A stretch of DNA of 64,000 bases from Pseudomonadota bacterium (GTDB lineage: Bacteria; Campylobacterota; Campylobacteria; Campylobacterales; Sulfurimonadaceae): positions 1 to 64,000 of the forward strand of contig JAZDQA010000014.1 in the NCBI GenBank assembly GCA_043797085.1, given 5' to 3'. This document shows, piece after piece, positions 1 to 64,000 of this stretch. A model generated the notes under the pieces. It saw nothing but the letters and a program-made list of their open reading frames with translations. It had not been told where the DNA came from and ran no database searches. The translations under genes and the position numbers were made by a program. Each line of letters begins with the position of its first letter. Within the stretch, counting starts at the first letter, position 1.

Positions 1-54
1 AGCGCTACCCTTACAAGGTAGATGTCACAAGTTCGAGTCTTGTAATTCCCACCA
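1..54 (+). tRNA. tRNA-Val(TAC), 5' end cut by window edge
   Basis: Anticodon arm CTACC-CTTACAA-GGTAG, T-loop GTTCGAG, 3' ACCA at 51-54. Confidence 0.93.
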
Positions 55-61
55 TAGTTGT

Positions 62-138
62 GCAGTCGTAGTTCAGTTGGTTAGAACGCCTGCCTGTCAC
101 GCAGGAGGTCGCGGGTTCGAGTCCCGTCGACTGCGCCA
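62..138 (+). tRNA. tRNA-Asp(GTC)
   Basis: Acceptor GCAGTCG/CGACTGC, anticodon arm CCTGC-CTGTCAC-GCAGG, GTTCGA T-loop, encoded CCA. Confidence 0.97.
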
Positions 139-195
139 CCTATCTTTAATATTTCCCTTTCCTTCATTCTTATTTCTTTATGCTATCATTTATAC

Positions 196-789
196 ATGAA
201 ACTAAAACATATATTATTTATTGTCTATATTGTTATATGGCTTCTGCTTAGCATCAATCCATGGTATCGTGATGATTGGCTGTTAGAAAATCTGATGGTC
301 TTTGCGGCTTTACCTCTTCTGATATGGAGTGATCAGCGCTTTGGCTTTTCAAATGCAAGTGTATGGATGTTGTTTATCTTTTTTGTTTTGCATGCTATCG
401 GTGCTCACTATACCTACAGTGAAATGCCATGGTTTTCTTCGATCACTCAATTTTTTGGATTTGAGCGTAATCATTATGACAGAGTAACTCATTTCTTGTT
501 TGGATTTTTGCTGTTTCTTCCATTCTACGAGTTATTTATAACATTCCATAAATCAACCAAGATGCTTCTCACCTTCACCTTCATTTTTCTTATTGCGGCT
601 TCGGGAGTCTACGAAGTCATCGAGTGGATAGCAACCGAAATCACTCATCCAAAACTAGGTACTGCATTTTTGGGTACACAAGGTGACCCTTGGGATGCTC
701 AAAAAGACATGCTTGGTTGTTATTTAGGATCTCTCTTGGCTTTTATCTATTGGTCCCGACAACTTTTAAGATTAAAACGCAAACCATAA
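196..789 (+). CDS. DUF2238/YjdF-like inner membrane protein
   Basis: Hydrophobic; motifs WLLEN, H..GAHYTY, RNHYDR..HF, YE..EW, FLGTQGD.WDAQKD. No SD; TGcTATCAT lies 6 nt before ATG (possibly leaderless). Confidence 0.85.
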   Translation: MKLKHILFIVYIVIWLLLSINPWYRDDWLLENLMVFAALPLLIWSDQRFGFSNASVWMLFIFFVLHAIGAHYTYSEMPWFSSITQFFGFERNHYDRVTHFLFGFLLFLPFYELFITFHKSTKMLLTFTFIFLIAASGVYEVIEWIATEITHPKLGTAFLGTQGDPWDAQKDMLGCYLGSLLAFIYWSRQLLRLKRKP

Positions 790-830
790 GATATATGGTG
801 TTCAATGCGTCTTAATCAAGTGGGTAAAAT

Positions 831-1271
831 TTATTTTGCCAACTCGATATTATAAATACGTCCATTGCGTTTTACGATCTTAACACGTTGCCCAATCATA
901 AATTGTGTCCCTTTGGAAACTACCACTATTTCCTCTCTCGTATCGAGAGTCACCGATAACTCTTGTGCATTGGATTTACTGATTTCATTTCCGGCATACA
1001 TACCGATCAACCCACCGCCAAGTGTCGTAAGAACCGAACCTCTACCGCCACCCATGGTTGAACCGAGAACCCCGCCAACAATAGTTCCCAACATACCACC
1101 GCCACCTTCGCCTTTAACCACAACAGCTCTTGCATCCGTAACCACACCCGACTGAGATGTTAAAACGTATTTTGAAGCCGCTGCATCCACTTCAGGAATA
1201 CCTCCTGTTTGAGCACAACCTGCCAACATTAGAACCATACTGCTTGATAAAATAACGGACATTAATTTCAT
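831..1271 (-). CDS. Outer-membrane lipoprotein, SlyB-like glycine-zipper 2TM
   Basis: Lipobox LAGC, glycine-zipper GGVLGSTMGGGRG, C-terminal G.RVK. Confidence 0.8.
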   Translation of the reverse strand: MKLMSVILSSSMVLMLAGCAQTGGIPEVDAAASKYVLTSQSGVVTDARAVVVKGEGGGGMLGTIVGGVLGSTMGGGRGSVLTTLGGGLIGMYAGNEISKSNAQELSVTLDTREEIVVVSKGTQFMIGQRVKIVKRNGRIYNIELAK

Positions 1272-1316
1272 GATAATTTCCTTTTCTTTTATTCTAGCAT
1301 TTTTTGGATAAACAGA

Positions 1317-2654
1317 TTACACTTTTCGTGCAATACTCCCTGATGGATGCGTATACCATCCCGGATCGGTGTAATCATCTTTTGGCTGATTGGCGCGTAC
1401 TTTGACAACCGTAAACATTCCCCCCATCTCGATAGGTCCAAAAGGTCCCTGACCTGTCATCATCGGTAACGTATTCTCAGGTACTTTCATCCCCATGTCC
1501 ACCATATCACTCATCTCTGCCATCCCATTTTTACCCATGGGCATGTACATATAATCCGGCATTAAATCGCTGATTTTTTCACTCAAATCATCTTGTTTGA
1601 CCCCTATCATATTGGGGACACCATGACCCATCGGTCCCATTGTGTGATGGGATTTATGACAATGAAATGACCAGTCCCCTTCTTGGGTCGCGATAAATTC
1701 AAATGCTCTCATCTGTCCAACTCCAACATCAATCGTTACTTCCGGCCATCGCGCACCCTTAGGAACCCATCCTCCATCGGTACAGGTCACCTCAAACGGA
1801 TGCCCGTGCATATGGATTGGGTGATTCGTCATAGTGAGATTTCCAACACGCACACGCACGCGATCCCCTGCGCGAACATTCATAGAATCAATCCCCGGAA
1901 ACGTACGGCTATTAAATGTCCAAAGATTAAACTCCGTCATGGTGGAAGGATTTGGGGTATACGTCCCAGGAGCTACATCGTAACTGGCAAGGAGAAAACA
2001 AAAGTCACGATCTACGACGTGCTCTTTTGGATTTTTGGGATGGATAATAAACATTCCCATAGAACCCATCGCCATTTGCACCATCTCATCGGCGTGAGGA
2101 TGATACATAAATGTACCGCTTTGAACCAGTGTAAACTCATACACAAATGTCTCCCCCGGAGCAATCTGCGGTTGAGTCAATCCCCCTACCCCATCCATAC
2201 CGTTGGGTAAAATTAGCCCGTGCCAATGAATCGTCGTATGTTCGGGAAGTTTATTGGTCACGATGAGTCGCACTCGATCCCCTTCCACCGCTTCGATCGT
2301 CGGTCCGGGTGACGTACCGTTGTATCCCCAACAGTTCACCACCATACCGGGGGCAAATTCACGAACGACCGGTTCAGCAATAATATGAAACTCTTTGACC
2401 CCATCTTTCATTTCAAAGGGTAATGTCCAGCCATTAAGGGTTACAACAGGATTGTAATTTTTACCCTTGCGCGGAGTAATAACGGTTGATGGAGACAATA
2501 CCCGTTTAGGGTCTTTTACAAGAGTAAGCTGACGTTTTATAGGAGGTGTTTCGCAATACTTTTTTTCCTCTGCATTGCCATTTTTGACAAGAATGGATGA
2601 GGCTAAAAGTGCCGCACCCAGTCCTAAAAAATCGCGTCTATTTGTTTGTTGCAT
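1317..2654 (-). CDS. Tat-exported multicopper oxidase (CopA/CumA-like)
   Basis: NRRDFLG Tat motif; Cu motifs HWHG, YHPH, HPIHMHGH, HCHKSHH..M; Met-rich C-terminal region. Confidence 0.92.
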   Translation of the reverse strand: MQQTNRRDFLGLGAALLASSILVKNGNAEEKKYCETPPIKRQLTLVKDPKRVLSPSTVITPRKGKNYNPVVTLNGWTLPFEMKDGVKEFHIIAEPVVREFAPGMVVNCWGYNGTSPGPTIEAVEGDRVRLIVTNKLPEHTTIHWHGLILPNGMDGVGGLTQPQIAPGETFVYEFTLVQSGTFMYHPHADEMVQMAMGSMGMFIIHPKNPKEHVVDRDFCFLLASYDVAPGTYTPNPSTMTEFNLWTFNSRTFPGIDSMNVRAGDRVRVRVGNLTMTNHPIHMHGHPFEVTCTDGGWVPKGARWPEVTIDVGVGQMRAFEFIATQEGDWSFHCHKSHHTMGPMGHGVPNMIGVKQDDLSEKISDLMPDYMYMPMGKNGMAEMSDMVDMGMKVPENTLPMMTGQGPFGPIEMGGMFTVVKVRANQPKDDYTDPGWYTHPSGSIARKV

Positions 2655-3993
2655 TTATATCACCTCCTAATACATACTCTAAGTCAGCTTGCGCTTTTTG
2701 ATACTCACCAATCGCACTCAGGGATTCCATTCGAGCTTCACCATAACGGCGCTGATCTTCGAGAAGTTCATAAATACCGTCCAACATACCGTTATAAAAG
2801 AGCTGTGTCTCCTCTAGAATTTGCTTATTTGTGGGGACAATTATCTCATTTGTTTCATGCGCCCTATCATAAGCATAACGTGACACAGCATACGATTCAC
2901 GCACCTCAGAGCGAATATTTACCGCCACTTCATACAGATGGTGAACGCTCTGGTTGTACAGCGCTTCCGCCTTGCTCGTCAGCCCTTGCCCAAAATCAAA
3001 AATCGGAATAGGGATTTTTATCCCAAAGGTATTAAAACGCTCTGAATCAGTCGTTTTTTCACTTGATCCTGAAAGTTCCACTTCACTCAATAATCGTGTA
3101 TTTTTCGCATATCCTGCTTGTTTAGCAGCGTAATCCACCCCTTTTATCGCAGTAGTCATATCAAGACGATGTGAGATAGCTCTAGCTTCCAACCCCTCAG
3201 AGTTTACTAAAGGAGCCGAAAGCTTGAGAGGCTCTTTATCCAAAACATACTCTGTTTGTGTCCCATAAAGTCCTAAAAACCGATTAAGTGCTTCACGCCC
3301 ATGTGCATTTTCTTGGTTCAATCGCATCGATTCGAGGCGTCCATGAGCATACGTATCTTGAATTTTCAAAAGACTGCGTTTTGAGAGATTACCCGCCGTA
3401 TATTGGCGAATGGCTAACTGTACCGATGCTTCATGCGATTTAAGTTGACTCTCATACAATGAAACCTGTTCTTGGGCTACACGTGCATCGATATACGCTT
3501 TTTTAACATCCCGAACCGTTTTTAGAACCTCATCTCCCACCCGAAATTTTGTCTCTTCGAGCGCCAATCCACTCAATTCACGTCGAAGCGGTATCCAAAG
3601 CAGATCCAAAAATGCCACATCCAAACTCAATGTAGACGTCGTAACCCCGCCACCACGTCCAATGGAATATCCCAACAGCGGATTACTCATAAGCCCCGCT
3701 TGCACCAATTCACTCTGAGAAATACCGATTTGCTCATACGTTTGCTGTAATGAGCGATTATTGATTAATGCGATACGGACAGCATTTTCTTGGCTTAGTG
3801 GTTGGGAGAGAAGGGTATTCACGCTGTCATTAACGCTTTGTGCTTCTTGCGATGTTTTAATCCATTGAAGATTACCTGCTCCGCGTAGAGATGTTGATTG
3901 GTTTAAATCGCTAAAGAGATCTTGTTGAGAAACGGTTGAACAACCACTAAAGAGTACCAATGCTATCACGCATAGAGAAAGCTCTGTTTTCAT
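2638..3993 (-). CDS. TolC-family outer-membrane lipoprotein (copper resistance associated)
   Basis: Lipobox FSGC; OEP-like helical repeats (ALINNRSLQ, IPIPIFD.GQG); overlaps flanking Cu genes. Confidence 0.85.
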   Translation of the reverse strand: MKTELSLCVIALVLFSGCSTVSQQDLFSDLNQSTSLRGAGNLQWIKTSQEAQSVNDSVNTLLSQPLSQENAVRIALINNRSLQQTYEQIGISQSELVQAGLMSNPLLGYSIGRGGGVTTSTLSLDVAFLDLLWIPLRRELSGLALEETKFRVGDEVLKTVRDVKKAYIDARVAQEQVSLYESQLKSHEASVQLAIRQYTAGNLSKRSLLKIQDTYAHGRLESMRLNQENAHGREALNRFLGLYGTQTEYVLDKEPLKLSAPLVNSEGLEARAISHRLDMTTAIKGVDYAAKQAGYAKNTRLLSEVELSGSSEKTTDSERFNTFGIKIPIPIFDFGQGLTSKAEALYNQSVHHLYEVAVNIRSEVRESYAVSRYAYDRAHETNEIIVPTNKQILEETQLFYNGMLDGIYELLEDQRRYGEARMESLSAIGEYQKAQADLEYVLGGDINATNK

Positions 3994-4187
3994 TTTGCTC
4001 CACCTAGTTTAGTGATATTTTGATCCTCTTTTTGGACACACCCCTCTTCCACCACATCCACCGAAGCTACAGGCGGCACATATACACTTTTACCTTCTAC
4101 AGCACTAGGCGATTCCGGTGTTTTTGCTATCTCTTGTGCGACCAATACAGTATAAAAAATTAATACAAAAACAATAATACGGCTCAT
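3990..4187 (-). CDS. Small exported hypothetical protein in copper operon
   Basis: Signal-peptide-like N-terminus; ATGA overlaps with both neighbours. Confidence 0.65.
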   Translation of the reverse strand: MSRIIVFVLIFYTVLVAQEIAKTPESPSAVEGKSVYVPPVASVDVVEEGCVQKEDQNITKLGGAK

Positions 4188-4516
4188 TTTTTGTGCATCC
4201 GAACGATAATATTTTTATCCTCTTTTTGGATAAATTCAAAATCAACTTTATCCCCTACTTCAAGCGGATGGGTCAACTCATGATCAACCACTTCAAAAGG
4301 CATATTCATAGAAGGCCATCCAAGTGAAAGAATAGGATTGTGAAAAATTCGCAAGCTTTCGTGATTATCGGCGATAGATTTCACCGTTCCAGTAGCATGA
4401 ATCGTATTCTCTGTCTTCACGGCACTTTTTTGATGATCATGATGTTCATCTACCATCGAAAAAAGAGGAAGAGACAAAAGGGCTGTTAAAATAACTGAAG
4501 AATGAAGTAAACGCAT
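4184..4516 (-). CDS. CusF-like periplasmic copper chaperone
   Basis: Signal peptide, HHDH, H.PI..LGWPSM.M.F (H/W/M/M site), LEVGDKVDF; SD GGAG. Confidence 0.88.
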   Translation of the reverse strand: MRLLHSSVILTALLSLPLFSMVDEHHDHQKSAVKTENTIHATGTVKSIADNHESLRIFHNPILSLGWPSMNMPFEVVDHELTHPLEVGDKVDFEFIQKEDKNIIVRMHKK

Positions 4517-4569
4517 AAAAACTCCTTATAATAGTACTAAAAAGTTTATCTTAAAACAATTCCAATATC

Positions 4570-4591
4570 ATTAATCATATATTAACCATAT
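4570..4591. promoter_or_regulatory. 11-bp tandem direct repeat, candidate response-regulator site
   Basis: ATTAATCATAT/ATTAACCATAT in the divergent cusF/lemA spacer. Confidence 0.4.
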
Positions 4592-4688
4592 TAATAACTT
4601 CAAGTCTTACACAAATTATGTTTGAATATAGCACCTCAGTTATGGTATTATCATCCGATACAAACACCACAAAAAAGTAGGTAAATCC

Positions 4689-5246
4689 ATGGAAATAGTT
4701 CTAATCGTAATAGGAGTACTCGCTGTTATCGCCATTTTGATGTACAACTCACTTATTGGCAAAAAAAATCAGGTTGAAAATATCTTTGCCGGTGTCGATG
4801 CAGTATTAAAAAAACGGTTTGATCTTATCCCCAACCTTGTTGCTTCGGTTTCACAATACATGGAACACGAAAAATCAACATTAGAAAAAGTGACCGAACT
4901 TCGTGCGCAAGCGATGAAACCGGGAATCAGCGATGAGCAAAAAATATCTCTTGATGCCAAACTCACCTCTGCATTAGGTGCGATAAACCTTGCAATGGAA
5001 GCCTATCCGGACCTAAAAGCCAACGAAAATGTGATGCATCTTCAACGATCTCTCAACGAAATCGAAGAGCAAATCTCTGCCGCGCGCCGTGCCTATAACC
5101 AAGCCGTTACGGATTTGAATAACGCCATCGAGATGTTCCCGACGAACCTAATAGCAGGATTGATGAATCTTCAACGCAAAGCTGTTTTTGAAATCACCGT
5201 AACTGAGCGTCAAAATGTTGATGTTGGTGCCTTGTTTAATAAATGA
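4689..5246 (+). CDS. lemA: LemA family protein
   Basis: N-terminal TM, YNSL, LKKRFDLIPNLV, EAYPDLKA, RRAYN, FPTN. Confidence 0.93.
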   Translation: MEIVLIVIGVLAVIAILMYNSLIGKKNQVENIFAGVDAVLKKRFDLIPNLVASVSQYMEHEKSTLEKVTELRAQAMKPGISDEQKISLDAKLTSALGAINLAMEAYPDLKANENVMHLQRSLNEIEEQISAARRAYNQAVTDLNNAIEMFPTNLIAGLMNLQRKAVFEITVTERQNVDVGALFNK

Positions 5247-6208
5247 AATCACTCTCAGAACTTACCGATTTTTATTACAAAGAGCTCTATCCAAGCCTAG
5301 AAGAATTAGAAAAAACACGCACTGAAATTCTTTCTCAGCTCAAATGGTATGGAGGGATGGGAGCCGTTGTTTTCATTCTTACTGCTATTTGGATGGGGAA
5401 AAACTTCGGACTTTTCCACCCTATTTCATTCGCCATTGTCATCGGATTTATCGCAATTGCGGGTATTGTCTATCGTTTTATGACGAGCGGTTACGCCAAA
5501 GACTTTAAAGCCAAAATCATCACCCCACTCATAGGTGCTATTGATCCCCATCTCCTCTACAATCCCAATTTTATGATTTCACAGCACCTCTTTGAACGCT
5601 CACAGCTCTTTAATCATAAAGTTGACCGATACAGCGGCAATGATTACGTCAAAGGTTCGATTGATGGCGTACCGCTAGAATTTTCCGATGTTCATGCCGA
5701 GTATCAAACAAAAGACTCCAAAGGGCGAACCCAATGGCACACCCTCTTTCGTGGGCTCTTCCTCGTTGCTGAGTTTAACAAATATTTTAAAAGTAAAACA
5801 ATTATTCTCCCCGATCAAGCGGAAAAAAACTTCGGTTCTCTCATCGGCGGATGGCTACAATCCATCAATTTTTCGCGTGATGATCTCATTCGACTTGATG
5901 ATCCAGAATTTGAAAAAGTCTTTGTCGTGTATGGCAATGATCCCATCGAAGCGCGCTATATTCTCACTCACTCGATGATGAAACGAATTTTAGATTTTCA
6001 GAAAAAAATCACTCATCCTCTTTTTGTATCTTTCGTCCATAATCATATTCATATCGGTATCGGAACCAAAAAAGATCTCTTTGAACCTGCCGTATTTACT
6101 TCTTTACTGGATTTCAAGCAAGCGATGGAGTACATCAATACCTTGCGTTACACCATCGGATTGGTAGAAGAGCTAAAACTCAATGAGAGACTGTGGAGTA
6201 AAGAGTAA
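5243..6208 (+). CDS. DUF3137 family membrane protein
   Basis: Two N-terminal TMs; F.GLF, FEKVF.VYG.D..EARYILT..MM.RI; ATGA overlap with lemA. Confidence 0.8.
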   Translation: MKSLSELTDFYYKELYPSLEELEKTRTEILSQLKWYGGMGAVVFILTAIWMGKNFGLFHPISFAIVIGFIAIAGIVYRFMTSGYAKDFKAKIITPLIGAIDPHLLYNPNFMISQHLFERSQLFNHKVDRYSGNDYVKGSIDGVPLEFSDVHAEYQTKDSKGRTQWHTLFRGLFLVAEFNKYFKSKTIILPDQAEKNFGSLIGGWLQSINFSRDDLIRLDDPEFEKVFVVYGNDPIEARYILTHSMMKRILDFQKKITHPLFVSFVHNHIHIGIGTKKDLFEPAVFTSLLDFKQAMEYINTLRYTIGLVEELKLNERLWSKE

Positions 6209-6784
6209 TTATACCTGCCGAACGCTCCGCCCCACTTCACCATAAAACTTTTCTAAATTTTCCTCAGTCCCCTCAATCTCAAATAATGCCCCTTTGTCTC
6301 CAAACTCTTTAGAAATAATTCGAATATTTGCGTGAGCACTCTCATACTCCGCCATCGAAATATTCGAGTAATCGCATTCGATTTTACGTACAAACAGTTT
6401 TTCATACGGCTTTAAAATAGCTTGCGTGTATGCCGCATTCGCAGCCTCTGCATACGCACGTACTAACCCACCCGGTCCCAGTTTTGTCCCACCAAAATAA
6501 CGAACGGTGATAATAGCAGTATTGATAAGCTCATGCCCCTGCAAAACAGATAAAGTAGGTTTACCCGATGTCCCTTTTGGCTCACCGTCATCTGTGCAGT
6601 ATTCGACGATTTGATCATATTCGTTAAGACTGCGATAGGCACTGACAAAATGTACGGCTTTTGGATGAAGGACACGTAAACGCGTCAGCTCCTCTTCATA
6701 TAGAGACACAGGCATACAAAAAGCGATAAATTTTGACCCTTTGATCTCAATAGAGTCTGTAAAGATTTCACTTACACTGACCAT
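6209..6784 (-). CDS. yigZ: YigZ/IMPACT family protein
   Basis: IKGSKF, DDGEP.GTSG.P, VRYFGGTKLG.GGLVRAY. Confidence 0.93.
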   Translation of the reverse strand: MVSVSEIFTDSIEIKGSKFIAFCMPVSLYEEELTRLRVLHPKAVHFVSAYRSLNEYDQIVEYCTDDGEPKGTSGKPTLSVLQGHELINTAIITVRYFGGTKLGPGGLVRAYAEAANAAYTQAILKPYEKLFVRKIECDYSNISMAEYESAHANIRIISKEFGDKGALFEIEGTEENLEKFYGEVGRSVRQV

Positions 6785-6977
6785 TACACACTCCTTTGGG
6801 ATATTTATCTGTATTTGTATACTTTATTACCCCAAAGTATCTTAAAAATTGAAATTATGATTAAAAAACAATCAATTCATTCTATTAAAATTTGATACAA
6901 TATTTTAATGAGACGTTGGAACTGCTAATGAGAGTAGGTAATACCAAGGTCCTCATTAATTTCGCTACAATTTCGTA

Positions 6978-7928
6978 ATGCAACTCACTCCACAACAATC
7001 ACTGCTTTTATGGTACGAGTCTAACGGTCGTCACGATTTGCCATGGAGACTTACAAACGACCCTTATAAAATATATATCAGTGAAATAATGCTCCAACAA
7101 ACGCAAGTCAAAACGGTGTTAGAGCGATTTTACTTCCCATTTCTGGAGAGCTTTCCTACACTACAAGATTTAGCAGAGGCTCATGTCGATGATGTTCTAA
7201 AAAAATGGGAAGGATTAGGCTACTACACACGCGCTCGCAACCTCCACGCTGCAGCAGTCAAATGCAACGGTACATTTCCCGATAATGCAAACGATTTGAT
7301 GCTCCTTAGCGGTATTGGTCGCTCCACTGCTCATGCCATTGCCGCTTTTGCCTACCGAGAACCTCTCCCCATCCTTGATGCCAATGTCAAACGGATACTT
7401 CACCGATATTTTGCCATCAGTGAGCGCAATGACAAAAAACTTTGGGAAAGTGCTTATGCTCTTTTTGATACCGCCCATCCGTTCGAATACAATCAAGCGA
7501 TGATGGATGTAGGTGCAACGCTATGTTTACCTAAAAAACCGTTATGTGAGCTTTGCCCGCTGAAGGATACTTGCCAAGGCAAAAACTCTCCCCTCCTCTA
7601 TCCATCACCTAAAACGAAAAAAGTAAAACCCGTTCGCAACAGAAATATTATTATCTTTGAAAATAACGGTAAATTTGCTCTCTATCAGAGGCGAGAACGG
7701 TTTTTATCAGGATTATGGGGATTTGCTCAATATGAAAAGCTAAATGAGTTTACAAATGAATACCTAGGTCATATCACTCAACACTACAGCCACTTTGCCT
7801 TAGAAGCAGATGTTTATCGATCTAAAAGTAACGATGTTAGCGAAGAGTTCGAGTGGTTTAGCTTGGATGAAATTGCCGAGCTTTCACTCAGTCGTGCGGA
7901 TCATAAGATATTGGAGTTTATAAACTAA
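6978..7928 (+). CDS. mutY: A/G-specific adenine glycosylase
   Basis: LPWR, SEIMLQQTQV, WEGLGYY.RARNL, HhH, Fe-S C-X6-C-X2-C-X5-C. Confidence 0.95.
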   Translation: MQLTPQQSLLLWYESNGRHDLPWRLTNDPYKIYISEIMLQQTQVKTVLERFYFPFLESFPTLQDLAEAHVDDVLKKWEGLGYYTRARNLHAAAVKCNGTFPDNANDLMLLSGIGRSTAHAIAAFAYREPLPILDANVKRILHRYFAISERNDKKLWESAYALFDTAHPFEYNQAMMDVGATLCLPKKPLCELCPLKDTCQGKNSPLLYPSPKTKKVKPVRNRNIIIFENNGKFALYQRRERFLSGLWGFAQYEKLNEFTNEYLGHITQHYSHFALEADVYRSKSNDVSEEFEWFSLDEIAELSLSRADHKILEFIN

Positions 7929-8676
7929 ATCTCTCAGGATCGAAAAATGTCTCATCACTAATATGACCAAATGCCGAGTTTATCGAGACGAATAAATTCG
8001 GATACTTTTCTTCCATCTCTCCCAGCATCACTTTCATGGAAGCGCGTGCATGAGGCATTTTGACATCAAACCGCATCGATGGGCACATCTCATCACCAAT
8101 CGTAGGCATTTCATTTTCAAGCGCACAAACCGCAAGTTGACGCTCACGTAGCTGGATGAGGGGACGAATCACAATCAGTCCATTACCCGCCTTATATTTC
8201 GGGGCGAGTGCTCTCATGTGACCGTTATAAATCATATTCATAAAGAAACTTTCCGCTGCATCATCGAGATGATGTCCTAATGCTACTTTATTGCATCCGT
8301 GTTTAAGCGCTGCCTCGTAAAGTGCACCGCGTCGCATACGGGAAAAAAAGCTGCAAAATGAGGAATTTTGACGGATTTTATCGGTAGCAATCTCATACGT
8401 ATTGGTTGCATGAATATGATGCGTGATCCCATGTACGGCGCAATGTTCACTGAGCTTGGTTAAATCTTCCCCCATGCCATACGTTACCGTTACGGCTATA
8501 AGTTCAAAGTTAAAAGGAGCACGTCTCTGCTGTTCACGAAGTGCGTGTATCATCGTCAATGAATCTTTGCCGCCGCTAAGACCGACGAGGATTTTATCAC
8601 CCTCTTCTATAAGATTAAATGCCGCATTCGTTTGTCCGATTTTGCCCATAATCTTCTTGTTTAGTTTAATTACCAA
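7918..8676 (-). CDS. ttcA: TtcA-family tRNA 2-thiocytidine biosynthesis protein
   Basis: PP-loop SGGKDS, ALGHHLDD, VIRPL; Cys motifs degenerate (see findings). Confidence 0.85.
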   Translation of the reverse strand: MVIKLNKKIMGKIGQTNAAFNLIEEGDKILVGLSGGKDSLTMIHALREQQRRAPFNFELIAVTVTYGMGEDLTKLSEHCAVHGITHHIHATNTYEIATDKIRQNSSFCSFFSRMRRGALYEAALKHGCNKVALGHHLDDAAESFFMNMIYNGHMRALAPKYKAGNGLIVIRPLIQLRERQLAVCALENEMPTIGDEMCPSMRFDVKMPHARASMKVMLGEMEEKYPNLFVSINSAFGHISDETFFDPERFSL

Positions 8677-9358
8677 TGCGCTTTACCATCTCTAAAATAA
8701 ACTTGGCACTTACAGCAGCAGACGTTTGCAAAAATGCATCAAAATCATCACTTGCTCCACCATCTGCCGTATCGCTGATCGCACGTAAAACAAAAAATGG
8801 AATACCGAAGTTTTGACACACACATGCCACACTTGCCCCCTCCATCTCTAGCGCATCGGCATCGAAAGTTTGTTGTATCCATTCTTTACGCTCGCTGTTT
8901 GCAACAAATTGATCGCCTGTCGCAATAATTCCCTCATACAAATCAACACCCATATCAATAGCCACTTCAGAGGCAAGAGAACGAAGATTCGCATCCGATT
9001 CAATCATCAATGTCCCCTCAGGAATAAAACCGTACGGGTGACCAAAAGCAACAATATCAACATCATGCTGACATAAAGAAGACGCCATAATCAAATCACC
9101 GATTTTCAACTCTTTGGAAATTCCGCCTGCTACACCGCTAAAGAGTAAAACTTCAGCACCGAAACGCTCCAACATTACCGAGGCGGTAATCGCCGAAAAA
9201 ACTTTCCCAATTTTTGAATACGCGATTACCAGTTCATGGCTTTCATAGGTACACGTATAAAATATATTTCCCGCATGTTCGAGCGTCTCATAGGTGCCGA
9301 CACTTTCTAATATTGGATCGATCTCTTCTCTCATCGCTCCCATAATAGCTATTTTCAT
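8666..9358 (-). CDS. mtnN: 5'-methylthioadenosine/S-adenosylhomocysteine nucleosidase
   Basis: GAMREE, SKIGKV, TGDQF, EMEGA, RAISD. Confidence 0.95.
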   Translation of the reverse strand: MKIAIMGAMREEIDPILESVGTYETLEHAGNIFYTCTYESHELVIAYSKIGKVFSAITASVMLERFGAEVLLFSGVAGGISKELKIGDLIMASSLCQHDVDIVAFGHPYGFIPEGTLMIESDANLRSLASEVAIDMGVDLYEGIIATGDQFVANSERKEWIQQTFDADALEMEGASVACVCQNFGIPFFVLRAISDTADGGASDDFDAFLQTSAAVSAKFILEMVKRIGN

Positions 9359-9369
9359 TTTAGTTCCTC

Positions 9370-10128
9370 TTAGGTATTTTTAGCAAGATAACGCTCTAAT
9401 TTTTGAAGTTTATGATTCAATGAAACGATTTTTGATTCTTCATCCAAAAGGGAAAGTTTATGTTCTATAACTCCAGTAGGGGTAATCACCCGACTTCCGC
9501 CCCAAAACCCAAGTCCATCTTCAAAACCGACGCGATTCACAAAAACAACATACGCTTTGGTCAACAGTGCAAGGGATTTTAACAAGGCATCCCATTGAGA
9601 TTCGATCAACAATCCGCTGTCGCTAAAATCACGAGCAGGTGAAGCTGCCAATACATAAATCACATCCGTATCCAATGCTGCAAGAGCAGCAAAAGTCTGC
9701 GCTCTCCAAACATCTTCACACACAACCATAGCCGCAGTTCCATAGTCTGTTTGAAAACTCTTTATTTCATTTCCTGCAGCGAAGTAACGCCCCTCTTCAA
9801 ACATTCCATACGTCGGAAGATGATTTTTATGATGGATATGTAGCAACTCCCCTTTAGAAAAATAAAGGGCACTGTTATACACTTTCCCATCATCCCAAAT
9901 CGCTGCACCTATGACAATATCACACAACTTACTAGCATTTGCCAACGGCACTAACTCATCGAGATTCCATGCATCTTCAAAAAGTTTATCTTGAAGCATA
10001 TAGCCACTCAGTGCCAATTCTGGAAAAATCACCGCATCGGCATCTGAATGCGCATTAATGAGGTTTAATACACTCTCCAAATTCGAGCGATTGAGTTTAG
10101 GTGCGCATTGGATTAAAGCTATTTTCAT
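9370..10128 (-). CDS. Carbon-nitrogen hydrolase resembling the glutaminase domain of NAD synthetase
   Basis: E-K-C triad: FPEL, HKNHLP.YGMFEEGRYF, CEDVW. Start moved to MKIALIQ (ATGA overlap with fabD). Confidence 0.85.
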   Translation of the reverse strand: MKIALIQCAPKLNRSNLESVLNLINAHSDADAVIFPELALSGYMLQDKLFEDAWNLDELVPLANASKLCDIVIGAAIWDDGKVYNSALYFSKGELLHIHHKNHLPTYGMFEEGRYFAAGNEIKSFQTDYGTAAMVVCEDVWRAQTFAALAALDTDVIYVLAASPARDFSDSGLLIESQWDALLKSLALLTKAYVVFVNRVGFEDGLGFWGGSRVITPTGVIEHKLSLLDEESKIVSLNHKLQKLERYLAKNT

Positions 10129-11063
10129 GAGAGTGCTTCGCATACCTTTGCAAGTGATTCCATGTCGGAGATTCCCATGGTCTCAACATTAGGAGCATTA
10201 CGCTTATTAAGCCCTTTTAACACTGCACCATTACCAAACTCAATCATCACATCGATTTCACCGGCAATGGCTTCGATTGATTGTTTATATTTAACCGGCT
10301 GGATCAATTGAACTTTCAACCACTCAATCGCCTCTTTTTTAGTTGCATATTTTTGCGTCGTTGCATTGGAAACAATCGGCGCGCTAAAGGTATCGTTGAC
10401 TTTTGCTTCCATCGCTTCACCCAATGGTTCCATCGCACTTGATAAAAGAGGACAATGGCTCGCAATCGACATATTCAGCAACAATGCCCGTTTTGCTCCC
10501 GCTTCTTTGAAGACACTCTCCATAGCGCTCAAATCTTCTTTGATTCCGGCAACCACAAGCTGACCGTTTTGGTTAAAGTTAGCCGGCCAAACCCGTTTCC
10601 CCTCTCCATTGGCTTTTAGACAAAGTTCTTCAACGACACTGTCATCCAAGCCCAAAATCGCCATCATACCGGCATTAATATCAGCACATGCAGCTTGCAT
10701 CAATAACCCGCGCGTATGTACCAACTCCACTGCATCAACATAATCAATTGCACCGCTCGCACACAATGCACTAAATTCACCCAATGAGTGCCCTAAAAAT
10801 AAAACAGCATCCGTGGGGTGAGCTTCTTGAAATAATTTATAGGCAATCAAAGAAACCAATAAAATAGCAGGTTGTGTATATGCCGTCTCATTAATCTGCT
10901 CGTTTTCTTCAAACAATAATTTGGTAAAATCCACACCGATACGTTCGCCTGCACGCTCGAACATTTCACGAGCCAATGGACTGTTTTCATAAAAAGATTT
11001 CCCCATACCGATACTTTGAGAGCCTTGTCCCGGAAAAATCATTGTAATTTTTTTTGAGTTCAT
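10125..11063 (-). CDS. fabD: Malonyl-CoA:ACP transacylase
   Basis: FPGQGSQ, TQPAI, GHSLGE, SH.PL. Confidence 0.96.
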   Translation of the reverse strand: MNSKKITMIFPGQGSQSIGMGKSFYENSPLAREMFERAGERIGVDFTKLLFEENEQINETAYTQPAILLVSLIAYKLFQEAHPTDAVLFLGHSLGEFSALCASGAIDYVDAVELVHTRGLLMQAACADINAGMMAILGLDDSVVEELCLKANGEGKRVWPANFNQNGQLVVAGIKEDLSAMESVFKEAGAKRALLLNMSIASHCPLLSSAMEPLGEAMEAKVNDTFSAPIVSNATTQKYATKKEAIEWLKVQLIQPVKYKQSIEAIAGEIDVMIEFGNGAVLKGLNKRNAPNVETMGISDMESLAKVCEALS

Positions 11064-11065
11064 TT

Positions 11066-11833
11066 TTATTCCTTTATTTCAAGTTTATACGGTGCGTGTT
11101 CTATGATTTTTTTACGTAATGTATTACGATTGAGTCCTAATTTATCCGATAATTGCAACTGAGATTTAAACTTCTTTATTCCTGCACGGATCAAAGGAAC
11201 TTCATATAAATGCAAAAACTTTCGGTAATCATTATTACTACCCAGCTTCTGAAACAAGAAATTTTCCATGATACCCATGAGATCTTCTTCACCAACACTG
11301 CTTAACAAGCAATGCAAATAAACTTGTCTGCGCAGGGAAAGAGCATTTTCACTCACATCCGGAATAAATTTACTCGTATCGATAGTATCCATTTTCCCAA
11401 ATGTCTCTTGCGCTTCTCGCATAAACAAATCGATAAGCATTGCAATATCTTCAGGACGTTCGCTCAAAGAGGGAATGCTAAGACGAATAGAAAAAATATT
11501 TTCTAATTGTTCCTGAGAAAAACGAAATCCACCCGTTGCAATAATACGTGTTTTGGTTCGACTGAGAGTCTCTTCAAATCGCTTTAGGTTGGAAATATCG
11601 TCAATTCTATGGATAATAATAGCGTTATGCTTTTCCAATGCATCCAAAAGTTCATCAAAATTACTGGCATCAATAACAGGAGCATGGGGTAATATGTAAC
11701 GAGCGAGGGTAAGTTTTCCAGTCCCGCGTGCACCAATAATTATGGCACTGACCGATAGACCTTTTAATAGATTAGCAGTTTTAAACGCCTCAAGCGAGGC
11801 GCTTGAAGCAGTTAAGAAATTAGTGACATCCAC
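11066..11833 (-). CDS. Degenerate sigma54-activator-like AAA domain with Fis-type HTH
   Basis: GARGTGK Walker A, IPSLSERPEDI, LGLNRNTLRKK; start uncertain (GTG at 11833 preferred over 11881). Confidence 0.75.
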   Translation of the reverse strand: MDVTNFLTASSASLEAFKTANLLKGLSVSAIIIGARGTGKLTLARYILPHAPVIDASNFDELLDALEKHNAIIIHRIDDISNLKRFEETLSRTKTRIIATGGFRFSQEQLENIFSIRLSIPSLSERPEDIAMLIDLFMREAQETFGKMDTIDTSKFIPDVSENALSLRRQVYLHCLLSSVGEEDLMGIMENFLFQKLGSNNDYRKFLHLYEVPLIRAGIKKFKSQLQLSDKLGLNRNTLRKKIIEHAPYKLEIKE

Positions 11834-12341
11834 AGCCGTGGTTACCACCGCTTCCGCAACATCCGCTGTCATCGACAGCATTTTCAGCAGGAATACCGCT
11901 CATTGCTTCTTCAGGAGATGCATCACGAACAACATTGATAGTGACGGTAAACATTAAATCTTTACCGGCTAGAGGATGATTAAAGTCGATAATAACATTC
12001 TCCTCATTTACCTCTTTAACGGTTACTTGAACCGTTCCGCCGTCTTCACCTTGACCATACAATGTCATTCCAGGATTCAAATCAATACCTGCAAATTGCT
12101 CACGTGGAAGCTCTTGCTGTGCATCTTCATTGTAATCGCCGTATGCATCGACAGCCTTAACCATCACGTCACCTTTTTCACCCATAGACATGTGTGCAAT
12201 CCCATTTTCTAAACCAGGAATAATTTGCCCTTTTCCAAACATAAATACTAATGGTTGACCACCGATATTACTGTCTACAACATTCGCACCATCGCGAACT
12301 TCATATTCGATCGAAACGATCTGATTTGCTTCAATTGCCAT
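11820..12341 (-). CDS. slyD: FKBP-type peptidyl-prolyl isomerase with Cys/His tail
   Basis: G.GQIIPGLE, DFNHPLAGKDL, C-terminal CCGSGGNHGCGCH. Confidence 0.95.
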   Translation of the reverse strand: MAIEANQIVSIEYEVRDGANVVDSNIGGQPLVFMFGKGQIIPGLENGIAHMSMGEKGDVMVKAVDAYGDYNEDAQQELPREQFAGIDLNPGMTLYGQGEDGGTVQVTVKEVNEENVIIDFNHPLAGKDLMFTVTINVVRDASPEEAMSGIPAENAVDDSGCCGSGGNHGCGCH

Positions 12342-12417
12342 TGATTTGCCTTACAAATTTTAAGATAATGCGATTTTAGCACATTTAGCTATAGATAGGC
12401 TGAAAACCCTCATATAG

Positions 12418-13290
12418 CTATTTGAGTTTAGAGAGTTTTTTTTCTGCTTCAAGCGCTGCACCGGATCCTGAAAATTTTGAAACCGTTGCTTTATAAAATG
12501 CTTTTGCATTGGCAACGTCACCATTTTTTTCCATTGAGATCCCTGTATGCAGTAAAAGAGTTGGCATAATAGGTGCTTTTTCATTTTCAGAAGCGCTTTG
12601 CTTATAATAAGAAATAGCCTCTTTATATTTTTTTTGCTCAAAATAGAGTTCACCCAGCCAAAAATTAGCTTCGGAAGATTTGTACTTTTTTTCTACCATC
12701 ATTTCAAAATAAAGTTGAGCTTCCGAATATTTTTTTTGCTCGAAAAGTTTTTTTGCCTCTTTTTCAATACTTGAATTATCCATTTTGTTTGGAATAACCT
12801 TGCTTGAACCGGGAAGAGAAATTTTAAGTTGTTTCACCAAAGCACTAAACTCTTCTTTCGTAACGTACGAGCTATTAATTTCATCAACAGTCTGTGAAAG
12901 CTCTTCAAGTAGTGTTTTAAGCTGCGTAATATTATCGCTGTTCGTACTGCTTTGCTTAATAAGTTCATCAATCAATTTGGATTTGTTTTGATCACTCATC
13001 GACTCACTGACTTTTTGCAAAGCTATTTTATGCTCATTTACCGATTGCCCAAGCCCTTCTACAATACCCTGCATCCCATCAAGCCGTTCTGTAACTGACT
13101 CAACCTTAGCACTTTGAAGATTATTCTTATGCGCAATCCCTTGAATCTCTTTTTTATTTTCTTGAATTAATTTTTCTTCATGTGTCAGACCATAAGGATT
13201 GGGATTGTTAAGATCACCTGCACCAAAAACCGAAGGTTCTGATGCAAATACAAAAGATGTGAGAAGAGAAATGACTACAAGAGAACGCAT
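12418..13290 (-). CDS. cpoB: Periplasmic coiled-coil/TPR protein CpoB (YbgF)-like
   Basis: Signal peptide, EPSVFG, coiled coil, TPRs; directly downstream of pal. Confidence 0.8.
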   Translation of the reverse strand: MRSLVVISLLTSFVFASEPSVFGAGDLNNPNPYGLTHEEKLIQENKKEIQGIAHKNNLQSAKVESVTERLDGMQGIVEGLGQSVNEHKIALQKVSESMSDQNKSKLIDELIKQSSTNSDNITQLKTLLEELSQTVDEINSSYVTKEEFSALVKQLKISLPGSSKVIPNKMDNSSIEKEAKKLFEQKKYSEAQLYFEMMVEKKYKSSEANFWLGELYFEQKKYKEAISYYKQSASENEKAPIMPTLLLHTGISMEKNGDVANAKAFYKATVSKFSGSGAALEAEKKLSKLK

Positions 13291-13884
13291 TTACGGAAGC
13301 TTAAGATCAACACGACGATTTTTTGCCCAGCACTCTTGCGTTTTTTCCAAACAAACAGGATTGCCTTCGCCAAGGCTAGTCATGCTAATAGAATCTGCAC
13401 TAATACCTTCATTAAGCAAAGCAGTTTTAACCGCATTAGCACGTTTTAATCCCAGTGCAAAGTTATATTCATCACTGCCGAATTCATCACAGTTACCTTC
13501 AAGTTTAAAGGTTTTGTTTTTAACCAATGTACTGTTTATTTTTATATTTTCTTGCATATCATCACGGATATCAAACTTATCGTAATCAAACAAGATACTC
13601 GTGATCCCTTGGACTTTTACATTATCTATATTATTACTTCCTGTTGTACCATTTAAACTCGTATCCGTTGGACTGACATCAGTCACGGGAGTGATAATAG
13701 CGGTAGTATCTCCTCCTGCACTTTGTGTTGTACTTGGAGTTTGATTGGAACTTGTATTTCCTGAAGTACTTCCGCTGCCTAAAGTACTTCCATTGGCTGT
13801 CGCATCAATCGTTGGCTCTTTTGTTGTACATCCACTAAAAACTAACAGTGCTAAAATTGCACTCATATATGCTATACGTTTCAT
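13291..13884 (-). CDS. pal: Peptidoglycan-associated lipoprotein
   Basis: Lipobox FSGC, FDYDK, EGNCDEFGSDEYN.ALG..RA, KNRRV. Confidence 0.93.
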   Translation of the reverse strand: MKRIAYMSAILALLVFSGCTTKEPTIDATANGSTLGSGSTSGNTSSNQTPSTTQSAGGDTTAIITPVTDVSPTDTSLNGTTGSNNIDNVKVQGITSILFDYDKFDIRDDMQENIKINSTLVKNKTFKLEGNCDEFGSDEYNFALGLKRANAVKTALLNEGISADSISMTSLGEGNPVCLEKTQECWAKNRRVDLKLP

Positions 13885-13935
13885 TTAAAACCCTTTGAAA
13901 TTATCTAATGCAAAATTATACCAAAAAAAGGTTAA

Positions 13936-15165
13936 TCACCAATCCAGCGACTGTATTCGACCAACATGAAGAGGGAAGCTGAAACTTTTATTGAGCCCTA
14001 TTCTAATAATCCCTACAAAACTGCGAGACCCTTCTTGTTTAATATGTAAAATAGCTTCACCATCGTATGAGAATCTCGGATAATCATTATCACCGCTACT
14101 GGTTAATACTCTGCTGCCCGTATTATTTAATGAGGCTAAACGTAAATCAAATCCGCCACCATCACGTGTTTTATAAACTAATAAATGGCGATACGTCGTA
14201 AAGGATGAGTTATTTTTTCCTTCATAAACCAATTGGGTTATAGCCGTACTGTTCATTTTTTTAGAAAAAATATTGGGGTTTCCAAAACGGTTCGAGACAA
14301 AGGCAATGGTATCGCGTCCCATAAACTGCCCATTGACATCAATTCCTGAATAATCCGTGATTCTTGTTTTTTCATTCGTAATTAAATCATAAAGGTAAAT
14401 ATCCGGCTGTCCGTTAGGAGCTAACGTCAATAATAATTTCGTACCATCTTCACTCACATCCGAGCATACCGCCATACCATCTGATGATGTAATAGAGCGT
14501 TTACTGCCAGATAGCAAGTTCGCTTTATAAATTGTAGGTTTAAAATCACTGAGCGATGTGTAATAAAAATCTGTCTGTTCTCTGTTCGCCCATTTAGCAA
14601 AACCATACATTCCACCGGTTAAAATTACCTTTTGATACGCAAGCGTATAATCAGCTGCAACAATCTCAGAACGTCTTGCGCCACTCAAACGTACTAATAA
14701 CACCTTACGCTTCATCCACTCCAAGGGAGCTCCACCCATTTTTGTATTAATATCGTATGCAATGGAATGAGAGAGAAAAACCAGCATTTCTTTTTGTTTT
14801 AAGAGGTAGGTTTTACTAAAAAGCTCTAAAGTATTTTGAAGAAGTCTTACTTCTGCCTTGAATCCGCCATGTCCGTCATCTGCCAACCGATACCGTAGTA
14901 TATAGCCAGATTCTTTATGTGCCGGCGAAGGCTGTAAACTCTCAAACCCCTGCATTGCATACGAATCATCCACACTGAATAAAGATACGACTTTCATGTC
15001 TGCACTTAGCATTTTATGAAATTTTTGTGTTTCAGAGCCTGCAAAAGTACTTCCGTCTTCAATAACAAATGTAGGCAATACCCCTACATTTTTAGTTACT
15101 TCTAGGGTTGCATCTGCACCCCAAAGTGTAATAATAGATAAAATAAAAAGTATCCAATAACGCAT
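13936..15165 (-). CDS. tolB: Tol-Pal beta-propeller protein
   Basis: PD40-like repeats (SEDG..L...QPDIY, FVSNR.G.PNIF, PRFS.DG); position in tol-pal. Confidence 0.9.
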   Translation of the reverse strand: MRYWILFILSIITLWGADATLEVTKNVGVLPTFVIEDGSTFAGSETQKFHKMLSADMKVVSLFSVDDSYAMQGFESLQPSPAHKESGYILRYRLADDGHGGFKAEVRLLQNTLELFSKTYLLKQKEMLVFLSHSIAYDINTKMGGAPLEWMKRKVLLVRLSGARRSEIVAADYTLAYQKVILTGGMYGFAKWANREQTDFYYTSLSDFKPTIYKANLLSGSKRSITSSDGMAVCSDVSEDGTKLLLTLAPNGQPDIYLYDLITNEKTRITDYSGIDVNGQFMGRDTIAFVSNRFGNPNIFSKKMNSTAITQLVYEGKNNSSFTTYRHLLVYKTRDGGGFDLRLASLNNTGSRVLTSSGDNDYPRFSYDGEAILHIKQEGSRSFVGIIRIGLNKSFSFPLHVGRIQSLDW

Positions 15166-15166
15166 A

Positions 15167-15925
15167 TTAATCCTTAGCCGTCAAAATAATTTCAAAAATA
15201 GCTTCTTCACCCTTTGGATTTTTTGGAAGGGCCACTTGACGTAATCGTTCCTTTAACCAATCTACCTCAGCATTAAATACTGCATTTCCTGAAGCACTTA
15301 TAACACGATAAGAATCAAGCTTTCCATCAGGAGTTAATACAATACGAACACGAGCAGCAAATCCTTCAGTACCTGTTGCAGGGTGAAAGTTGGCATAAAT
15401 TATTCCTTGAACTTTAGCATAGTATTCGTTTACCTTTGGTCCGCCCGAAGCTGCAATAACTTTAACGCCAGGCTTTGCCAAATCAAGATTTTTTGCCTTT
15501 TCGAAAAGTTGTGATGAACGTTTGGTTGAAAGAACTTTTTCTTCTAAAGCACTCAATTCTGAAAGCTCTTTAGTATTTTGTTTGGATTCTTTAGGAATAT
15601 GCTTTACTTTAACGTTCGAAAAAAGATCGGTAATTTCTGGTTGAACTTTTTCCACTTTTTCTACTTTTGGCAATTGTGATTTTGATTTTTGTTCTATTAC
15701 TGGTTCTGTTGCTGGAACTTCTTCTGAAGTTATATTTTCAGACTTGGAGTCAATAGGGGCAGAAGAATCAAGTGATATAGAAATAACATCACTTTGAATC
15801 GATGCATAAGCGATAGGTTTTACAAAAACATTGGCTTGCCAGGCAATAATGACTACAAGCATACTAAATAAAAAAAAAGAAGCGATACCGCTTAAAACAA
15901 AAAGACGATTATTTTCTGTGGGCAT
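15167..15925 (-). CDS. tolA: TolA/TonB C-terminal domain protein
   Basis: N-terminal TM, charged linker, SASGN..FN TonB_2-like end; synteny. Confidence 0.75.
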   Translation of the reverse strand: MPTENNRLFVLSGIASFFLFSMLVVIIAWQANVFVKPIAYASIQSDVISISLDSSAPIDSKSENITSEEVPATEPVIEQKSKSQLPKVEKVEKVQPEITDLFSNVKVKHIPKESKQNTKELSELSALEEKVLSTKRSSQLFEKAKNLDLAKPGVKVIAASGGPKVNEYYAKVQGIIYANFHPATGTEGFAARVRIVLTPDGKLDSYRVISASGNAVFNAEVDWLKERLRQVALPKNPKGEEAIFEIILTAKD

Positions 15926-15931
15926 GAAAAA

Positions 15932-16321
15932 TTAGTTGCTCGTAGCAAGAGAAATATTGGTAAGCCCCGAGCGCTTAACCCCACTCATCACTCCCATAAC
16001 ATCACCGTATTGGAGACTTTTATCTGCACTGATTCGAACCACACTCTCACGCGGAAATTGATTCGAAAAAAGGGCAAAATTATCACTGAAGGTAGCAAAC
16101 TCAAACGGCTGCTTATTAACCGTAATACGTTTGGAATCTGTAATAACAATTTCTATCTGTTTTTTTTCTTTTACTTCCATTTGAGCAGTCCCTTTAGGAA
16201 GTTTAATCAACTCTTCATAGATGATATTTGGTGTGATAACCATCAATACTGCCAATAGTACCAACATTACATCCACAAGCGGAGTAATGTTAAGTTCTGG
16301 TTTTTCATCCCAATCAAACAT
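15932..16321 (-). CDS. tolR: TolR/ExbD family protein
   Basis: NITPLVDVMLVLL, ADK...YG.V. Confidence 0.9.
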   Translation of the reverse strand: MFDWDEKPELNITPLVDVMLVLLAVLMVITPNIIYEELIKLPKGTAQMEVKEKKQIEIVITDSKRITVNKQPFEFATFSDNFALFSNQFPRESVVRISADKSLQYGDVMGVMSGVKRSGLTNISLATSN

Positions 16322-16323
16322 AT

Positions 16324-16890
16324 TTAAGACTCTTTAGAAAGTATCGAATCGCTTTGCATACGAATTAAGCCAACCACTTCAAAGGATTGACGCTTTAAGA
16401 TTTGGTGATACGTATACGCAAAAATTGCAACAAAAATACCCGAGGCAGTAGCAACAAGCGCATCCGAAACTCCAGAGGCAATAATACTCATTGTTCCATC
16501 AGACCCGCCAATATGCTTAAACGTATCCAAAATTGAAATAACTGTTCCAAATAAACCGATAAAAGGGGTCGTAGAAGCTACAATAGACAATATCGTCAAC
16601 CCTTTTGTCGCCTCTTTTGTCGATGCATAGTGCGCTAAATCAGATAATGGTTTTGTCAAAAGAGTGGCAGATTTTACAAATGGAGATAAAAAAGAGCGGT
16701 CATTGAGTCTCTCTGATCCCATTAAAAGTGCTTCCAATGAATCATTCTCAATATCAATCCATTCATTTAGAGAAATCCAACGATAAAGAAAAACCCAATT
16801 TATTAGGATAAAGTAAAGAGAAAGAACCAGCAACACACCAAGTGTTACCGGATGGCTTTTTGCAATAAAATCAGAAAAAAGCTCAAACAT
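16324..16890 (-). CDS. tolQ: TolQ/ExbB/MotA proton channel
   Basis: PFIGLFGTV, ALVATA.G..VAI. Confidence 0.9.
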   Translation of the reverse strand: MFELFSDFIAKSHPVTLGVLLVLSLYFILINWVFLYRWISLNEWIDIENDSLEALLMGSERLNDRSFLSPFVKSATLLTKPLSDLAHYASTKEATKGLTILSIVASTTPFIGLFGTVISILDTFKHIGGSDGTMSIIASGVSDALVATASGIFVAIFAYTYHQILKRQSFEVVGLIRMQSDSILSKES

Positions 16891-16895
16891 GAGTG

Positions 16896-17291
16896 TTAGA
16901 ACAGATGAGAGTGAGCAGCAGATTCAATACGAGCAGAAACAGACGCGATCATAACATGAGAATCCGCAACACTGCTAATAAGAGCTTTTGCTTCATCAAG
17001 TGCAATAGCGATATCACTATCACTATCACCACGAATTGCAACAGCACCATCGACCAATACGGTTACCGTATTGTTTGCAACTTGAACGACACCCCAGTTG
17101 ACAACGATGGACTCTTTTTTGCCACTCTCATGAATAATATCAATAACACCTGCTTTAAGAAGTGTTGTCAATGCCACGTGCCCAGAAAGAACACCAAATT
17201 CACCCTCTTCTCCCGGAACTGTTACAGTTGTAACAGGACCATTGAAGATGGAACCGTTTGGAGTTAGCACTTCTAAATTTAGAGTATCCAT
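16896..17291 (-). CDS. atpC: ATP synthase epsilon
   Basis: LEVLTP, PGEEGEFGVL.GH. Confidence 0.95.
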   Translation of the reverse strand: MDTLNLEVLTPNGSIFNGPVTTVTVPGEEGEFGVLSGHVALTTLLKAGVIDIIHESGKKESIVVNWGVVQVANNTVTVLVDGAVAIRGDSDSDIAIALDEAKALISSVADSHVMIASVSARIESAAHSHLF

Positions 17292-17312
17292 TTCATTCCT
17301 TATAAAAAGTAA

Positions 17313-19615
<2,303 letters not shown>

Positions 19616-19624
19616 TAAAGATCC

Positions 19625-21142
19625 TTATTGAGCAACGAAAGTAGTTTTAAACTCTTCGATCGCTTTTTTCATCATTCCCATCGTCTCATCATCAATTTTT
19701 GATGTTGTTCGGATGCTCTCAAGAATTTGCGGATAACTCGCATCAATAAATGGATAAAGATCTGATTCAAATTGCACAACAGCTGATACAGGAAGGTCAT
19801 CAAGATACCCTTCATTACCTGCAAAAATAATCAATGCTTGCTTTTCAGCTGGAATTGGAGAGTATGGAGGCTGTTTCAAAACTTCAACCATACGCTGACC
19901 ACGCTCAAGCTGCTTGCGGCTTACTTCATCCAAATCAGAAGCAAACTGTGCAAACGCTTGAAGTTCGCGATATTGTGCCAAATCAAGACGCAATGTTCCC
20001 GCAACTTGTTTCGTTGCTTTGATTTGTGCAGCACCACCAACACGTGATACAGAAAGACCTACGTTGATCGCAGGACGGATACCTGCATTGAACAAATCAG
20101 TTTCCAAGAAAATCTGACCATCAGTGATTGAGATAACGTTGGTTGGGATATACGCCGCAACGTCACCCGCTTGTGTTTCGATGATTGGAAGAGCGGTCAA
20201 AGAACCTGCACCCAATTCATCATTAACTTTTGCTGCACGCTCTAAGAGACGTGAGTGGATATAGAAAACATCCCCTGGATACGCTTCACGGCCCGGAGGA
20301 CGACGAAGGATCAAAGACATTTCACGATACGCTACTGCATGCTTAGAGAGATCATCATAAACGATCAAACCATGACGTGCTGAATCACGGAAGAATTCAC
20401 CCATCGTTACACCGGTATACGGTGCAAGGAATTGAAGTGCTGCAGCTTCAGAAGCTGATGAAGCAACGATAATCGTATACTCCATTGCGCCTGCTTCTTC
20501 AAGACGACGGATAACGTTAGCAACCGTTGATTCTTTTTGTCCGATAGCAACGTAAATACATACTACGCCGTTACCTTTTTGGTTGATAATCGCATCAAGA
20601 GCAACCGTTGTTTTACCGGTTTGACGGTCACCGATGATAAGCTCACGTTGTCCGCGTCCGATTGGAACAAGACAGTCGATTGCTTTAATACCGGTTGCCA
20701 TTGGCTCGTGTACTGATTTACGTGCCATAATTCCCGGAGCTTTTTCTTCAATGAAACGTCTTTGAGTTGTCTCAATCGGTCCTTTTCCATCAATAGGTTC
20801 ACCAAGAGCATTAACAACACGCCCAAGAAGTGCATCACCTACAGGAACTTCCAATAAACGTCCAAGACGTTTAACACTCATACCTTCACGAAGTAATTTA
20901 GCACGACCGAGAACAACGATACCGACACTGCTCTCCTCAAGATTCATAACAAGACCTTGAGTCCCGTCTTCGAATTCAACCATTTCACCGGCCATAACAT
21001 TATTTAGACCGTATACTTGGGCAATGCCATCTCCATATGAGACGATTTTACCGGTTTCATTAATATCTACATTAAGTTCGAAATTGCCAATTCGCTCTTT
21101 TATGATTGAACTGATTTCATCTGCTTGTACTTTTGCTACCAC
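19625..21142 (-). CDS. atpA: ATP synthase alpha
   Basis: [23 protein letters not shown]. Confidence 0.98.
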
Positions 21143-21163
21143 TAGTTTCTCCTTTCGCGAGGG

Positions 21164-21700
21164 TTAAATTGCTTTTAAAATGTGCTCAGTGATTTGAGCA
21201 TTAAGGCGGCTTTTTGAAAAATCGATTTCAACATTGAGACCATCTACGACAACACGAACACCATCAGACTCAGAAGCTACAAACTCCAAAGAGATGCTGG
21301 CACCCATTTTTGTTCCAAGATCATTTGCAATAGAATCAATTGTCGTTTGATCGATTTTAGATACACTGTAAATACGACCTGTATAAACACGCTTAATCGA
21401 TCCAATTTGACGTTTTAACTCTTTTGCAATGGCCGGTATCAATACTAAACGTCCATTTTCACCCAAAAGCTTAATGAGGTTATTGATTTCACTACTCTTA
21501 GCACTTTCTACCATTCCAAGAATCAAGGTAGTTTTTGCAGAAGAGGCAATATCATTGCTATTCATAATTTGAAGAAATTTTGAATCATTAAAAGCAGTTG
21601 CCAAAACTGCAAAAAGATCAGAAGTGTTATCCAATGACGATGCATCTAAAATACCGACAAGAGATTGAACGTAACGTTTAGCAATCATTTCTTGCTTCAT
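21164..21700 (-). CDS. atpH: ATP synthase delta
   Basis: IAKRY, LL.ENGRL; position before atpA. Confidence 0.9.
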   Translation of the reverse strand: MKQEMIAKRYVQSLVGILDASSLDNTSDLFAVLATAFNDSKFLQIMNSNDIASSAKTTLILGMVESAKSSEINNLIKLLGENGRLVLIPAIAKELKRQIGSIKRVYTGRIYSVSKIDQTTIDSIANDLGTKMGASISLEFVASESDGVRVVVDGLNVEIDFSKSRLNAQITEHILKAI

Positions 21701-22216
21701 TTACGCCACCTTCTTTTTCAAAATATCTGTCATCGCTTCGCTACCCATACTAGAATCACTAGCTGACATAACTTCACCCATAACTTCATTAACAACGCTA
21801 CGTACCATTTGACGTTTTTCAAGATCCATTAACGCATTGCTTTGCTTTTGCATAATCTCTGCATCTTGATCACATTGAGACATAACTTTATCACTCAAAA
21901 TTTTGCACTCTTTTTTTGTCATCTCACCAAGCTCATTGACGAAACGTGTCGCTTCATCAATTTTTTGCTCAGCAGCTTCTTTAAGACGTTTTGACTCACG
22001 AAGACGCTCTTGAACTTTTTCAAGCTCACTTGCAATACCCGCACTTCGACCACCAAAATAATTTTTGATAGGCTCAGCCAAAAGATAGTAAAGAATACCC
22101 GCGAATACAAGGAAGTTGACGGTTCGCTGAACGATATCCGTTGAACCCTCATGTGCTGCATCAGAGCCAAAGAGATATGCGCTAAGCATTAATACGGTTA
22201 TTACTATTTTACCCAT
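21701..22216 (-). CDS. atpF: ATP synthase subunit b
   Basis: RTVNFLVF.GILYYL TM plus coiled coil; synteny. Confidence 0.9.
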   Translation of the reverse strand: MGKIVITVLMLSAYLFGSDAAHEGSTDIVQRTVNFLVFAGILYYLLAEPIKNYFGGRSAGIASELEKVQERLRESKRLKEAAEQKIDEATRFVNELGEMTKKECKILSDKVMSQCDQDAEIMQKQSNALMDLEKRQMVRSVVNEVMGEVMSASDSSMGSEAMTDILKKKVA

Positions 22217-22225
22217 AAACTCTCC

Positions 22226-22648
22226 TTATATCTGATGAAGCTTAGCAGAAACTGCCGCTTGAAAATTAGGTACTTCCAATCGAAGTGCCCCACTTAATCG
22301 TGAACGCTCTTCGGACATCGCCTCTTCGAACTTAGCATACTCTAATGCTAGCTCAGCACGTTTTGCTTCAATTTTGTTACTCGCCAACGCTTTGGCCTGA
22401 GCAACAACTTTTTCTCTCATTGCGTGCGCTTCTAGTTTACCGTCACTAATAATCTTTTCAGCAGTAGCATGAAATGCAGCAATCTCAGAATCGTTGTTAC
22501 CAACTTCATCAAGATCTTTTTTAATATCTGCATCTCTTTTTTCCATATAACTGAAAAGAGGTTTATAAAGTAAACTATTTAGAGCGGCAATAAGGACAAG
22601 GAAGACAATCAGTGTACTGGCTAACAGCATCGGACTTATATCTAACAT
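22226..22648 (-). CDS. atpF': ATP synthase subunit b'
   Basis: TM then LYKPL...M.KR..I, coiled coil; SD AGGAGG. Confidence 0.88.
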   Translation of the reverse strand: MLDISPMLLASTLIVFLVLIAALNSLLYKPLFSYMEKRDADIKKDLDEVGNNDSEIAAFHATAEKIISDGKLEAHAMREKVVAQAKALASNKIEAKRAELALEYAKFEEAMSEERSRLSGALRLEVPNFQAAVSAKLHQI

Positions 22649-22670
22649 ACCACCTCCTAAAAGTTACGTG

Positions 22671-22678
22671 ATTATACA
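22671..22678 (-). promoter_or_regulatory. Sigma70-type -10 for atp operon
   Basis: TGTATAAT on minus strand, 22 nt upstream of atpF' ATG. Confidence 0.6.
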
Positions 22679-22713
22679 ACTCTTAAATTGAAGGGACAGT
22701 TAAACGGAGGGTT

Positions 22714-23562
22714 TTATGACGAAAGTGTGGATAAAAATGTATCAATTTGCTCATTATCATCAAAATCGATGGTGAACTTTGAGCCTTTTGTGGATGTTTT
22801 TAAACCCATTTGTTCTATAAAGAGCTGTAATCTTTTAAAATTAAGTTCGACCAATTTATTCATATCATACGAAGGAGCAGTGTCGTTTGTTTTAATTTTT
22901 TTAACCATTTGTTCGACATCACGAACACTAAGCTTTTGTCCGATAATCGAATCAATGATAAGAACTTGCTCTTTTTCTTCTAGTCCTACAACAATTTTTG
23001 CATGACCAGCCGTTATTTTTCCCTCAATCAGAGCTTTACGCCCTTTATCACCTAATTGCAATAAACGCAGAGTATTGGTGATTTGTGCACGGCTTTTATG
23101 CACGGTACTGGAGAGCTGCTCATGCGTTAATTCATGGATTTCAATTAATTCTTGGTAGGCTTGCGCCAAATCAATAGCATTAAGCTCATCACGCTGAATA
23201 TTTTCAATAAGAGCGTGCTGACGCATTTGCTCATCACTGACAGAAACGATAATAGCTTTTATCGTTTTGAGCTTAGCCAGCTTACTCGCACGAAGACGTC
23301 GTTCACCGGCGATGAGGATATAACCGTCAAGATCTTCTTTCACCACTATCGGCTGTAAAAGACCATGTGTTTTAATCGATTCAGCAAGTTCTGCTAAAGA
23401 CTCAGAATCAAAATGTTTTCGAGGCTGATAAGGATTTGGACGAATTTTTGAAAGAGGAAGCTCTTCTACTCCCCCTTTCTTTGGAAGTTCATTATCATAC
23501 GCTTCTTCGATTTCACTCAGCAGCGCCCCTAAACCACGACCTAATGCAGATGCTTTTGCCAT
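22714..23562 (-). CDS. parB: Chromosome partitioning protein ParB/Spo0J
   Basis: LGRGL, PNPYQPRK, GERRLRA, ENIQR, HTH SRAQITN.LRLL. Confidence 0.96.
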   Translation of the reverse strand: MAKASALGRGLGALLSEIEEAYDNELPKKGGVEELPLSKIRPNPYQPRKHFDSESLAELAESIKTHGLLQPIVVKEDLDGYILIAGERRLRASKLAKLKTIKAIIVSVSDEQMRQHALIENIQRDELNAIDLAQAYQELIEIHELTHEQLSSTVHKSRAQITNTLRLLQLGDKGRKALIEGKITAGHAKIVVGLEEKEQVLIIDSIIGQKLSVRDVEQMVKKIKTNDTAPSYDMNKLVELNFKRLQLFIEQMGLKTSTKGSKFTIDFDDNEQIDTFLSTLSS

Positions 23563-23572
23563 AAATACCCTT

Positions 23573-24355
23573 TTACGCGATTATGGCGTATGCCAAATCT
23601 TGATACGCGATTGAACCGCTTGATTTTACATCATACAAAATAGCCGGTTTACCAAAACTTGGTGACTCTGCCAACTTTACATTCCGAGGAATAACAATAA
23701 AATTATCTTCACTCGATTTAAAGAGTTTACTTTGAAAATGTTGGCGCAAATCGGCAAATACTTGACGAGAAAGATTGTTTTGAGCGCTGTACATGGTCGG
23801 TAAAAAACCTTTGATCGTCAATTTTGGATTGATTGTTTTACGCACTAACTTTACGGTATTCAACAATTGTGCCAATCCTTCCAATGCAAAAAATTCACAT
23901 TGAATCGGGATAATAACCGAATTGGATGCCGAAAGTGCATTGATCGTCATGGGTCCAAGAGCCGGAGGAGAGTCGATGATAATATAATCGTAATCATCTT
24001 TGACTTGCGCAATCGCACGTTTTAAAATAAGCTCTCGCCCTTTGGCATTGGCTGCATCATAATATTCTTTTTCAATACCGACAAGACCAATGTTGGAGGG
24101 AGCAATAAAAAGTTTTGGCAATGCAGTTTTTAGGATAATTTCGCGTAACTTTTTGGCACCGATAAGGACATGATAAATATTGAATTCATAGTTGTTACGG
24201 TGATAGCCCAATGAAGTTGTCGCATTGGCCTGAGGATCGGCATCGATCAATAGCACTCTTTTTTCAGCAACGGCTAACGATGCGGCTAAATTTACAGCAG
24301 TCGTTGTTTTACCAACGCCTCCTTTTTGGTTTGCAATTACAATTACTTCGCTCAT
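23573..24355 (-). CDS. parA: Chromosome partitioning ATPase ParA/Soj
   Basis: [29 protein letters not shown]. Confidence 0.96.
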
Positions 24356-24987
24356 CGTAAACTATATATCCTTTGTCCATTGCATTCAAGGGAACCGTCT
24401 TCACATAAGACAGCATCTTTCAATTCAATAGTTGTGTTTTGGGAGTGTGTTGAAAAAGATCTACTTCTTTCAAATTCTAACTGGAATTTACTAAATATCT
24501 GCTTCCATGATGGAAAAAATTTTAGACGTGACATATAAAGATTACTTAACTTTTCAGGAGAAATTTCTATATCAATTATTGCAAAGGACTCAGGTGCGTT
24601 TTTCAAATTGATCCCAACTCCGCAGATAAGGGAATCTCCTACTAAATTGGTAATTAAACCACCCAGCTTTTTCTCTCCTAAATAAAAATCATTGGGCCAT
24701 TTTAACCATACTTTTGAACCTAAATCTTCTAAAACTTCTTTCAGAATAGTTGCAAAATAAATAGAAGAAGACTCAAGCTTCAAATCATCGGGTAAAAAAG
24801 TACGTTCAATCGCAAAGGAAATAAAAAAATTCCCCTCTTCACCAATCCAGCTGTTTCCTCGTGAACCTCGTCCTGAAGTTTGTATTGTTGCACCGACACA
24901 AACAGGTGCTTTTAGCCTCTTACTTTTAAGAGCATCGATAAGATACCCTTGAGTTGATTCAATCTCATCAAACCAGAGTATTTCCAC
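24352..24987 (-). CDS. birA: Biotin--protein ligase (no HTH)
   Basis: Q..GRGSRG..W, LKWPND, KLGG. Confidence 0.93.
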
Positions 24988-25879
24988 AAACCAATCGCTT
25001 CCCGTTTAAATACGACACTGAGGAGGTCTCTTGTTTCGAAGGCGCTTGTAATGTGATGATACGCAAACTCCCTTTAGTACATTGGACTACAATACTGTGC
25101 GTATCAATGGCGATAATTTCTCCTGCATTGCCTACACTTTCTTCTTCTTCAAGAGTAAGCGCTTTAATCTTTAATCCCGACTCGGTGAATATCCCAGGCC
25201 ATGGGGTAAAAGCGCGATAACGATTATGAATTTCTGATGCATCTTCAAACATAATCAATCCGTCTGATTTAGAAATTTTCTTACAATGCGATGCTTTTGC
25301 ATTTTCTTGCGCAACTGCACTATGGCGATCCCAAGTACGTATCACATCCAGCGTCAAATCGCACGCCATGTGAGTCAATCGCGTATATAATGATTCTACC
25401 ATTTCATAGGGTGCGATTTCCAACGTCATTGTTTGAATAATGGCACCCGTATCAAGCCCTTCATCCATCCACATAGCCGTTACACCGCTTGTTTTATCAT
25501 CATTCAGAAGTGATTGCTGGATTGGGCTGGCTCCACGATAGCGTGGAAGTATCGAAGCATGGAGATTAATACAGGGTACATAGTCTAAAATTGTTTTGGG
25601 TAATATCTGTCCGTATGCTGCTACAACTATCAAATCGCATGGGATAGATAAGAGTTGTTCTACGACATCTTCATCTCGCAAACGGTTGGGCTGATAAATA
25701 GGGATATTTTTTTCTGATGCAAAAACTTTTACACTGGGAGGTGTCAAAAGCGCTTTACGACCTACCGGTTTATCCGGCTGCGTATAAACGGCTACCACTT
25801 CTACATCATTAGCTTCAACAAGAGTTCGTAAAATTTGGGTTGCATATTCAGGAGTTCCCATAAAAATAATACGCGTCAT
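24968..25879 (-). CDS. fmt: Methionyl-tRNA formyltransferase
   Basis: IFMGTP, TQPDK, NLHASILPRYRGASP. Confidence 0.96.
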   Translation of the reverse strand: MTRIIFMGTPEYATQILRTLVEANDVEVVAVYTQPDKPVGRKALLTPPSVKVFASEKNIPIYQPNRLRDEDVVEQLLSIPCDLIVVAAYGQILPKTILDYVPCINLHASILPRYRGASPIQQSLLNDDKTSGVTAMWMDEGLDTGAIIQTMTLEIAPYEMVESLYTRLTHMACDLTLDVIRTWDRHSAVAQENAKASHCKKISKSDGLIMFEDASEIHNRYRAFTPWPGIFTESGLKIKALTLEEEESVGNAGEIIAIDTHSIVVQCTKGSLRIITLQAPSKQETSSVSYLNGKRLVCGNTLV

Positions 25880-26646
25880 TAAAGTTCTTTCCCTTTAAAT
25901 AAACTTCCGCCTTTATGCGAATCTTCCAGTAAAAAGGATCTCACATCACTCAAATCAAAACCGCTTGCCAAAAACATCGAGCCGCCTCGTTTGAGTAAAA
26001 AATCCGCTGCTTTAAGCTTGGTAACAATTCCGCCTGTTGCAAAATTATGATTGGGTGTCACATCCATAATCAGTTCTTCTTCTGTAATAGAGGTAATACG
26101 TGAACGTACCGAAGCGTCCGTATGCGTTCTAGGATCTTTATCATAATAGGCATCAATATCGGAGAGGATAATGAGCATATCTGCACCAAAATGATGTGCC
26201 GCATGCGCTGAGAGTTGATCATTATCGCCCAATACTAACTCTTCCGTAGCCGTTGCATCGTTTTCGTTGATAATAGGAACAACATTATGTGCGAGAAGTG
26301 TCTCGATCGTGTCTTTGGCTTTTTGAGACTCTTCTTCGGTATTAAAGTTGGCGGCAGTTACCAAAACTTGGGAGGGAATGAGATGGTGATGTTCAAACAT
26401 CTTGCGATATTTGTTCATCAAAATCGGCTGACCGATAGAGGCAAGTGCTTGTTTGTTTGAGAGGATTTTTTTATCAAGTTTCAACTCGGTATAACCGGCA
26501 GCCACAGCTCCCGAAGAGACTAGAATTACCTCATAACGGGCTTTAAGTTCGGCAATAAAATCGACCAAAGCCTGCATACGATCTTTTGCAATACGGTTTT
26601 GCTCACTTAAAACAGCGCTGCCAACTTTTACAACAAGCCGTTTCAT
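25879..26646 (-). CDS. proB: Glutamate 5-kinase (no PUA domain)
   Basis: VVKVGS, SSGAV, NENDA, GDNDQL, TGG..TKL.AA. Confidence 0.95.
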
Positions 26647-27737
26647 TTGCGCTGTGACACTACCATTTGATAAAGTGCGTACGTCAACGGTTTAATATTA
26701 AGGGCGATTGCTGAGGAGATAGGGACGATAAAGGCAGGCAATGCTTTATCATAAAACCCTGTATCAAAACTCTCTTGCTCATAGACAGGATAATCACTGC
26801 TAAACCCAAAACGGCTTTTTTTCGCTGCATCCAACTGAACAAGCTTCAAAAACGAATTGGTTTTTTCAATGGCTTCTTCAGGGCTCATAGCATCCGCACG
26901 CGTCAATGCAATAGCATAATTACGTTCAGCTAAAAGTGGTGAAAACGCTACTAATTCTTTTTTGAGTGTTTCATATTGGTATTCCAACTCATGATACGAC
27001 GCTAAATCGATCATAAAGAGCAATGTTTTTGTTCGCTCAATGTGGCGCAAGAATTTTAAACCCAATCCTTTTCCCTCAGATGCGCCGCCGATAATTCCTG
27101 GAATGTCTGCCATAATGTATGAATCGTAATCAATGTTGATTTGACCAAGCTTAGGAGTAAGAGTCGTAAACTCATAGTTTGCTACTTCTGGACGAGCATT
27201 CGAAACCGTTGATATAAGCGTTGATTTTCCAACATTCGGAAATCCAACCAATCCTACATCCGCGATGAGCTTAAGGTCAAGCTTAACGACTCTTACAACT
27301 TCTGGTTCACCCGGCTGTGCATACATCGGTTTTTGATTGGTTGAGGATTTAAAGTGAACGTTTCCAAGTCCGCCGCGACCGCCGGTAAGAAATTGCACTT
27401 CTTTACCGTCTTCGAGCAAATCAAGCAAAATTTCACCTGTCTCAACATCGACAACTTGGGTTCCAGGTGGAACAACTACTACAAGTCGCTCACCTTGTTT
27501 CCCTGCCATATTTGATCCGGCACCCGGTTGACCTTTGCCTGCTTTAAGGTTTTTATTTCCCTGAAAATGAGCAAGCGTATGGGTATTATTATCAACTCGA
27601 AAATAGACATCACCACCCTTACCACCATCACCGCCGTTTGGTCCGCCTTGAAGGACATATTTTTCACGTCTGAATCCAACGCATCCTGCGCCGCCCTTAC
27701 CTGAAGAGAGAGTAAGTTCTACACTGTCATTAAACAT
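26643..27737 (-). CDS. obgE: GTPase Obg/CgtA
   Basis: Gly-rich Obg fold, [19 protein letters not shown]; start at MFNDSV (SD AAGGA). Confidence 0.96.
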
Positions 27738-27902
27738 CGAATATCCTTTATATAACGCCAAAAGAAACAATTCTGTTGGCTGCTCTGGCCTGTATAAGGC
27801 GCTGAAAATTGTCTTTATAAGACAGAAATTATTTGCTCAATACCACATTTTGCGAAATAAAACACACTATTAAAAAAATAATATTTTGAAAAAAGCATAA
27901 GA

Positions 27903-27923
27903 ATCGAGCATAAAATGCTCGAT
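27903..27923 (-). terminator. Hairpin after rplU-rpmA
   Basis: ATCGAGCAT-aaa-ATGCTCGAT 9-bp perfect stem followed by a T-rich tract on the minus strand. Confidence 0.7.
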
Positions 27924-27931
27924 GGAGGAAA

Positions 27932-28189
27932 TTAAGCAGCAGGTATTACTGAAACTTGTTTGCGTTTTTTGTCTTTGCGCTCGAAAGCAACAACACCGTC
28001 AACTAATGCATACAAAGTGTGGTCTTTACCCATACCGATATTTTTACCTGGGTGAACTTTGGTTCCACGTTGACGAATAATAATATTACCCGCACGTACT
28101 ACTTCACCACCATATTTTTTAACACCGAGTCTACGTCCCGCTGAATCGCGGTTATTCTGTGTACTACCCTGACCTTTTTTGTGAGCCAT
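27932..28189 (-). CDS. rpmA: 50S ribosomal protein L27
   Basis: [21 protein letters not shown]. Confidence 0.98.
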
Positions 28190-28205
28190 GTTGTTCTCCT
28201 ACTAA

Positions 28206-28514
28206 TTACGCGTTGATCGCAGTGATACGAACGCGTGTGTGATCTCTACGGAAACCACGTTTTACTTTACTGTCTTTACGACGACGTTTTTTGAAAATTA
28301 CGACTTTACGGTCACGACCTTCATTGATTACTTCAGCCATAACAACAGCACCCTCTACGAATGGAGTACCAGTGCGAAGTTCGCCGCTATTAACAGCTAA
28401 AACTTCTTTGATTTCGATGGCAGTTTTAGGATCTAGTCCCATTTTATCGAACAAGAGGATATCGCCCACTTGAACTTTGTACTGTTTACCACCATTTTTA
28501 ATGATTGCGTACAT
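28206..28514 (-). CDS. rplU: 50S ribosomal protein L21
   Basis: MYAIIK.GGKQYKV, FKKRRRK; TATAAT at 28551-28556 (minus). Confidence 0.98.
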
Positions 28515-28747
28515 TAGCATTCCTTACCTATAAGTCTACAAAAGTTGCGAATTATAGCCAAACATTTTTTAAGCTTGGATTAAACAGGATTATCTAGTGA
28601 AAGAGAAAGCAATAATTTTTCCCACATTCTCTATTATTATTTAAAAACCAACTCTTTTTTAGAATCACAAGGGTATTATTTTACACTAAATTGCTCTAAA
28701 AGCCCTAAAAAATTTCCTCATCTTAATAAATTAGTGAGAGCTTAAAT

Positions 28748-29320
28748 ATGACAACACGAAGAGTACCCTTTGGCTGGAGTGAGCATCCTAAAAAAAATGC
28801 TGTATTTTTAGCTATCTATGTTGAATCGATTTCACCTTGGAAATATTTTAAGGATGATATGCAGCACATAAAATGCCCTGCCCTCATCATGATCGATCGC
28901 TGGGATGGACGAATGGGATTTCCAGGGGGGACGGTTGATGAGAATGAATCCCTTTTGGATGCCCTTGTACGTGAGGTAAAAGAGGAAATCGGTATTACGA
29001 TCAAACCCTCTCAGGTACATCCGATCGCAACGCATGAAAGCCGTATTGTCACACACTTTTATGGGTTAAAAGTTCTCGAAGCAGAATTTTTGCACATCTA
29101 CTATCATATCCTCAATAATTTTTCCCGCTCTATCCTCCTTCATGCATACGAAGAGGGAGATCAATCGCATTTTATGTCGGAGATTACAGGAATTAAGATT
29201 GTCCCGCTTATTCAGCACGAAAACAAAGGAATAGTACACTTTATGAAAAATGCCTTTGCCGGAGCAACGAAAGAGGACCTTGAAGTGCTTTTATCTGAGG
29301 TACTAAATATCCGTCTCTAA
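28748..29320 (+). CDS. Nudix hydrolase, NUDT16-like
   Basis: Complete Nudix box G-X5-E-X7-REVKEEIG preceded by DRWDGRMGFPGG. Confidence 0.85.
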   Translation: MTTRRVPFGWSEHPKKNAVFLAIYVESISPWKYFKDDMQHIKCPALIMIDRWDGRMGFPGGTVDENESLLDALVREVKEEIGITIKPSQVHPIATHESRIVTHFYGLKVLEAEFLHIYYHILNNFSRSILLHAYEEGDQSHFMSEITGIKIVPLIQHENKGIVHFMKNAFAGATKEDLEVLLSEVLNIRL

Positions 29321-29326
29321 TTTAAC

Positions 29327-29355
29327 TTGACATATTAATAATGGAGAGCTACAAT
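29327..29355 (+). promoter_or_regulatory. Sigma70 promoter of marR-RND operon
   Basis: TTGACA (29327) - 17 nt - TACAAT (29350). Confidence 0.75.
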
Positions 29356-29364
29356 TCCCTCAAT

Positions 29365-29382
29365 TAGTTGCATAGTCAACTA
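29365..29382. promoter_or_regulatory. Candidate MarR operator
   Basis: Palindrome TAGTTG-catagt-CAACTA between the -10 and the SD of marR. Confidence 0.65.
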
Positions 29383-29393
29383 TAGGAGAAATT

Positions 29394-29864
29394 ATGAATC
29401 GATGTGAATGCCCAGTTGATGAATCATTAGGCTGCTTAACCAATCATGCTGCTTTTGCAGCGCGTACGTTCTTAACGCGACAACTCGCACTTAACGGTAT
29501 CAATATGACCATCGAGCAGTTTAAGGTGATGGTTACATTATGGAATGAAAAAAGTGCTACGCAACAAACCATCGCCGATTTTGTTGGCAAAGATAAAGCG
29601 AGCATCACGCGGCTCATTGTAGGGTTAGAAAAACGTGCATTAATCGCTCGCACCACTGATGAACATGATAAACGATGTAACCTTGTCACTCTTACACCGC
29701 ATGGAATTGCATTGGAAAAACCTACTATGGAAACGTTAGCTGGGGCAAATGCATATATCCATAATGACATCGATCCCAACGAACTTGCTATTACTTTACG
29801 CGTCTTAAAACAGATGTGTTCTCTTTTAAATTATTCTAAAAATTCACCCAAGGAATCCAAATGA
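29394..29864 (+). CDS. MarR family transcriptional regulator
   Basis: T.EQF.V, Q..IA...DKASITR.I..LE.R.LI.R, DKR. Confidence 0.93.
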   Translation: MNRCECPVDESLGCLTNHAAFAARTFLTRQLALNGINMTIEQFKVMVTLWNEKSATQQTIADFVGKDKASITRLIVGLEKRALIARTTDEHDKRCNLVTLTPHGIALEKPTMETLAGANAYIHNDIDPNELAITLRVLKQMCSLLNYSKNSPKESK

Positions 29865-30991
29865 ACCGCTTTACCACACTAGCCCTATCCTCTGCTTTAC
29901 TGCTTGCATTAGGAGGATGTGAACGCCCAAAAGCTGCGGGAATGGAAAAACCTCCCGAAGGTCCTGTCCCCGTAACTGTCACTACGGTTGCTTCAGGAAA
30001 TTTCCCCGCAGTTCTGGAAGCAACGGGTCAAACAATGGCATTTAATACGGTTCAAATCTATGCACGCGTGAATGGGTATTTGCAAAAACGGGTTTATACA
30101 GAAGGTCAAATGGTCAGCAAAGGACAAACTCTTTTTATCATTGACCCATCGGACTTAAAAAACTCTCTTGAGAGTGCCAAAGCTGCATTTGAACTAGCCC
30201 ATGCAAACCATACCAATGCAATGGCTGTTTACAATCGAATCAAACCTCTGGCATCCGCCAATGCTGCGAGTCAACAAGATCTCGATACTGCAACGGCAAA
30301 TGAACGTAATTCTGCGGCTGCATTGATGGGAACACGAGCTGTACTGGAACAAGCCAAACTCAATCTCAGCTACAGCACGATCAAAGCGCCCATCAGCGGA
30401 TTTGTCGATAAATCCAAAATGGACGTGGGAACCTATATCGCTGCAGGTGCGAATGGGCTTTTAACCACGATGTATCAAAGTGATCCGATGTATGTCAATT
30501 TTACCTTTAGTGAAAACCAAAAAATTGCACGGCAAAATGCTCTTGCAAGCGGTAAACTCATTGCTCCAAAAAACGGACAATACGAAGTAGAACTTACACT
30601 CGCGGATGGAACGGTTGTGAATAAAAAAGGAACAATAAACTTTATTTCGCCATTTATCGATCCGACAACGGGAACCATCAGCTATCGTGCCCTCATCGAT
30701 AATCGTGACCATCTTCTCCTTCCCGGACAATTCGTTCATGTAAAAGTCAAAGGAATGGAGTGGAAAAATGCCCTTTATATCCCTCAAAAAACGCTTATGA
30801 CAGGTGAAAAAGGCAAATTTGTTTACAGTATTGAAACCAACAATACGGTTACGGCAAAACCGGTTGTTGCTACCCAATGGATCGGTGAAAATGTATTGAT
30901 CGAAAGCGGTTTAAATGTTGGGGATAAAATCGCTGCAGATGGTTTAGCCAAACTCAAACCCGGTGCCAATATTATTGCGAATGGTAAATAA
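29861..30991 (+). CDS. RND periplasmic adaptor (AcrA/CmeA-like)
   Basis: Lipobox LGGC, ARVNGY, IKAPISG, LLPGQFV. Confidence 0.93.
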   Translation: MNRFTTLALSSALLLALGGCERPKAAGMEKPPEGPVPVTVTTVASGNFPAVLEATGQTMAFNTVQIYARVNGYLQKRVYTEGQMVSKGQTLFIIDPSDLKNSLESAKAAFELAHANHTNAMAVYNRIKPLASANAASQQDLDTATANERNSAAALMGTRAVLEQAKLNLSYSTIKAPISGFVDKSKMDVGTYIAAGANGLLTTMYQSDPMYVNFTFSENQKIARQNALASGKLIAPKNGQYEVELTLADGTVVNKKGTINFISPFIDPTTGTISYRALIDNRDHLLLPGQFVHVKVKGMEWKNALYIPQKTLMTGEKGKFVYSIETNNTVTAKPVVATQWIGENVLIESGLNVGDKIAADGLAKLKPGANIIANGK

Positions 30992-30993
30992 TC

Positions 30994-33900
30994 ATGTTTA
31001 GTAAATATTTTATCGATCGTCCCGTTTTATCAGCGGTTATCGCCATGATTATCATGTTACTTGGATTTACGGCCATCAAAAGTCTGCCGATTTCACAACT
31101 GCCGAATATTACACCTCCTACGGTTGTTGTAAGCGCACAGTATCCCGGTGCGGATGCACAGACGATTGCCAATACCATTCTAACCCCACTGGAGTCTCAA
31201 ATCTCTGGTGCCGATGGGTTGATGTATATGAGTTCCAAAGCGGCTGCCCTGCCCGGAAGCGCAAGCATCACCTGTACGTTTAATATCGGGGTCAATCAAG
31301 ATTTAGCGGCTGTTGATATACAAAACCGTATCAATACCGTCATCGCACAGTTACCGCAAAGTACCCGTGATCTCGGAGTCAGTGTTCAGAAAAAAACCTC
31401 TGATATTCTTCTCATCACCGCTATCACCTCTCCGGATGCAAGTTTTACCGATACACAAATCAGTAACTATATCTCTTCCAATCTACTCGATGAGATCAAA
31501 AAAATTCCCGGTGCCGGACGAGCACAGATTTTCGGGCAACGAGATTTCGCGATGCGCATTTGGCTTAATCCTGACAAAATGGCATCTTTAGGGGTCACCA
31601 CCGCTGAAATCGCCGCTGCTATAAAAGATCAAAATCTTCAAGTTTCCCCCGGTCGTTTGGGACAAGGTCCAACAAACAACGAGCAAATGTTGACAATGCA
31701 ACTCACCTCGCAAGGGCGATTTTCAACGCCTGAAGAGTTTCAAAACATTATTATCCGCGCCAAAAATGATGGTGCAAACTTGCGTCTAAAAGATGTTGCG
31801 CGCGTAGAACTGGGAAGCCAAAACTATGAATTTTTCGGGCGCGTCAATGGCAAACCTGCTGCTATGATCGGAATTTTCGCGGACACCAATGCCAATGCAC
31901 TCGATACTTCCGCCGCCGTAGCTGCCAAAATGGAACAGCTCTCTCATAAATTTCCTAAAGGGATTGAATACTCTATTCCTTACGATACAACTGATTTTGT
32001 CAAAATATCCATTGAAGAGGTCATTTTTACTCTCCTCGCCTCTATTGTTTTGGTTAGTTTGGTTATTTACCTCTTTTTACAAAGCACGCGCGCGGCACTG
32101 ATTCCTGTCCTCTCGATTCCGATTTCACTCACCGGTGCTTTTATCGGGATGTATCTTCTAGGGTATTCGATCAATACTCTTACCCTCTTTGGTCTCGTCC
32201 TCGCCATCGGTATCGTCGTTGATGATGCCATCGTCGTTATCGAAAATATGGAGCGAATTTTACAGAGTGAAAAACTCTCACCCCGTGCTGCTGCGATCAA
32301 AGCAATGAGCCAAATCTCAGGTCCCGTTATCGCAATTGTCTTGGTTATGTGTGCCGTTTTTGTCCCTGCAACTTTTATGGGTGGGATGACGGGACAATTG
32401 TATAAACAATTTGCCGCAACGATCGCTATATCTGTTGTCTTTTCCGGCTTTATGGCGTTGACGTTTGCCCCCTCTATCGGAGCATTGATTCTCAAACATC
32501 ACGAAAAAGAGCCTGCACGCTTTTTCCGCTGGTTCAATCGCATATTTGGCAAAATGACCGAAAATTATGTACGTCGTTCAGGGTGGATGATTCGTAAATC
32601 ATTTATCTTTTTGATCATCTATCTCTCGACGTACTTTTTTATCGGTTTTTTCCATAAAACCCTTCCAACCGCTTTTTTACCGATGGAAGATCAGGGATAC
32701 TTCATTACCGCAATTGTCCTCCCTGATGGAGCTACTGCGAACCGAACCCTCGAAGTAGTCAAACAAGTCGAAGCAATTTTGGGAGAGCAAGAGGGAGTTG
32801 CCAAGTTTACCGCCATTACGGGTTTAAACATTCTCACTTTTTCACAAGAGCCAAACGCTGCGGTTATTTTTACCCGTCTCAAACCGTGGGATGAGAGAAC
32901 GACTAAAGAACTGAAGATTTTTGGCATTTTAGGCTCAATCGGACCTAAACTGGGAAGCATCAAAGAGGCAAAAGTTTTCGCGATGCCTCCACCTCCGATA
33001 CGCGGGATGGGACCTTCGGATATGTTTAGTCTGCGTATTCTTCAACCCGGAGACAACAACGTTACACGCCTTTTCGAAACGACCAATACATTTTTGAATA
33101 CATTGCGAAATGAAAAAAGCATCAAAAATCCGTTTAGTACGATGAATATCACAACCCCAACCCTCGCCATCGAGGTAAATCGTGAAAAGGCCAAAATGCT
33201 CGGTCTTTCCATTGCCGATATTTTTCAAACACTCCAAGCCTCCATCGGTACCATGTATGTCAATCAGTTTGACAAAAATGGTAAAACCTACTGGGTACAA
33301 ATGCAATCCGATGCACCCTATCGTGCAACACCCGAAGATATAGGCAGAGCGTGGGTTCGTTCTTCATCAGGAGTGATGATCCCTCTCTCAAGCGTAGTGA
33401 AAGTCACCATGTCCAGCGCGCCCTCTTCTATCGAACATTTTAACGGTGTTTTGAGTACAACCGTAATGGGTTCACCTGCGCCCGGATACAGTTCAGGTGA
33501 GATTATCAAAGTGGTCGAAAATGCAGGCGATACGCTCCTGCCCAGTTCTGCAAGTTACGATTGGGATGGTCTATATCTCCAAGAAAAATTAGTCGGTTCT
33601 AAAGCAATGATTATTATGGCATTTGCTCTTATTATGGTATATTTGATTCTTGCAGCCTTATATGAGCGCTGGACACTGCCAATATCTATTATGTTGGCGG
33701 TTCCGTATGGTATTATGGGAGCGTATGCCGTAGTATGGCTTATCCCCTTTTTGAACAACAACGTCTTTTTCCAAATCGGTCTGCTAACCCTTATAGCCCT
33801 CTCGGCAAAAAATGCAATTTTGGTCGTCGAGTTTGCCGAAGAACAGCGCCATGCAGGAAAAAATATCTACGATGCAGCGATGGAAGCGGCACGACTGCGT

Positions 33901-34128
33901 TACCGCCCCATGATGATGACGTCCTTCGCCTTTTTGGCAGGGATGCTTCCGCTGATTTTTAGTTCAGGTGCGGGTGCAGGAGGGCGTTTTTCCATCGGGA
34001 TTGCCATGTTTGGAGGGATGTTGGCCGCAACGTTTATCGAGCGGTATTTTATCCCTTATCTGTATTACTGGGTTGCCACATTTCAAGAAAAAATAGCTCC
34101 ACACAAAGAGGTCTCTGATGAAAACTAA
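30994..34128 (+). CDS. HAE1 RND efflux transporter (AcrB/CmeB-like)
   Basis: 1044 aa; FIDRPV, GIVVDDAIVV, AKNAIL.VEF, R.RP.MMTS. Confidence 0.96.
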   Translation: MFSKYFIDRPVLSAVIAMIIMLLGFTAIKSLPISQLPNITPPTVVVSAQYPGADAQTIANTILTPLESQISGADGLMYMSSKAAALPGSASITCTFNIGVNQDLAAVDIQNRINTVIAQLPQSTRDLGVSVQKKTSDILLITAITSPDASFTDTQISNYISSNLLDEIKKIPGAGRAQIFGQRDFAMRIWLNPDKMASLGVTTAEIAAAIKDQNLQVSPGRLGQGPTNNEQMLTMQLTSQGRFSTPEEFQNIIIRAKNDGANLRLKDVARVELGSQNYEFFGRVNGKPAAMIGIFADTNANALDTSAAVAAKMEQLSHKFPKGIEYSIPYDTTDFVKISIEEVIFTLLASIVLVSLVIYLFLQSTRAALIPVLSIPISLTGAFIGMYLLGYSINTLTLFGLVLAIGIVVDDAIVVIENMERILQSEKLSPRAAAIKAMSQISGPVIAIVLVMCAVFVPATFMGGMTGQLYKQFAATIAISVVFSGFMALTFAPSIGALILKHHEKEPARFFRWFNRIFGKMTENYVRRSGWMIRKSFIFLIIYLSTYFFIGFFHKTLPTAFLPMEDQGYFITAIVLPDGATANRTLEVVKQVEAILGEQEGVAKFTAITGLNILTFSQEPNAAVIFTRLKPWDERTTKELKIFGILGSIGPKLGSIKEAKVFAMPPPPIRGMGPSDMFSLRILQPGDNNVTRLFETTNTFLNTLRNEKSIKNPFSTMNITTPTLAIEVNREKAKMLGLSIADIFQTLQASIGTMYVNQFDKNGKTYWVQMQSDAPYRATPEDIGRAWVRSSSGVMIPLSSVVKVTMSSAPSSIEHFNGVLSTTVMGSPAPGYSSGEIIKVVENAGDTLLPSSASYDWDGLYLQEKLVGSKAMIIMAFALIMVYLILAALYERWTLPISIMLAVPYGIMGAYAVVWLIPFLNNNVFFQIGLLTLIALSAKNAILVVEFAEEQRHAGKNIYDAAMEAARLRYRPMMMTSFAFLAGMLPLIFSSGAGAGGRFSIGIAMFGGMLAATFIERYFIPYLYYWVATFQEKIAPHKEVSDEN

Positions 34129-35542
34129 TATCACTCTTTTCGCTTCTTGGGCACTTTTGCTAGGAGGATGCGCGATTGGTCCTGATTACCAACGACCCGC
34201 AACCGTTACTCCCGATGCCTTTCGTTACAGCGAAACCAACCAAAGTATTCCCATAAACGCCGCATGGTGGAAAAGCTTCAACGATGAGCAACTCACCAAA
34301 AATATTGACCAAGCACTCATTAACAACTTTGATCTTCTGAGTGCAGACGCTTCGGTGGAAGCAATGCTTGGAAAATTTGATACAGCTAAATCTTATCTTT
34401 ATCCCCAAATCAACGCAAATGGCTCATTAACACGTCAAGGCGTTAGCTCAACGGATACCTATCAGCTAAGAGATGGAGTCACGTCCACCTACGCAGCCAA
34501 CCTTTCCCTTACCAGCTATGAGATTGATCTTTTCGGAAGGGTTCGCCGTGCGAATGAAGCTGTACGTGCCCAATTGCTCGCCACAGAATTTTCACGCCAG
34601 ACGTTGCGTATTGCTATTAGCACAAACGTCGCGGCTTCGTATATTAGACTCTCTTCGCTAGAGTCTCAAAGCAAACTGGCGCATGAAAACATGAAAGCTT
34701 CGGAAGAGATCTATAATCTCAATGCGTTAAAATATAAGTACGGTACGATTGCACAAACCATTTTATTGCAATCGCAATCAGAACTCCAAAGCGCCAAAGC
34801 AACATTCTCTCAATTGCAAGCTTCTAAAATTGGTGAAGAAGCAACCTTCAATCTCCTCTTAAGCCGTAATCCTAGAAATGTAGCCACCACACCCCTTGAT
34901 AAAATTACTCTTCCAGCGTTGCCAACTGCCCTTCCATCAGAAATATTGCAACATCGTCCGGATATTGCTCTCGTAGAACAAAACCTCATCGCTGCCAATG
35001 CGAAAATAGGTATCGCTCGTGCAGCATATTATCCCAGTATCCAGCTAACGGGCATGGCAGGGATACAGAGTCTGGATCTGCAAAATTTTACATCGAGTCC
35101 TACAACATTATGGAAAATACTCCCTACTATATCTGTCCCTATCTTTGCCGCAGGACGAATTAAAGGAGAGATAAAAACCGCTGAAGCAGAACACAATCAA
35201 AGCCTTGCAAACTATCAAAAAGCGATTGTCAATGCCTTCAATGATGCCGATAATGCCATCGGACAAAATGCCAAAGCACAAGAACAGCTCCTCTATCAAA
35301 AAGAACGCAGCAATGCCATAAAAACGGCATTTGAACAATCAAAACTCCGTTATAACGCGGGTACTATCGCATATAACGATTTACTCATCATTCAACAACA
35401 ATGGATTAACGCACAGCAAAGTTATTTGCTCGCGAAACAAAACACATTGATTTCAACCGTTAATTTATACAAAGCATTTGGGGGAGGATGGGACAACAAC
35501 CAAAATATCCCTATCCCGAATATGTTGCCTGCTGGACGTTAA
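34118..35542 (+). CDS. Outer-membrane factor lipoprotein (NodT/OprM/CmeC-like)
   Basis: LGGC lipobox, GPDY.RP, YEIDLFG, RPDI..E, LYKA.GGGW. Confidence 0.94.
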   Translation: MKTNITLFASWALLLGGCAIGPDYQRPATVTPDAFRYSETNQSIPINAAWWKSFNDEQLTKNIDQALINNFDLLSADASVEAMLGKFDTAKSYLYPQINANGSLTRQGVSSTDTYQLRDGVTSTYAANLSLTSYEIDLFGRVRRANEAVRAQLLATEFSRQTLRIAISTNVAASYIRLSSLESQSKLAHENMKASEEIYNLNALKYKYGTIAQTILLQSQSELQSAKATFSQLQASKIGEEATFNLLLSRNPRNVATTPLDKITLPALPTALPSEILQHRPDIALVEQNLIAANAKIGIARAAYYPSIQLTGMAGIQSLDLQNFTSSPTTLWKILPTISVPIFAAGRIKGEIKTAEAEHNQSLANYQKAIVNAFNDADNAIGQNAKAQEQLLYQKERSNAIKTAFEQSKLRYNAGTIAYNDLLIIQQQWINAQQSYLLAKQNTLISTVNLYKAFGGGWDNNQNIPIPNMLPAGR

Positions 35543-35544
35543 CA

Positions 35545-35566
35545 ATCGCTCTTAAACAAGAGCGAT
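35545..35566. terminator. Bidirectional hairpin at convergent OMF/ridA junction
   Basis: ATCGCTCTT-aaac-AAGAGCGAT. Confidence 0.6.
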
Positions 35567-35926
35567 AGCATCGATTTCAAGCAATGCATTTTTAGGAAGG
35601 GTTTTAACGGCAACAGTAGATCGAGCAGGCTTGTGATCCCCAAAAGCAGTTGCATACAATTCATTAACCGCCACAAAATCATTCATATCATCTAAAAATA
35701 TCGTTGTTTTAACCACTTTATCCAATGAACTTCCCGCCGCTTCCAAAACTGCTTTTAAATTCGACAATACTTGAGCACACTGCTCTTTGACATCACCGGT
35801 AAGCATCTCACCACTTGGCGTGAGAGCAATTTGACCCGATGTAAATACCATACCATTGGCGATCATCGCTTGAGAATATGGCCCGATTGCCGCAGGAGCA
35901 TTAGGAGTTTGAACACTTTTCATCAT
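35552..35926 (-). CDS. ridA: RidA (YjgF) enamine/imine deaminase
   Basis: [23 protein letters not shown]. Confidence 0.93.
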
Positions 35927-35937
35927 ATTTTAAACCT

Positions 35938-36336
35938 TTATTTTTTGTATTTTAGAAGAGCATCATCAAGAACAGAATTATAATCTTCTGTTCCCCAAAA
36001 CCCAGGGATTGAATAGAGTATTTTACCGTTACGAGGATCGATAAAATAACTCATTGGAACCATTTTTGCACTTAAATTTTTAGGATAAATGCTTTTATCT
36101 TTCGTTACATTAACCGCCTGAAACGAGAGATTGATACGCGACACAATCTCATCATCTTGAAGCGTAGTAGATTCAAGCTTACGGCACCATCGGCACGTCT
36201 CACTCGTAATAAGCACCATCAGAGGCTTTCCCTCTTTTTTAGCTTTGACAAGAGCTTGATCGTATGAATTGTTCCAGACTATCTCTGCCCCAAAAGCGCT
36301 GATAGTGAGTAAAATCACTCCTAATAGTTTTTTCAT
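35938..36336 (-). CDS. Exported thioredoxin-fold protein (SoxW/Thioredoxin_2-like)
   Basis: Signal peptide, AK.EGKP, CRWC, cis-Pro VP. Confidence 0.8.
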   Translation of the reverse strand: MKKLLGVILLTISAFGAEIVWNNSYDQALVKAKKEGKPLMVLITSETCRWCRKLESTTLQDDEIVSRINLSFQAVNVTKDKSIYPKNLSAKMVPMSYFIDPRNGKILYSIPGFWGTEDYNSVLDDALLKYKK

Positions 36337-36363
36337 AATTTTCCTTTAAAGATCACTATTTTA

Positions 36364-37458
36364 TCAAAATCGTTTTATTAATAAACTAAAAATTTTATAC
36401 AAGTCCTGAACTTCAATAACAGTTGTTCGCTCATTGGGAGCATGAATAGTGTCATTTATCACACCAAATTCAATCACATCGATACCATACGATGCCACAA
36501 AACGTGCATCCGATGTTCCCCCTGCTGTTGAATGTTTTGGGATTATTGCACGCACTTCTTGTATGCATTCGCTCAGCGTTCGAACAATATGCGTGTTGGC
36601 ATCGGTCACAAAAGGGACAGCAGATTGATCGAGACTAAGCGTATAATCTAGCCCTTTGCACTGTTCTTCAATGAATATTTCTATCTTTTTCTTATCCGTT
36701 TTAGTCGAATTACGGACATTAAACATCATTTTAAGCTTTCCGGGAGAAACATTCGTTGTCTCGATACCGGAGCGGATGTCCGTAACAACCAACTGTGATG
36801 GAGCAAAATACGCATCTCCTTCGTCCAAAAAAGCTCCTGCAATGTTTGCTAAAATAGGTGCAATCTGGTGAATAGGATTGATCGCTTTTTCCGGATAAGC
36901 GGCATGACCCTGTTTCCCGTGAATTTCCAAAACTCCATTAATAGAACCTCTGCGTCCGACCTTAATAGCATCACCAAACACTTCCTCACATGTTGGTTCT
37001 GCAACCACCACGGCATCAGGAAGTAAATTATGCTCTTTTAAATATTTTAATACTTCAATCGTTCCAAACTTCGCCGGTCCCTCTTCATCGGACGTTAATA
37101 AAAGTGATAACATCCCATTAAACTCCTTTATTTCTTTAAGAGCTTGAACAAAGGCGCTGACTCCGCTTTTCATATCCTGTGCACCGCGTCCATAAATATA
37201 TCCATCTATTTCAGTAGCCGCATAAGGATCACTATTCCACCCCTCTCCAGCGGGAACTACATCGACGTGCCCTGCGAAACAAAGATGTTTACCCTCTCCA
37301 AAACGACGATACGCAAAAAGATTTTTAACCCCTTCCACATCCATACGAACAGAAGTAAAACCCTCCAGATACTGCTCTACAAATTCAAGTATCCCGCCAT
37401 CCTCAGGAGTTTGACTTTTTGAGCTGATTAATTTTTTAAAAAGTTCAATAACATCCAA
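36364..37458 (-). CDS. dapE: Succinyl-diaminopimelate desuccinylase
   Basis: FAGHVDVVP, GRGA.DMK, SDEE, GHAAYP, GGTSDARF, TIH; TTG start. Confidence 0.95.
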   Translation of the reverse strand: MDVIELFKKLISSKSQTPEDGGILEFVEQYLEGFTSVRMDVEGVKNLFAYRRFGEGKHLCFAGHVDVVPAGEGWNSDPYAATEIDGYIYGRGAQDMKSGVSAFVQALKEIKEFNGMLSLLLTSDEEGPAKFGTIEVLKYLKEHNLLPDAVVVAEPTCEEVFGDAIKVGRRGSINGVLEIHGKQGHAAYPEKAINPIHQIAPILANIAGAFLDEGDAYFAPSQLVVTDIRSGIETTNVSPGKLKMMFNVRNSTKTDKKKIEIFIEEQCKGLDYTLSLDQSAVPFVTDANTHIVRTLSECIQEVRAIIPKHSTAGGTSDARFVASYGIDVIEFGVINDTIHAPNERTTVIEVQDLYKIFSLLIKRF

Positions 37459-37634
37459 AATTTATCCTTACAATATCTGTTTCATAAAGGTGCAATTATA
37501 AACGGTAACCGATTGATTTTGCCTTTGATGTGCTAAAATGAGAAAAATATAATATTTTTAAAGAAAATTATTTTTTGATTTGGTTATACTTATATTTTGA
37601 AACTTAAATTTTTTGCGCCCTAAGGACTTTAATA

Positions 37635-38048
37635 ATGAAACGACCTGCCCCAGTTGATCAAGAAATACTTTTTGATGGACGAAGTCTCATCTCCGAAACC
37701 GACACCAAAGGGATTATCACTTTTGTAAATCGTAAATTCACCGAAATGACTCTCTACAGCAAAGAAGAAGCGATTGGTCAACCTCACAGTTTACTGCGTC
37801 ATCCGGATATGCCCAAAGCCGCCTTTGCCGGAATGTGGAAAATCATTGAAAGCGGAAAAACATGGGAAGGATATGTCAAAAATCTTCGAAAAGATGGAAA
37901 ATACTACTGGGTTGTTGTTAATATCGTCCCAAAACTTGATGAAGAAGGTGGCGTTGTTGGCTACATTGCTTCTCGTAAAATGCCGGATCGAAGCCGCCTT
38001 AAAACCATCATTAACCAGTATCAGCAAATGATAGACGAAGAGAACTAG
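37635..38048 (+). CDS. Stand-alone Aer-type PAS protein (CetB-like)
   Basis: S.TD.KG.ITFVN, RHPDMP, MW, W.G.VKN.RKDG.YYWV. Confidence 0.88.
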   Translation: MKRPAPVDQEILFDGRSLISETDTKGIITFVNRKFTEMTLYSKEEAIGQPHSLLRHPDMPKAAFAGMWKIIESGKTWEGYVKNLRKDGKYYWVVVNIVPKLDEEGGVVGYIASRKMPDRSRLKTIINQYQQMIDEEN

Positions 38049-38323
38049 TTCTCTTCTTTTAATAAAATAGAAATGTCATTCATGGCAAGAAAAAGCTGTT
38101 CTTTCGTTTCAAACTGTATTTCGATGCGATTAACAGGAACCTCTCCCGCTGGATCAAAATCACAAATCAAGACATACGCTTCAAGAACAATCTTATCTTC
38201 TTTCATTTGTGCCCATTCCAAAGAAACCGATGCTCTCTCTCCTCCGGCACTGATAAGAGCTGCCGGATAGAGCCGTGTTACTTTTCCAAGATCGATTTCA
38301 TATTGTTTGTATTTATATATCAT
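38045..38323 (-). CDS. Hypothetical protein
   Basis: ATGA overlap with upstream MFS; plausible composition. Confidence 0.65.
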   Translation of the reverse strand: MIYKYKQYEIDLGKVTRLYPAALISAGGERASVSLEWAQMKEDKIVLEAYVLICDFDPAGEVPVNRIEIQFETKEQLFLAMNDISILLKEEN

Positions 38324-39531
38324 TGGTTTCCAATCTCTTTTAAACTATAGTTCGAACGAATCCACTTGTAATAAAGAGCCGCAACAGCAAAAGCGCTTCC
38401 TAAAATAAAAGCAATCACCCCAAGCCCAAACTGTTGATCAACTAAAAAGCCAATGAGCAAGGAAACCAGCCCTCCTGTCGCTAAAAAGATCATATCATTA
38501 TAGGCAACCACCCGCCCATAATAGTCATAATGCGTATGTTCCTGCAAAAGCGTATATGTATATGACCACAATGTAGTCGTCACCAATCCAACCAGTACCG
38601 AAGCCACTAAAGATATATAAAAATATTCAATAACAATACCCCAAAAAATAATTGCAAGAGCTTCTGCAATCAGCAAAAATTTAAGCCGATGCAGATTAAC
38701 CCATTCCCCCAATAATAATGGTCCAATGGTTAGTCCGATAGCTCTAAACGCATTCACTAGCCCAATACCCAGAGATACAGCTACAATACTGGTGTAATAC
38801 TTTTCCACGCTCAGCACCACCAAAGCGTCAAAAGCCGTAAATCCAACCACTGCGTGCAGAAGCATTAAATGCATTACGATAGGCTCACGTTGAATGTAGC
38901 GAAAGGCATCTCCCATCATTGTCAAAAAACGTTCGTTATTTTTCTTTATTTCAATCTCGATTTTTAGTATAAGCACGAGACTTAAAACGACGATAAAAAG
39001 TACTGCGTCCAATAAAAAAGCATACGTAGTCCCAATATAATAGACCACAGCACCACCCAGTGCCATTCCAAACGTATACGAAAAAGACCAAATGATTGAG
39101 TGAATTTCATTAGCATATTGCAATGCTTTACCTTCTACAATTTTTGGCAATAAGGACATTTCAACCGTAAATTGAAAACTTGCAGCTCCCATGCGAATGA
39201 ATACCAGCAGATATAGCCACCCAAGCATGGACACGTCTTCAATACTAATTAACGACACCGTAGCCACAATTTCTGTAATAGTCAGGAAGATCATCAGTCT
39301 TTTAGGGGAAATTCGATCAATAATAACACCGCTCAAAGGGGCTTGAAGCACTCCGGCAAAAAAATGAAGCGCTGCTACAAAAGCAATTGTTGATGCATTC
39401 ACATGCAACTGTATCAGCAACGTATAAATAGCCACATTGCTAAACCAAGCACCAAAATAGGCGATAAGCTGAATAAGTGAAAGCCTCGCAAGTAAAGGCT
39501 CTTGCAATAATAAATTCCAGTATCGTTTCAT
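38320..39531 (-). CDS. MFS transporter (DHA3/macrolide-efflux-like)
   Basis: About 12 TM; G..IDR...KR motif, GRV in the second half; no SD. Confidence 0.88.
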   Translation of the reverse strand: MKRYWNLLLQEPLLARLSLIQLIAYFGAWFSNVAIYTLLIQLHVNASTIAFVAALHFFAGVLQAPLSGVIIDRISPKRLMIFLTITEIVATVSLISIEDVSMLGWLYLLVFIRMGAASFQFTVEMSLLPKIVEGKALQYANEIHSIIWSFSYTFGMALGGAVVYYIGTTYAFLLDAVLFIVVLSLVLILKIEIEIKKNNERFLTMMGDAFRYIQREPIVMHLMLLHAVVGFTAFDALVVLSVEKYYTSIVAVSLGIGLVNAFRAIGLTIGPLLLGEWVNLHRLKFLLIAEALAIIFWGIVIEYFYISLVASVLVGLVTTTLWSYTYTLLQEHTHYDYYGRVVAYNDMIFLATGGLVSLLIGFLVDQQFGLGVIAFILGSAFAVAALYYKWIRSNYSLKEIGNQ

Positions 39532-39567
39532 AATCGCAAGAGTATCATAAAAAATTAATCACAAAAT

Positions 39568-39594
39568 TAAAGTTTTTATTTTTTATGGCGATTT
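39568..39594 (+). promoter_or_regulatory. Sigma28 (FliA) promoter of flaG
   Basis: TAAA-N15-GGCGATTT versus consensus TAAA-N15-GCCGATAA. Confidence 0.7.
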
Positions 39595-39638
39595 AGCTTA
39601 TAATAAATTGCTTTGAATGAAGCGCAAGGAGATTTCAG

Positions 39639-40028
39639 ATGGAAATATTACAGTCAACTGCAAAGATGCAACAATCTCAAATGAATACAGTGAAAGTTGC
39701 TCAAACGCAATCAGCACAGAGTGTACAAGATATACAAAAGACACAAATTCATCAAGAAAAATTGGCTCAGCAAGAGACAAGTGCCAAAAGTGAAAAAGTA
39801 GGTTCTCAAGAACAAATGGACAAACTCATTGACCAGCTTAACCGCTCACTCGATCCGTTTAGCACATCATTACGCTTTGGCTTTGACAATACATCTGATG
39901 ATTTTTATGTTTCCGTCATTGATACACAGCGTAATCAAGTACTAAGACGTTTCCCGCTTGAGCAAGCAGAGCAATTGTTACCTAAAATGCAAGAAGTAAC
40001 GGGATTACTTTTCGATCATAAAGGTTAA
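39639..40028 (+). CDS. flaG: Flagellar protein FlaG
   Basis: LRF, V.VID....V.R.FP.E, GLLFD.KG. Confidence 0.9.
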   Translation: MEILQSTAKMQQSQMNTVKVAQTQSAQSVQDIQKTQIHQEKLAQQETSAKSEKVGSQEQMDKLIDQLNRSLDPFSTSLRFGFDNTSDDFYVSVIDTQRNQVLRRFPLEQAEQLLPKMQEVTGLLFDHKG

Positions 40029-40078
40029 ACGCCACTTCTTTAAAACTGTATTACTGTAAAATATTCAAGGAATTCATT

Positions 40079-40456
40079 ATGTACAATAACAATTTAGCCT
40101 ATAACACTTATACTCAAAATAATGTCGGAGTAGAATCACCTGAAAAATTAATTCAGATGATGTACGAAGGAATTTTACGCTTCAATATGCAAGCGAAGCG
40201 CTCTATTAACGAAGGAGATATTGAACGACAAACCTATTGGATTAATCGATCAAATGCAGTATTCGCTGAACTTATTAACATTCTTGATTATTCACAAGGT
40301 GATGTTGCTCATTATTTATCAGGACTGTATCATCACCAGTTACGACTTTTAATTGAGGCAAATATTCAAAATAATTCTGAAAAACTTGATGAAGTTAATC
40401 GTGTGATGAAAGGGCTTTTGGAAGCATGGAGAGAAAATGTCACTATGGCTCAATGA
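40079..40456 (+). CDS. fliS: Flagellin export chaperone
   Basis: SPEKLI.MMYEG..RF, L..LY, L.EAW. Confidence 0.94.
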   Translation: MYNNNLAYNTYTQNNVGVESPEKLIQMMYEGILRFNMQAKRSINEGDIERQTYWINRSNAVFAELINILDYSQGDVAHYLSGLYHHQLRLLIEANIQNNSEKLDEVNRVMKGLLEAWRENVTMAQ

Positions 40457-40697
40457 ACTTAAAAAAGCAATTATTCTTAAAGATATATCAAAACTAGAAT
40501 TATTATTAGACCAAACGCCTCAATTTTCGTCTCTTCAGGAGATGGAAGAGACGGCTTATCTTCTTTATAACGCAAAAATATTTTTAGAAAGCGAACGCTC
40601 GCTGACCCTTCATTCACTCTCACAACTCAAAAAGACCCTTGATTTTCTCAAAGCAACTGAAAATCCAACTTCTTCTTCCGTCAATCTCAAACTTTAA
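40437..40697 (+). CDS. Small helical protein after fliS (FliT-position hypothetical)
   Basis: W.NELKKAI; overlaps the fliS end. Confidence 0.65.
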   Translation: MSLWLNELKKAIILKDISKLELLLDQTPQFSSLQEMEETAYLLYNAKIFLESERSLTLHSLSQLKKTLDFLKATENPTSSSVNLKL

Positions 40698-40772
40698 CCG
40701 TTATCTCATCTATTTTTTGCTAAAATCGCCCCATTTACTTCACGTACGTGGAAAATATACTCATAGGATAGA

Positions 40773-41993
40773 ATGATGAAAAAAGAGGTTAAAAAAGTCG
40801 TACTCGCATATTCAGGCGGTTTGGATACCAGCGTTATCCTCAAATGGCTTCAAGATGAATATCAATGTGAAGTTGTCACCTTTACTGCTGATATTGGGCA
40901 AGGTGAAGAGGTAGAACCGGCTCGTGCAAAAGCAATTAGCCTTGGTATCAAACCGGAAAACATCTACATCGAAGATCTCCGTGAAGAATTTGTCCGTGAT
41001 TACGTCTTCCCAATGTTTCGTGCCAACGCTATTTATGAGGGTGAATACCTTCTTGGAACATCCATCGCACGTCCGCTTATTGCCAAGCGTCAAGCAGAAA
41101 TTGCTCGCATTACCGGAGCCGATGCCGTCAGTCACGGCGCAACCGGAAAAGGAAATGACCAAGTCCGTTTTGAAATGGGCTATTTGGGACAAAACAGTGC
41201 CTTAACCATCATTGCTCCATGGCGCGAATGGGACCTTAATTCACGAGAAAAACTCCTAGCCTATGCAGCAGAGCATGGCATTAAAATTGAAATGAGCGGA
41301 ACCAAATCTCCGTATTCAATGGATGCGAATCTCTTGCATATTTCATATGAAGGGGGAATCCTCGAAGATCCTGCATCAGAGCCTGAAGAGAGTATGTGGC
41401 GCTGGACAAGTTCCCCTGAAAATGCTCCGGATGAAGCGGAATATATTGAACTAGGGTACGAAAAAGGTGATCCAATCAGCCTAAATGGCAAATCTCTTTC
41501 TCCTGCTGTGATGTTAGAACAGCTCAACATTATCGCAGGTCGTCATGGAATCGGACGCGCGGACATCGTCGAAAACCGTTTTGTCGGGATGAAAAGTCGC
41601 GGATGTTATGAAACACCTGGCGGAACCGTGATGCTCAAAGCGCACCGTGCTATCGAATCATTAACCCTAGATCGTGAAGAAGCGCACCTAAAAGACGAGC
41701 TTATGCCTCGTTATGCAAAACTTATTTATAATGGTTTTTGGTTTGCTCCGGAGCGTGAAATGCTGCAAGCTGCTATCGATAAAACACAGCAAAACGTTCG
41801 CGGTACCGTTCGATTGAAACTCTATAAAGGTAATATTATGGTTGTCGGACGCAGCTCTGACATCTCTCTCTTTAACCCTGAATACTGCACCTTTGAAGAA
41901 GATTCTGTTTATGATCAAAAAGATGCCGGCGGTTTCATAAAACTCAATGCATTACGCTTCATTATTGCCGGTAAAGCACGAAAAAATAAATAA
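40773..41993 (+). CDS. argG: Argininosuccinate synthase
   Basis: [30 protein letters not shown]. Confidence 0.98.
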
Positions 41994-42005
41994 AGGATAA
42001 AAGAG

Positions 42006-42746
42006 ATGAGTATTATCAAAATAGACATGAATTCTCCTGAATTTCAGGCTGAACTTGAAAAAACAATTAAATTTACAGATAAAGTTGTCAATCAATTTAA
42101 CTGGGTTTATAATCCTCATTCTGAGATTAACGAGGGAGTCCAAATGGGACTTGCTCGTAATAAAATGATGTATAACAAACGATTTTGCCCATGCTATATG
42201 GTTGAAGAAGTTGATGGTGTTTACAAAAGCAGCGATAACAGACTCTGTCCATGTACACCTGCTATTGAAAAAGAGATTCCCCAAGAGGGAGTCTGCCACT
42301 GTCAAATTTTCTGTACGCCGGAATATGCGGCATCTTTAATGAAATCAGAAGAGATTGAAACCATTACCCATCAACATTCACGCGGTCTTACAACCGAAGA
42401 ATGCGAATTTTTACTTCAAAAAAGAAACATCGATGCAGATGAATTAACTTCTCTCTTCGAAGCACGTGAGCTTGGAATGGTTAGTTTTAAAATGGTCGAT
42501 GTACGTGAATGGATGGAATGGAAATCTGGTCGCATTGAAGGGGCTGATGTCCTAATCCCAACCAGCAGTTTTTTTCAAACGCTTAATGAAGCTGAACTCA
42601 AAAATAATGAGAACATTATTGTCTACTGTCACGTTGGCAGCCGAAGTGCTCACTGTCAACGCATCCTAACCGATATGGGCTTTACAAAAGTCTCCAACCT
42701 CGCACATGGAATTGTTGGTTATAACGGCAAAATCATTCGCGGCTAA
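42006..42746 (+). CDS. Ferredoxin:thioredoxin reductase catalytic domain fused to a rhodanese domain
   Basis: CPC...CPC...CHC in the N-terminal half; VDVRE..EW..G.I.GA and YCHVGSRS in the C-terminal half. Confidence 0.85.
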
Positions 42747-42759
42747 TTCAAGGAGTGTC

Positions 42760-43209
42760 ATGAAAGTATTATTAACTAAAGATGTTAAAGGTGTTGGAAA
42801 AACAGGTGAAATTAAAGAAGTAGCAGACGGTTACGGTAAGAATTTTCTTATCGGAAAAGGTCTTGCACTTCTTGCAACTCACGAAGTATTAAAAAAATAC
42901 GAGTCCGATCAGCGTAAAAAAACAGCCCATGAAGCTGCTGAAATTGAACGCTTAAATGCTATCAAAGCAACGCTGGCAGAGATAAAAGTAGTTATCAAGA
43001 AAAAACTTGGCGATACGGGACATCTTTTTGGTTCCGTCACTAAAGATGAAATTGCTCAGGCATTACATGATCAATACGCTATCGAGATCGATAAAAAAGA
43101 ACTGGATGCAAAACACGGCATTAAAACCGTTGGATTACATGACTTAGACCTTAAACTTGGGCATGGAATTCACGCGACATTGCATCTTGAAATCCAAGGT
43201 CTCTCGTGA
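42760..43209 (+). CDS. rplI: 50S ribosomal protein L9
   Basis: MKVLL.KDV..GK.GE..EV.DGY..NFL, LFGSVT; SD AAGGAG. Confidence 0.96.
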
Positions 43210-44084
43210 ACAAAGCAGGATTTGTCGCCCTGATAGGACGACCCAATGCTGGTAAAAGTACCATGATGAACTGGATTCTAGGGGAAAAAATTGCTCTAGT
43301 AAGCCAAAAAGCCAATGCTACACGTAAGCGTTCGAATGCTATCGTTATGCACAATGACGATCAAATTATTTTTGTGGATACACCAGGGCTTCATCAAGCT
43401 GAAAAACTTCTCAATCAATACATGCTTGAAGAAGCACTCAAAGCCATTGGGGATTGTGATATAGTTGTTTACTTAGCTCCTGCATCGGATAAAACCAGTT
43501 ATTATGAAAAGTTTTTAGAAATCAATGGAGATAAGCGTAAGCATATTATCGTTTTGAGTAAAATTGATCAAATATCTCAAGCTGATTTACTTAAAAAAAT
43601 TGGCGAATATAATCAATATAGCGATAAATTTGAAGCACTCATACCAATGTCTGTGACTAAAAATGTGGGTAAAAATGACTTACTAAATACGATCGTCAAA
43701 TATTTAGATGAATCTCCCTATCTCTATGATCCTGAGAATATTACCACCGAAATGATACGTACAATCTATAAAGAATTCATTCGTGAAGCCATTTTTGATA
43801 ACATTAGCGACGAAATTCCCTACGAATCTGACGTTTTAATTGACAAGATTGATGAAGATTCCCCAACAGAACATATTCGAGCGACCATTATTGTCGAAAA
43901 AGAATCTCAAAAAGGGATTATTATTGGTAAAGGAGGTGTTGCCATTAAGCGCATCGGGAAAAATGCCCGTGAGAAAATTGAACGTCTTTCCTCTAAACCC
44001 GTTTACCTCGAACTTTTTGTATCGGTTAAAAAAGGGTGGACAACCGACAAAAAATTCTTAAGTGATTTAGGATATGAATGGTAA
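43206..44084 (+). CDS. era: GTPase Era
   Basis: [15 protein letters not shown] motif IIGKGG; GTG start overlaps the rplI stop. Confidence 0.96.
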
Positions 44085-45049
44085 AAAAACTTTTATTACT
44101 TCCCCTTTTCATAAACTCTCTTGTTGCAGGGGAGGTAATGGATCTTTATCGCAGCGGAGGAATGAATGCTATTGCCAAAGAGATCGACCACGGACTTGGT
44201 GATTCAAGTTTTTGGCATTCAAAAATTTCAAATAAAGATCTCAAATTTGGCTATTATGAAGCCACAGATACCCTGCTTGTATGCGAAAAAGATCAACCAA
44301 GTTTAAGTTTATATCGTAAAGAAAATAAAGGGAAACAAGAACGCTTTGCCCTTTTAAAAACCATTCCGGCATTTACAGGAAAATATGATGGAGATAAACT
44401 AAGCGCCGGAGATCGCCGTACCCCTATTGGAATTTATTCTCTGACCCAAAAGCTATCCACCGTAGACCCTTTTTATGGACCAATGGCATTTGTCACATCT
44501 TATCCCAATTTATATGATCGTATTCGAGGAAAAAGCGGCGACGGTATTTGGATACATGGGCAACCGGCCTCCGGTGATCGAGATAATTTTACAAAAGGGT
44601 GTATTGTTATTGATAACAATGAATTAAGCAATCTTGATCAAAAAATTGATTATAAAAACACACTTCTAGTTATTGATACCAAACCTAAAGAAAATTTAAA
44701 CGTCCCCTACGCAACAATCATCGCGCAGCTCTACCAATGGCGATATGCATGGAAATATAATGATTTTCAGACCTATCTCTCTTTTTACGACACTACTTTT
44801 ATCCGTCATGACGGAATGGAATATTACGATTTTAAAAATTATAAACAGCGTATTTTTGACAAAAAAGAGTTAAAAGAGATTCTTCTCTCCAATCTCAATA
44901 TTATCCCTTATCCAGGTGACCGACAAAATCTTTTTATGGTCACGTTTGATGAAATTTATACCAGCAACAATTATACGTTCAGCGGACCAAAAACTTTAAT
45001 GCTCCTCCTTAACACCGATAAATCTATTTCTATTCTTTCTGAGCTTTAA
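44078..45049 (+). CDS. L,D-transpeptidase-fold peptidoglycan carboxypeptidase (Csd6/Pgp2-like)
   Basis: GD.RTP.G.Y, YPN.YD, GIWIHG...TKGC, C-terminal NTF2-like W..AW domain. Confidence 0.88.
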   Translation: MVKKLLLLPLFINSLVAGEVMDLYRSGGMNAIAKEIDHGLGDSSFWHSKISNKDLKFGYYEATDTLLVCEKDQPSLSLYRKENKGKQERFALLKTIPAFTGKYDGDKLSAGDRRTPIGIYSLTQKLSTVDPFYGPMAFVTSYPNLYDRIRGKSGDGIWIHGQPASGDRDNFTKGCIVIDNNELSNLDQKIDYKNTLLVIDTKPKENLNVPYATIIAQLYQWRYAWKYNDFQTYLSFYDTTFIRHDGMEYYDFKNYKQRIFDKKELKEILLSNLNIIPYPGDRQNLFMVTFDEIYTSNNYTFSGPKTLMLLLNTDKSISILSEL

Positions 45050-45050
45050 T

Positions 45051-46349
45051 ATGAAAATAATCGTATTTCTTCTTTTTGTAACATTTTCATACGCTCTTCC
45101 TTTTTCATTTATAAAACACGAAACATCCAAAAATGACGGACCGACATTATTAGTTATAGGCGGTATTCATGGAAATGAGCCGGGAAGTTATTTTGCCGCT
45201 TCCATCCTTTCTCAATACTACACTATTAGTAAAGGAAATCTTTGGATTGTACCTAATCTAAATGCTCTTAGCATTGCAATGAACAGTCGTGGTATTCATG
45301 GGGATATGAATCGAAAATTTGCCGATATCAATGCAACCGATCCTGATATTAAAATCGTTAAAGAGATCCAAAAAATCATAACGGATCCCAAAGTCGATCT
45401 TATTTTAAATTTACACGATGGTCATGGTTTTTATCGAAAGGAATATCAAAATACTATTTTTAATCCTAGTGCATGGGGGCAAACGTGTGTTATAGATCAA
45501 GAAGCACTCGATGGAGATCACCCGTATAAAAATTTAGACAAAATTGCGTTAGCCGTTCAGCAAGAAGTCAATGACGGTCTCATCGAAAACCATCACTGTT
45601 TTGCCATACGTAACACTAACACCCGTTTTGATGATGAAGCGATGAAGCACTCTCTCACTTTTTTTGCTATTAATCAAAATAAACCGGCATTTGCCATCGA
45701 AACCAGTAAAAACCTTCCTACCCTCAATGAAAAAGTCTTTTATCAATTACGCGCAATTGAGGGTTATATGCGTTATATGGGGATTGAATATACGCGATCT
45801 TTCGATTTAAGCAGTGAAAATCTTAAAAGTATCCTAAAATATGATGGAAATGTTACAATTAATAACACAACAGCACTGAATTTTGAAAACTTAAGAAATG
45901 AATTAAGTTTCATTCCGTTACAATCAGAGAGTAATGAATTTAAATTTTCCCATCCGTTGGGATTTGTAGTACAAAAAAGTAATAAGTATGATCTTTATAT
46001 TGGGAATAGAAAGACAAGTTCACTAACACCAAGTTTCCATGAAACAAGTATGCATGATGAAAATGTTACAATTGAAGTTGATAACAATCAAAGAATCATC
46101 ACTTTTGCTACAGAATTTTTAGTAACTGCCGATTTTAAGGTTATACTTCATAATAAAGATATTCGAGTGAATATAATTGGTTATTCACCTAAAAAAGGGA
46201 CGGATGAAGCTAACATGCGTGTTAGCATGAAAGATTTAGATCCTAAATATTCACTCGATCGAGACCATCAGGTTTATCGAGTTGAGTTTTATAGAGGCAA
46301 CCGTTTTTGTGGGATGATTCTCGCACATTTTAAACAGGACACGAAATGA
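45051..46349 (+). CDS. M14/M99 D,L-carboxypeptidase (Csd4/Pgp1-like)
   Basis: GIHGNEPG, DMNRKF, LHDG.G, AIETSK. Confidence 0.88.
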   Translation: MKIIVFLLFVTFSYALPFSFIKHETSKNDGPTLLVIGGIHGNEPGSYFAASILSQYYTISKGNLWIVPNLNALSIAMNSRGIHGDMNRKFADINATDPDIKIVKEIQKIITDPKVDLILNLHDGHGFYRKEYQNTIFNPSAWGQTCVIDQEALDGDHPYKNLDKIALAVQQEVNDGLIENHHCFAIRNTNTRFDDEAMKHSLTFFAINQNKPAFAIETSKNLPTLNEKVFYQLRAIEGYMRYMGIEYTRSFDLSSENLKSILKYDGNVTINNTTALNFENLRNELSFIPLQSESNEFKFSHPLGFVVQKSNKYDLYIGNRKTSSLTPSFHETSMHDENVTIEVDNNQRIITFATEFLVTADFKVILHNKDIRVNIIGYSPKKGTDEANMRVSMKDLDPKYSLDRDHQVYRVEFYRGNRFCGMILAHFKQDTK

Positions 46350-47893
46350 GCATACAAAATACATTTTCCACCATCCTATCTGCCAACCCATACCGAAAAG
46401 ATTTTTATCTTAGTACGCTTAATAGCATCACGGATATAGCATCACCTTCCTTTTCAAAAGAGCAGTATGCTATTTCTTTTTTAAATACAAAAAGTTTTAT
46501 CTCAGCACTTGTCGGGATAAGTAAAAATGTCCCCGATGATGACATATATGATGCTTTAGAAAATAAGGTCTACGAAGAGCTTGCTTTGGATATGGCAGTA
46601 GAATATCAAATTCAATACGTTGAAGCTCTCAATCGTATTAGTGAAAATGAAAGATTTTTTCATGTTTTCGTGGTTGATCCTCTTTTATTAGAACAAGAGT
46701 TTGCACCCATTATTGATGCCATAAAGTACATTGATCAAATTGTACCAGTGGCATTATTGCTTAAATCTTTATATGTTAAAGATTTTATTGAATCCAATGG
46801 TGCTCACGGATTTATCTATTTTCAAGAAAATGATGCTTTTTTTGCTGTTTACAATGAACAAGAATTTATTTATACAAAATCACTAAAATACTCCCTTAAA
46901 CAAATGCATGAACGTTTTTGTGAATTACTGGGCGAACCGATTGATCTAATTACTTTTCAAAATATTCTTGCATCTCAAGGATTTAATGCCAATAATCCTG
47001 AATATCAAAAGAATTTTCTCAAACTTTTTGGCGAAATTTTTCTTCATATTAATGATGTCATTACCTACTCAAAACGAGCTTTCGAAATAAAACAATTTGA
47101 ATCAATTTATATTGGGGCATCTGTAGGCTATATCAGCGGCTTAGATGAATATGCCCAAACCTATCTTGGTCTAAAAGCACACCCATTTGACTTTGATTTT
47201 GGATTCAACACAGGGGAAAAGAATGTTGATCAAATTCATCAACTTATGCATTTGTATGCCCGACTTGAATCAAATGAGCGCTATGAGTGTAATTTTACCA
47301 TTTTTCACAGACCTCCCCCATTTGCAAAACGTGATAGTGGAAAACTTATCCTTGTTACAGCAGCAGCATTAGCTATAGCACTCTTTTACCCTGGAACGTA
47401 TTGGGGACTTTCTTATGTTGAAGAATTTCATTATGCACTTATGAGTCAAGAATACGAACAAGTACATATTGATAAGACAACACGTGAAGCTACCGTAAAT
47501 CTCAAACTTGCCACTAAGAATACAGCTCAAGGTCATCTTGATGAGCAAAAGAGTTCTTATAAACAAAAACAAGACACTCTGATCCAAGTTCATGATAAAA
47601 AAGTAAATTATCCCATGAAAGCAAAAATTGTTGCTGACTTTTCCCGTAGTTTTAATCAATATAGGGTTAAATTAAATTCATTGGGATACACTGAGACAAC
47701 CAATGAAGAAAACAATATTTCAAGTAAATTTTTTAGCTTTATGCTTACGGCTAAAAATACACAAGATATTACGGCTCTGCTAAAACATTTAACTGCAACC
47801 AAAAAAGATACCTATGATTTTGATTTAAAATTAATCTCGTATGATGGTAATAATACAGGCTACCTCAGTGAACTCAAGGCGGTACTCAAATGA
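46346..47893 (+). CDS. PilM/PilN-like (GspL-like) assembly protein
   Basis: Large cytoplasmic region, one TM near residue 335, coiled coil; first gene of the filament cluster (inferred from topology and position). Confidence 0.55.
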   Translation: MSIQNTFSTILSANPYRKDFYLSTLNSITDIASPSFSKEQYAISFLNTKSFISALVGISKNVPDDDIYDALENKVYEELALDMAVEYQIQYVEALNRISENERFFHVFVVDPLLLEQEFAPIIDAIKYIDQIVPVALLLKSLYVKDFIESNGAHGFIYFQENDAFFAVYNEQEFIYTKSLKYSLKQMHERFCELLGEPIDLITFQNILASQGFNANNPEYQKNFLKLFGEIFLHINDVITYSKRAFEIKQFESIYIGASVGYISGLDEYAQTYLGLKAHPFDFDFGFNTGEKNVDQIHQLMHLYARLESNERYECNFTIFHRPPPFAKRDSGKLILVTAAALAIALFYPGTYWGLSYVEEFHYALMSQEYEQVHIDKTTREATVNLKLATKNTAQGHLDEQKSSYKQKQDTLIQVHDKKVNYPMKAKIVADFSRSFNQYRVKLNSLGYTETTNEENNISSKFFSFMLTAKNTQDITALLKHLTATKKDTYDFDLKLISYDGNNTGYLSELKAVLK

Positions 47894-48525
47894 CATTAAA
47901 TATCGAAAATTATCTTTACAATCTTGATCGTACCCTTTCACTGAAAAGTGATCGTGACAAAATGATGCTTTTTGGAATGATTTTTGCCGGTCTTTTTACT
48001 TTTTCTTATCTTTTATTTTGGGAAAGTGCAGAGGCAGATTTTAAAGCATCACATGAAAAAGCAGTTGCTATGGAAAGTGATTTAAATAACGATAAGCAGT
48101 ATTTAGAGAGCAATCCGCCTGAGCGTATTACCCAAATTGAGCAAGAGACAAAAGCCATTGAATTAGAATATCAACACTATATTCAATATAATACTTACAT
48201 CAAAGACAGATTAGAACAAATTTCTTCACTCTATTATGACGAAGTTATTTGGGGAGCTTATTTAGATTCTATTTCTAAATATGCAAAAGCCCATAATGTT
48301 AAATTAACTCGATTTGGTAATACTCTGACTACTGACAACGGTTCTTTTGGGCACGTTTTGGATATTTCTATTTCTACTGATGCACCATTCAAAAATACAC
48401 TCAAGTTTATCAATGCACTCGAACAGAGTACTCTTGTTGTTGATTTACATGATTTAAATATGACAGCGGATAAAAAACTAAAAAGTGAGCTTAATATTTC
48501 AGTATGGGGGATTGTACGACAATGA
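47890..48525 (+). CDS. PilO/GspM-like protein
   Basis: N-terminal TM, coiled coil, F.N.L.FI..LE motif; position. Confidence 0.65.
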   Translation: MTLNIENYLYNLDRTLSLKSDRDKMMLFGMIFAGLFTFSYLLFWESAEADFKASHEKAVAMESDLNNDKQYLESNPPERITQIEQETKAIELEYQHYIQYNTYIKDRLEQISSLYYDEVIWGAYLDSISKYAKAHNVKLTRFGNTLTTDNGSFGHVLDISISTDAPFKNTLKFINALEQSTLVVDLHDLNMTADKKLKSELNISVWGIVRQ

Positions 48526-49049
48526 AGACTTTTGCATTAATGCCCCTCATTATTTCTATAACACTGTGTGCCAATAATGATATTAACTCGCCAATGGTAC
48601 TGCCAAATACTGAAAATGTAACAGTTTTGCAACCACAAAATGACAAAGAATTACTTTGGGTAGATGAACAAATCAAAGCAATTGTCCCTTCTCGCGTTGG
48701 AATTTCCGATGGCTTTATAAATTCTCTCCATGATCCTATCAAGTATATAACTCCTGTTCGCCTACCTGGTATTAGCAATGGGTCAACACTTCTTGCCCCA
48801 CCAAAATTGGGAAGTATGTCACTTCTTCCTACTATACCAAAAGTCCTAGTAGAACCATTACGATTGCAGGCCCTTATGAATAAGTCAGCCCTTATCAATG
48901 GCAAATGGTACAAACTAAACGATACGGTACGAAGCTACAGCTTAATTGAAATAAAGCAGAACTCCGTCTTATTAAGTGGTGGAAAAAATCAGCCTTTGAT
49001 TTTATTCCTTCGTAAATCCAATAACAACATCACCATAAATACAAAATAG
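48522..49049 (+). CDS. Exported PilP/MshK-like cluster protein
   Basis: L.LQALMNK.ALING.W...D.V motif; precedes the secretin; start at MKTFAL. Confidence 0.55.
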   Translation: MKTFALMPLIISITLCANNDINSPMVLPNTENVTVLQPQNDKELLWVDEQIKAIVPSRVGISDGFINSLHDPIKYITPVRLPGISNGSTLLAPPKLGSMSLLPTIPKVLVEPLRLQALMNKSALINGKWYKLNDTVRSYSLIEIKQNSVLLSGGKNQPLILFLRKSNNNITINTK

Positions 49050-49058
49050 GATAGCAAC

Positions 49059-50801
49059 ATGAAATTAGTATTTAAACCCACTACGCGAGCACTCTTATTA
49101 TCTGTAACAACAGCAGCACTGCTTGCGACTCCAATGAGTGCAGACTGTACGTATGAACTCTTTAACATAGCCTCGGTCAAAGGAACTAGTGTCGGTGAAT
49201 TCATTGACCAAATTAGTGATGAATGCGGGATGAGTGTTATTGTCGCGGATTCTGAGGCTGAAAACATTCTCAAAAAACAGATGAATAAAACGTATCTAAA
49301 AAATCTGACCATCAATGAAGTATTGGATCTTATCATCAAAGAAAATGATTTACAATACACACTGCAAGATAACGTTTTAAAAATCACTTACCTTACTACT
49401 AAAACATACAATATCGACTATATAACGACAGAGCGTAAAGGAACAGGCAGTACCAACATCCGGTTAAGCTCAAATTCAGGTACTTCAGCAGGTGCTGGAA
49501 CAACCGGAACAACTTCTTCGACAAATTCACCAAGCAATAGTGCATCCTCGGAATCTGGAACAAATATCACAACAGTGGATGAAGTGAAATTTTGGGAAAC
49601 ATTAGAAAATGAGGTTAAAAGTATATTAAGTCGCCCCGAAGATCAATACAAACAAGCGAAGTCAACCCCTAGCTTAGATTCAAAAGATAAAACAGCAGAG
49701 GAAGACGACCGGCATAATATTTTTATTAATAAAAATGCTGGATTAATAACAGTTACCGGTACGGGTAAACAAATTAAACGTCTTGATACGTATATCAGCG
49801 ATCTTGAGAAAAAAATGCAAACTCAAGTCATGATTGATGTTAAAATGTACAGTGTTGTATTTAATGATGGATCAACAACAGGTATTGATTGGTCGCAGAT
49901 CTATAACCTTCAAAACTTTAAACTCGGGTTCGATAAAGCCAACCGAACCAATGTTGAAGGAAACACTTTTTCTACTGCTTACGAGGGTGATAAAGTACAA
50001 GTAACGGCGATAACAGGAGGAACACCTGCTGCTCCAACGTACGGGTTAATGGATCTTGCCGGTGTACGGGCTCCCGTGGATGCCATGTCAAAGCTTTTCA
50101 CTCTCAGCAACAGTATCAGCATTAACAATCTCCTCATGTTTCTGAAAACGCAAGGAGATGTTTATGCAATTTCAAATCCGAAAATCATGACACTAAATAA
50201 TCAGCCTGCACTTATTACTGCAGGGACAGAATTATTTTATAAAACCTTAACTACTTCAACGCTAGCCGGCGGATCAACAGGAACACAGTCTTCAACTGAG
50301 GTAGTCAGCTCAGTATTTTCAGGTGTTCTTCTAGATATTACTCCTGAAATCTCAAAAGACGGGACGATCACCTTACGTATTAACCCGTCTGTTTCTGAAA
50401 CAGCCAGTGCACTATCAGCTGACAATTCATTGCGTACCATGCCACCCGATTTAAGTCGTCGCCAAATATCCTCAGTCGTATCCGTACAAGATGGCAGTCG
50501 TATTGTTCTGGGTGGCTTGATTAACCGGAAATCAACCAATAATATTACTAAAGTACCTTTTCTTGGGGATATTCCTGTTTTAGGCTACTTGTTTAAACAA
50601 GAAGGAATCAGTGAAAAAGTTGAAGAACTTGTTATTATTATTGAACCCCATATTGTTAAAAAAGATGGTTCGAATGTAGGGCTTTCTGACTTAGGCTACA
50701 GTCGTTTAGCCCCTGCAATGGAAAAAGATCAGATAAAGCAAGCTGTACTAGTCAAAACAGATAAAAGAGACATTAAAGAAATGAAAGAGGATACTAAATA
50801 A
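49059..50801 (+). CDS. Secretin (MshL/CtsD/GspD-like)
   Basis: GIDW, SNPKI.TLNNQPA.I..G, LGGLI, KVPFLGDIP.LGYLF, ELVIIIEP. Confidence 0.92.
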   Translation: MKLVFKPTTRALLLSVTTAALLATPMSADCTYELFNIASVKGTSVGEFIDQISDECGMSVIVADSEAENILKKQMNKTYLKNLTINEVLDLIIKENDLQYTLQDNVLKITYLTTKTYNIDYITTERKGTGSTNIRLSSNSGTSAGAGTTGTTSSTNSPSNSASSESGTNITTVDEVKFWETLENEVKSILSRPEDQYKQAKSTPSLDSKDKTAEEDDRHNIFINKNAGLITVTGTGKQIKRLDTYISDLEKKMQTQVMIDVKMYSVVFNDGSTTGIDWSQIYNLQNFKLGFDKANRTNVEGNTFSTAYEGDKVQVTAITGGTPAAPTYGLMDLAGVRAPVDAMSKLFTLSNSISINNLLMFLKTQGDVYAISNPKIMTLNNQPALITAGTELFYKTLTTSTLAGGSTGTQSSTEVVSSVFSGVLLDITPEISKDGTITLRINPSVSETASALSADNSLRTMPPDLSRRQISSVVSVQDGSRIVLGGLINRKSTNNITKVPFLGDIPVLGYLFKQEGISEKVEELVIIIEPHIVKKDGSNVGLSDLGYSRLAPAMEKDQIKQAVLVKTDKRDIKEMKEDTK

Positions 50802-50804
50802 CGG

Positions 50805-51614
50805 ATGGAACATTCGCTGTTTATAAAGCCAAAAGAGCTATTTATAGATATAGTTAATCCTCGTGACTATGTTCAAATCGACAGCGTTTCACATATGTAT
50901 CAAAATTTAAAATCTTCAGTGCAAAAGCCACTTAAAATGATTTTACTTTATGGAAGACCCGGAACCGGTAAAAGCATGTTATTGCACAAACTTCATCATG
51001 ACCTTTCAAAACATCAGAAAGTTTTTATGGTGGACATACCTATTATTGATGAAAGTGATTTTTTACGTGTTCTTGCTCAAAAAATTTATGGATATGTAAA
51101 CAGAGAAGCAATTACTCTTACCACTTTCTTAGAACTTGCAAGTGCGATTAACTATCCGCAAACTCCTATTGTTTTACTTGACGAAGCACAACTCTACAGT
51201 TCTGCTTTAATGGAAAAAATTCGACTTATTTCTGATGCACGAGCATTAAAATTTGTTATTACCCTTCATAAAACGGATGATGAGGACATTATTGCTAAAG
51301 AACATTTTCAAACACGTATCTGGGAGAGCATTGAGCTACAAAATGCTTCACCTGAAGAACTTAAAATTTATATTCAAAAAAAATTGCTTAAATCAAATTG
51401 CTTTGACGTCGCCAACATGATAAATGATAAAAATATTAAAATAATTAGTAAACTAACCAAAGGTAATTATCGTGATGCCAACAAACTCATGTTCTCTCTC
51501 TTTTCTCTTTATGCATGGTTTGAAGAGCATCAGCCCAGTAAAATAAATTATACTTCACTTAGACCAAAATACATAGAAATGGCTGCCATTCACACAGGTC
51601 TTATACGTGCTTAA
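50805..51614 (+). CDS. ExeA/MshM/CtsP-like ATPase
   Basis: GRPGTGKS, LLDEAQ, T.GN.R..NKL. Confidence 0.82.
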   Translation: MEHSLFIKPKELFIDIVNPRDYVQIDSVSHMYQNLKSSVQKPLKMILLYGRPGTGKSMLLHKLHHDLSKHQKVFMVDIPIIDESDFLRVLAQKIYGYVNREAITLTTFLELASAINYPQTPIVLLDEAQLYSSALMEKIRLISDARALKFVITLHKTDDEDIIAKEHFQTRIWESIELQNASPEELKIYIQKKLLKSNCFDVANMINDKNIKIISKLTKGNYRDANKLMFSLFSLYAWFEEHQPSKINYTSLRPKYIEMAAIHTGLIRA

Positions 51615-52329
51615 TATACCTTCACTAGAACGCCGATGGCTTAAATACAAACTAAAACAATCTCTTCCCTACATAGCATTCGCTATCACGGCTTTAATTC
51701 TATGCGTCACTATCATTATAATTTTAAAGGCAGATACTGCGATTTCTACACAGAGTGTCAAAGAACTGGCTACCATAAAAACACCCCCTATTTATGAATC
51801 TCCTATGCTTCTTGAGCCTTCTATGCAGTTTGTACAATCGCTTCCAGCTCCAGTACCGGATACTGTACCGTCAAATCCTATAAAAATCATCCCTGAGATA
51901 GTCGCACCAAAAAAATCAGTATCCAAAATCCCAATATCTCAGACTAAGCCGCTGCTAGCATCACCGTCCATAATACCGATAGTCGTTGCTTCAGCCAAAA
52001 AAACTTCTACGATTAATCGAGATACAGCAGCCTTTGATATTCATGAAATCGAGGAGCGTTTTCAAAACAATTCTAATCCTCATCTAGGACTTTACATCGC
52101 GCGCTACCATTATGATCACGGTAATTACAATGAAGCTTATAATTACTCTTTAAAAACCAACGCGATTAACAATACCATTGAAGAAAGTTGGTTAATCTTT
52201 GCAAAATCAATGGCAAAACTTGGAAAAACTGACCAAGCTAAAAAAACTCTTCAGCTTTATATTTCACAATCAAATTCTGATGCTGCGAAAAGCTTACTGG
52301 ATTCATTGGATAAAGGCGGGTCTAAATGA
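51607..52329 (+). CDS. Membrane-anchored TPR protein (CtsX/MshN-like)
   Basis: N-terminal TM, Pro-rich linker, C-terminal TPR (E.SW.IFAK...KLG...A...L). Confidence 0.6.
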   Translation: MLNIPSLERRWLKYKLKQSLPYIAFAITALILCVTIIIILKADTAISTQSVKELATIKTPPIYESPMLLEPSMQFVQSLPAPVPDTVPSNPIKIIPEIVAPKKSVSKIPISQTKPLLASPSIIPIVVASAKKTSTINRDTAAFDIHEIEERFQNNSNPHLGLYIARYHYDHGNYNEAYNYSLKTNAINNTIEESWLIFAKSMAKLGKTDQAKKTLQLYISQSNSDAAKSLLDSLDKGGSK

Positions 52330-52868
52330 AACTATTTTTACTTATGCTATTTATGCTTTTAAATATTTTGAATGCAGACACAGCCGCTAAGATGTATCAG
52401 TTGTATGAAAAGGGAGAATATATTGCATCCTGCAATCTTGGTCTGCAACATTTTAAAGAATTTGAATCCAATGAAAACTACGTCTCTCTTTATGCTTTTT
52501 CGTGTCTGAAAGCCGATCAAATAGATCGTTTAAATACGCCGCTAATGAGACTAAGCCAAAGCATTGAAGCGCGTGCCAATGCTTCGTATTTTTCGATGTT
52601 GGTGATGCAAAAAAAACTGCTTGTTCAAGCTTTGTATGATAATTTATCCCTCAAATCACTTAAATTTCCTACCAGTTCTCATCTTCTTTCTAAAATTTTC
52701 ACTCTTTACTGTAATAATCCTCAGACAGAAAATACCATTAAAGTATACAGTGATTTAGCGAATAATCGTATTACCTACAAACTGTATCCAATTCTATCAA
52801 ATGGTCGAAAAACGATTGCTATTGATGAATACTATGATAAAATATTAACATTGCACCACGTGTACTAA
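52326..52868 (+). CDS. Exported hypothetical protein
   Basis: Signal peptide, ATGA coupling, helical repeat-like N-terminus. Confidence 0.7.
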   Translation: MKLFLLMLFMLLNILNADTAAKMYQLYEKGEYIASCNLGLQHFKEFESNENYVSLYAFSCLKADQIDRLNTPLMRLSQSIEARANASYFSMLVMQKKLLVQALYDNLSLKSLKFPTSSHLLSKIFTLYCNNPQTENTIKVYSDLANNRITYKLYPILSNGRKTIAIDEYYDKILTLHHVY

Positions 52869-52880
52869 GGAATAAATTAT

Positions 52881-54617
52881 ATGGACCGCATTACAAACGA
52901 TTTATTAGAAAAACGCCATATCACTCAACAGCAGATTGATCGTCTTCTCTCAAGAGGTGTTCAAAATGAGACTATTTTAGAAACTTTAACAAAAGTGGGT
53001 GCTGTTTCTCTTAACTTTGTTAAACGCTTTGTTGTTGAGCAAATACGATTAGGGGTTTATGAGCTCTCCGTCATTAAAAATTATCATTTTTTGGATGAAT
53101 CTTCCATCCTAACGTATTTAGCTGAAGTTCTTGAGCTCCCGTTTCTTGATTTGGATTCCATCGATATGGATTATAAATTAATGGAAAAAATCCCTACCGT
53201 ACAACTCAAACGTTACAATGCATTACCTATTTCTCAAGATGATATGTACGTTCTTATTGCCTTTGCCGATCCACTCAATATTGAAGCACAAGAATCCCTG
53301 CAACGTCTTTTTCCTCGCAAATCATTAAAAGTCGGTATTGCTACGGAAAAACAAATTCAAGCCTATCTCTTTAAAATTGAGCTAAAAGACAGCGTTAAAG
53401 AGTTAGTTAATAATATTCGCAATGAATTGCGCAATATTGGAACGATTGAAGAACAACAAGAAGCATCTTCTATCTTGCAATTAATTGATGTTATCTTAAA
53501 AGCGTGTATCAAAGGTCGTGCAAGTGATATTCATATTGAACCAACTGAGAAAAACTGTGTCGTTCGCGGGCGAATTGATGGTAAATTAACAGAAATATTT
53601 ATTTTTGACCGTGACATCTATCCCCCTCTTGCTTCAAGGGTGAAGTTATTAGCGAATCTCGATATTGCTGAGCGACGAAAACCACAAGATGGACGTTTTT
53701 CCGCCATTGTTATGGAAGCGGAATTTGATTTTCGTATTTCTACATTACCTATTCTCTATGGTGAATCAATTGTTATGCGTATTTTGGATAAAACCAAAGC
53801 CCTTGTAAAGCTCGAAGAATCCGGGATGGATTCAGTGAGTTACCAAAAACTTATCAAATCACTTGAATCACCTTTTGGAATTATCCTTGTCACAGGACCT
53901 ACAGGAAGCGGTAAAACGACTACCCTCTATGGTGCACTCAATGAATTACGAAACGTTGAAGACAAGGTCATTACCGTTGAAGATCCTGTCGAATATCGAA
54001 TGAATCTAATCCAGCAAGTTCAAGTGAATGCAAAAGTAGGACTCTCGTTTGCCGATGCCCTACGATCTATACTTCGTCAAGACCCAGATAAAATTATGAT
54101 CGGAGAGATTCGTGACCACGAAACACTTGAAATCGCCATTAAAGCAGCTTTGACCGGTCACTTAGTTATTTCTACCCTTCATACCAATGATGCGATTAGT
54201 GCTATTCCACGTATGTCAGACATGGGAATCGAGCCCTATCTTATCAGCGGGGCACTGATGGCGATACAAGCACAACGTTTAGTGCGCAGAATATGTAAAT
54301 ATTGCAAAAAAGAAGCCGATATACCTTTACTTTTACGAGAAGAGTACAGTGCATATATACCTCATAACACTATTTTTTATGTAGGAGCCGGCTGTAAAGA
54401 ATGTAATGGTTCAGGATATATGGGGCGTGAAATGATCTGTGAGGTGTTACCTATATCAGAGGCATTATCCAGTCTTATCGCCCGAGGCGGATCAAAAGAT
54501 GAAATATTCAAACAAGCAAAAGAAGAAGGTTTTGTAGGGATGTTTGAAAATGGAATGGCCAAAGCAGTTCAAGGGGTAACAACCATAGATGAAATATTAA
54601 GGGTGGCAAAAGGATGA
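52881..54617 (+). CDS. Assembly ATPase GspE/PilB/CtsE
   Basis: ASDIHIEP, PQDGR, GPTGSGKT, LRQDPD, LHTN, CxxC...CxxC. Confidence 0.95.
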   Translation: MDRITNDLLEKRHITQQQIDRLLSRGVQNETILETLTKVGAVSLNFVKRFVVEQIRLGVYELSVIKNYHFLDESSILTYLAEVLELPFLDLDSIDMDYKLMEKIPTVQLKRYNALPISQDDMYVLIAFADPLNIEAQESLQRLFPRKSLKVGIATEKQIQAYLFKIELKDSVKELVNNIRNELRNIGTIEEQQEASSILQLIDVILKACIKGRASDIHIEPTEKNCVVRGRIDGKLTEIFIFDRDIYPPLASRVKLLANLDIAERRKPQDGRFSAIVMEAEFDFRISTLPILYGESIVMRILDKTKALVKLEESGMDSVSYQKLIKSLESPFGIILVTGPTGSGKTTTLYGALNELRNVEDKVITVEDPVEYRMNLIQQVQVNAKVGLSFADALRSILRQDPDKIMIGEIRDHETLEIAIKAALTGHLVISTLHTNDAISAIPRMSDMGIEPYLISGALMAIQAQRLVRRICKYCKKEADIPLLLREEYSAYIPHNTIFYVGAGCKECNGSGYMGREMICEVLPISEALSSLIARGGSKDEIFKQAKEEGFVGMFENGMAKAVQGVTTIDEILRVAKG

Positions 54618-55861
54618 AATACTTTGTAGTAACCGTTCTCAGTAAAGGGAAAAGAAATGAATATGGATTATATGCTGAACATAAAAAAGAGGCTCATTAC
54701 CTTGCAAAAATTAAATTCTCAGGTATTATTTTAAAAACAAGAGAAGAATCAGCACCCCTTGAAGATCAATTTAAAAAGTTTAAAGAGACCATTTTTACTA
54801 ATCTTAAAAAGCGAAAACTTAAACAAGACTCACTTATTGCGGCCATTCGTCAGCTTGCCGTTATGGCAAATGCAGGGATATCAATTCATGACTCCCTTCA
54901 TGAAATAGCGGATGTTACCACAGACAAAACACTTAAAATTGTATTGGGAACAATGGCGGAGGACATCAACGCAGGTCATAGTCTTTCCAAATCTGCTGCT
55001 AAGTTTAGTTATGAGATTGGAACTTTGAGTCTTGCAATGATTGAATTGGGTGAAAAAACAGGTAATATGTCAGAAGCACTTCATAAACTCGCCGATATGC
55101 TTGAAGAAATTCGACGAAATATTATTAAATTTAAAAAAGCCATGGCCTACCCTCGTAACGTAATGATCGCCATGGCCGTGGCTTTTACCATACTTATTTC
55201 CTATGTTGTTCCACAATTTAAAGCTATTTTCGAACAATTACATGCTGAACTTCCAATGCCCACCAAAATTTTACTATTTTTAGAACATCTTTTTAACACC
55301 TACGGATTATATGTTTTAGCAGGAATTTTTATCTTTATCTTTTCTTTTAAATATACACTCGAACACAATAAAGAATTTAGATACAAATGGCATCAGTTTT
55401 TACTCAAAGTGTATTTGATTAAAAATATTATTATGTTTTCAACCCTTAGTCGTTTTACTCTTGTTTTTTCTGAGCTGGTACGCGCTGGTATACCTGTAGC
55501 TGAGGCTCTTGAAACTTCCACAGCTATGATCGACAATCTCCCTTTGCAAGAACGCTTATTAATTGTTCGTTCAGCCGTTGAAAAGGGAAGTTCATTACAT
55601 TCAGGACTTAAAGAAACGCATTTATTTGAAAACATGATTATTCAAATGATCTCGGCTGGAGAGTCAAGCGGTCAGTTGGATGCGATGCTTCAAAAAGTAA
55701 TGGAATATTACAAGATGCGTTTTGATGCTATCATCGATGGACTCTCTGAAGCAGTTGAGCCTATCATGCTCTTTATTATCGCAAGTATGGTTATTTTGTT
55801 GGCTTTGGGTATTTTCTTGCCTATGTGGGATATGGGAAATGCTGTTAATGGGCGAAGTTAA
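54614..55861 (+). CDS. Platform protein GspF/PilC/CtsF
   Basis: QLA.M..AG, GE.TG, AMAYP, GESSG.LD.ML, EP, IFLPM. Confidence 0.94.
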   Translation: MKYFVVTVLSKGKRNEYGLYAEHKKEAHYLAKIKFSGIILKTREESAPLEDQFKKFKETIFTNLKKRKLKQDSLIAAIRQLAVMANAGISIHDSLHEIADVTTDKTLKIVLGTMAEDINAGHSLSKSAAKFSYEIGTLSLAMIELGEKTGNMSEALHKLADMLEEIRRNIIKFKKAMAYPRNVMIAMAVAFTILISYVVPQFKAIFEQLHAELPMPTKILLFLEHLFNTYGLYVLAGIFIFIFSFKYTLEHNKEFRYKWHQFLLKVYLIKNIIMFSTLSRFTLVFSELVRAGIPVAEALETSTAMIDNLPLQERLLIVRSAVEKGSSLHSGLKETHLFENMIIQMISAGESSGQLDAMLQKVMEYYKMRFDAIIDGLSEAVEPIMLFIIASMVILLALGIFLPMWDMGNAVNGRS

Positions 55862-55885
55862 AAAGAGGTCAATCTACCTCTTTTT
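55860..55885. terminator. Bidirectional terminator
   Basis: AAAAAGAGGT-caatct-ACCTCTTTTT at the convergent gspF/helicase ends. Confidence 0.75.
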
Positions 55886-57941
55886 TGTGTACTAAAGAAT
55901 TATAAGTCTCATCCTTTGGTATCAGACCTGTCTCAAATAAAAATTGAGATGAGACAAAGTTGCTTTTTTTAATTTTGTCATATTTTGCATAACTCAAATA
56001 AAGTCGATCTTTCGCGCGGGTTACCGCCACATAAAAAAGTCGACGCTCTTCCTCGATACTTCCACTACGGCTCATCAGTTTTCGATTTGGAAAACGCCCA
56101 TCCATCAAATCAATAACATACACCTCTTTATATTCTAACCCTTTGGAAGCATGAACACTGAGCAAATGGACACCTTCCCCTTGAGTTAAGTCCTGCGATC
56201 CTAAGACCATAGCATTCAAAAAGCGCTCATGCTCTTTATAAGGTCGTGAAAGCTCAAATAAAATGGTACATTTTCGGCGGATTTTCTCTTGGGATTCACT
56301 TTTAACACGTTCATCTATCGATCCATTTTCGGTCATTGCACGCCTATGTGACAAATGCTCGATTACATGTCCATAAAGATTTGAGACCGCTATTTTTTGG
56401 ACTGCTTCTTTGGGTAATTTAGCGTCGCGAAGCTTTCGAAATAACATAAACAAATCATGCAAAAAAGTGGCTGATTCTTTCGTAAGCTTTGCATGTTTAA
56501 GAATGGGATTTCCCATAAAATTTGGGTCAAGCCCTAACTTTGCAAATCGCCCTGCACTACCAAGCTCCGCGTAATCATCAAACAATCCCAACTGATGATT
56601 AAGTTTACGTTTTTCAAAGGGGTTAGTGATGGAGGTATCAGGGGTATATAATCCCCGTAAAAAAGACCCTTTACCAAGTTTTTGAAGTGCCACAAACAGC
56701 TCTTTAGCCACTGCACTTCCTACCCCTTTGGCATAATCAAACAGATGTATAAACGCCATCATATCCGATTCATTCACGAGCAATGTGTACATGTCCAGCA
56801 ACGCTTTGATCTCTTTAGAATCAAAAAAACTTGTCCCTCCACGTCTGCGACATGCAATCCCCATCTCACGCAATGTTGCTTCAATCCCATCCGCTGAGGC
56901 ATTATTTCGAAAAATAACGGCAATCTCATCACGAGCTGTTGGCGAATCCCCGATTAAACGGGTAATACCGTGATATTGTTCAAACAGCTCCTCATAAATC
57001 AACAACGATGGTGCCTGCGCTTCTCCCGTTCGGGTTACTTCCAAAGCTTTAGGGTAAATGCGTTCATTATACGCGATGACCGTATTGGCAAGAGAGAGAA
57101 TCGGAACCGTTGAGCGGTAATTTTTATTGAGTGTATAAACCTTTGCATCAGGGAAATTGGTACTAAATGAGCCGATAATCGAAATGTCTGCTCCATTAAA
57201 AGCATAAATACTTTGATCATAATCCCCAACACAAAAAAGCGAAGGCGGGCGCATAGCATTAATCAATGTCCCCTGCAAAGCATTGGTATCTTGATATTCA
57301 TCAATCAATACCTCTTTGTACCCCAAATCATTTTGAGATGCCAAATGACGCATTTGAAGCAATAAATCATTGAAATTTACAAAACCGTACTCTTTTTTGA
57401 GTGCTTCGAATTCATCGATAATATCCGCATAAATCATGGCATACACGGCATGTTCATCTTGGCGTGTTAGTATCCACTCTTCAAAATTAATCTCAATTTC
57501 GGTATTTTGATAAAATGAATACACATCATAAAGATAATTGGCACCATACGCAGGGGTAGCATTATCTATATGCGAAAAAGTCCGTTTTTCATAAACACTT
57601 CGAAAAAGTGTTTTAAGTTCACGAGGTTGTTTTAAAACCACTTTCCCTTCTTTACGCTTTAGCCATCGATAACTCACCGCATGAAATGTCCCAGCATCGA
57701 CCTTCGAAGCAATCTCAGAACCAAAAAATGCAGCGACACGCTCTACCATTTCCTGAGCTGCTTTGTTGGTAAATGTCAATAATAATATCTCTTCGGGTTT
57801 AACATCTTGTGAAAGGAGATAGGCAATACGCCCTACAATCGTAGAGGTTTTACCCGTACCTGCTGAAGCAATAATAAGGTTATGACCATACGGTGCCGTT
57901 GCGGCTGTATGCTGTTGAGAATTGAGACGAGAAAGTGGCAA
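55869..57941 (-). CDS. UvrD/Rep family SF1 helicase
   Basis: AGTGKT, TFTNKAA, DEYQD, VGD.DQSIY, NYRS, H.SKGLE, ERRLFYVA.TRA; TTG start. Confidence 0.93.
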   Translation of the reverse strand: MPLSRLNSQQHTAATAPYGHNLIIASAGTGKTSTIVGRIAYLLSQDVKPEEILLLTFTNKAAQEMVERVAAFFGSEIASKVDAGTFHAVSYRWLKRKEGKVVLKQPRELKTLFRSVYEKRTFSHIDNATPAYGANYLYDVYSFYQNTEIEINFEEWILTRQDEHAVYAMIYADIIDEFEALKKEYGFVNFNDLLLQMRHLASQNDLGYKEVLIDEYQDTNALQGTLINAMRPPSLFCVGDYDQSIYAFNGADISIIGSFSTNFPDAKVYTLNKNYRSTVPILSLANTVIAYNERIYPKALEVTRTGEAQAPSLLIYEELFEQYHGITRLIGDSPTARDEIAVIFRNNASADGIEATLREMGIACRRRGGTSFFDSKEIKALLDMYTLLVNESDMMAFIHLFDYAKGVGSAVAKELFVALQKLGKGSFLRGLYTPDTSITNPFEKRKLNHQLGLFDDYAELGSAGRFAKLGLDPNFMGNPILKHAKLTKESATFLHDLFMLFRKLRDAKLPKEAVQKIAVSNLYGHVIEHLSHRRAMTENGSIDERVKSESQEKIRRKCTILFELSRPYKEHERFLNAMVLGSQDLTQGEGVHLLSVHASKGLEYKEVYVIDLMDGRFPNRKLMSRSGSIEEERRLFYVAVTRAKDRLYLSYAKYDKIKKSNFVSSQFLFETGLIPKDETYNSLVHKKEVD

Positions 57942-57971
57942 GAAGCTCCCTAAAGCTTCTAAAATAGAAGC

Positions 57972-58352
57972 TTATTTAAAATTTTTAATTGGTTCAGCCA
58001 ATGCATATTCTGGATGATCTTTTGCATCCAATATTACTTGTGCCATAGTTGCATTATCTTGGTTAAAAATCAATGGAGCGAGGAAATTAACGCATGATTC
58101 ATCCAGCGGATTTTGAATAATAACGACATTATATACGAGCACGTTTGATTTTTCATTAATATTAAGCAAAATACGCATAGAAGCTGGTACATCAAAGGAG
58201 TATTCACGTAATTTATACGGATCTGCAAGTGTAAAACTAATATCTGAATCTTCACCACTTTTCAGTGTTAAAAATAACTCATCGATAGGTGTGATTTTTA
58301 CTGTAGTTATTTGATCAAATCCTAAGATCGATGACTTCACTTCATATTGCAT
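57972..58352 (-). CDS. fliW: Flagellar assembly factor FliW
   Basis: ILGF, F....P, NFLAPL.FN, MAQV.L; start at MQYEVK (SD GGAG). Confidence 0.92.
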   Translation of the reverse strand: MQYEVKSSILGFDQITTVKITPIDELFLTLKSGEDSDISFTLADPYKLREYSFDVPASMRILLNINEKSNVLVYNVVIIQNPLDESCVNFLAPLIFNQDNATMAQVILDAKDHPEYALAEPIKNFK

Positions 58353-58384
58353 GATTGCTCCCAAATGTTTAATAGCCAATAAGA

Positions 58385-58398
58385 GCAATAAGTGTTCC
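58385..58398 (-). promoter_or_regulatory. Sigma54 -24/-12 promoter of fliW
   Basis: GGAACACTTATTGC (GG-N10-GC) on minus strand, matching the epsilonproteobacterial GGAAC-N5-TTGC type. Confidence 0.7.
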
Positions 58399-58448
58399 CC
58401 CTAAATTTTGGTATAATTCGCCTATATTTTCCTATTTAAGGCTATTTT

Positions 58449-61067
58449 ATGTCCGCTACTCACTACGATCCCAAAAATATTGAAGAAAGCTACTACCCTA
58501 TTTGGGAAAATCGTGGTTACTTTGAAGTGGACGGGAATAAAACCATCGTAAAACCTAATAAACATTTTTCTATCATGATGCCTCCTCCCAATGTCACTGG
58601 ACGACTTCATATCGGGCATGCTCTTACTTTTACCCTTCAAGACATTATCGTTCGTTACAAACGTATGGACGGCTACGCAACGCTTTGGCAGCCGGGAACT
58701 GACCATGCCGGTATTGCTACTCAAAATGTTGTGGAAAAACAGCTTTTAGCCCAAGGAACAACCAAAGAAGAACTCGGTCGTGAAGCATTTTTAGAACGTG
58801 TTTGGGAATGGAAAGAAGAAAGTGGCGGGATCATGGTCGGACAGCTCCGTAAACTTGGAGTTTCTCCTGCTTGGAGCCGTGAGCGTTTTACCATGGATGA
58901 GGGACTAAAAAGCTCCGTAAAAGAAGCATTTGTCCATCTTTATAATCAAAACCTCATCATCCGTGGCAACTACATGGTCAACTGGTGTACGCATGATGGC
59001 GCACTCAGTGATATCGAAGTGGAACATGAAGAGCACCAAGGGCATTTTTACCACATGCGCTATGCTTTCAGTGACGGCAGTGGTCATATAACGGTTGCTA
59101 CGACTCGACCTGAAACTTATTTCGGAGATACTGCCATCATGGTTCATCCGGATGATGAACGCTATACTCATTTAATCGGTAAAAGTATCACTCTCCCCCT
59201 CATCAACCGCGAGATCAAAATCATTGCCGACAGCCATGTTGATATGGAGTTTGGAACGGGTGTCGTTAAAGTTACCCCTGCCCATGACACCAATGACTAC
59301 GAAGTAGGCAAGCGCCATGATTTGGAATTTATTACGGTCTTTGACGAAAAAGGTATTTTGAATCACCATGCAGGAGAGTTCGAAGGGCTGGAACGTCTTG
59401 CCTCTCGTGAAATCATCGTCAAACGTCTTAATGAAGCAGGATTTATTGAAAAAATAGAAGATCACGTTCATCAAGTAGGACATTGCTACCGTTGTAAAAA
59501 TATCGTTGAACCGTATATCTCAAAGCAATGGTTTGTCCGTAAAGAAGTCGCACGTAATTCGATCGATAAAACCAATGACGGCTTAGCTCAGTTTTTCCCG
59601 CCCCATTGGATCAACAGCTACAACTCATGGATGGGAGAACTGCGCGACTGGTGTATCTCTCGACAACTGTGGTGGGGACATCGTATTCCTGTATTTTATT
59701 GTAACGATTGCGATCACGAATGGGCGAGTCTCGAAGAGAATCCGCACGTCTGTCCGCATTGTGCAAGCACATCATTTACGCAAGACCCTGATGTTTTGGA
59801 TACATGGTTCAGCTCTGCATTATGGCCTTTCTCGACATTGGGATGGGGTAATGGTGACGTGAGTGCTGATGCACTGTTTCAAAGTGAAGATATGGCAAAG
59901 TTTTATCCCAACAGCCTTCTTATCACAGGATTTGACATCCTCTTTTTCTGGGTTGCGCGAATGATGATGATGGGAGAAAGTTTTACAGGAGAACTCCCGT
60001 TTAAACACATTTACCTTCATGCCCTTGTTCGTGATGAAAACGGTCAAAAAATGTCAAAATCCAAAGGCAACGTCATCGATCCTCTGGATATGATAGAGCA
60101 GTACAGTACGGATGCCTTGCGTTTTACCCTTGCTGTTTTAGCGGCTCAAGGTCGTGATATTCGTCTTAGTTCTGACAAGCTGGAACAAAGCCGCAACTTT
60201 ACCAATAAACTTTTTAACGCTTCCAAGTTTTTACAAATGAACGTTGAAACCTTTAAAGATTTGTCCCAACAAGAGATTACTACACCATTGGGTCGCTATA
60301 TGCTAAGCCGTTTTAGACGTGCTACGGCTGAGACGAGAGGATATTTGGATGAGTATCGCTTTAATGATGCGGCTACTACCCTCTATCGCTTCTTGTGGAA
60401 TGAATTTTGTGACTGGGGAATCGAGCTTGGAAAAGCTTCCAAAGAGAGCGTTCATGAGCTGGGAAGTATCTTTAAAGAGTCAATGAAACTGCTACATCCT
60501 TTCATGCCGTTTATCACAGAGCATCTTTATCACGAACTCTCAGGAACAACTCTCGAAGATGGCAATTCCATTATGGTCATGATGTATCCTGATGATGTCA
60601 CTATCGATGAAGAGATTGAAGCGGAGTTTGCCATTATTATGGATGCCATTATTACCATTCGTCGTGCTAAGACACTTGTTGACTGCGGGAATCAAAAAAT
60701 CCCTCTAGCGTATGTAAAATGCAGTGGAAACCATATTATGATGGAGCCCTTTATCGCACGCTTGGGAAAAGTTGAAACCCTGAAATTTACAGACAGTAAA
60801 GTTGACAATGCAATCAGTGACATTGGTGAGAGCGTTGAGGTGTATATCCCTACCGAAGCAATTGATTTGTCACCCATCATCGACCGACTAACAAAACAGC
60901 GTGAAAAACTTCAAAAAGAAGCGGATAAACTAAGCGGTATGCTCTCCAATGAGCGCTTTGTTGCCAATGCACCTGAATCTGTCATTACCGAAAATCGTAA
61001 CGGTTTAGCCGACGCGCAAGAAAAAATAGCAAAAATCGACGCGCAACTAGGATCGTTGCAAAACTAA
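58449..61067 (+). CDS. valS: Valine--tRNA ligase
   Basis: PPPNVTG.LHIGH, WCISRQLWWGH, KMSKS, C-terminal coiled coil; TGgTATAAT at 58409-58417. Confidence 0.98.
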   Translation: MSATHYDPKNIEESYYPIWENRGYFEVDGNKTIVKPNKHFSIMMPPPNVTGRLHIGHALTFTLQDIIVRYKRMDGYATLWQPGTDHAGIATQNVVEKQLLAQGTTKEELGREAFLERVWEWKEESGGIMVGQLRKLGVSPAWSRERFTMDEGLKSSVKEAFVHLYNQNLIIRGNYMVNWCTHDGALSDIEVEHEEHQGHFYHMRYAFSDGSGHITVATTRPETYFGDTAIMVHPDDERYTHLIGKSITLPLINREIKIIADSHVDMEFGTGVVKVTPAHDTNDYEVGKRHDLEFITVFDEKGILNHHAGEFEGLERLASREIIVKRLNEAGFIEKIEDHVHQVGHCYRCKNIVEPYISKQWFVRKEVARNSIDKTNDGLAQFFPPHWINSYNSWMGELRDWCISRQLWWGHRIPVFYCNDCDHEWASLEENPHVCPHCASTSFTQDPDVLDTWFSSALWPFSTLGWGNGDVSADALFQSEDMAKFYPNSLLITGFDILFFWVARMMMMGESFTGELPFKHIYLHALVRDENGQKMSKSKGNVIDPLDMIEQYSTDALRFTLAVLAAQGRDIRLSSDKLEQSRNFTNKLFNASKFLQMNVETFKDLSQQEITTPLGRYMLSRFRRATAETRGYLDEYRFNDAATTLYRFLWNEFCDWGIELGKASKESVHELGSIFKESMKLLHPFMPFITEHLYHELSGTTLEDGNSIMVMMYPDDVTIDEEIEAEFAIIMDAIITIRRAKTLVDCGNQKIPLAYVKCSGNHIMMEPFIARLGKVETLKFTDSKVDNAISDIGESVEVYIPTEAIDLSPIIDRLTKQREKLQKEADKLSGMLSNERFVANAPESVITENRNGLADAQEKIAKIDAQLGSLQN

Positions 61068-61089
61068 TAGCAGAATTTAATCTGCTATT
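61066..61089. terminator. Hairpin at convergent valS/yceI junction
   Basis: AATAGCAGA-atttaa-TCTGCTATT. Confidence 0.6.
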
Positions 61090-61643
61090 CCCTCTATTTC
61101 AATCGTCATTTTGACCTCATCACCCACAACAACTCCACCTGATTCAATTGCTTTATTCCAACTCAAGCCGAAATCTTTGCGATTGATTTTACCTTCCAAC
61201 GTCAAACCTGATCGTTGATTTCCACTATTATCAGTCATTACCCCGCCTATATCCATATCCAATACTACTTTTTTTGTTATGCCATGCATGGTTAAATTTC
61301 CAGTAACTTTTTTTCCCTTTTGAGACAGCATTGCAAATGTAATCTCAGGATATTTTATTACATCAAAAAAATCAGCACTGCGTAAATGCTCATCACGTTT
61401 TTCAATTCCAGTATTTATAGTCGATGCTTTTACGGTACCGCTCAATGATTTAAGTACGCCCTTCTCCAAATCATACGATCCGCTAAAACCGCTAAAATTA
61501 CCGCTTACTGAACTAATCATCATGTGTTTTACTTTAAATCCAACACTTGAATGAGAAACGTCTACACTATAAGGTGCAGCACATAACGACATTGATCCCA
61601 GCAACAAACTCGACACAACCGTAGCAATAAAATGATGCTTCAC
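61077..61643 (-). CDS. yceI: YceI family periplasmic polyisoprenoid-binding protein
   Basis: D..HSSVGF.VKH, RD.HLRS.DFFD, GNLT.HG.TK, INR.DFG. Confidence 0.93.
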   Translation of the reverse strand: MKHHFIATVVSSLLLGSMSLCAAPYSVDVSHSSVGFKVKHMMISSVSGNFSGFSGSYDLEKGVLKSLSGTVKASTINTGIEKRDEHLRSADFFDVIKYPEITFAMLSQKGKKVTGNLTMHGITKKVVLDMDIGGVMTDNSGNQRSGLTLEGKINRKDFGLSWNKAIESGGVVVGDEVKMTIEIEGIAD

Positions 61644-61770
61644 AGAACTTCCTTTAATTAGAAAAATTTATTTATTGTAGTGTGTTTTTTAGAATGATTT
61701 CTTAACTCTCGGTTAATGGGGAAAATATTTAAGCTTTGCTATACTTTTGCAACTATCAAAAAGGTATATT

Positions 61771-62454
61771 ATGGAACTTTGCGTCGCACTGGATCTACCC
61801 ACAATGCAAGAAAATTTAGAACTTATTGAAAAAATAAAACACTATCCCATCTGGCTAAAAGTAGGACTTCGCTCTTACATTCGGGATGGGAAACCGTTCA
61901 TTGATGCGATTAAGCAGATCAATCCCGATTTCAAAATATTTCTCGATTTAAAACTCTACGATATTCCCAATACAATGGCAGATTCAGCCGAATCCATCAT
62001 GGGACTTGGTGTTGATATGTTTAACGTTCATGCCTCTGCCGGTCGTAAAGCAATGGCAGAAGTGATGAAACGGCTTCAGCCCTACGATAATCGTCCGTTA
62101 GTTTTAGCCGTTACCGCATTAACCTCTTTTGATGAAAATGAATTTACTCATGTATACGAAAAATCCATCGCTGATAAAGCCGATCAATTTGCGCAAGATG
62201 CTCATGAAGCTGGACTGGATGGAGTTGTGTGCAGTGCGTATGAGAGCGCTTCGATCAAATCCCTTACTTCTAATGCGTTTATCACCCTCACCCCCGGTAT
62301 TCGACCATTTGGTGAGGATGCCGGAGATCAAGAACGTGTTGCAACCATTGAAGTGGCTCATAATGCAAAAGTTGACTTTATCGTCGTAGGACGACCGATC
62401 TATGCTTCTCAAGACCCTGCTTTAGTAGTACAAAAAATTATTGCCAGTTTATAA
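61771..62454 (+). CDS. pyrF: Orotidine-5'-phosphate decarboxylase
   Basis: VALD, DLKLYDIPNT, TPGIRP, VVGRPI; start at MELCVALD. Confidence 0.96.
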   Translation: MELCVALDLPTMQENLELIEKIKHYPIWLKVGLRSYIRDGKPFIDAIKQINPDFKIFLDLKLYDIPNTMADSAESIMGLGVDMFNVHASAGRKAMAEVMKRLQPYDNRPLVLAVTALTSFDENEFTHVYEKSIADKADQFAQDAHEAGLDGVVCSAYESASIKSLTSNAFITLTPGIRPFGEDAGDQERVATIEVAHNAKVDFIVVGRPIYASQDPALVVQKIIASL

Positions 62455-62536
62455 GATTATCTTGCATATATTAAGCACCTATTTAAGGTGCTTGTTATCT
62501 AAGCCTGACTATAATTACGCCCTCTTAGACATATAC

Positions 62537-62626
62537 GGACGAGTAGGAAAGCGGCTGAATCCACCTCCCTGCTAAGGAGACGTACTGGCAACGGTACCGA
62601 GAGTTCGAATCTCTCCTCGTCCGCCA
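62537..62626 (+). tRNA. tRNA-Ser(GCT)
   Basis: Acceptor GGACGAG/CTCGTCC, G73, CCA; anticodon loop CTGCTAA; long variable arm GTACTG-GCAA-CGGTAC; TATAAT at 62510-62515. Confidence 0.93.
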
Positions 62627-62680
62627 CCTAAATTCCCTACATTACGAACTTCAAAAGACTTACAAAAAACAGCAGTGACA

Positions 62681-63763
62681 CTATAGTGCCATAGCATTGA
62701 CACCATAAATATCAATCGACTTATTAAACGGTTTTCTCTCAGCTGATATATTTCTCGTATAACGTTCAAACAGCATTTGCGGTGTCGAGTGCCCTAATAT
62801 GGATGCAATTTCATTAACACTGTACTGACCGCTCATTAAAAGATTGGTTGCGCACGTGTGCCGCATCTCATACATACGACGATAATCCAACTCACACTCT
62901 TTTAAAATATCCGTCCATTGGTTTACACCTATAGTCGTGTAGTCATAAAAGGCTTTGCCGTACTGACTAACAAATACATACTCTTGATTGCCATTGAGTC
63001 TTTTCTGCTCTTCAAGAAAAGGAACTAATGAGTCAAAAATCGGAATGTATCGGATACTGCTTTGAGTTTTTGGTGAACCTTCAACACCCATTGATCTAGA
63101 TGCACAAACATATAGTTCACGTTTGTCGAGATTAACGTTTTCCCATTTAAGTGCAATGATTTCTCCAACTCGCATTCCCGTCATAAATCCTAACGCAAGA
63201 TAGTTTTTAAACCACCCTTGTGCTGTATCCAAAATGAGTTTAACCTCATAGGGCATAAACGGAACGATATGAGGTTTTGTGATCTTCAAAGCGTCCAGAG
63301 CATCCATAGGATTTCTCCCTATCTCTTCATCATGGAGAGCTTTTTTAAAAATGCCCCGAAATACACTTTGATAGTCTTTGACCGTTTTTGCTGTAAAACG
63401 TTTTAAAAGATCATTTCGCCATTTCTCGACATGAGATACTTTCAAATCTCTTATTGCATCATCCCCAAAAAGTGGAAGTATTGCATTATCAATAATAGAC
63501 AAATAGCGCCCATGTGTCTTAGGAGCAGTTATCTGCTTCTTTGATTCCATGAGCAATTCAGCGTAATAGCGCACCGTTTTAAGATGCTCTTTTTTGAGTG
63601 TCACTCTTCCTGTCATTATCCCCATTTTTAGTTGGGGAATGAGGTCTTTTTCGACCTTTTTGACATTGGACGGTGTCCACTCCAGACCCGTGGTTTTCCT
63701 GATTCTCGCCCCATTGACGAATAAGTCTATCCACACTCGATTGTTTTTTTTGAATACTGACAT
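62681..63763 (-). CDS. Tyrosine recombinase/integrase with N-terminal arm-binding (DUF3596-like) domain
   Basis: TGMR.GE, PKT, YEMRHT, LGH, RY; start MSVFKK with SD AAGGAG. Confidence 0.93.
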   Translation of the reverse strand: MSVFKKNNRVWIDLFVNGARIRKTTGLEWTPSNVKKVEKDLIPQLKMGIMTGRVTLKKEHLKTVRYYAELLMESKKQITAPKTHGRYLSIIDNAILPLFGDDAIRDLKVSHVEKWRNDLLKRFTAKTVKDYQSVFRGIFKKALHDEEIGRNPMDALDALKITKPHIVPFMPYEVKLILDTAQGWFKNYLALGFMTGMRVGEIIALKWENVNLDKRELYVCASRSMGVEGSPKTQSSIRYIPIFDSLVPFLEEQKRLNGNQEYVFVSQYGKAFYDYTTIGVNQWTDILKECELDYRRMYEMRHTCATNLLMSGQYSVNEIASILGHSTPQMLFERYTRNISAERKPFNKSIDIYGVNAMAL

Positions 63764-64000
63764 TGTTTGACTCCTTGGATTCCTCCCAAAGCCAAGTATC
63801 CAGACGCTCTTTTGCAAAAAGTATTTTACCTGCTTTATCTGAATAATGTACTCCGAGAGTAAATGTTTGATCGGCGATTTTATGGCGTATGGTATGGGGT
63901 GATAGTCGCAAATACTCCCCTGCCTCTTCTACTGTCATAAGGGAACGAACTGCTCCTATGATAAGAGCTTTAAGTTCGTCAAAATCCTCTTTGGTAATTA
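63579..64000 (-). CDS. Excisionase-like helix-turn-helix protein (start may lie outside the window)
   Basis: MTVEEAGEYL.LS..TI......G.HY.....ILF....LD.W; frame stays open from 63938 to the window edge. Confidence 0.75.
   Translation of the reverse strand, partial: ITKEDFDELKALIIGAVRSLMTVEEAGEYLRLSPHTIRHKIADQTFTLGVHYSDKAGKILFAKERLDTWLWEESKESNNVSIQKKQSSVDRLIRQWGENQENHGSGVDTVQCQKGRKRPHSPTKNGDNDRKSDTQKRAS

Follow-up and report, generated by a model that had tools for sequence, protein, structure and literature searches.

A NUDT16-type Nudix hydrolase of Campylobacterota from a family with bacterial and jumbo-phage members

A Nudix hydrolase from a sulfur-oxidising bacterium of the Sulfurimonadaceae (Campylobacterota), P0001, is a real member of the Nudt16-like family (PF22327). 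It is a NUDT16-type enzyme and not a MutT, RppH or NudC protein, and it is a distinct, helix-bearing variant inside the prokaryotic and phage branch of PF22327. It is encoded in the window, which is the whole stretch of DNA that was analyzed (64,000 nucleotides; contig JAZDQA010000014.1 of GenBank assembly GCA_043797085.1).

28748..29320, forward strand: Nudt16-like (PF22327) Nudix hydrolase gene, 190 aa (P0001), assigned from Pfam, PDB sequence matches, an AF2 model and fold matches

That such proteins are Nudt16-like is already known insofar as the Pfam, JGI and UniProt pipelines label them so automatically. What is new is that a family described as animal-only has, judging from sequence comparisons, a large bacterial and big-phage branch. 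As far as their accessible passages go, PMC2566886 reports NUDT16 orthologues in 57 animals and in animals only (the strings "phage" and "prokaryot" do not occur in that text), PMC12210691 (2025) calls PF22327 "likely ... limited to this kingdom", that is, to animals, and PMC5389931 counts the snoRNA-decapping clade among those confined to a single domain of life. The accessible passages of PMC13464706 (NARP3) and PMC13733733 (ADP deaminase) describe no prokaryotic NUDT16 homologue. The full-text literature, a coverage outside which most subscription papers lie, yielded no publication describing a NUDT16 homologue from bacteria or phages, assayed or otherwise. It had been proposed from the sequence that the activity of this bacterial protein may be undescribed, which agrees with the lack of any assayed prokaryotic member in that literature.

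Jumbo phages, a conserved clade of Campylobacterota and the protist Pelomyxa all have members of the family. Its presence outside animals reopens the question of its origin, and its small, simple members could settle whether the ancestral activity was IDP clearance, decapping or ADP-ribose trimming. This is tempered by the existing automatic labels, by a locus that has no telling context and by a function that is inferred by homology.

Family assignment

The open reading frame runs from ATG to TAA and has zero internal stops. Its translation contains a canonical Nudix box (G61-x5-E67-x7-R75-E76-x2-E79-E80-x-G82). The best Pfam family is PF22327 (E 1.7e-19; 70.8 bits versus a cut-off of 27), which matches residues 45-180 and spans model positions 24-153 of 161. 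The match to the generic NUDIX family is weaker (E 3.4e-12) and is restricted to residues 51-119. NCBIfam returned 22 matches, none of them above cut-off (best 33 bits versus a cut-off of 245), so that the equivalogs for MutT, RppH, NudC, NudE and NudF are excluded. Among 177,635 PDB sequences, 21 matched. The best ten are NUDT16 or X29 (E 4e-10 to 1e-8), and other Nudix families match around the box only (E 1e-4 or worse).

A sequence-only reading had noted an intact Nudix box and four blocks resembling human NUDT16, and had quoted their human counterparts. These blocks (residues 50-61, 99-105, 144-154 and 161-178) are present in this order and are colinear with residues 44-172 of human 5wji in a HMMER alignment, and the human blocks had been quoted correctly. 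The protein had also been set apart from MutT, RppH and NudC. This is borne out by the NCBIfam result and by NUDT16/X29 being the best matches by sequence and by fold.

The likeness to NUDT16 extends beyond the box. When the box was removed, residues 84-190 outscored 500 of 500 shuffles against each of five eukaryote-type members, and scores were at shuffle level against two controls, the RppH and the ADPRase-like Nudix protein of the same genome. The five eukaryote-type members had been found with P0001 as the query, which favours them in the shuffle test; they are excluded from the profile tests. A C-terminal profile of 45 rows, built without these five, gives them 39-61 bits, and ordinary Nudix proteins score below 0 bits in all 13 cases listed (15 were given). 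A family profile without the five rows finds NUDT16 with E 1e-25, well above TIRR (1e-17), and other Nudix proteins with 5e-11 or worse.

The AF2 model of P0001 has a pLDDT of 95.2 (input alignment of 130 rows, the five eukaryote-type rows included). The top Foldseek match is NUDT16 (E 7.6e-13, TM 0.71-0.75), the first other Nudix protein follows with E 4e-7 and TM 0.42, and the matches listed through rank 37 are all NUDT16, X29 or TIRR. In an exhaustive fold comparison with 48,161 chains, X29 leads (Z 19.6, rmsd 2.3 A, 170 residues aligned), and the next chain has Z 14.0. PF22327 and NUDT16/X29 thus rank first in the profile and fold searches across Nudix subfamilies, and P0001 does not fall into an ordinary bacterial Nudix clade with a likeness confined to the box.

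Among 1.84 billion cluster representatives, 563 matched at E 0.001 and 88 at 1e-10. Most of the best 150 are 27-45% identical to P0001. The family alignment used below (130 rows) comprises 123 of these 150, the query and six close homologues; the 27 left out are fragments, shorter forms, long fusions and two repeat artefacts. P0129 and P0133 were rejected as family members, being repeat artefacts without PF22327. When 20 members were looked up, six had a name or taxon in their cluster, including Pelomyxa, a sea anemone and a Dojkabacteria MAG. For three of the five "eukaryotic" rows, the assignment comes solely from sequence and tree position, and a protist search with the Pelomyxa protein returned only itself.

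Active site, base pocket and predicted dimer

The functionally relevant features of P0001 are as follows. Residue roles are those given for human NUDT16 in the accessible parts of PMC4485890 and PMC6459841.

28805..28807, forward strand: Phe20, at the position of human His24 (purine stacking), mapped via the eukaryote-type P0213 alignment and not to the human chain directly
28898..28930, forward strand: Arg51-x-Asp53...Phe58-Pro-Gly60-Gly61 motif (human Arg50, Asp52, Phe57 and Gly59), from the 5wji alignment; roles from PMC4485890
28928..28996, forward strand: canonical Nudix box, residues 61-83, with Arg75, Glu76, Glu79 and Glu80, from the translation and the family alignment
29087..29155, forward strand: lengthened helix, residues 114-136, in the predicted dimer interface, from conservation, the AF2 model and two-copy prediction
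29180..29182, forward strand: Glu145 (human Glu136, the third metal-site acid), preceded by His141 (human His133), from the 5wji alignment
29249..29281, forward strand: C-terminal base-reading segment, residues 168-178, with Ala173 (human Ser166) and Asp177 (human Gln170), from the 5wji alignment

The catalytic residues of human NUDT16 are kept. Its phosphate and metal ligands Arg50, Asp52, Gly59, Glu76, Glu80 and Glu136 are all retained (as R51, D53, G60, E76, E80 and E145), as are Phe57 (F58), Glu79 and His133 (H141). R51, D53, G60, E76, E79, E80 and E145, and with them both arginines, are invariant in 122/122 close homologues. The same holds for F58, and H141 is found in 121 of the 122. Block 51-60 is 99.6% conserved across this set, and Glu76, Glu79, Glu80 and Glu145 are invariant even in all 130 family rows.

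The base pocket differs. Four positions are changed with respect to human NUDT16: His24 to F20, Phe61 to T62, Ser166 to A173 and Gln170 to D177. Among the 122 close homologues, Phe20 and Thr62 are invariant, position 173 is Ala in 73, Ser in 47 and Thr in two, and position 177 is acidic throughout (Asp 101, Glu 21). The 130 family rows have Phe (122), His (seven) or Tyr (one) at position 20 and mainly Glu (91), Gln (23) or Asp (10) at position 177. Based on these counts, Phe at position 20 and a carboxylate at position 177 represent the non-animal state. His24, Ser166 and Gln170 are highly conserved in animal NUDT16 according to the accessible part of PMC4485890, and P0001 has Phe20, Ala173 and Asp177 in place of this trio. 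As described there, human NUDT16 reads the inosine O6 by the main-chain amide of Phe57 and N1-H by Gln170 as acceptor. In the ADP-ribose complex, Gln170 and Ser166 also contact the adenine amine (PMC6459841, accessible part). Because Gln170 contacts inosine and adenine alike, Asp177 fits either base and does not distinguish between them. Animal NUDT16 is reported, in the passage seen of PMC5389931, to have a lengthened box (GX5DX8REX2EEXG). P0001 has the canonical GX5EX7RE form instead; the sea-anemone member P0213 aligns through the box without a gap, so the lengthened box is not universal in animals. Based on its base-pocket residues, we do not file P0001 as an orthologue of animal NUDT16, although it may work alike.

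The helix at residues 114-136 (111-133 in the AF2 model) precedes Glu145 and is about 15 residues longer than in NUDT16. Among the 122 homologues, it is 99.2% conserved; residues 51-82 reach 90% and the full-length protein 84%. Structure prediction with two copies gave a score of 0.76 versus 0.00 for the best control, with contacts agreeing by at least 84% between runs and a pLDDT of at least 83; the mark by which such scores are judged is reached by 20 of 30 solved pairs and by one of 23 solved monomers. The predicted interface comprises residues 28-34, 50-55, 112-137 and 143-169. Strand 147-153 pairs with its mate, and the helices touch across the dimer (122-122', 119-126' and 115-129'). It resembles the interface of human NUDT16 (33-36, 50-56 and 120-162 in the accessible part of PMC6459841), with one face of the long helix packed on the mate in addition. 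P0001 is thus predicted to form a homodimer through a paired strand and flanking loops, as in NUDT16. Since a NUDT16-type dimer has already been solved, the prediction may reflect memory and indicates likeness rather than binding. The strong conservation of the long helix would be largely explained by its position in the predicted dimer contact.

Locus, distribution and origin

The gene is flanked by rplU (28206-28520, reverse strand) and, from 29394 on the forward strand, by marR, MFP, RND and OEP genes. The sequence-only reading had correctly placed it beside rplU and ahead of an efflux operon. A link to that operon does not hold up: rplU and marR flank the gene in only two of the 80 listed GTDB loci, both with proteins 99% identical to P0001, and this neighbourhood recurs in one of 15 other full-length relative loci. 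A functional or operon link with rplU or with marR-MFP-RND-OEP is therefore ruled out. Furthermore, marR has a promoter-like site of its own, which marks the boundary.

29327..29355, forward strand: sigma-70-like promoter with 11/12 consensus bases, a boundary marker outside the gene, from a pattern match between the stop codon and marR

The pattern scan found three such sites versus 3.4 expected in shuffles at a loose threshold. The site suggests that the marR-efflux operon is transcribed separately from the Nudix gene. One contig from one of three RNA runs covers positions 29142-29579 with zero mismatches, and the other two runs leave the gene essentially uncovered; this read-contig comparison (three RNA runs and one probably-DNA run) is neutral with respect to transcription.

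Among the 80 listed bacterial loci, no conserved partner gene was found. The commonest neighbour cluster (33/80) is a mixed set of PAS, GGDEF and response-regulator genes, and such genes also occur in 25% of random windows in this genome. The remaining neighbours reflect genus-level synteny: ABC transporter (25), DUF3108 (16), aldo-keto reductase (12) and a glutamyl-tRNA-synthetase-like gene (12, named by eye). This genome has a single Nudt16-like gene. Elsewhere it codes for RppH (above the NCBIfam cut-off), an ADPRase-like Nudix protein adjoining a sirtuin, and HAM1.

A possible horizontal acquisition had also been proposed. In the recent sense, it is ruled out by ordinary composition, the gene ranking at the 57th percentile for codon usage and at the 65th for GC3 among 1301 long ORFs of this genome. 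The gene is a long-resident, stand-alone accessory gene which has changed position over time. It may plausibly descend from an old transfer out of a phage-type pool.

Among named proteins, the nearest ones (98-99% identity) carry the label Sulfuricurvum, and several near relatives were automatically named "U8 snoRNA-decapping enzyme" by JGI. Full-length matches occur in 15 of 24 other genomes of the same genus. In a larger sample of 200 genomes from the same family, 75 had a match at E 1e-20, among them 35/45 of the same genus and 21/95 of another. Among 401 genomes sampled across the phylum, 12 are above the PF22327 cut-off, 11 of them at full length, and these belong to three families; none of 14 control genomes passes this cut-off. 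The proposed sporadic occurrence thus applies across the phylum and not within the genus. A pattern scan of 185,579 GTDB genomes gave 197 pattern matches, 122 of them relatives, the exact pattern missing variants. The 80 relatives listed are all at least 68% identical to P0001, and those with a taxon in the title (78/80) are all Campylobacterota (Sulfuricurvum, Sulfurimonas, Sulfurospirillum and Arcobacter).

Phages also carry the family. Among 50,697 phage records, 78 match, 60 of them over 80% of the length. PHROG 9999 matches residues 3-183 (E 6.9e-25). IMG/VR contributes nine loci, seven of which are on contigs larger than 200 kb; scanning IMG/VR with P0128 and with P0130 gave no match. 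The two best BFVD structures are viral members, the best predicted viral structure having TM 0.81, and an ESM Atlas cluster with 85% viral members ranks between Campylobacterota and arthropod clusters. In four of six annotated phage regions (121Q, RaK2, BF and fHe-Yen9-04), the gene directly follows that for a sirtuin, and three of these four copies are downstream of a NamPRT gene; NadM is also found in phage neighbourhoods. The Aeh1 and LAh_9 regions have no sirtuin- or NAD-type neighbours. The copies from Aeh1 and RaK2 are labelled nudE, and PhoH genes follow jumbo-phage copies. In phage BF, the Nudix domain is PF22327-positive (E 1.2e-14) and fused to cREC, with a 2H gene nearby; CBB also carries a cREC domain. 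In other viral loci, L055, the closest confirmed viral relative, has a CCA/poly(A)-polymerase-type gene and a phosphoesterase two genes away, L056 lies inside an array of 11 tRNA genes, and L057 is three genes from a WGR-PARP gene.

Trees were computed with FastTree (161 rows) and with IQ-TREE under a mixture model (48 rows, chosen by hand after the first tree). The topologies agree; the trees are unrooted and have long end branches. Campylobacterota form one group (97/96), with the divergent P0134, which is devoid of the box arginine, as sister. Together with P0134, P0135, P0130 and P0132, they form a clade (98/96), all members of which have the lengthened helix. Helix columns 122-136 were kept out of the tree, so that the shared helix is independent support for this clade. 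P0132 comes from IMG/VR contigs of 236 and 395 kb. A phage origin of P0134 was considered and rejected, its contig having clpA-clpS-bioD and ilvI (69% to this genome), as in a Campylobacterota-like chromosome. Apart from this clade, the five eukaryote-type rows group together (99/88), surrounded by unlabelled rows. Forcing a clade of bacteria and eukaryotes costs 24 log units (AU p 0.136). In the best tree, P0001 groups with a jumbo-phage protein and apart from the eukaryotic rows, but the AU test on these unrooted data does not reject the joint clade. Direct capture from an animal is favoured by neither tree, the same AU value leaving it unrejected.

A broader scenario, which we regard as rather unlikely, is that purine-diphosphate hydrolases engaged in nucleotide conflict radiated long ago in prokaryotes and jumbo phages, NUDT16 being a single offshoot rather than an innovation of animals. 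By destroying dIDP/IDP or ADP-ribose derivatives, phage copies would weaken nucleotide-based immunity. Eukaryotes would have drawn on the same pool, and Campylobacterota would have kept a phage-type copy to which a dimer helix was added. According to the accessible parts of the respective papers, dIDP is an intermediate to the Kongming dITP signal (bioRxiv 10.1101/2024.12.20.629578), and ITP is a product of Cad1 and RADAR (PMC11645235). If true, this would mean a new class of anti-defence enzymes, and a human enzyme that decaps RNA and sanitises nucleotides would have originated in prokaryotes.

Proposed function and comparison with known systems

Our best guess, with a probability of roughly 0.4, is that P0001 is a dimeric purine-diphosphate hydrolase that clears IDP and dIDP. 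Chemistry and binding orientation are probably as in human NUDT16. P0001 would be a stand-alone, long-resident housekeeping enzyme, acting as a metal-dependent homodimer (the dimer being predicted). Two or more divalent ions would be bound by Glu76, Glu80 and Glu145, Arg51 would hold the alpha-phosphate, and Phe20 would stack on the purine. The purine nucleoside would be buried in a trench and the far end of the substrate exposed to solvent. Cleavage of the diphosphate bond would release a purine monophosphate, as in NUDT16. The daily job would be the removal of IDP, dIDP and perhaps XDP from the nucleotide pool alongside the HAM1/RdgB ITPase, with a side activity on other purine-diphosphate-X compounds. 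The host bacteria respire nitrate and presumably may face deaminating stress.

IDP and dIDP are ranked first because IDP is the best substrate of the human enzyme (Km 0.066 uM in the accessible part of PMC4485890), because the O6-reading loop is intact, because a fusion to HAM1 exists, and because RppH, an ADPRase-like Nudix protein and HAM1 are separately present in this genome. Phe58 and an acceptor side chain (Asp or Glu in 122/122) are kept, which supports this reading, as does Thr62. It sits at the position of Phe61, where the human F61S change lowers the activity on free ADP-ribose and improves the processing of poly-ADP-ribosylated protein (PMC6459841, accessible part). The HAM1 fusion is the metagenomic P0187 (PF01725, E 4.5e-33). 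It echoes a pairing of ITPA and NUDT16, which is found as a title cited within PMC11645235 (accessible part), and is counted in favour of IDP. Against the IDP reading, His24, Ser166 and Gln170 are all changed in P0001. Moreover, P0187 appears to be a singleton from another part of the tree: a search among proteins of 421-2000 aa (outside the length of P0187) gave one unrelated fusion of 652 aa, and an IMG/VR scan with P0187 found nothing. Neighbours of the named phage members point mostly to sirtuin, cREC, 2H, NadM/NamPRT and tRNA, and the 80 listed bacterial neighbourhoods give no functional partner. NDK and RdgB could clear IDP without an enzyme of this type. Most Campylobacterota lack the gene (390 of 401 genomes have no full-length match), so it is not a core sanitiser.

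Alternatively, P0001 may act mainly on ADP-ribose derivatives, which we consider somewhat unlikely. These would be conjugates with proteins or nucleic acids, or ADP-ribose-phosphates from RNA repair and sirtuins, and the bacterial protein would be a phage NAD/RNA-repair enzyme that was domesticated, or would protect against ADP-ribosylating toxins or phage transferases. NUDT16 leaves the distal ribose exposed, which accounts for its trimming of conjugates (PMC6459841, accessible part). Thr62, invariant in 122/122, lies at the F61S site and thus also speaks for this alternative, which has the better support from Thr62 and from phage neighbourhoods: the sirtuin-linked copies in four of six regions, cREC in BF and CBB, and the WGR-PARP gene near L057. 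In the accessible part of PMC9503650, Iyer et al. 2022 predict that the BF-type neighbourhood clears ADPr>P in RNA repair. However, the four sirtuin-linked phages belong to one related jumbo-phage group, on one branch far from the Campylobacterota clade, and the Aeh1 and LAh_9 copies have no such neighbours. The 45 commonest neighbour clusters of the 80 loci, judged from sequence starts, contain no sirtuin, macrodomain or transferase. In this genome, it is the separate ADPRase-like Nudix protein that adjoins a sirtuin, and the human Km for free ADP-ribose is high (837 uM, about 0.8 mM; PMC6459841, accessible part).

A role at RNA 5' ends is unlikely. The enzyme would remove FAD, dpCoA, NAD or NpnN caps and start decay in parallel to RppH. 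Decapping is conserved across animal NUDT16 (PMC2566886), and an open trench suits RNA (PMC4485890), both according to accessible passages; a NUDT16-FAD structure exists (6x7u, by title). The extra conserved helix could shape an RNA-binding trench, and the surroundings of L055 and L056 (CCA/poly(A)-polymerase-type gene, phosphoesterase, tRNA array) fit such a role. However, RppH is already present in this genome, the 80 listed loci have no RNA-decay neighbours, and the conservation of the helix is largely explained by the predicted dimer contact. Bacteria are not known to have m7G caps or U8 snoRNA.

Guanine signalling nucleotides (GDP, ppGpp and Gp4G) are quite improbable as the main substrates. 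Carboxylates can recognise guanine, and ppGpp is cleaved by some Nudix enzymes. In P0001, the carboxylate standing in for Gln170 could contact guanine at its N1/N2 edge, and an acidic residue (Glu or Asp) occupies position 177 in 101/130 family rows and in 122/122 close homologues. Human NUDT16 has a GDP Km of 0.33 uM (PMC4485890, accessible part), and the PhoH genes behind jumbo-phage copies would fit. On the other hand, unchecked GDP hydrolysis would presumably be costly, and the signalling genes near 33/80 loci (versus 25% of random windows) are heterogeneous and come from related genomes. A role as a non-catalytic binder, as in TIRR/syndesmos, retained for protein or RNA interaction via the conserved helix, is very improbable. 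In its favour, conservation is higher in the helix than around the Nudix box (99% vs 90%), the divergent sister P0134 lacks the box arginine, and TIRR is an inactive NUDT16 paralogue (PMC2566886, accessible part), but the catalytic acids and both arginines are invariant in 122/122 homologues, and the family profile prefers NUDT16 to TIRR (E 1e-25 vs 1e-17).

Compared with known systems, ordinary bacterial Nudix proteins (MutT, RppH, NudC, NudE/NudF and NudI) share the box and the core fold with P0001 (Z 11-14), but P0001 is far below their cut-offs, and there is no likeness past the box. The phage Nudt16-like proteins (PHROG 9999) include 121Q gp477, RaK2, Serratia BF gp113, the cREC fusion of CBB, Aeh1 "nudE" and Lahexavirus. 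Like P0001, they have Phe or another aromatic residue at position 20, and they have Glu at position 177. They are 24-40% identical to P0001, and most are devoid of the long helix. Many belong to NAD-salvage/sirtuin/cREC or tRNA clusters; the bacterial gene, in contrast, stands alone on a chromosome.

The predicted sirtuin-2H-Nudix-cREC RNA-repair system (PMC9503650, accessible part) has a Nudix protein, that of BF, from the same PF22327 family. Section 3.7.3 of that paper (Iyer et al. 2022) predicts the BF cluster to be an NAD-dependent RNA-repair system, and the string NUDT has 0 occurrences in the accessible text. The phage system is itself a prediction. P0001 differs in being a single-domain protein of 190 aa that no partner gene adjoins; at its locus (neighbours rplU and marR-efflux), neither linkage nor fusion to sirtuin, 2H or cREC is found. 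With the Nudix protein of this phage cluster re-identified as NUDT16-like, a direct test of counter-defence becomes possible.

The closest known relatives are human NUDT16 and Xenopus X29 (PDB 2XSQ, 3COU, 5W6X and 1U20; PF22327). Identity to P0001 is about 25% in structural alignments. P0001 is prokaryotic, has no U8 snoRNA or m7G substrate and is on a separate branch in the best tree; it has a canonical box, a helix longer by some 15 residues, and the replacements His24 to Phe, Phe61 to Thr, Ser166 to Ala and Gln170 to Asp. Nevertheless, the fold is the same over 170 residues (Z 19.6). P0001 shares the Arg-x-Asp motif, the Phe-Pro-Gly-Gly loop and equivalents of Glu76, Glu79, Glu80, Glu136 and His133, and its predicted dimer uses the same strand and loops.

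Relatives in phages and viral contigs

In Serratia phage BF (NC_041917.1; locus L059:3501-5891), the Nudix gene encodes a Nudt16-like domain fused to a cREC domain, and a NamPRT gene and a NadM-like gene are found upstream. The gene labelled "RNA ligase" in this phage codes for a 2H protein, which matches the anti-CBASS protein Acb1 (PF23474, E 3.6e-15). On a viral contig of 235 kb from IMG/VR (L057), a gene with a WGR-PARP catalytic domain (2071-3723) is located three genes upstream of the Nudt16-like gene. A phage contig of 290 kb, also from IMG/VR (L146), carries both a Nudt16-like gene and an amber-reading tRNA with a CTA anticodon (399-473, called by ARAGORN); this is a possible recoding or suppressor tRNA.

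Two phage genes are labelled nudE from similarity to T4, one from Aeromonas phage Aeh1 (L060:1543-2094) and the other from phage RaK2 (L061:4995-5549). Both belong to the Nudt16-like family, and the nudE label may be a mis-transfer.

Divergent, fused and eukaryotic members

The protein P0134 (L148:4061-4783) is a divergent sister of the main clade, the Campylobacterota group that includes the window protein. Its gene adjoins bioD on a Campylobacterota-like chromosome. In P0134, the arginine of the Nudix box is missing and the helix insert is longer; no close match to it was found among the 401 genomes searched.

In three proteins, the Nudt16-like domain is part of a longer chain. P0187 (391 aa) consists of a HAM1/ITPase domain (PF01725, E 4.5e-33) and a Nudt16-like domain (PF22327, E 9.3e-23), so that, judged by its domains, it would join ITPA and NUDT16 activities in a single chain. 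It is a singleton, and its contigs are at most 14 kb long. P0176 has ankyrin repeats joined to the Nudt16-like domain, while P0278 (652 aa) carries this domain C-terminally, following an N-terminal region without family assignment.

P0267 (KAH3766765.1) is the Nudt16-like protein of the archamoeba Pelomyxa schiedti. Because it groups with the animal proteins in the tree, the eukaryotic branch is not restricted to animals.

Other features of the genome and the window

Elsewhere in the same genome (L020:1471-2837), an ADPRase-like Nudix gene is found directly upstream of a gene for a CobB-like sirtuin. The N-terminus of the sirtuin is extended by some 80 residues, which lie outside the model coverage.

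The window itself contains an ordinary efflux operon:

29327-29355: promoter-like site of the efflux operon
29394-35542 (+): genes for MarR, a membrane-fusion protein, an AcrB-type RND protein and an outer-membrane efflux protein

At 41001-56000, the GC content of most 1-kb bins drops to 33-37%, and the GC skew flattens. Base composition suggests that this is possibly an accessory or acquired region; it differs in composition from the core genes that surround the Nudt16-like gene.
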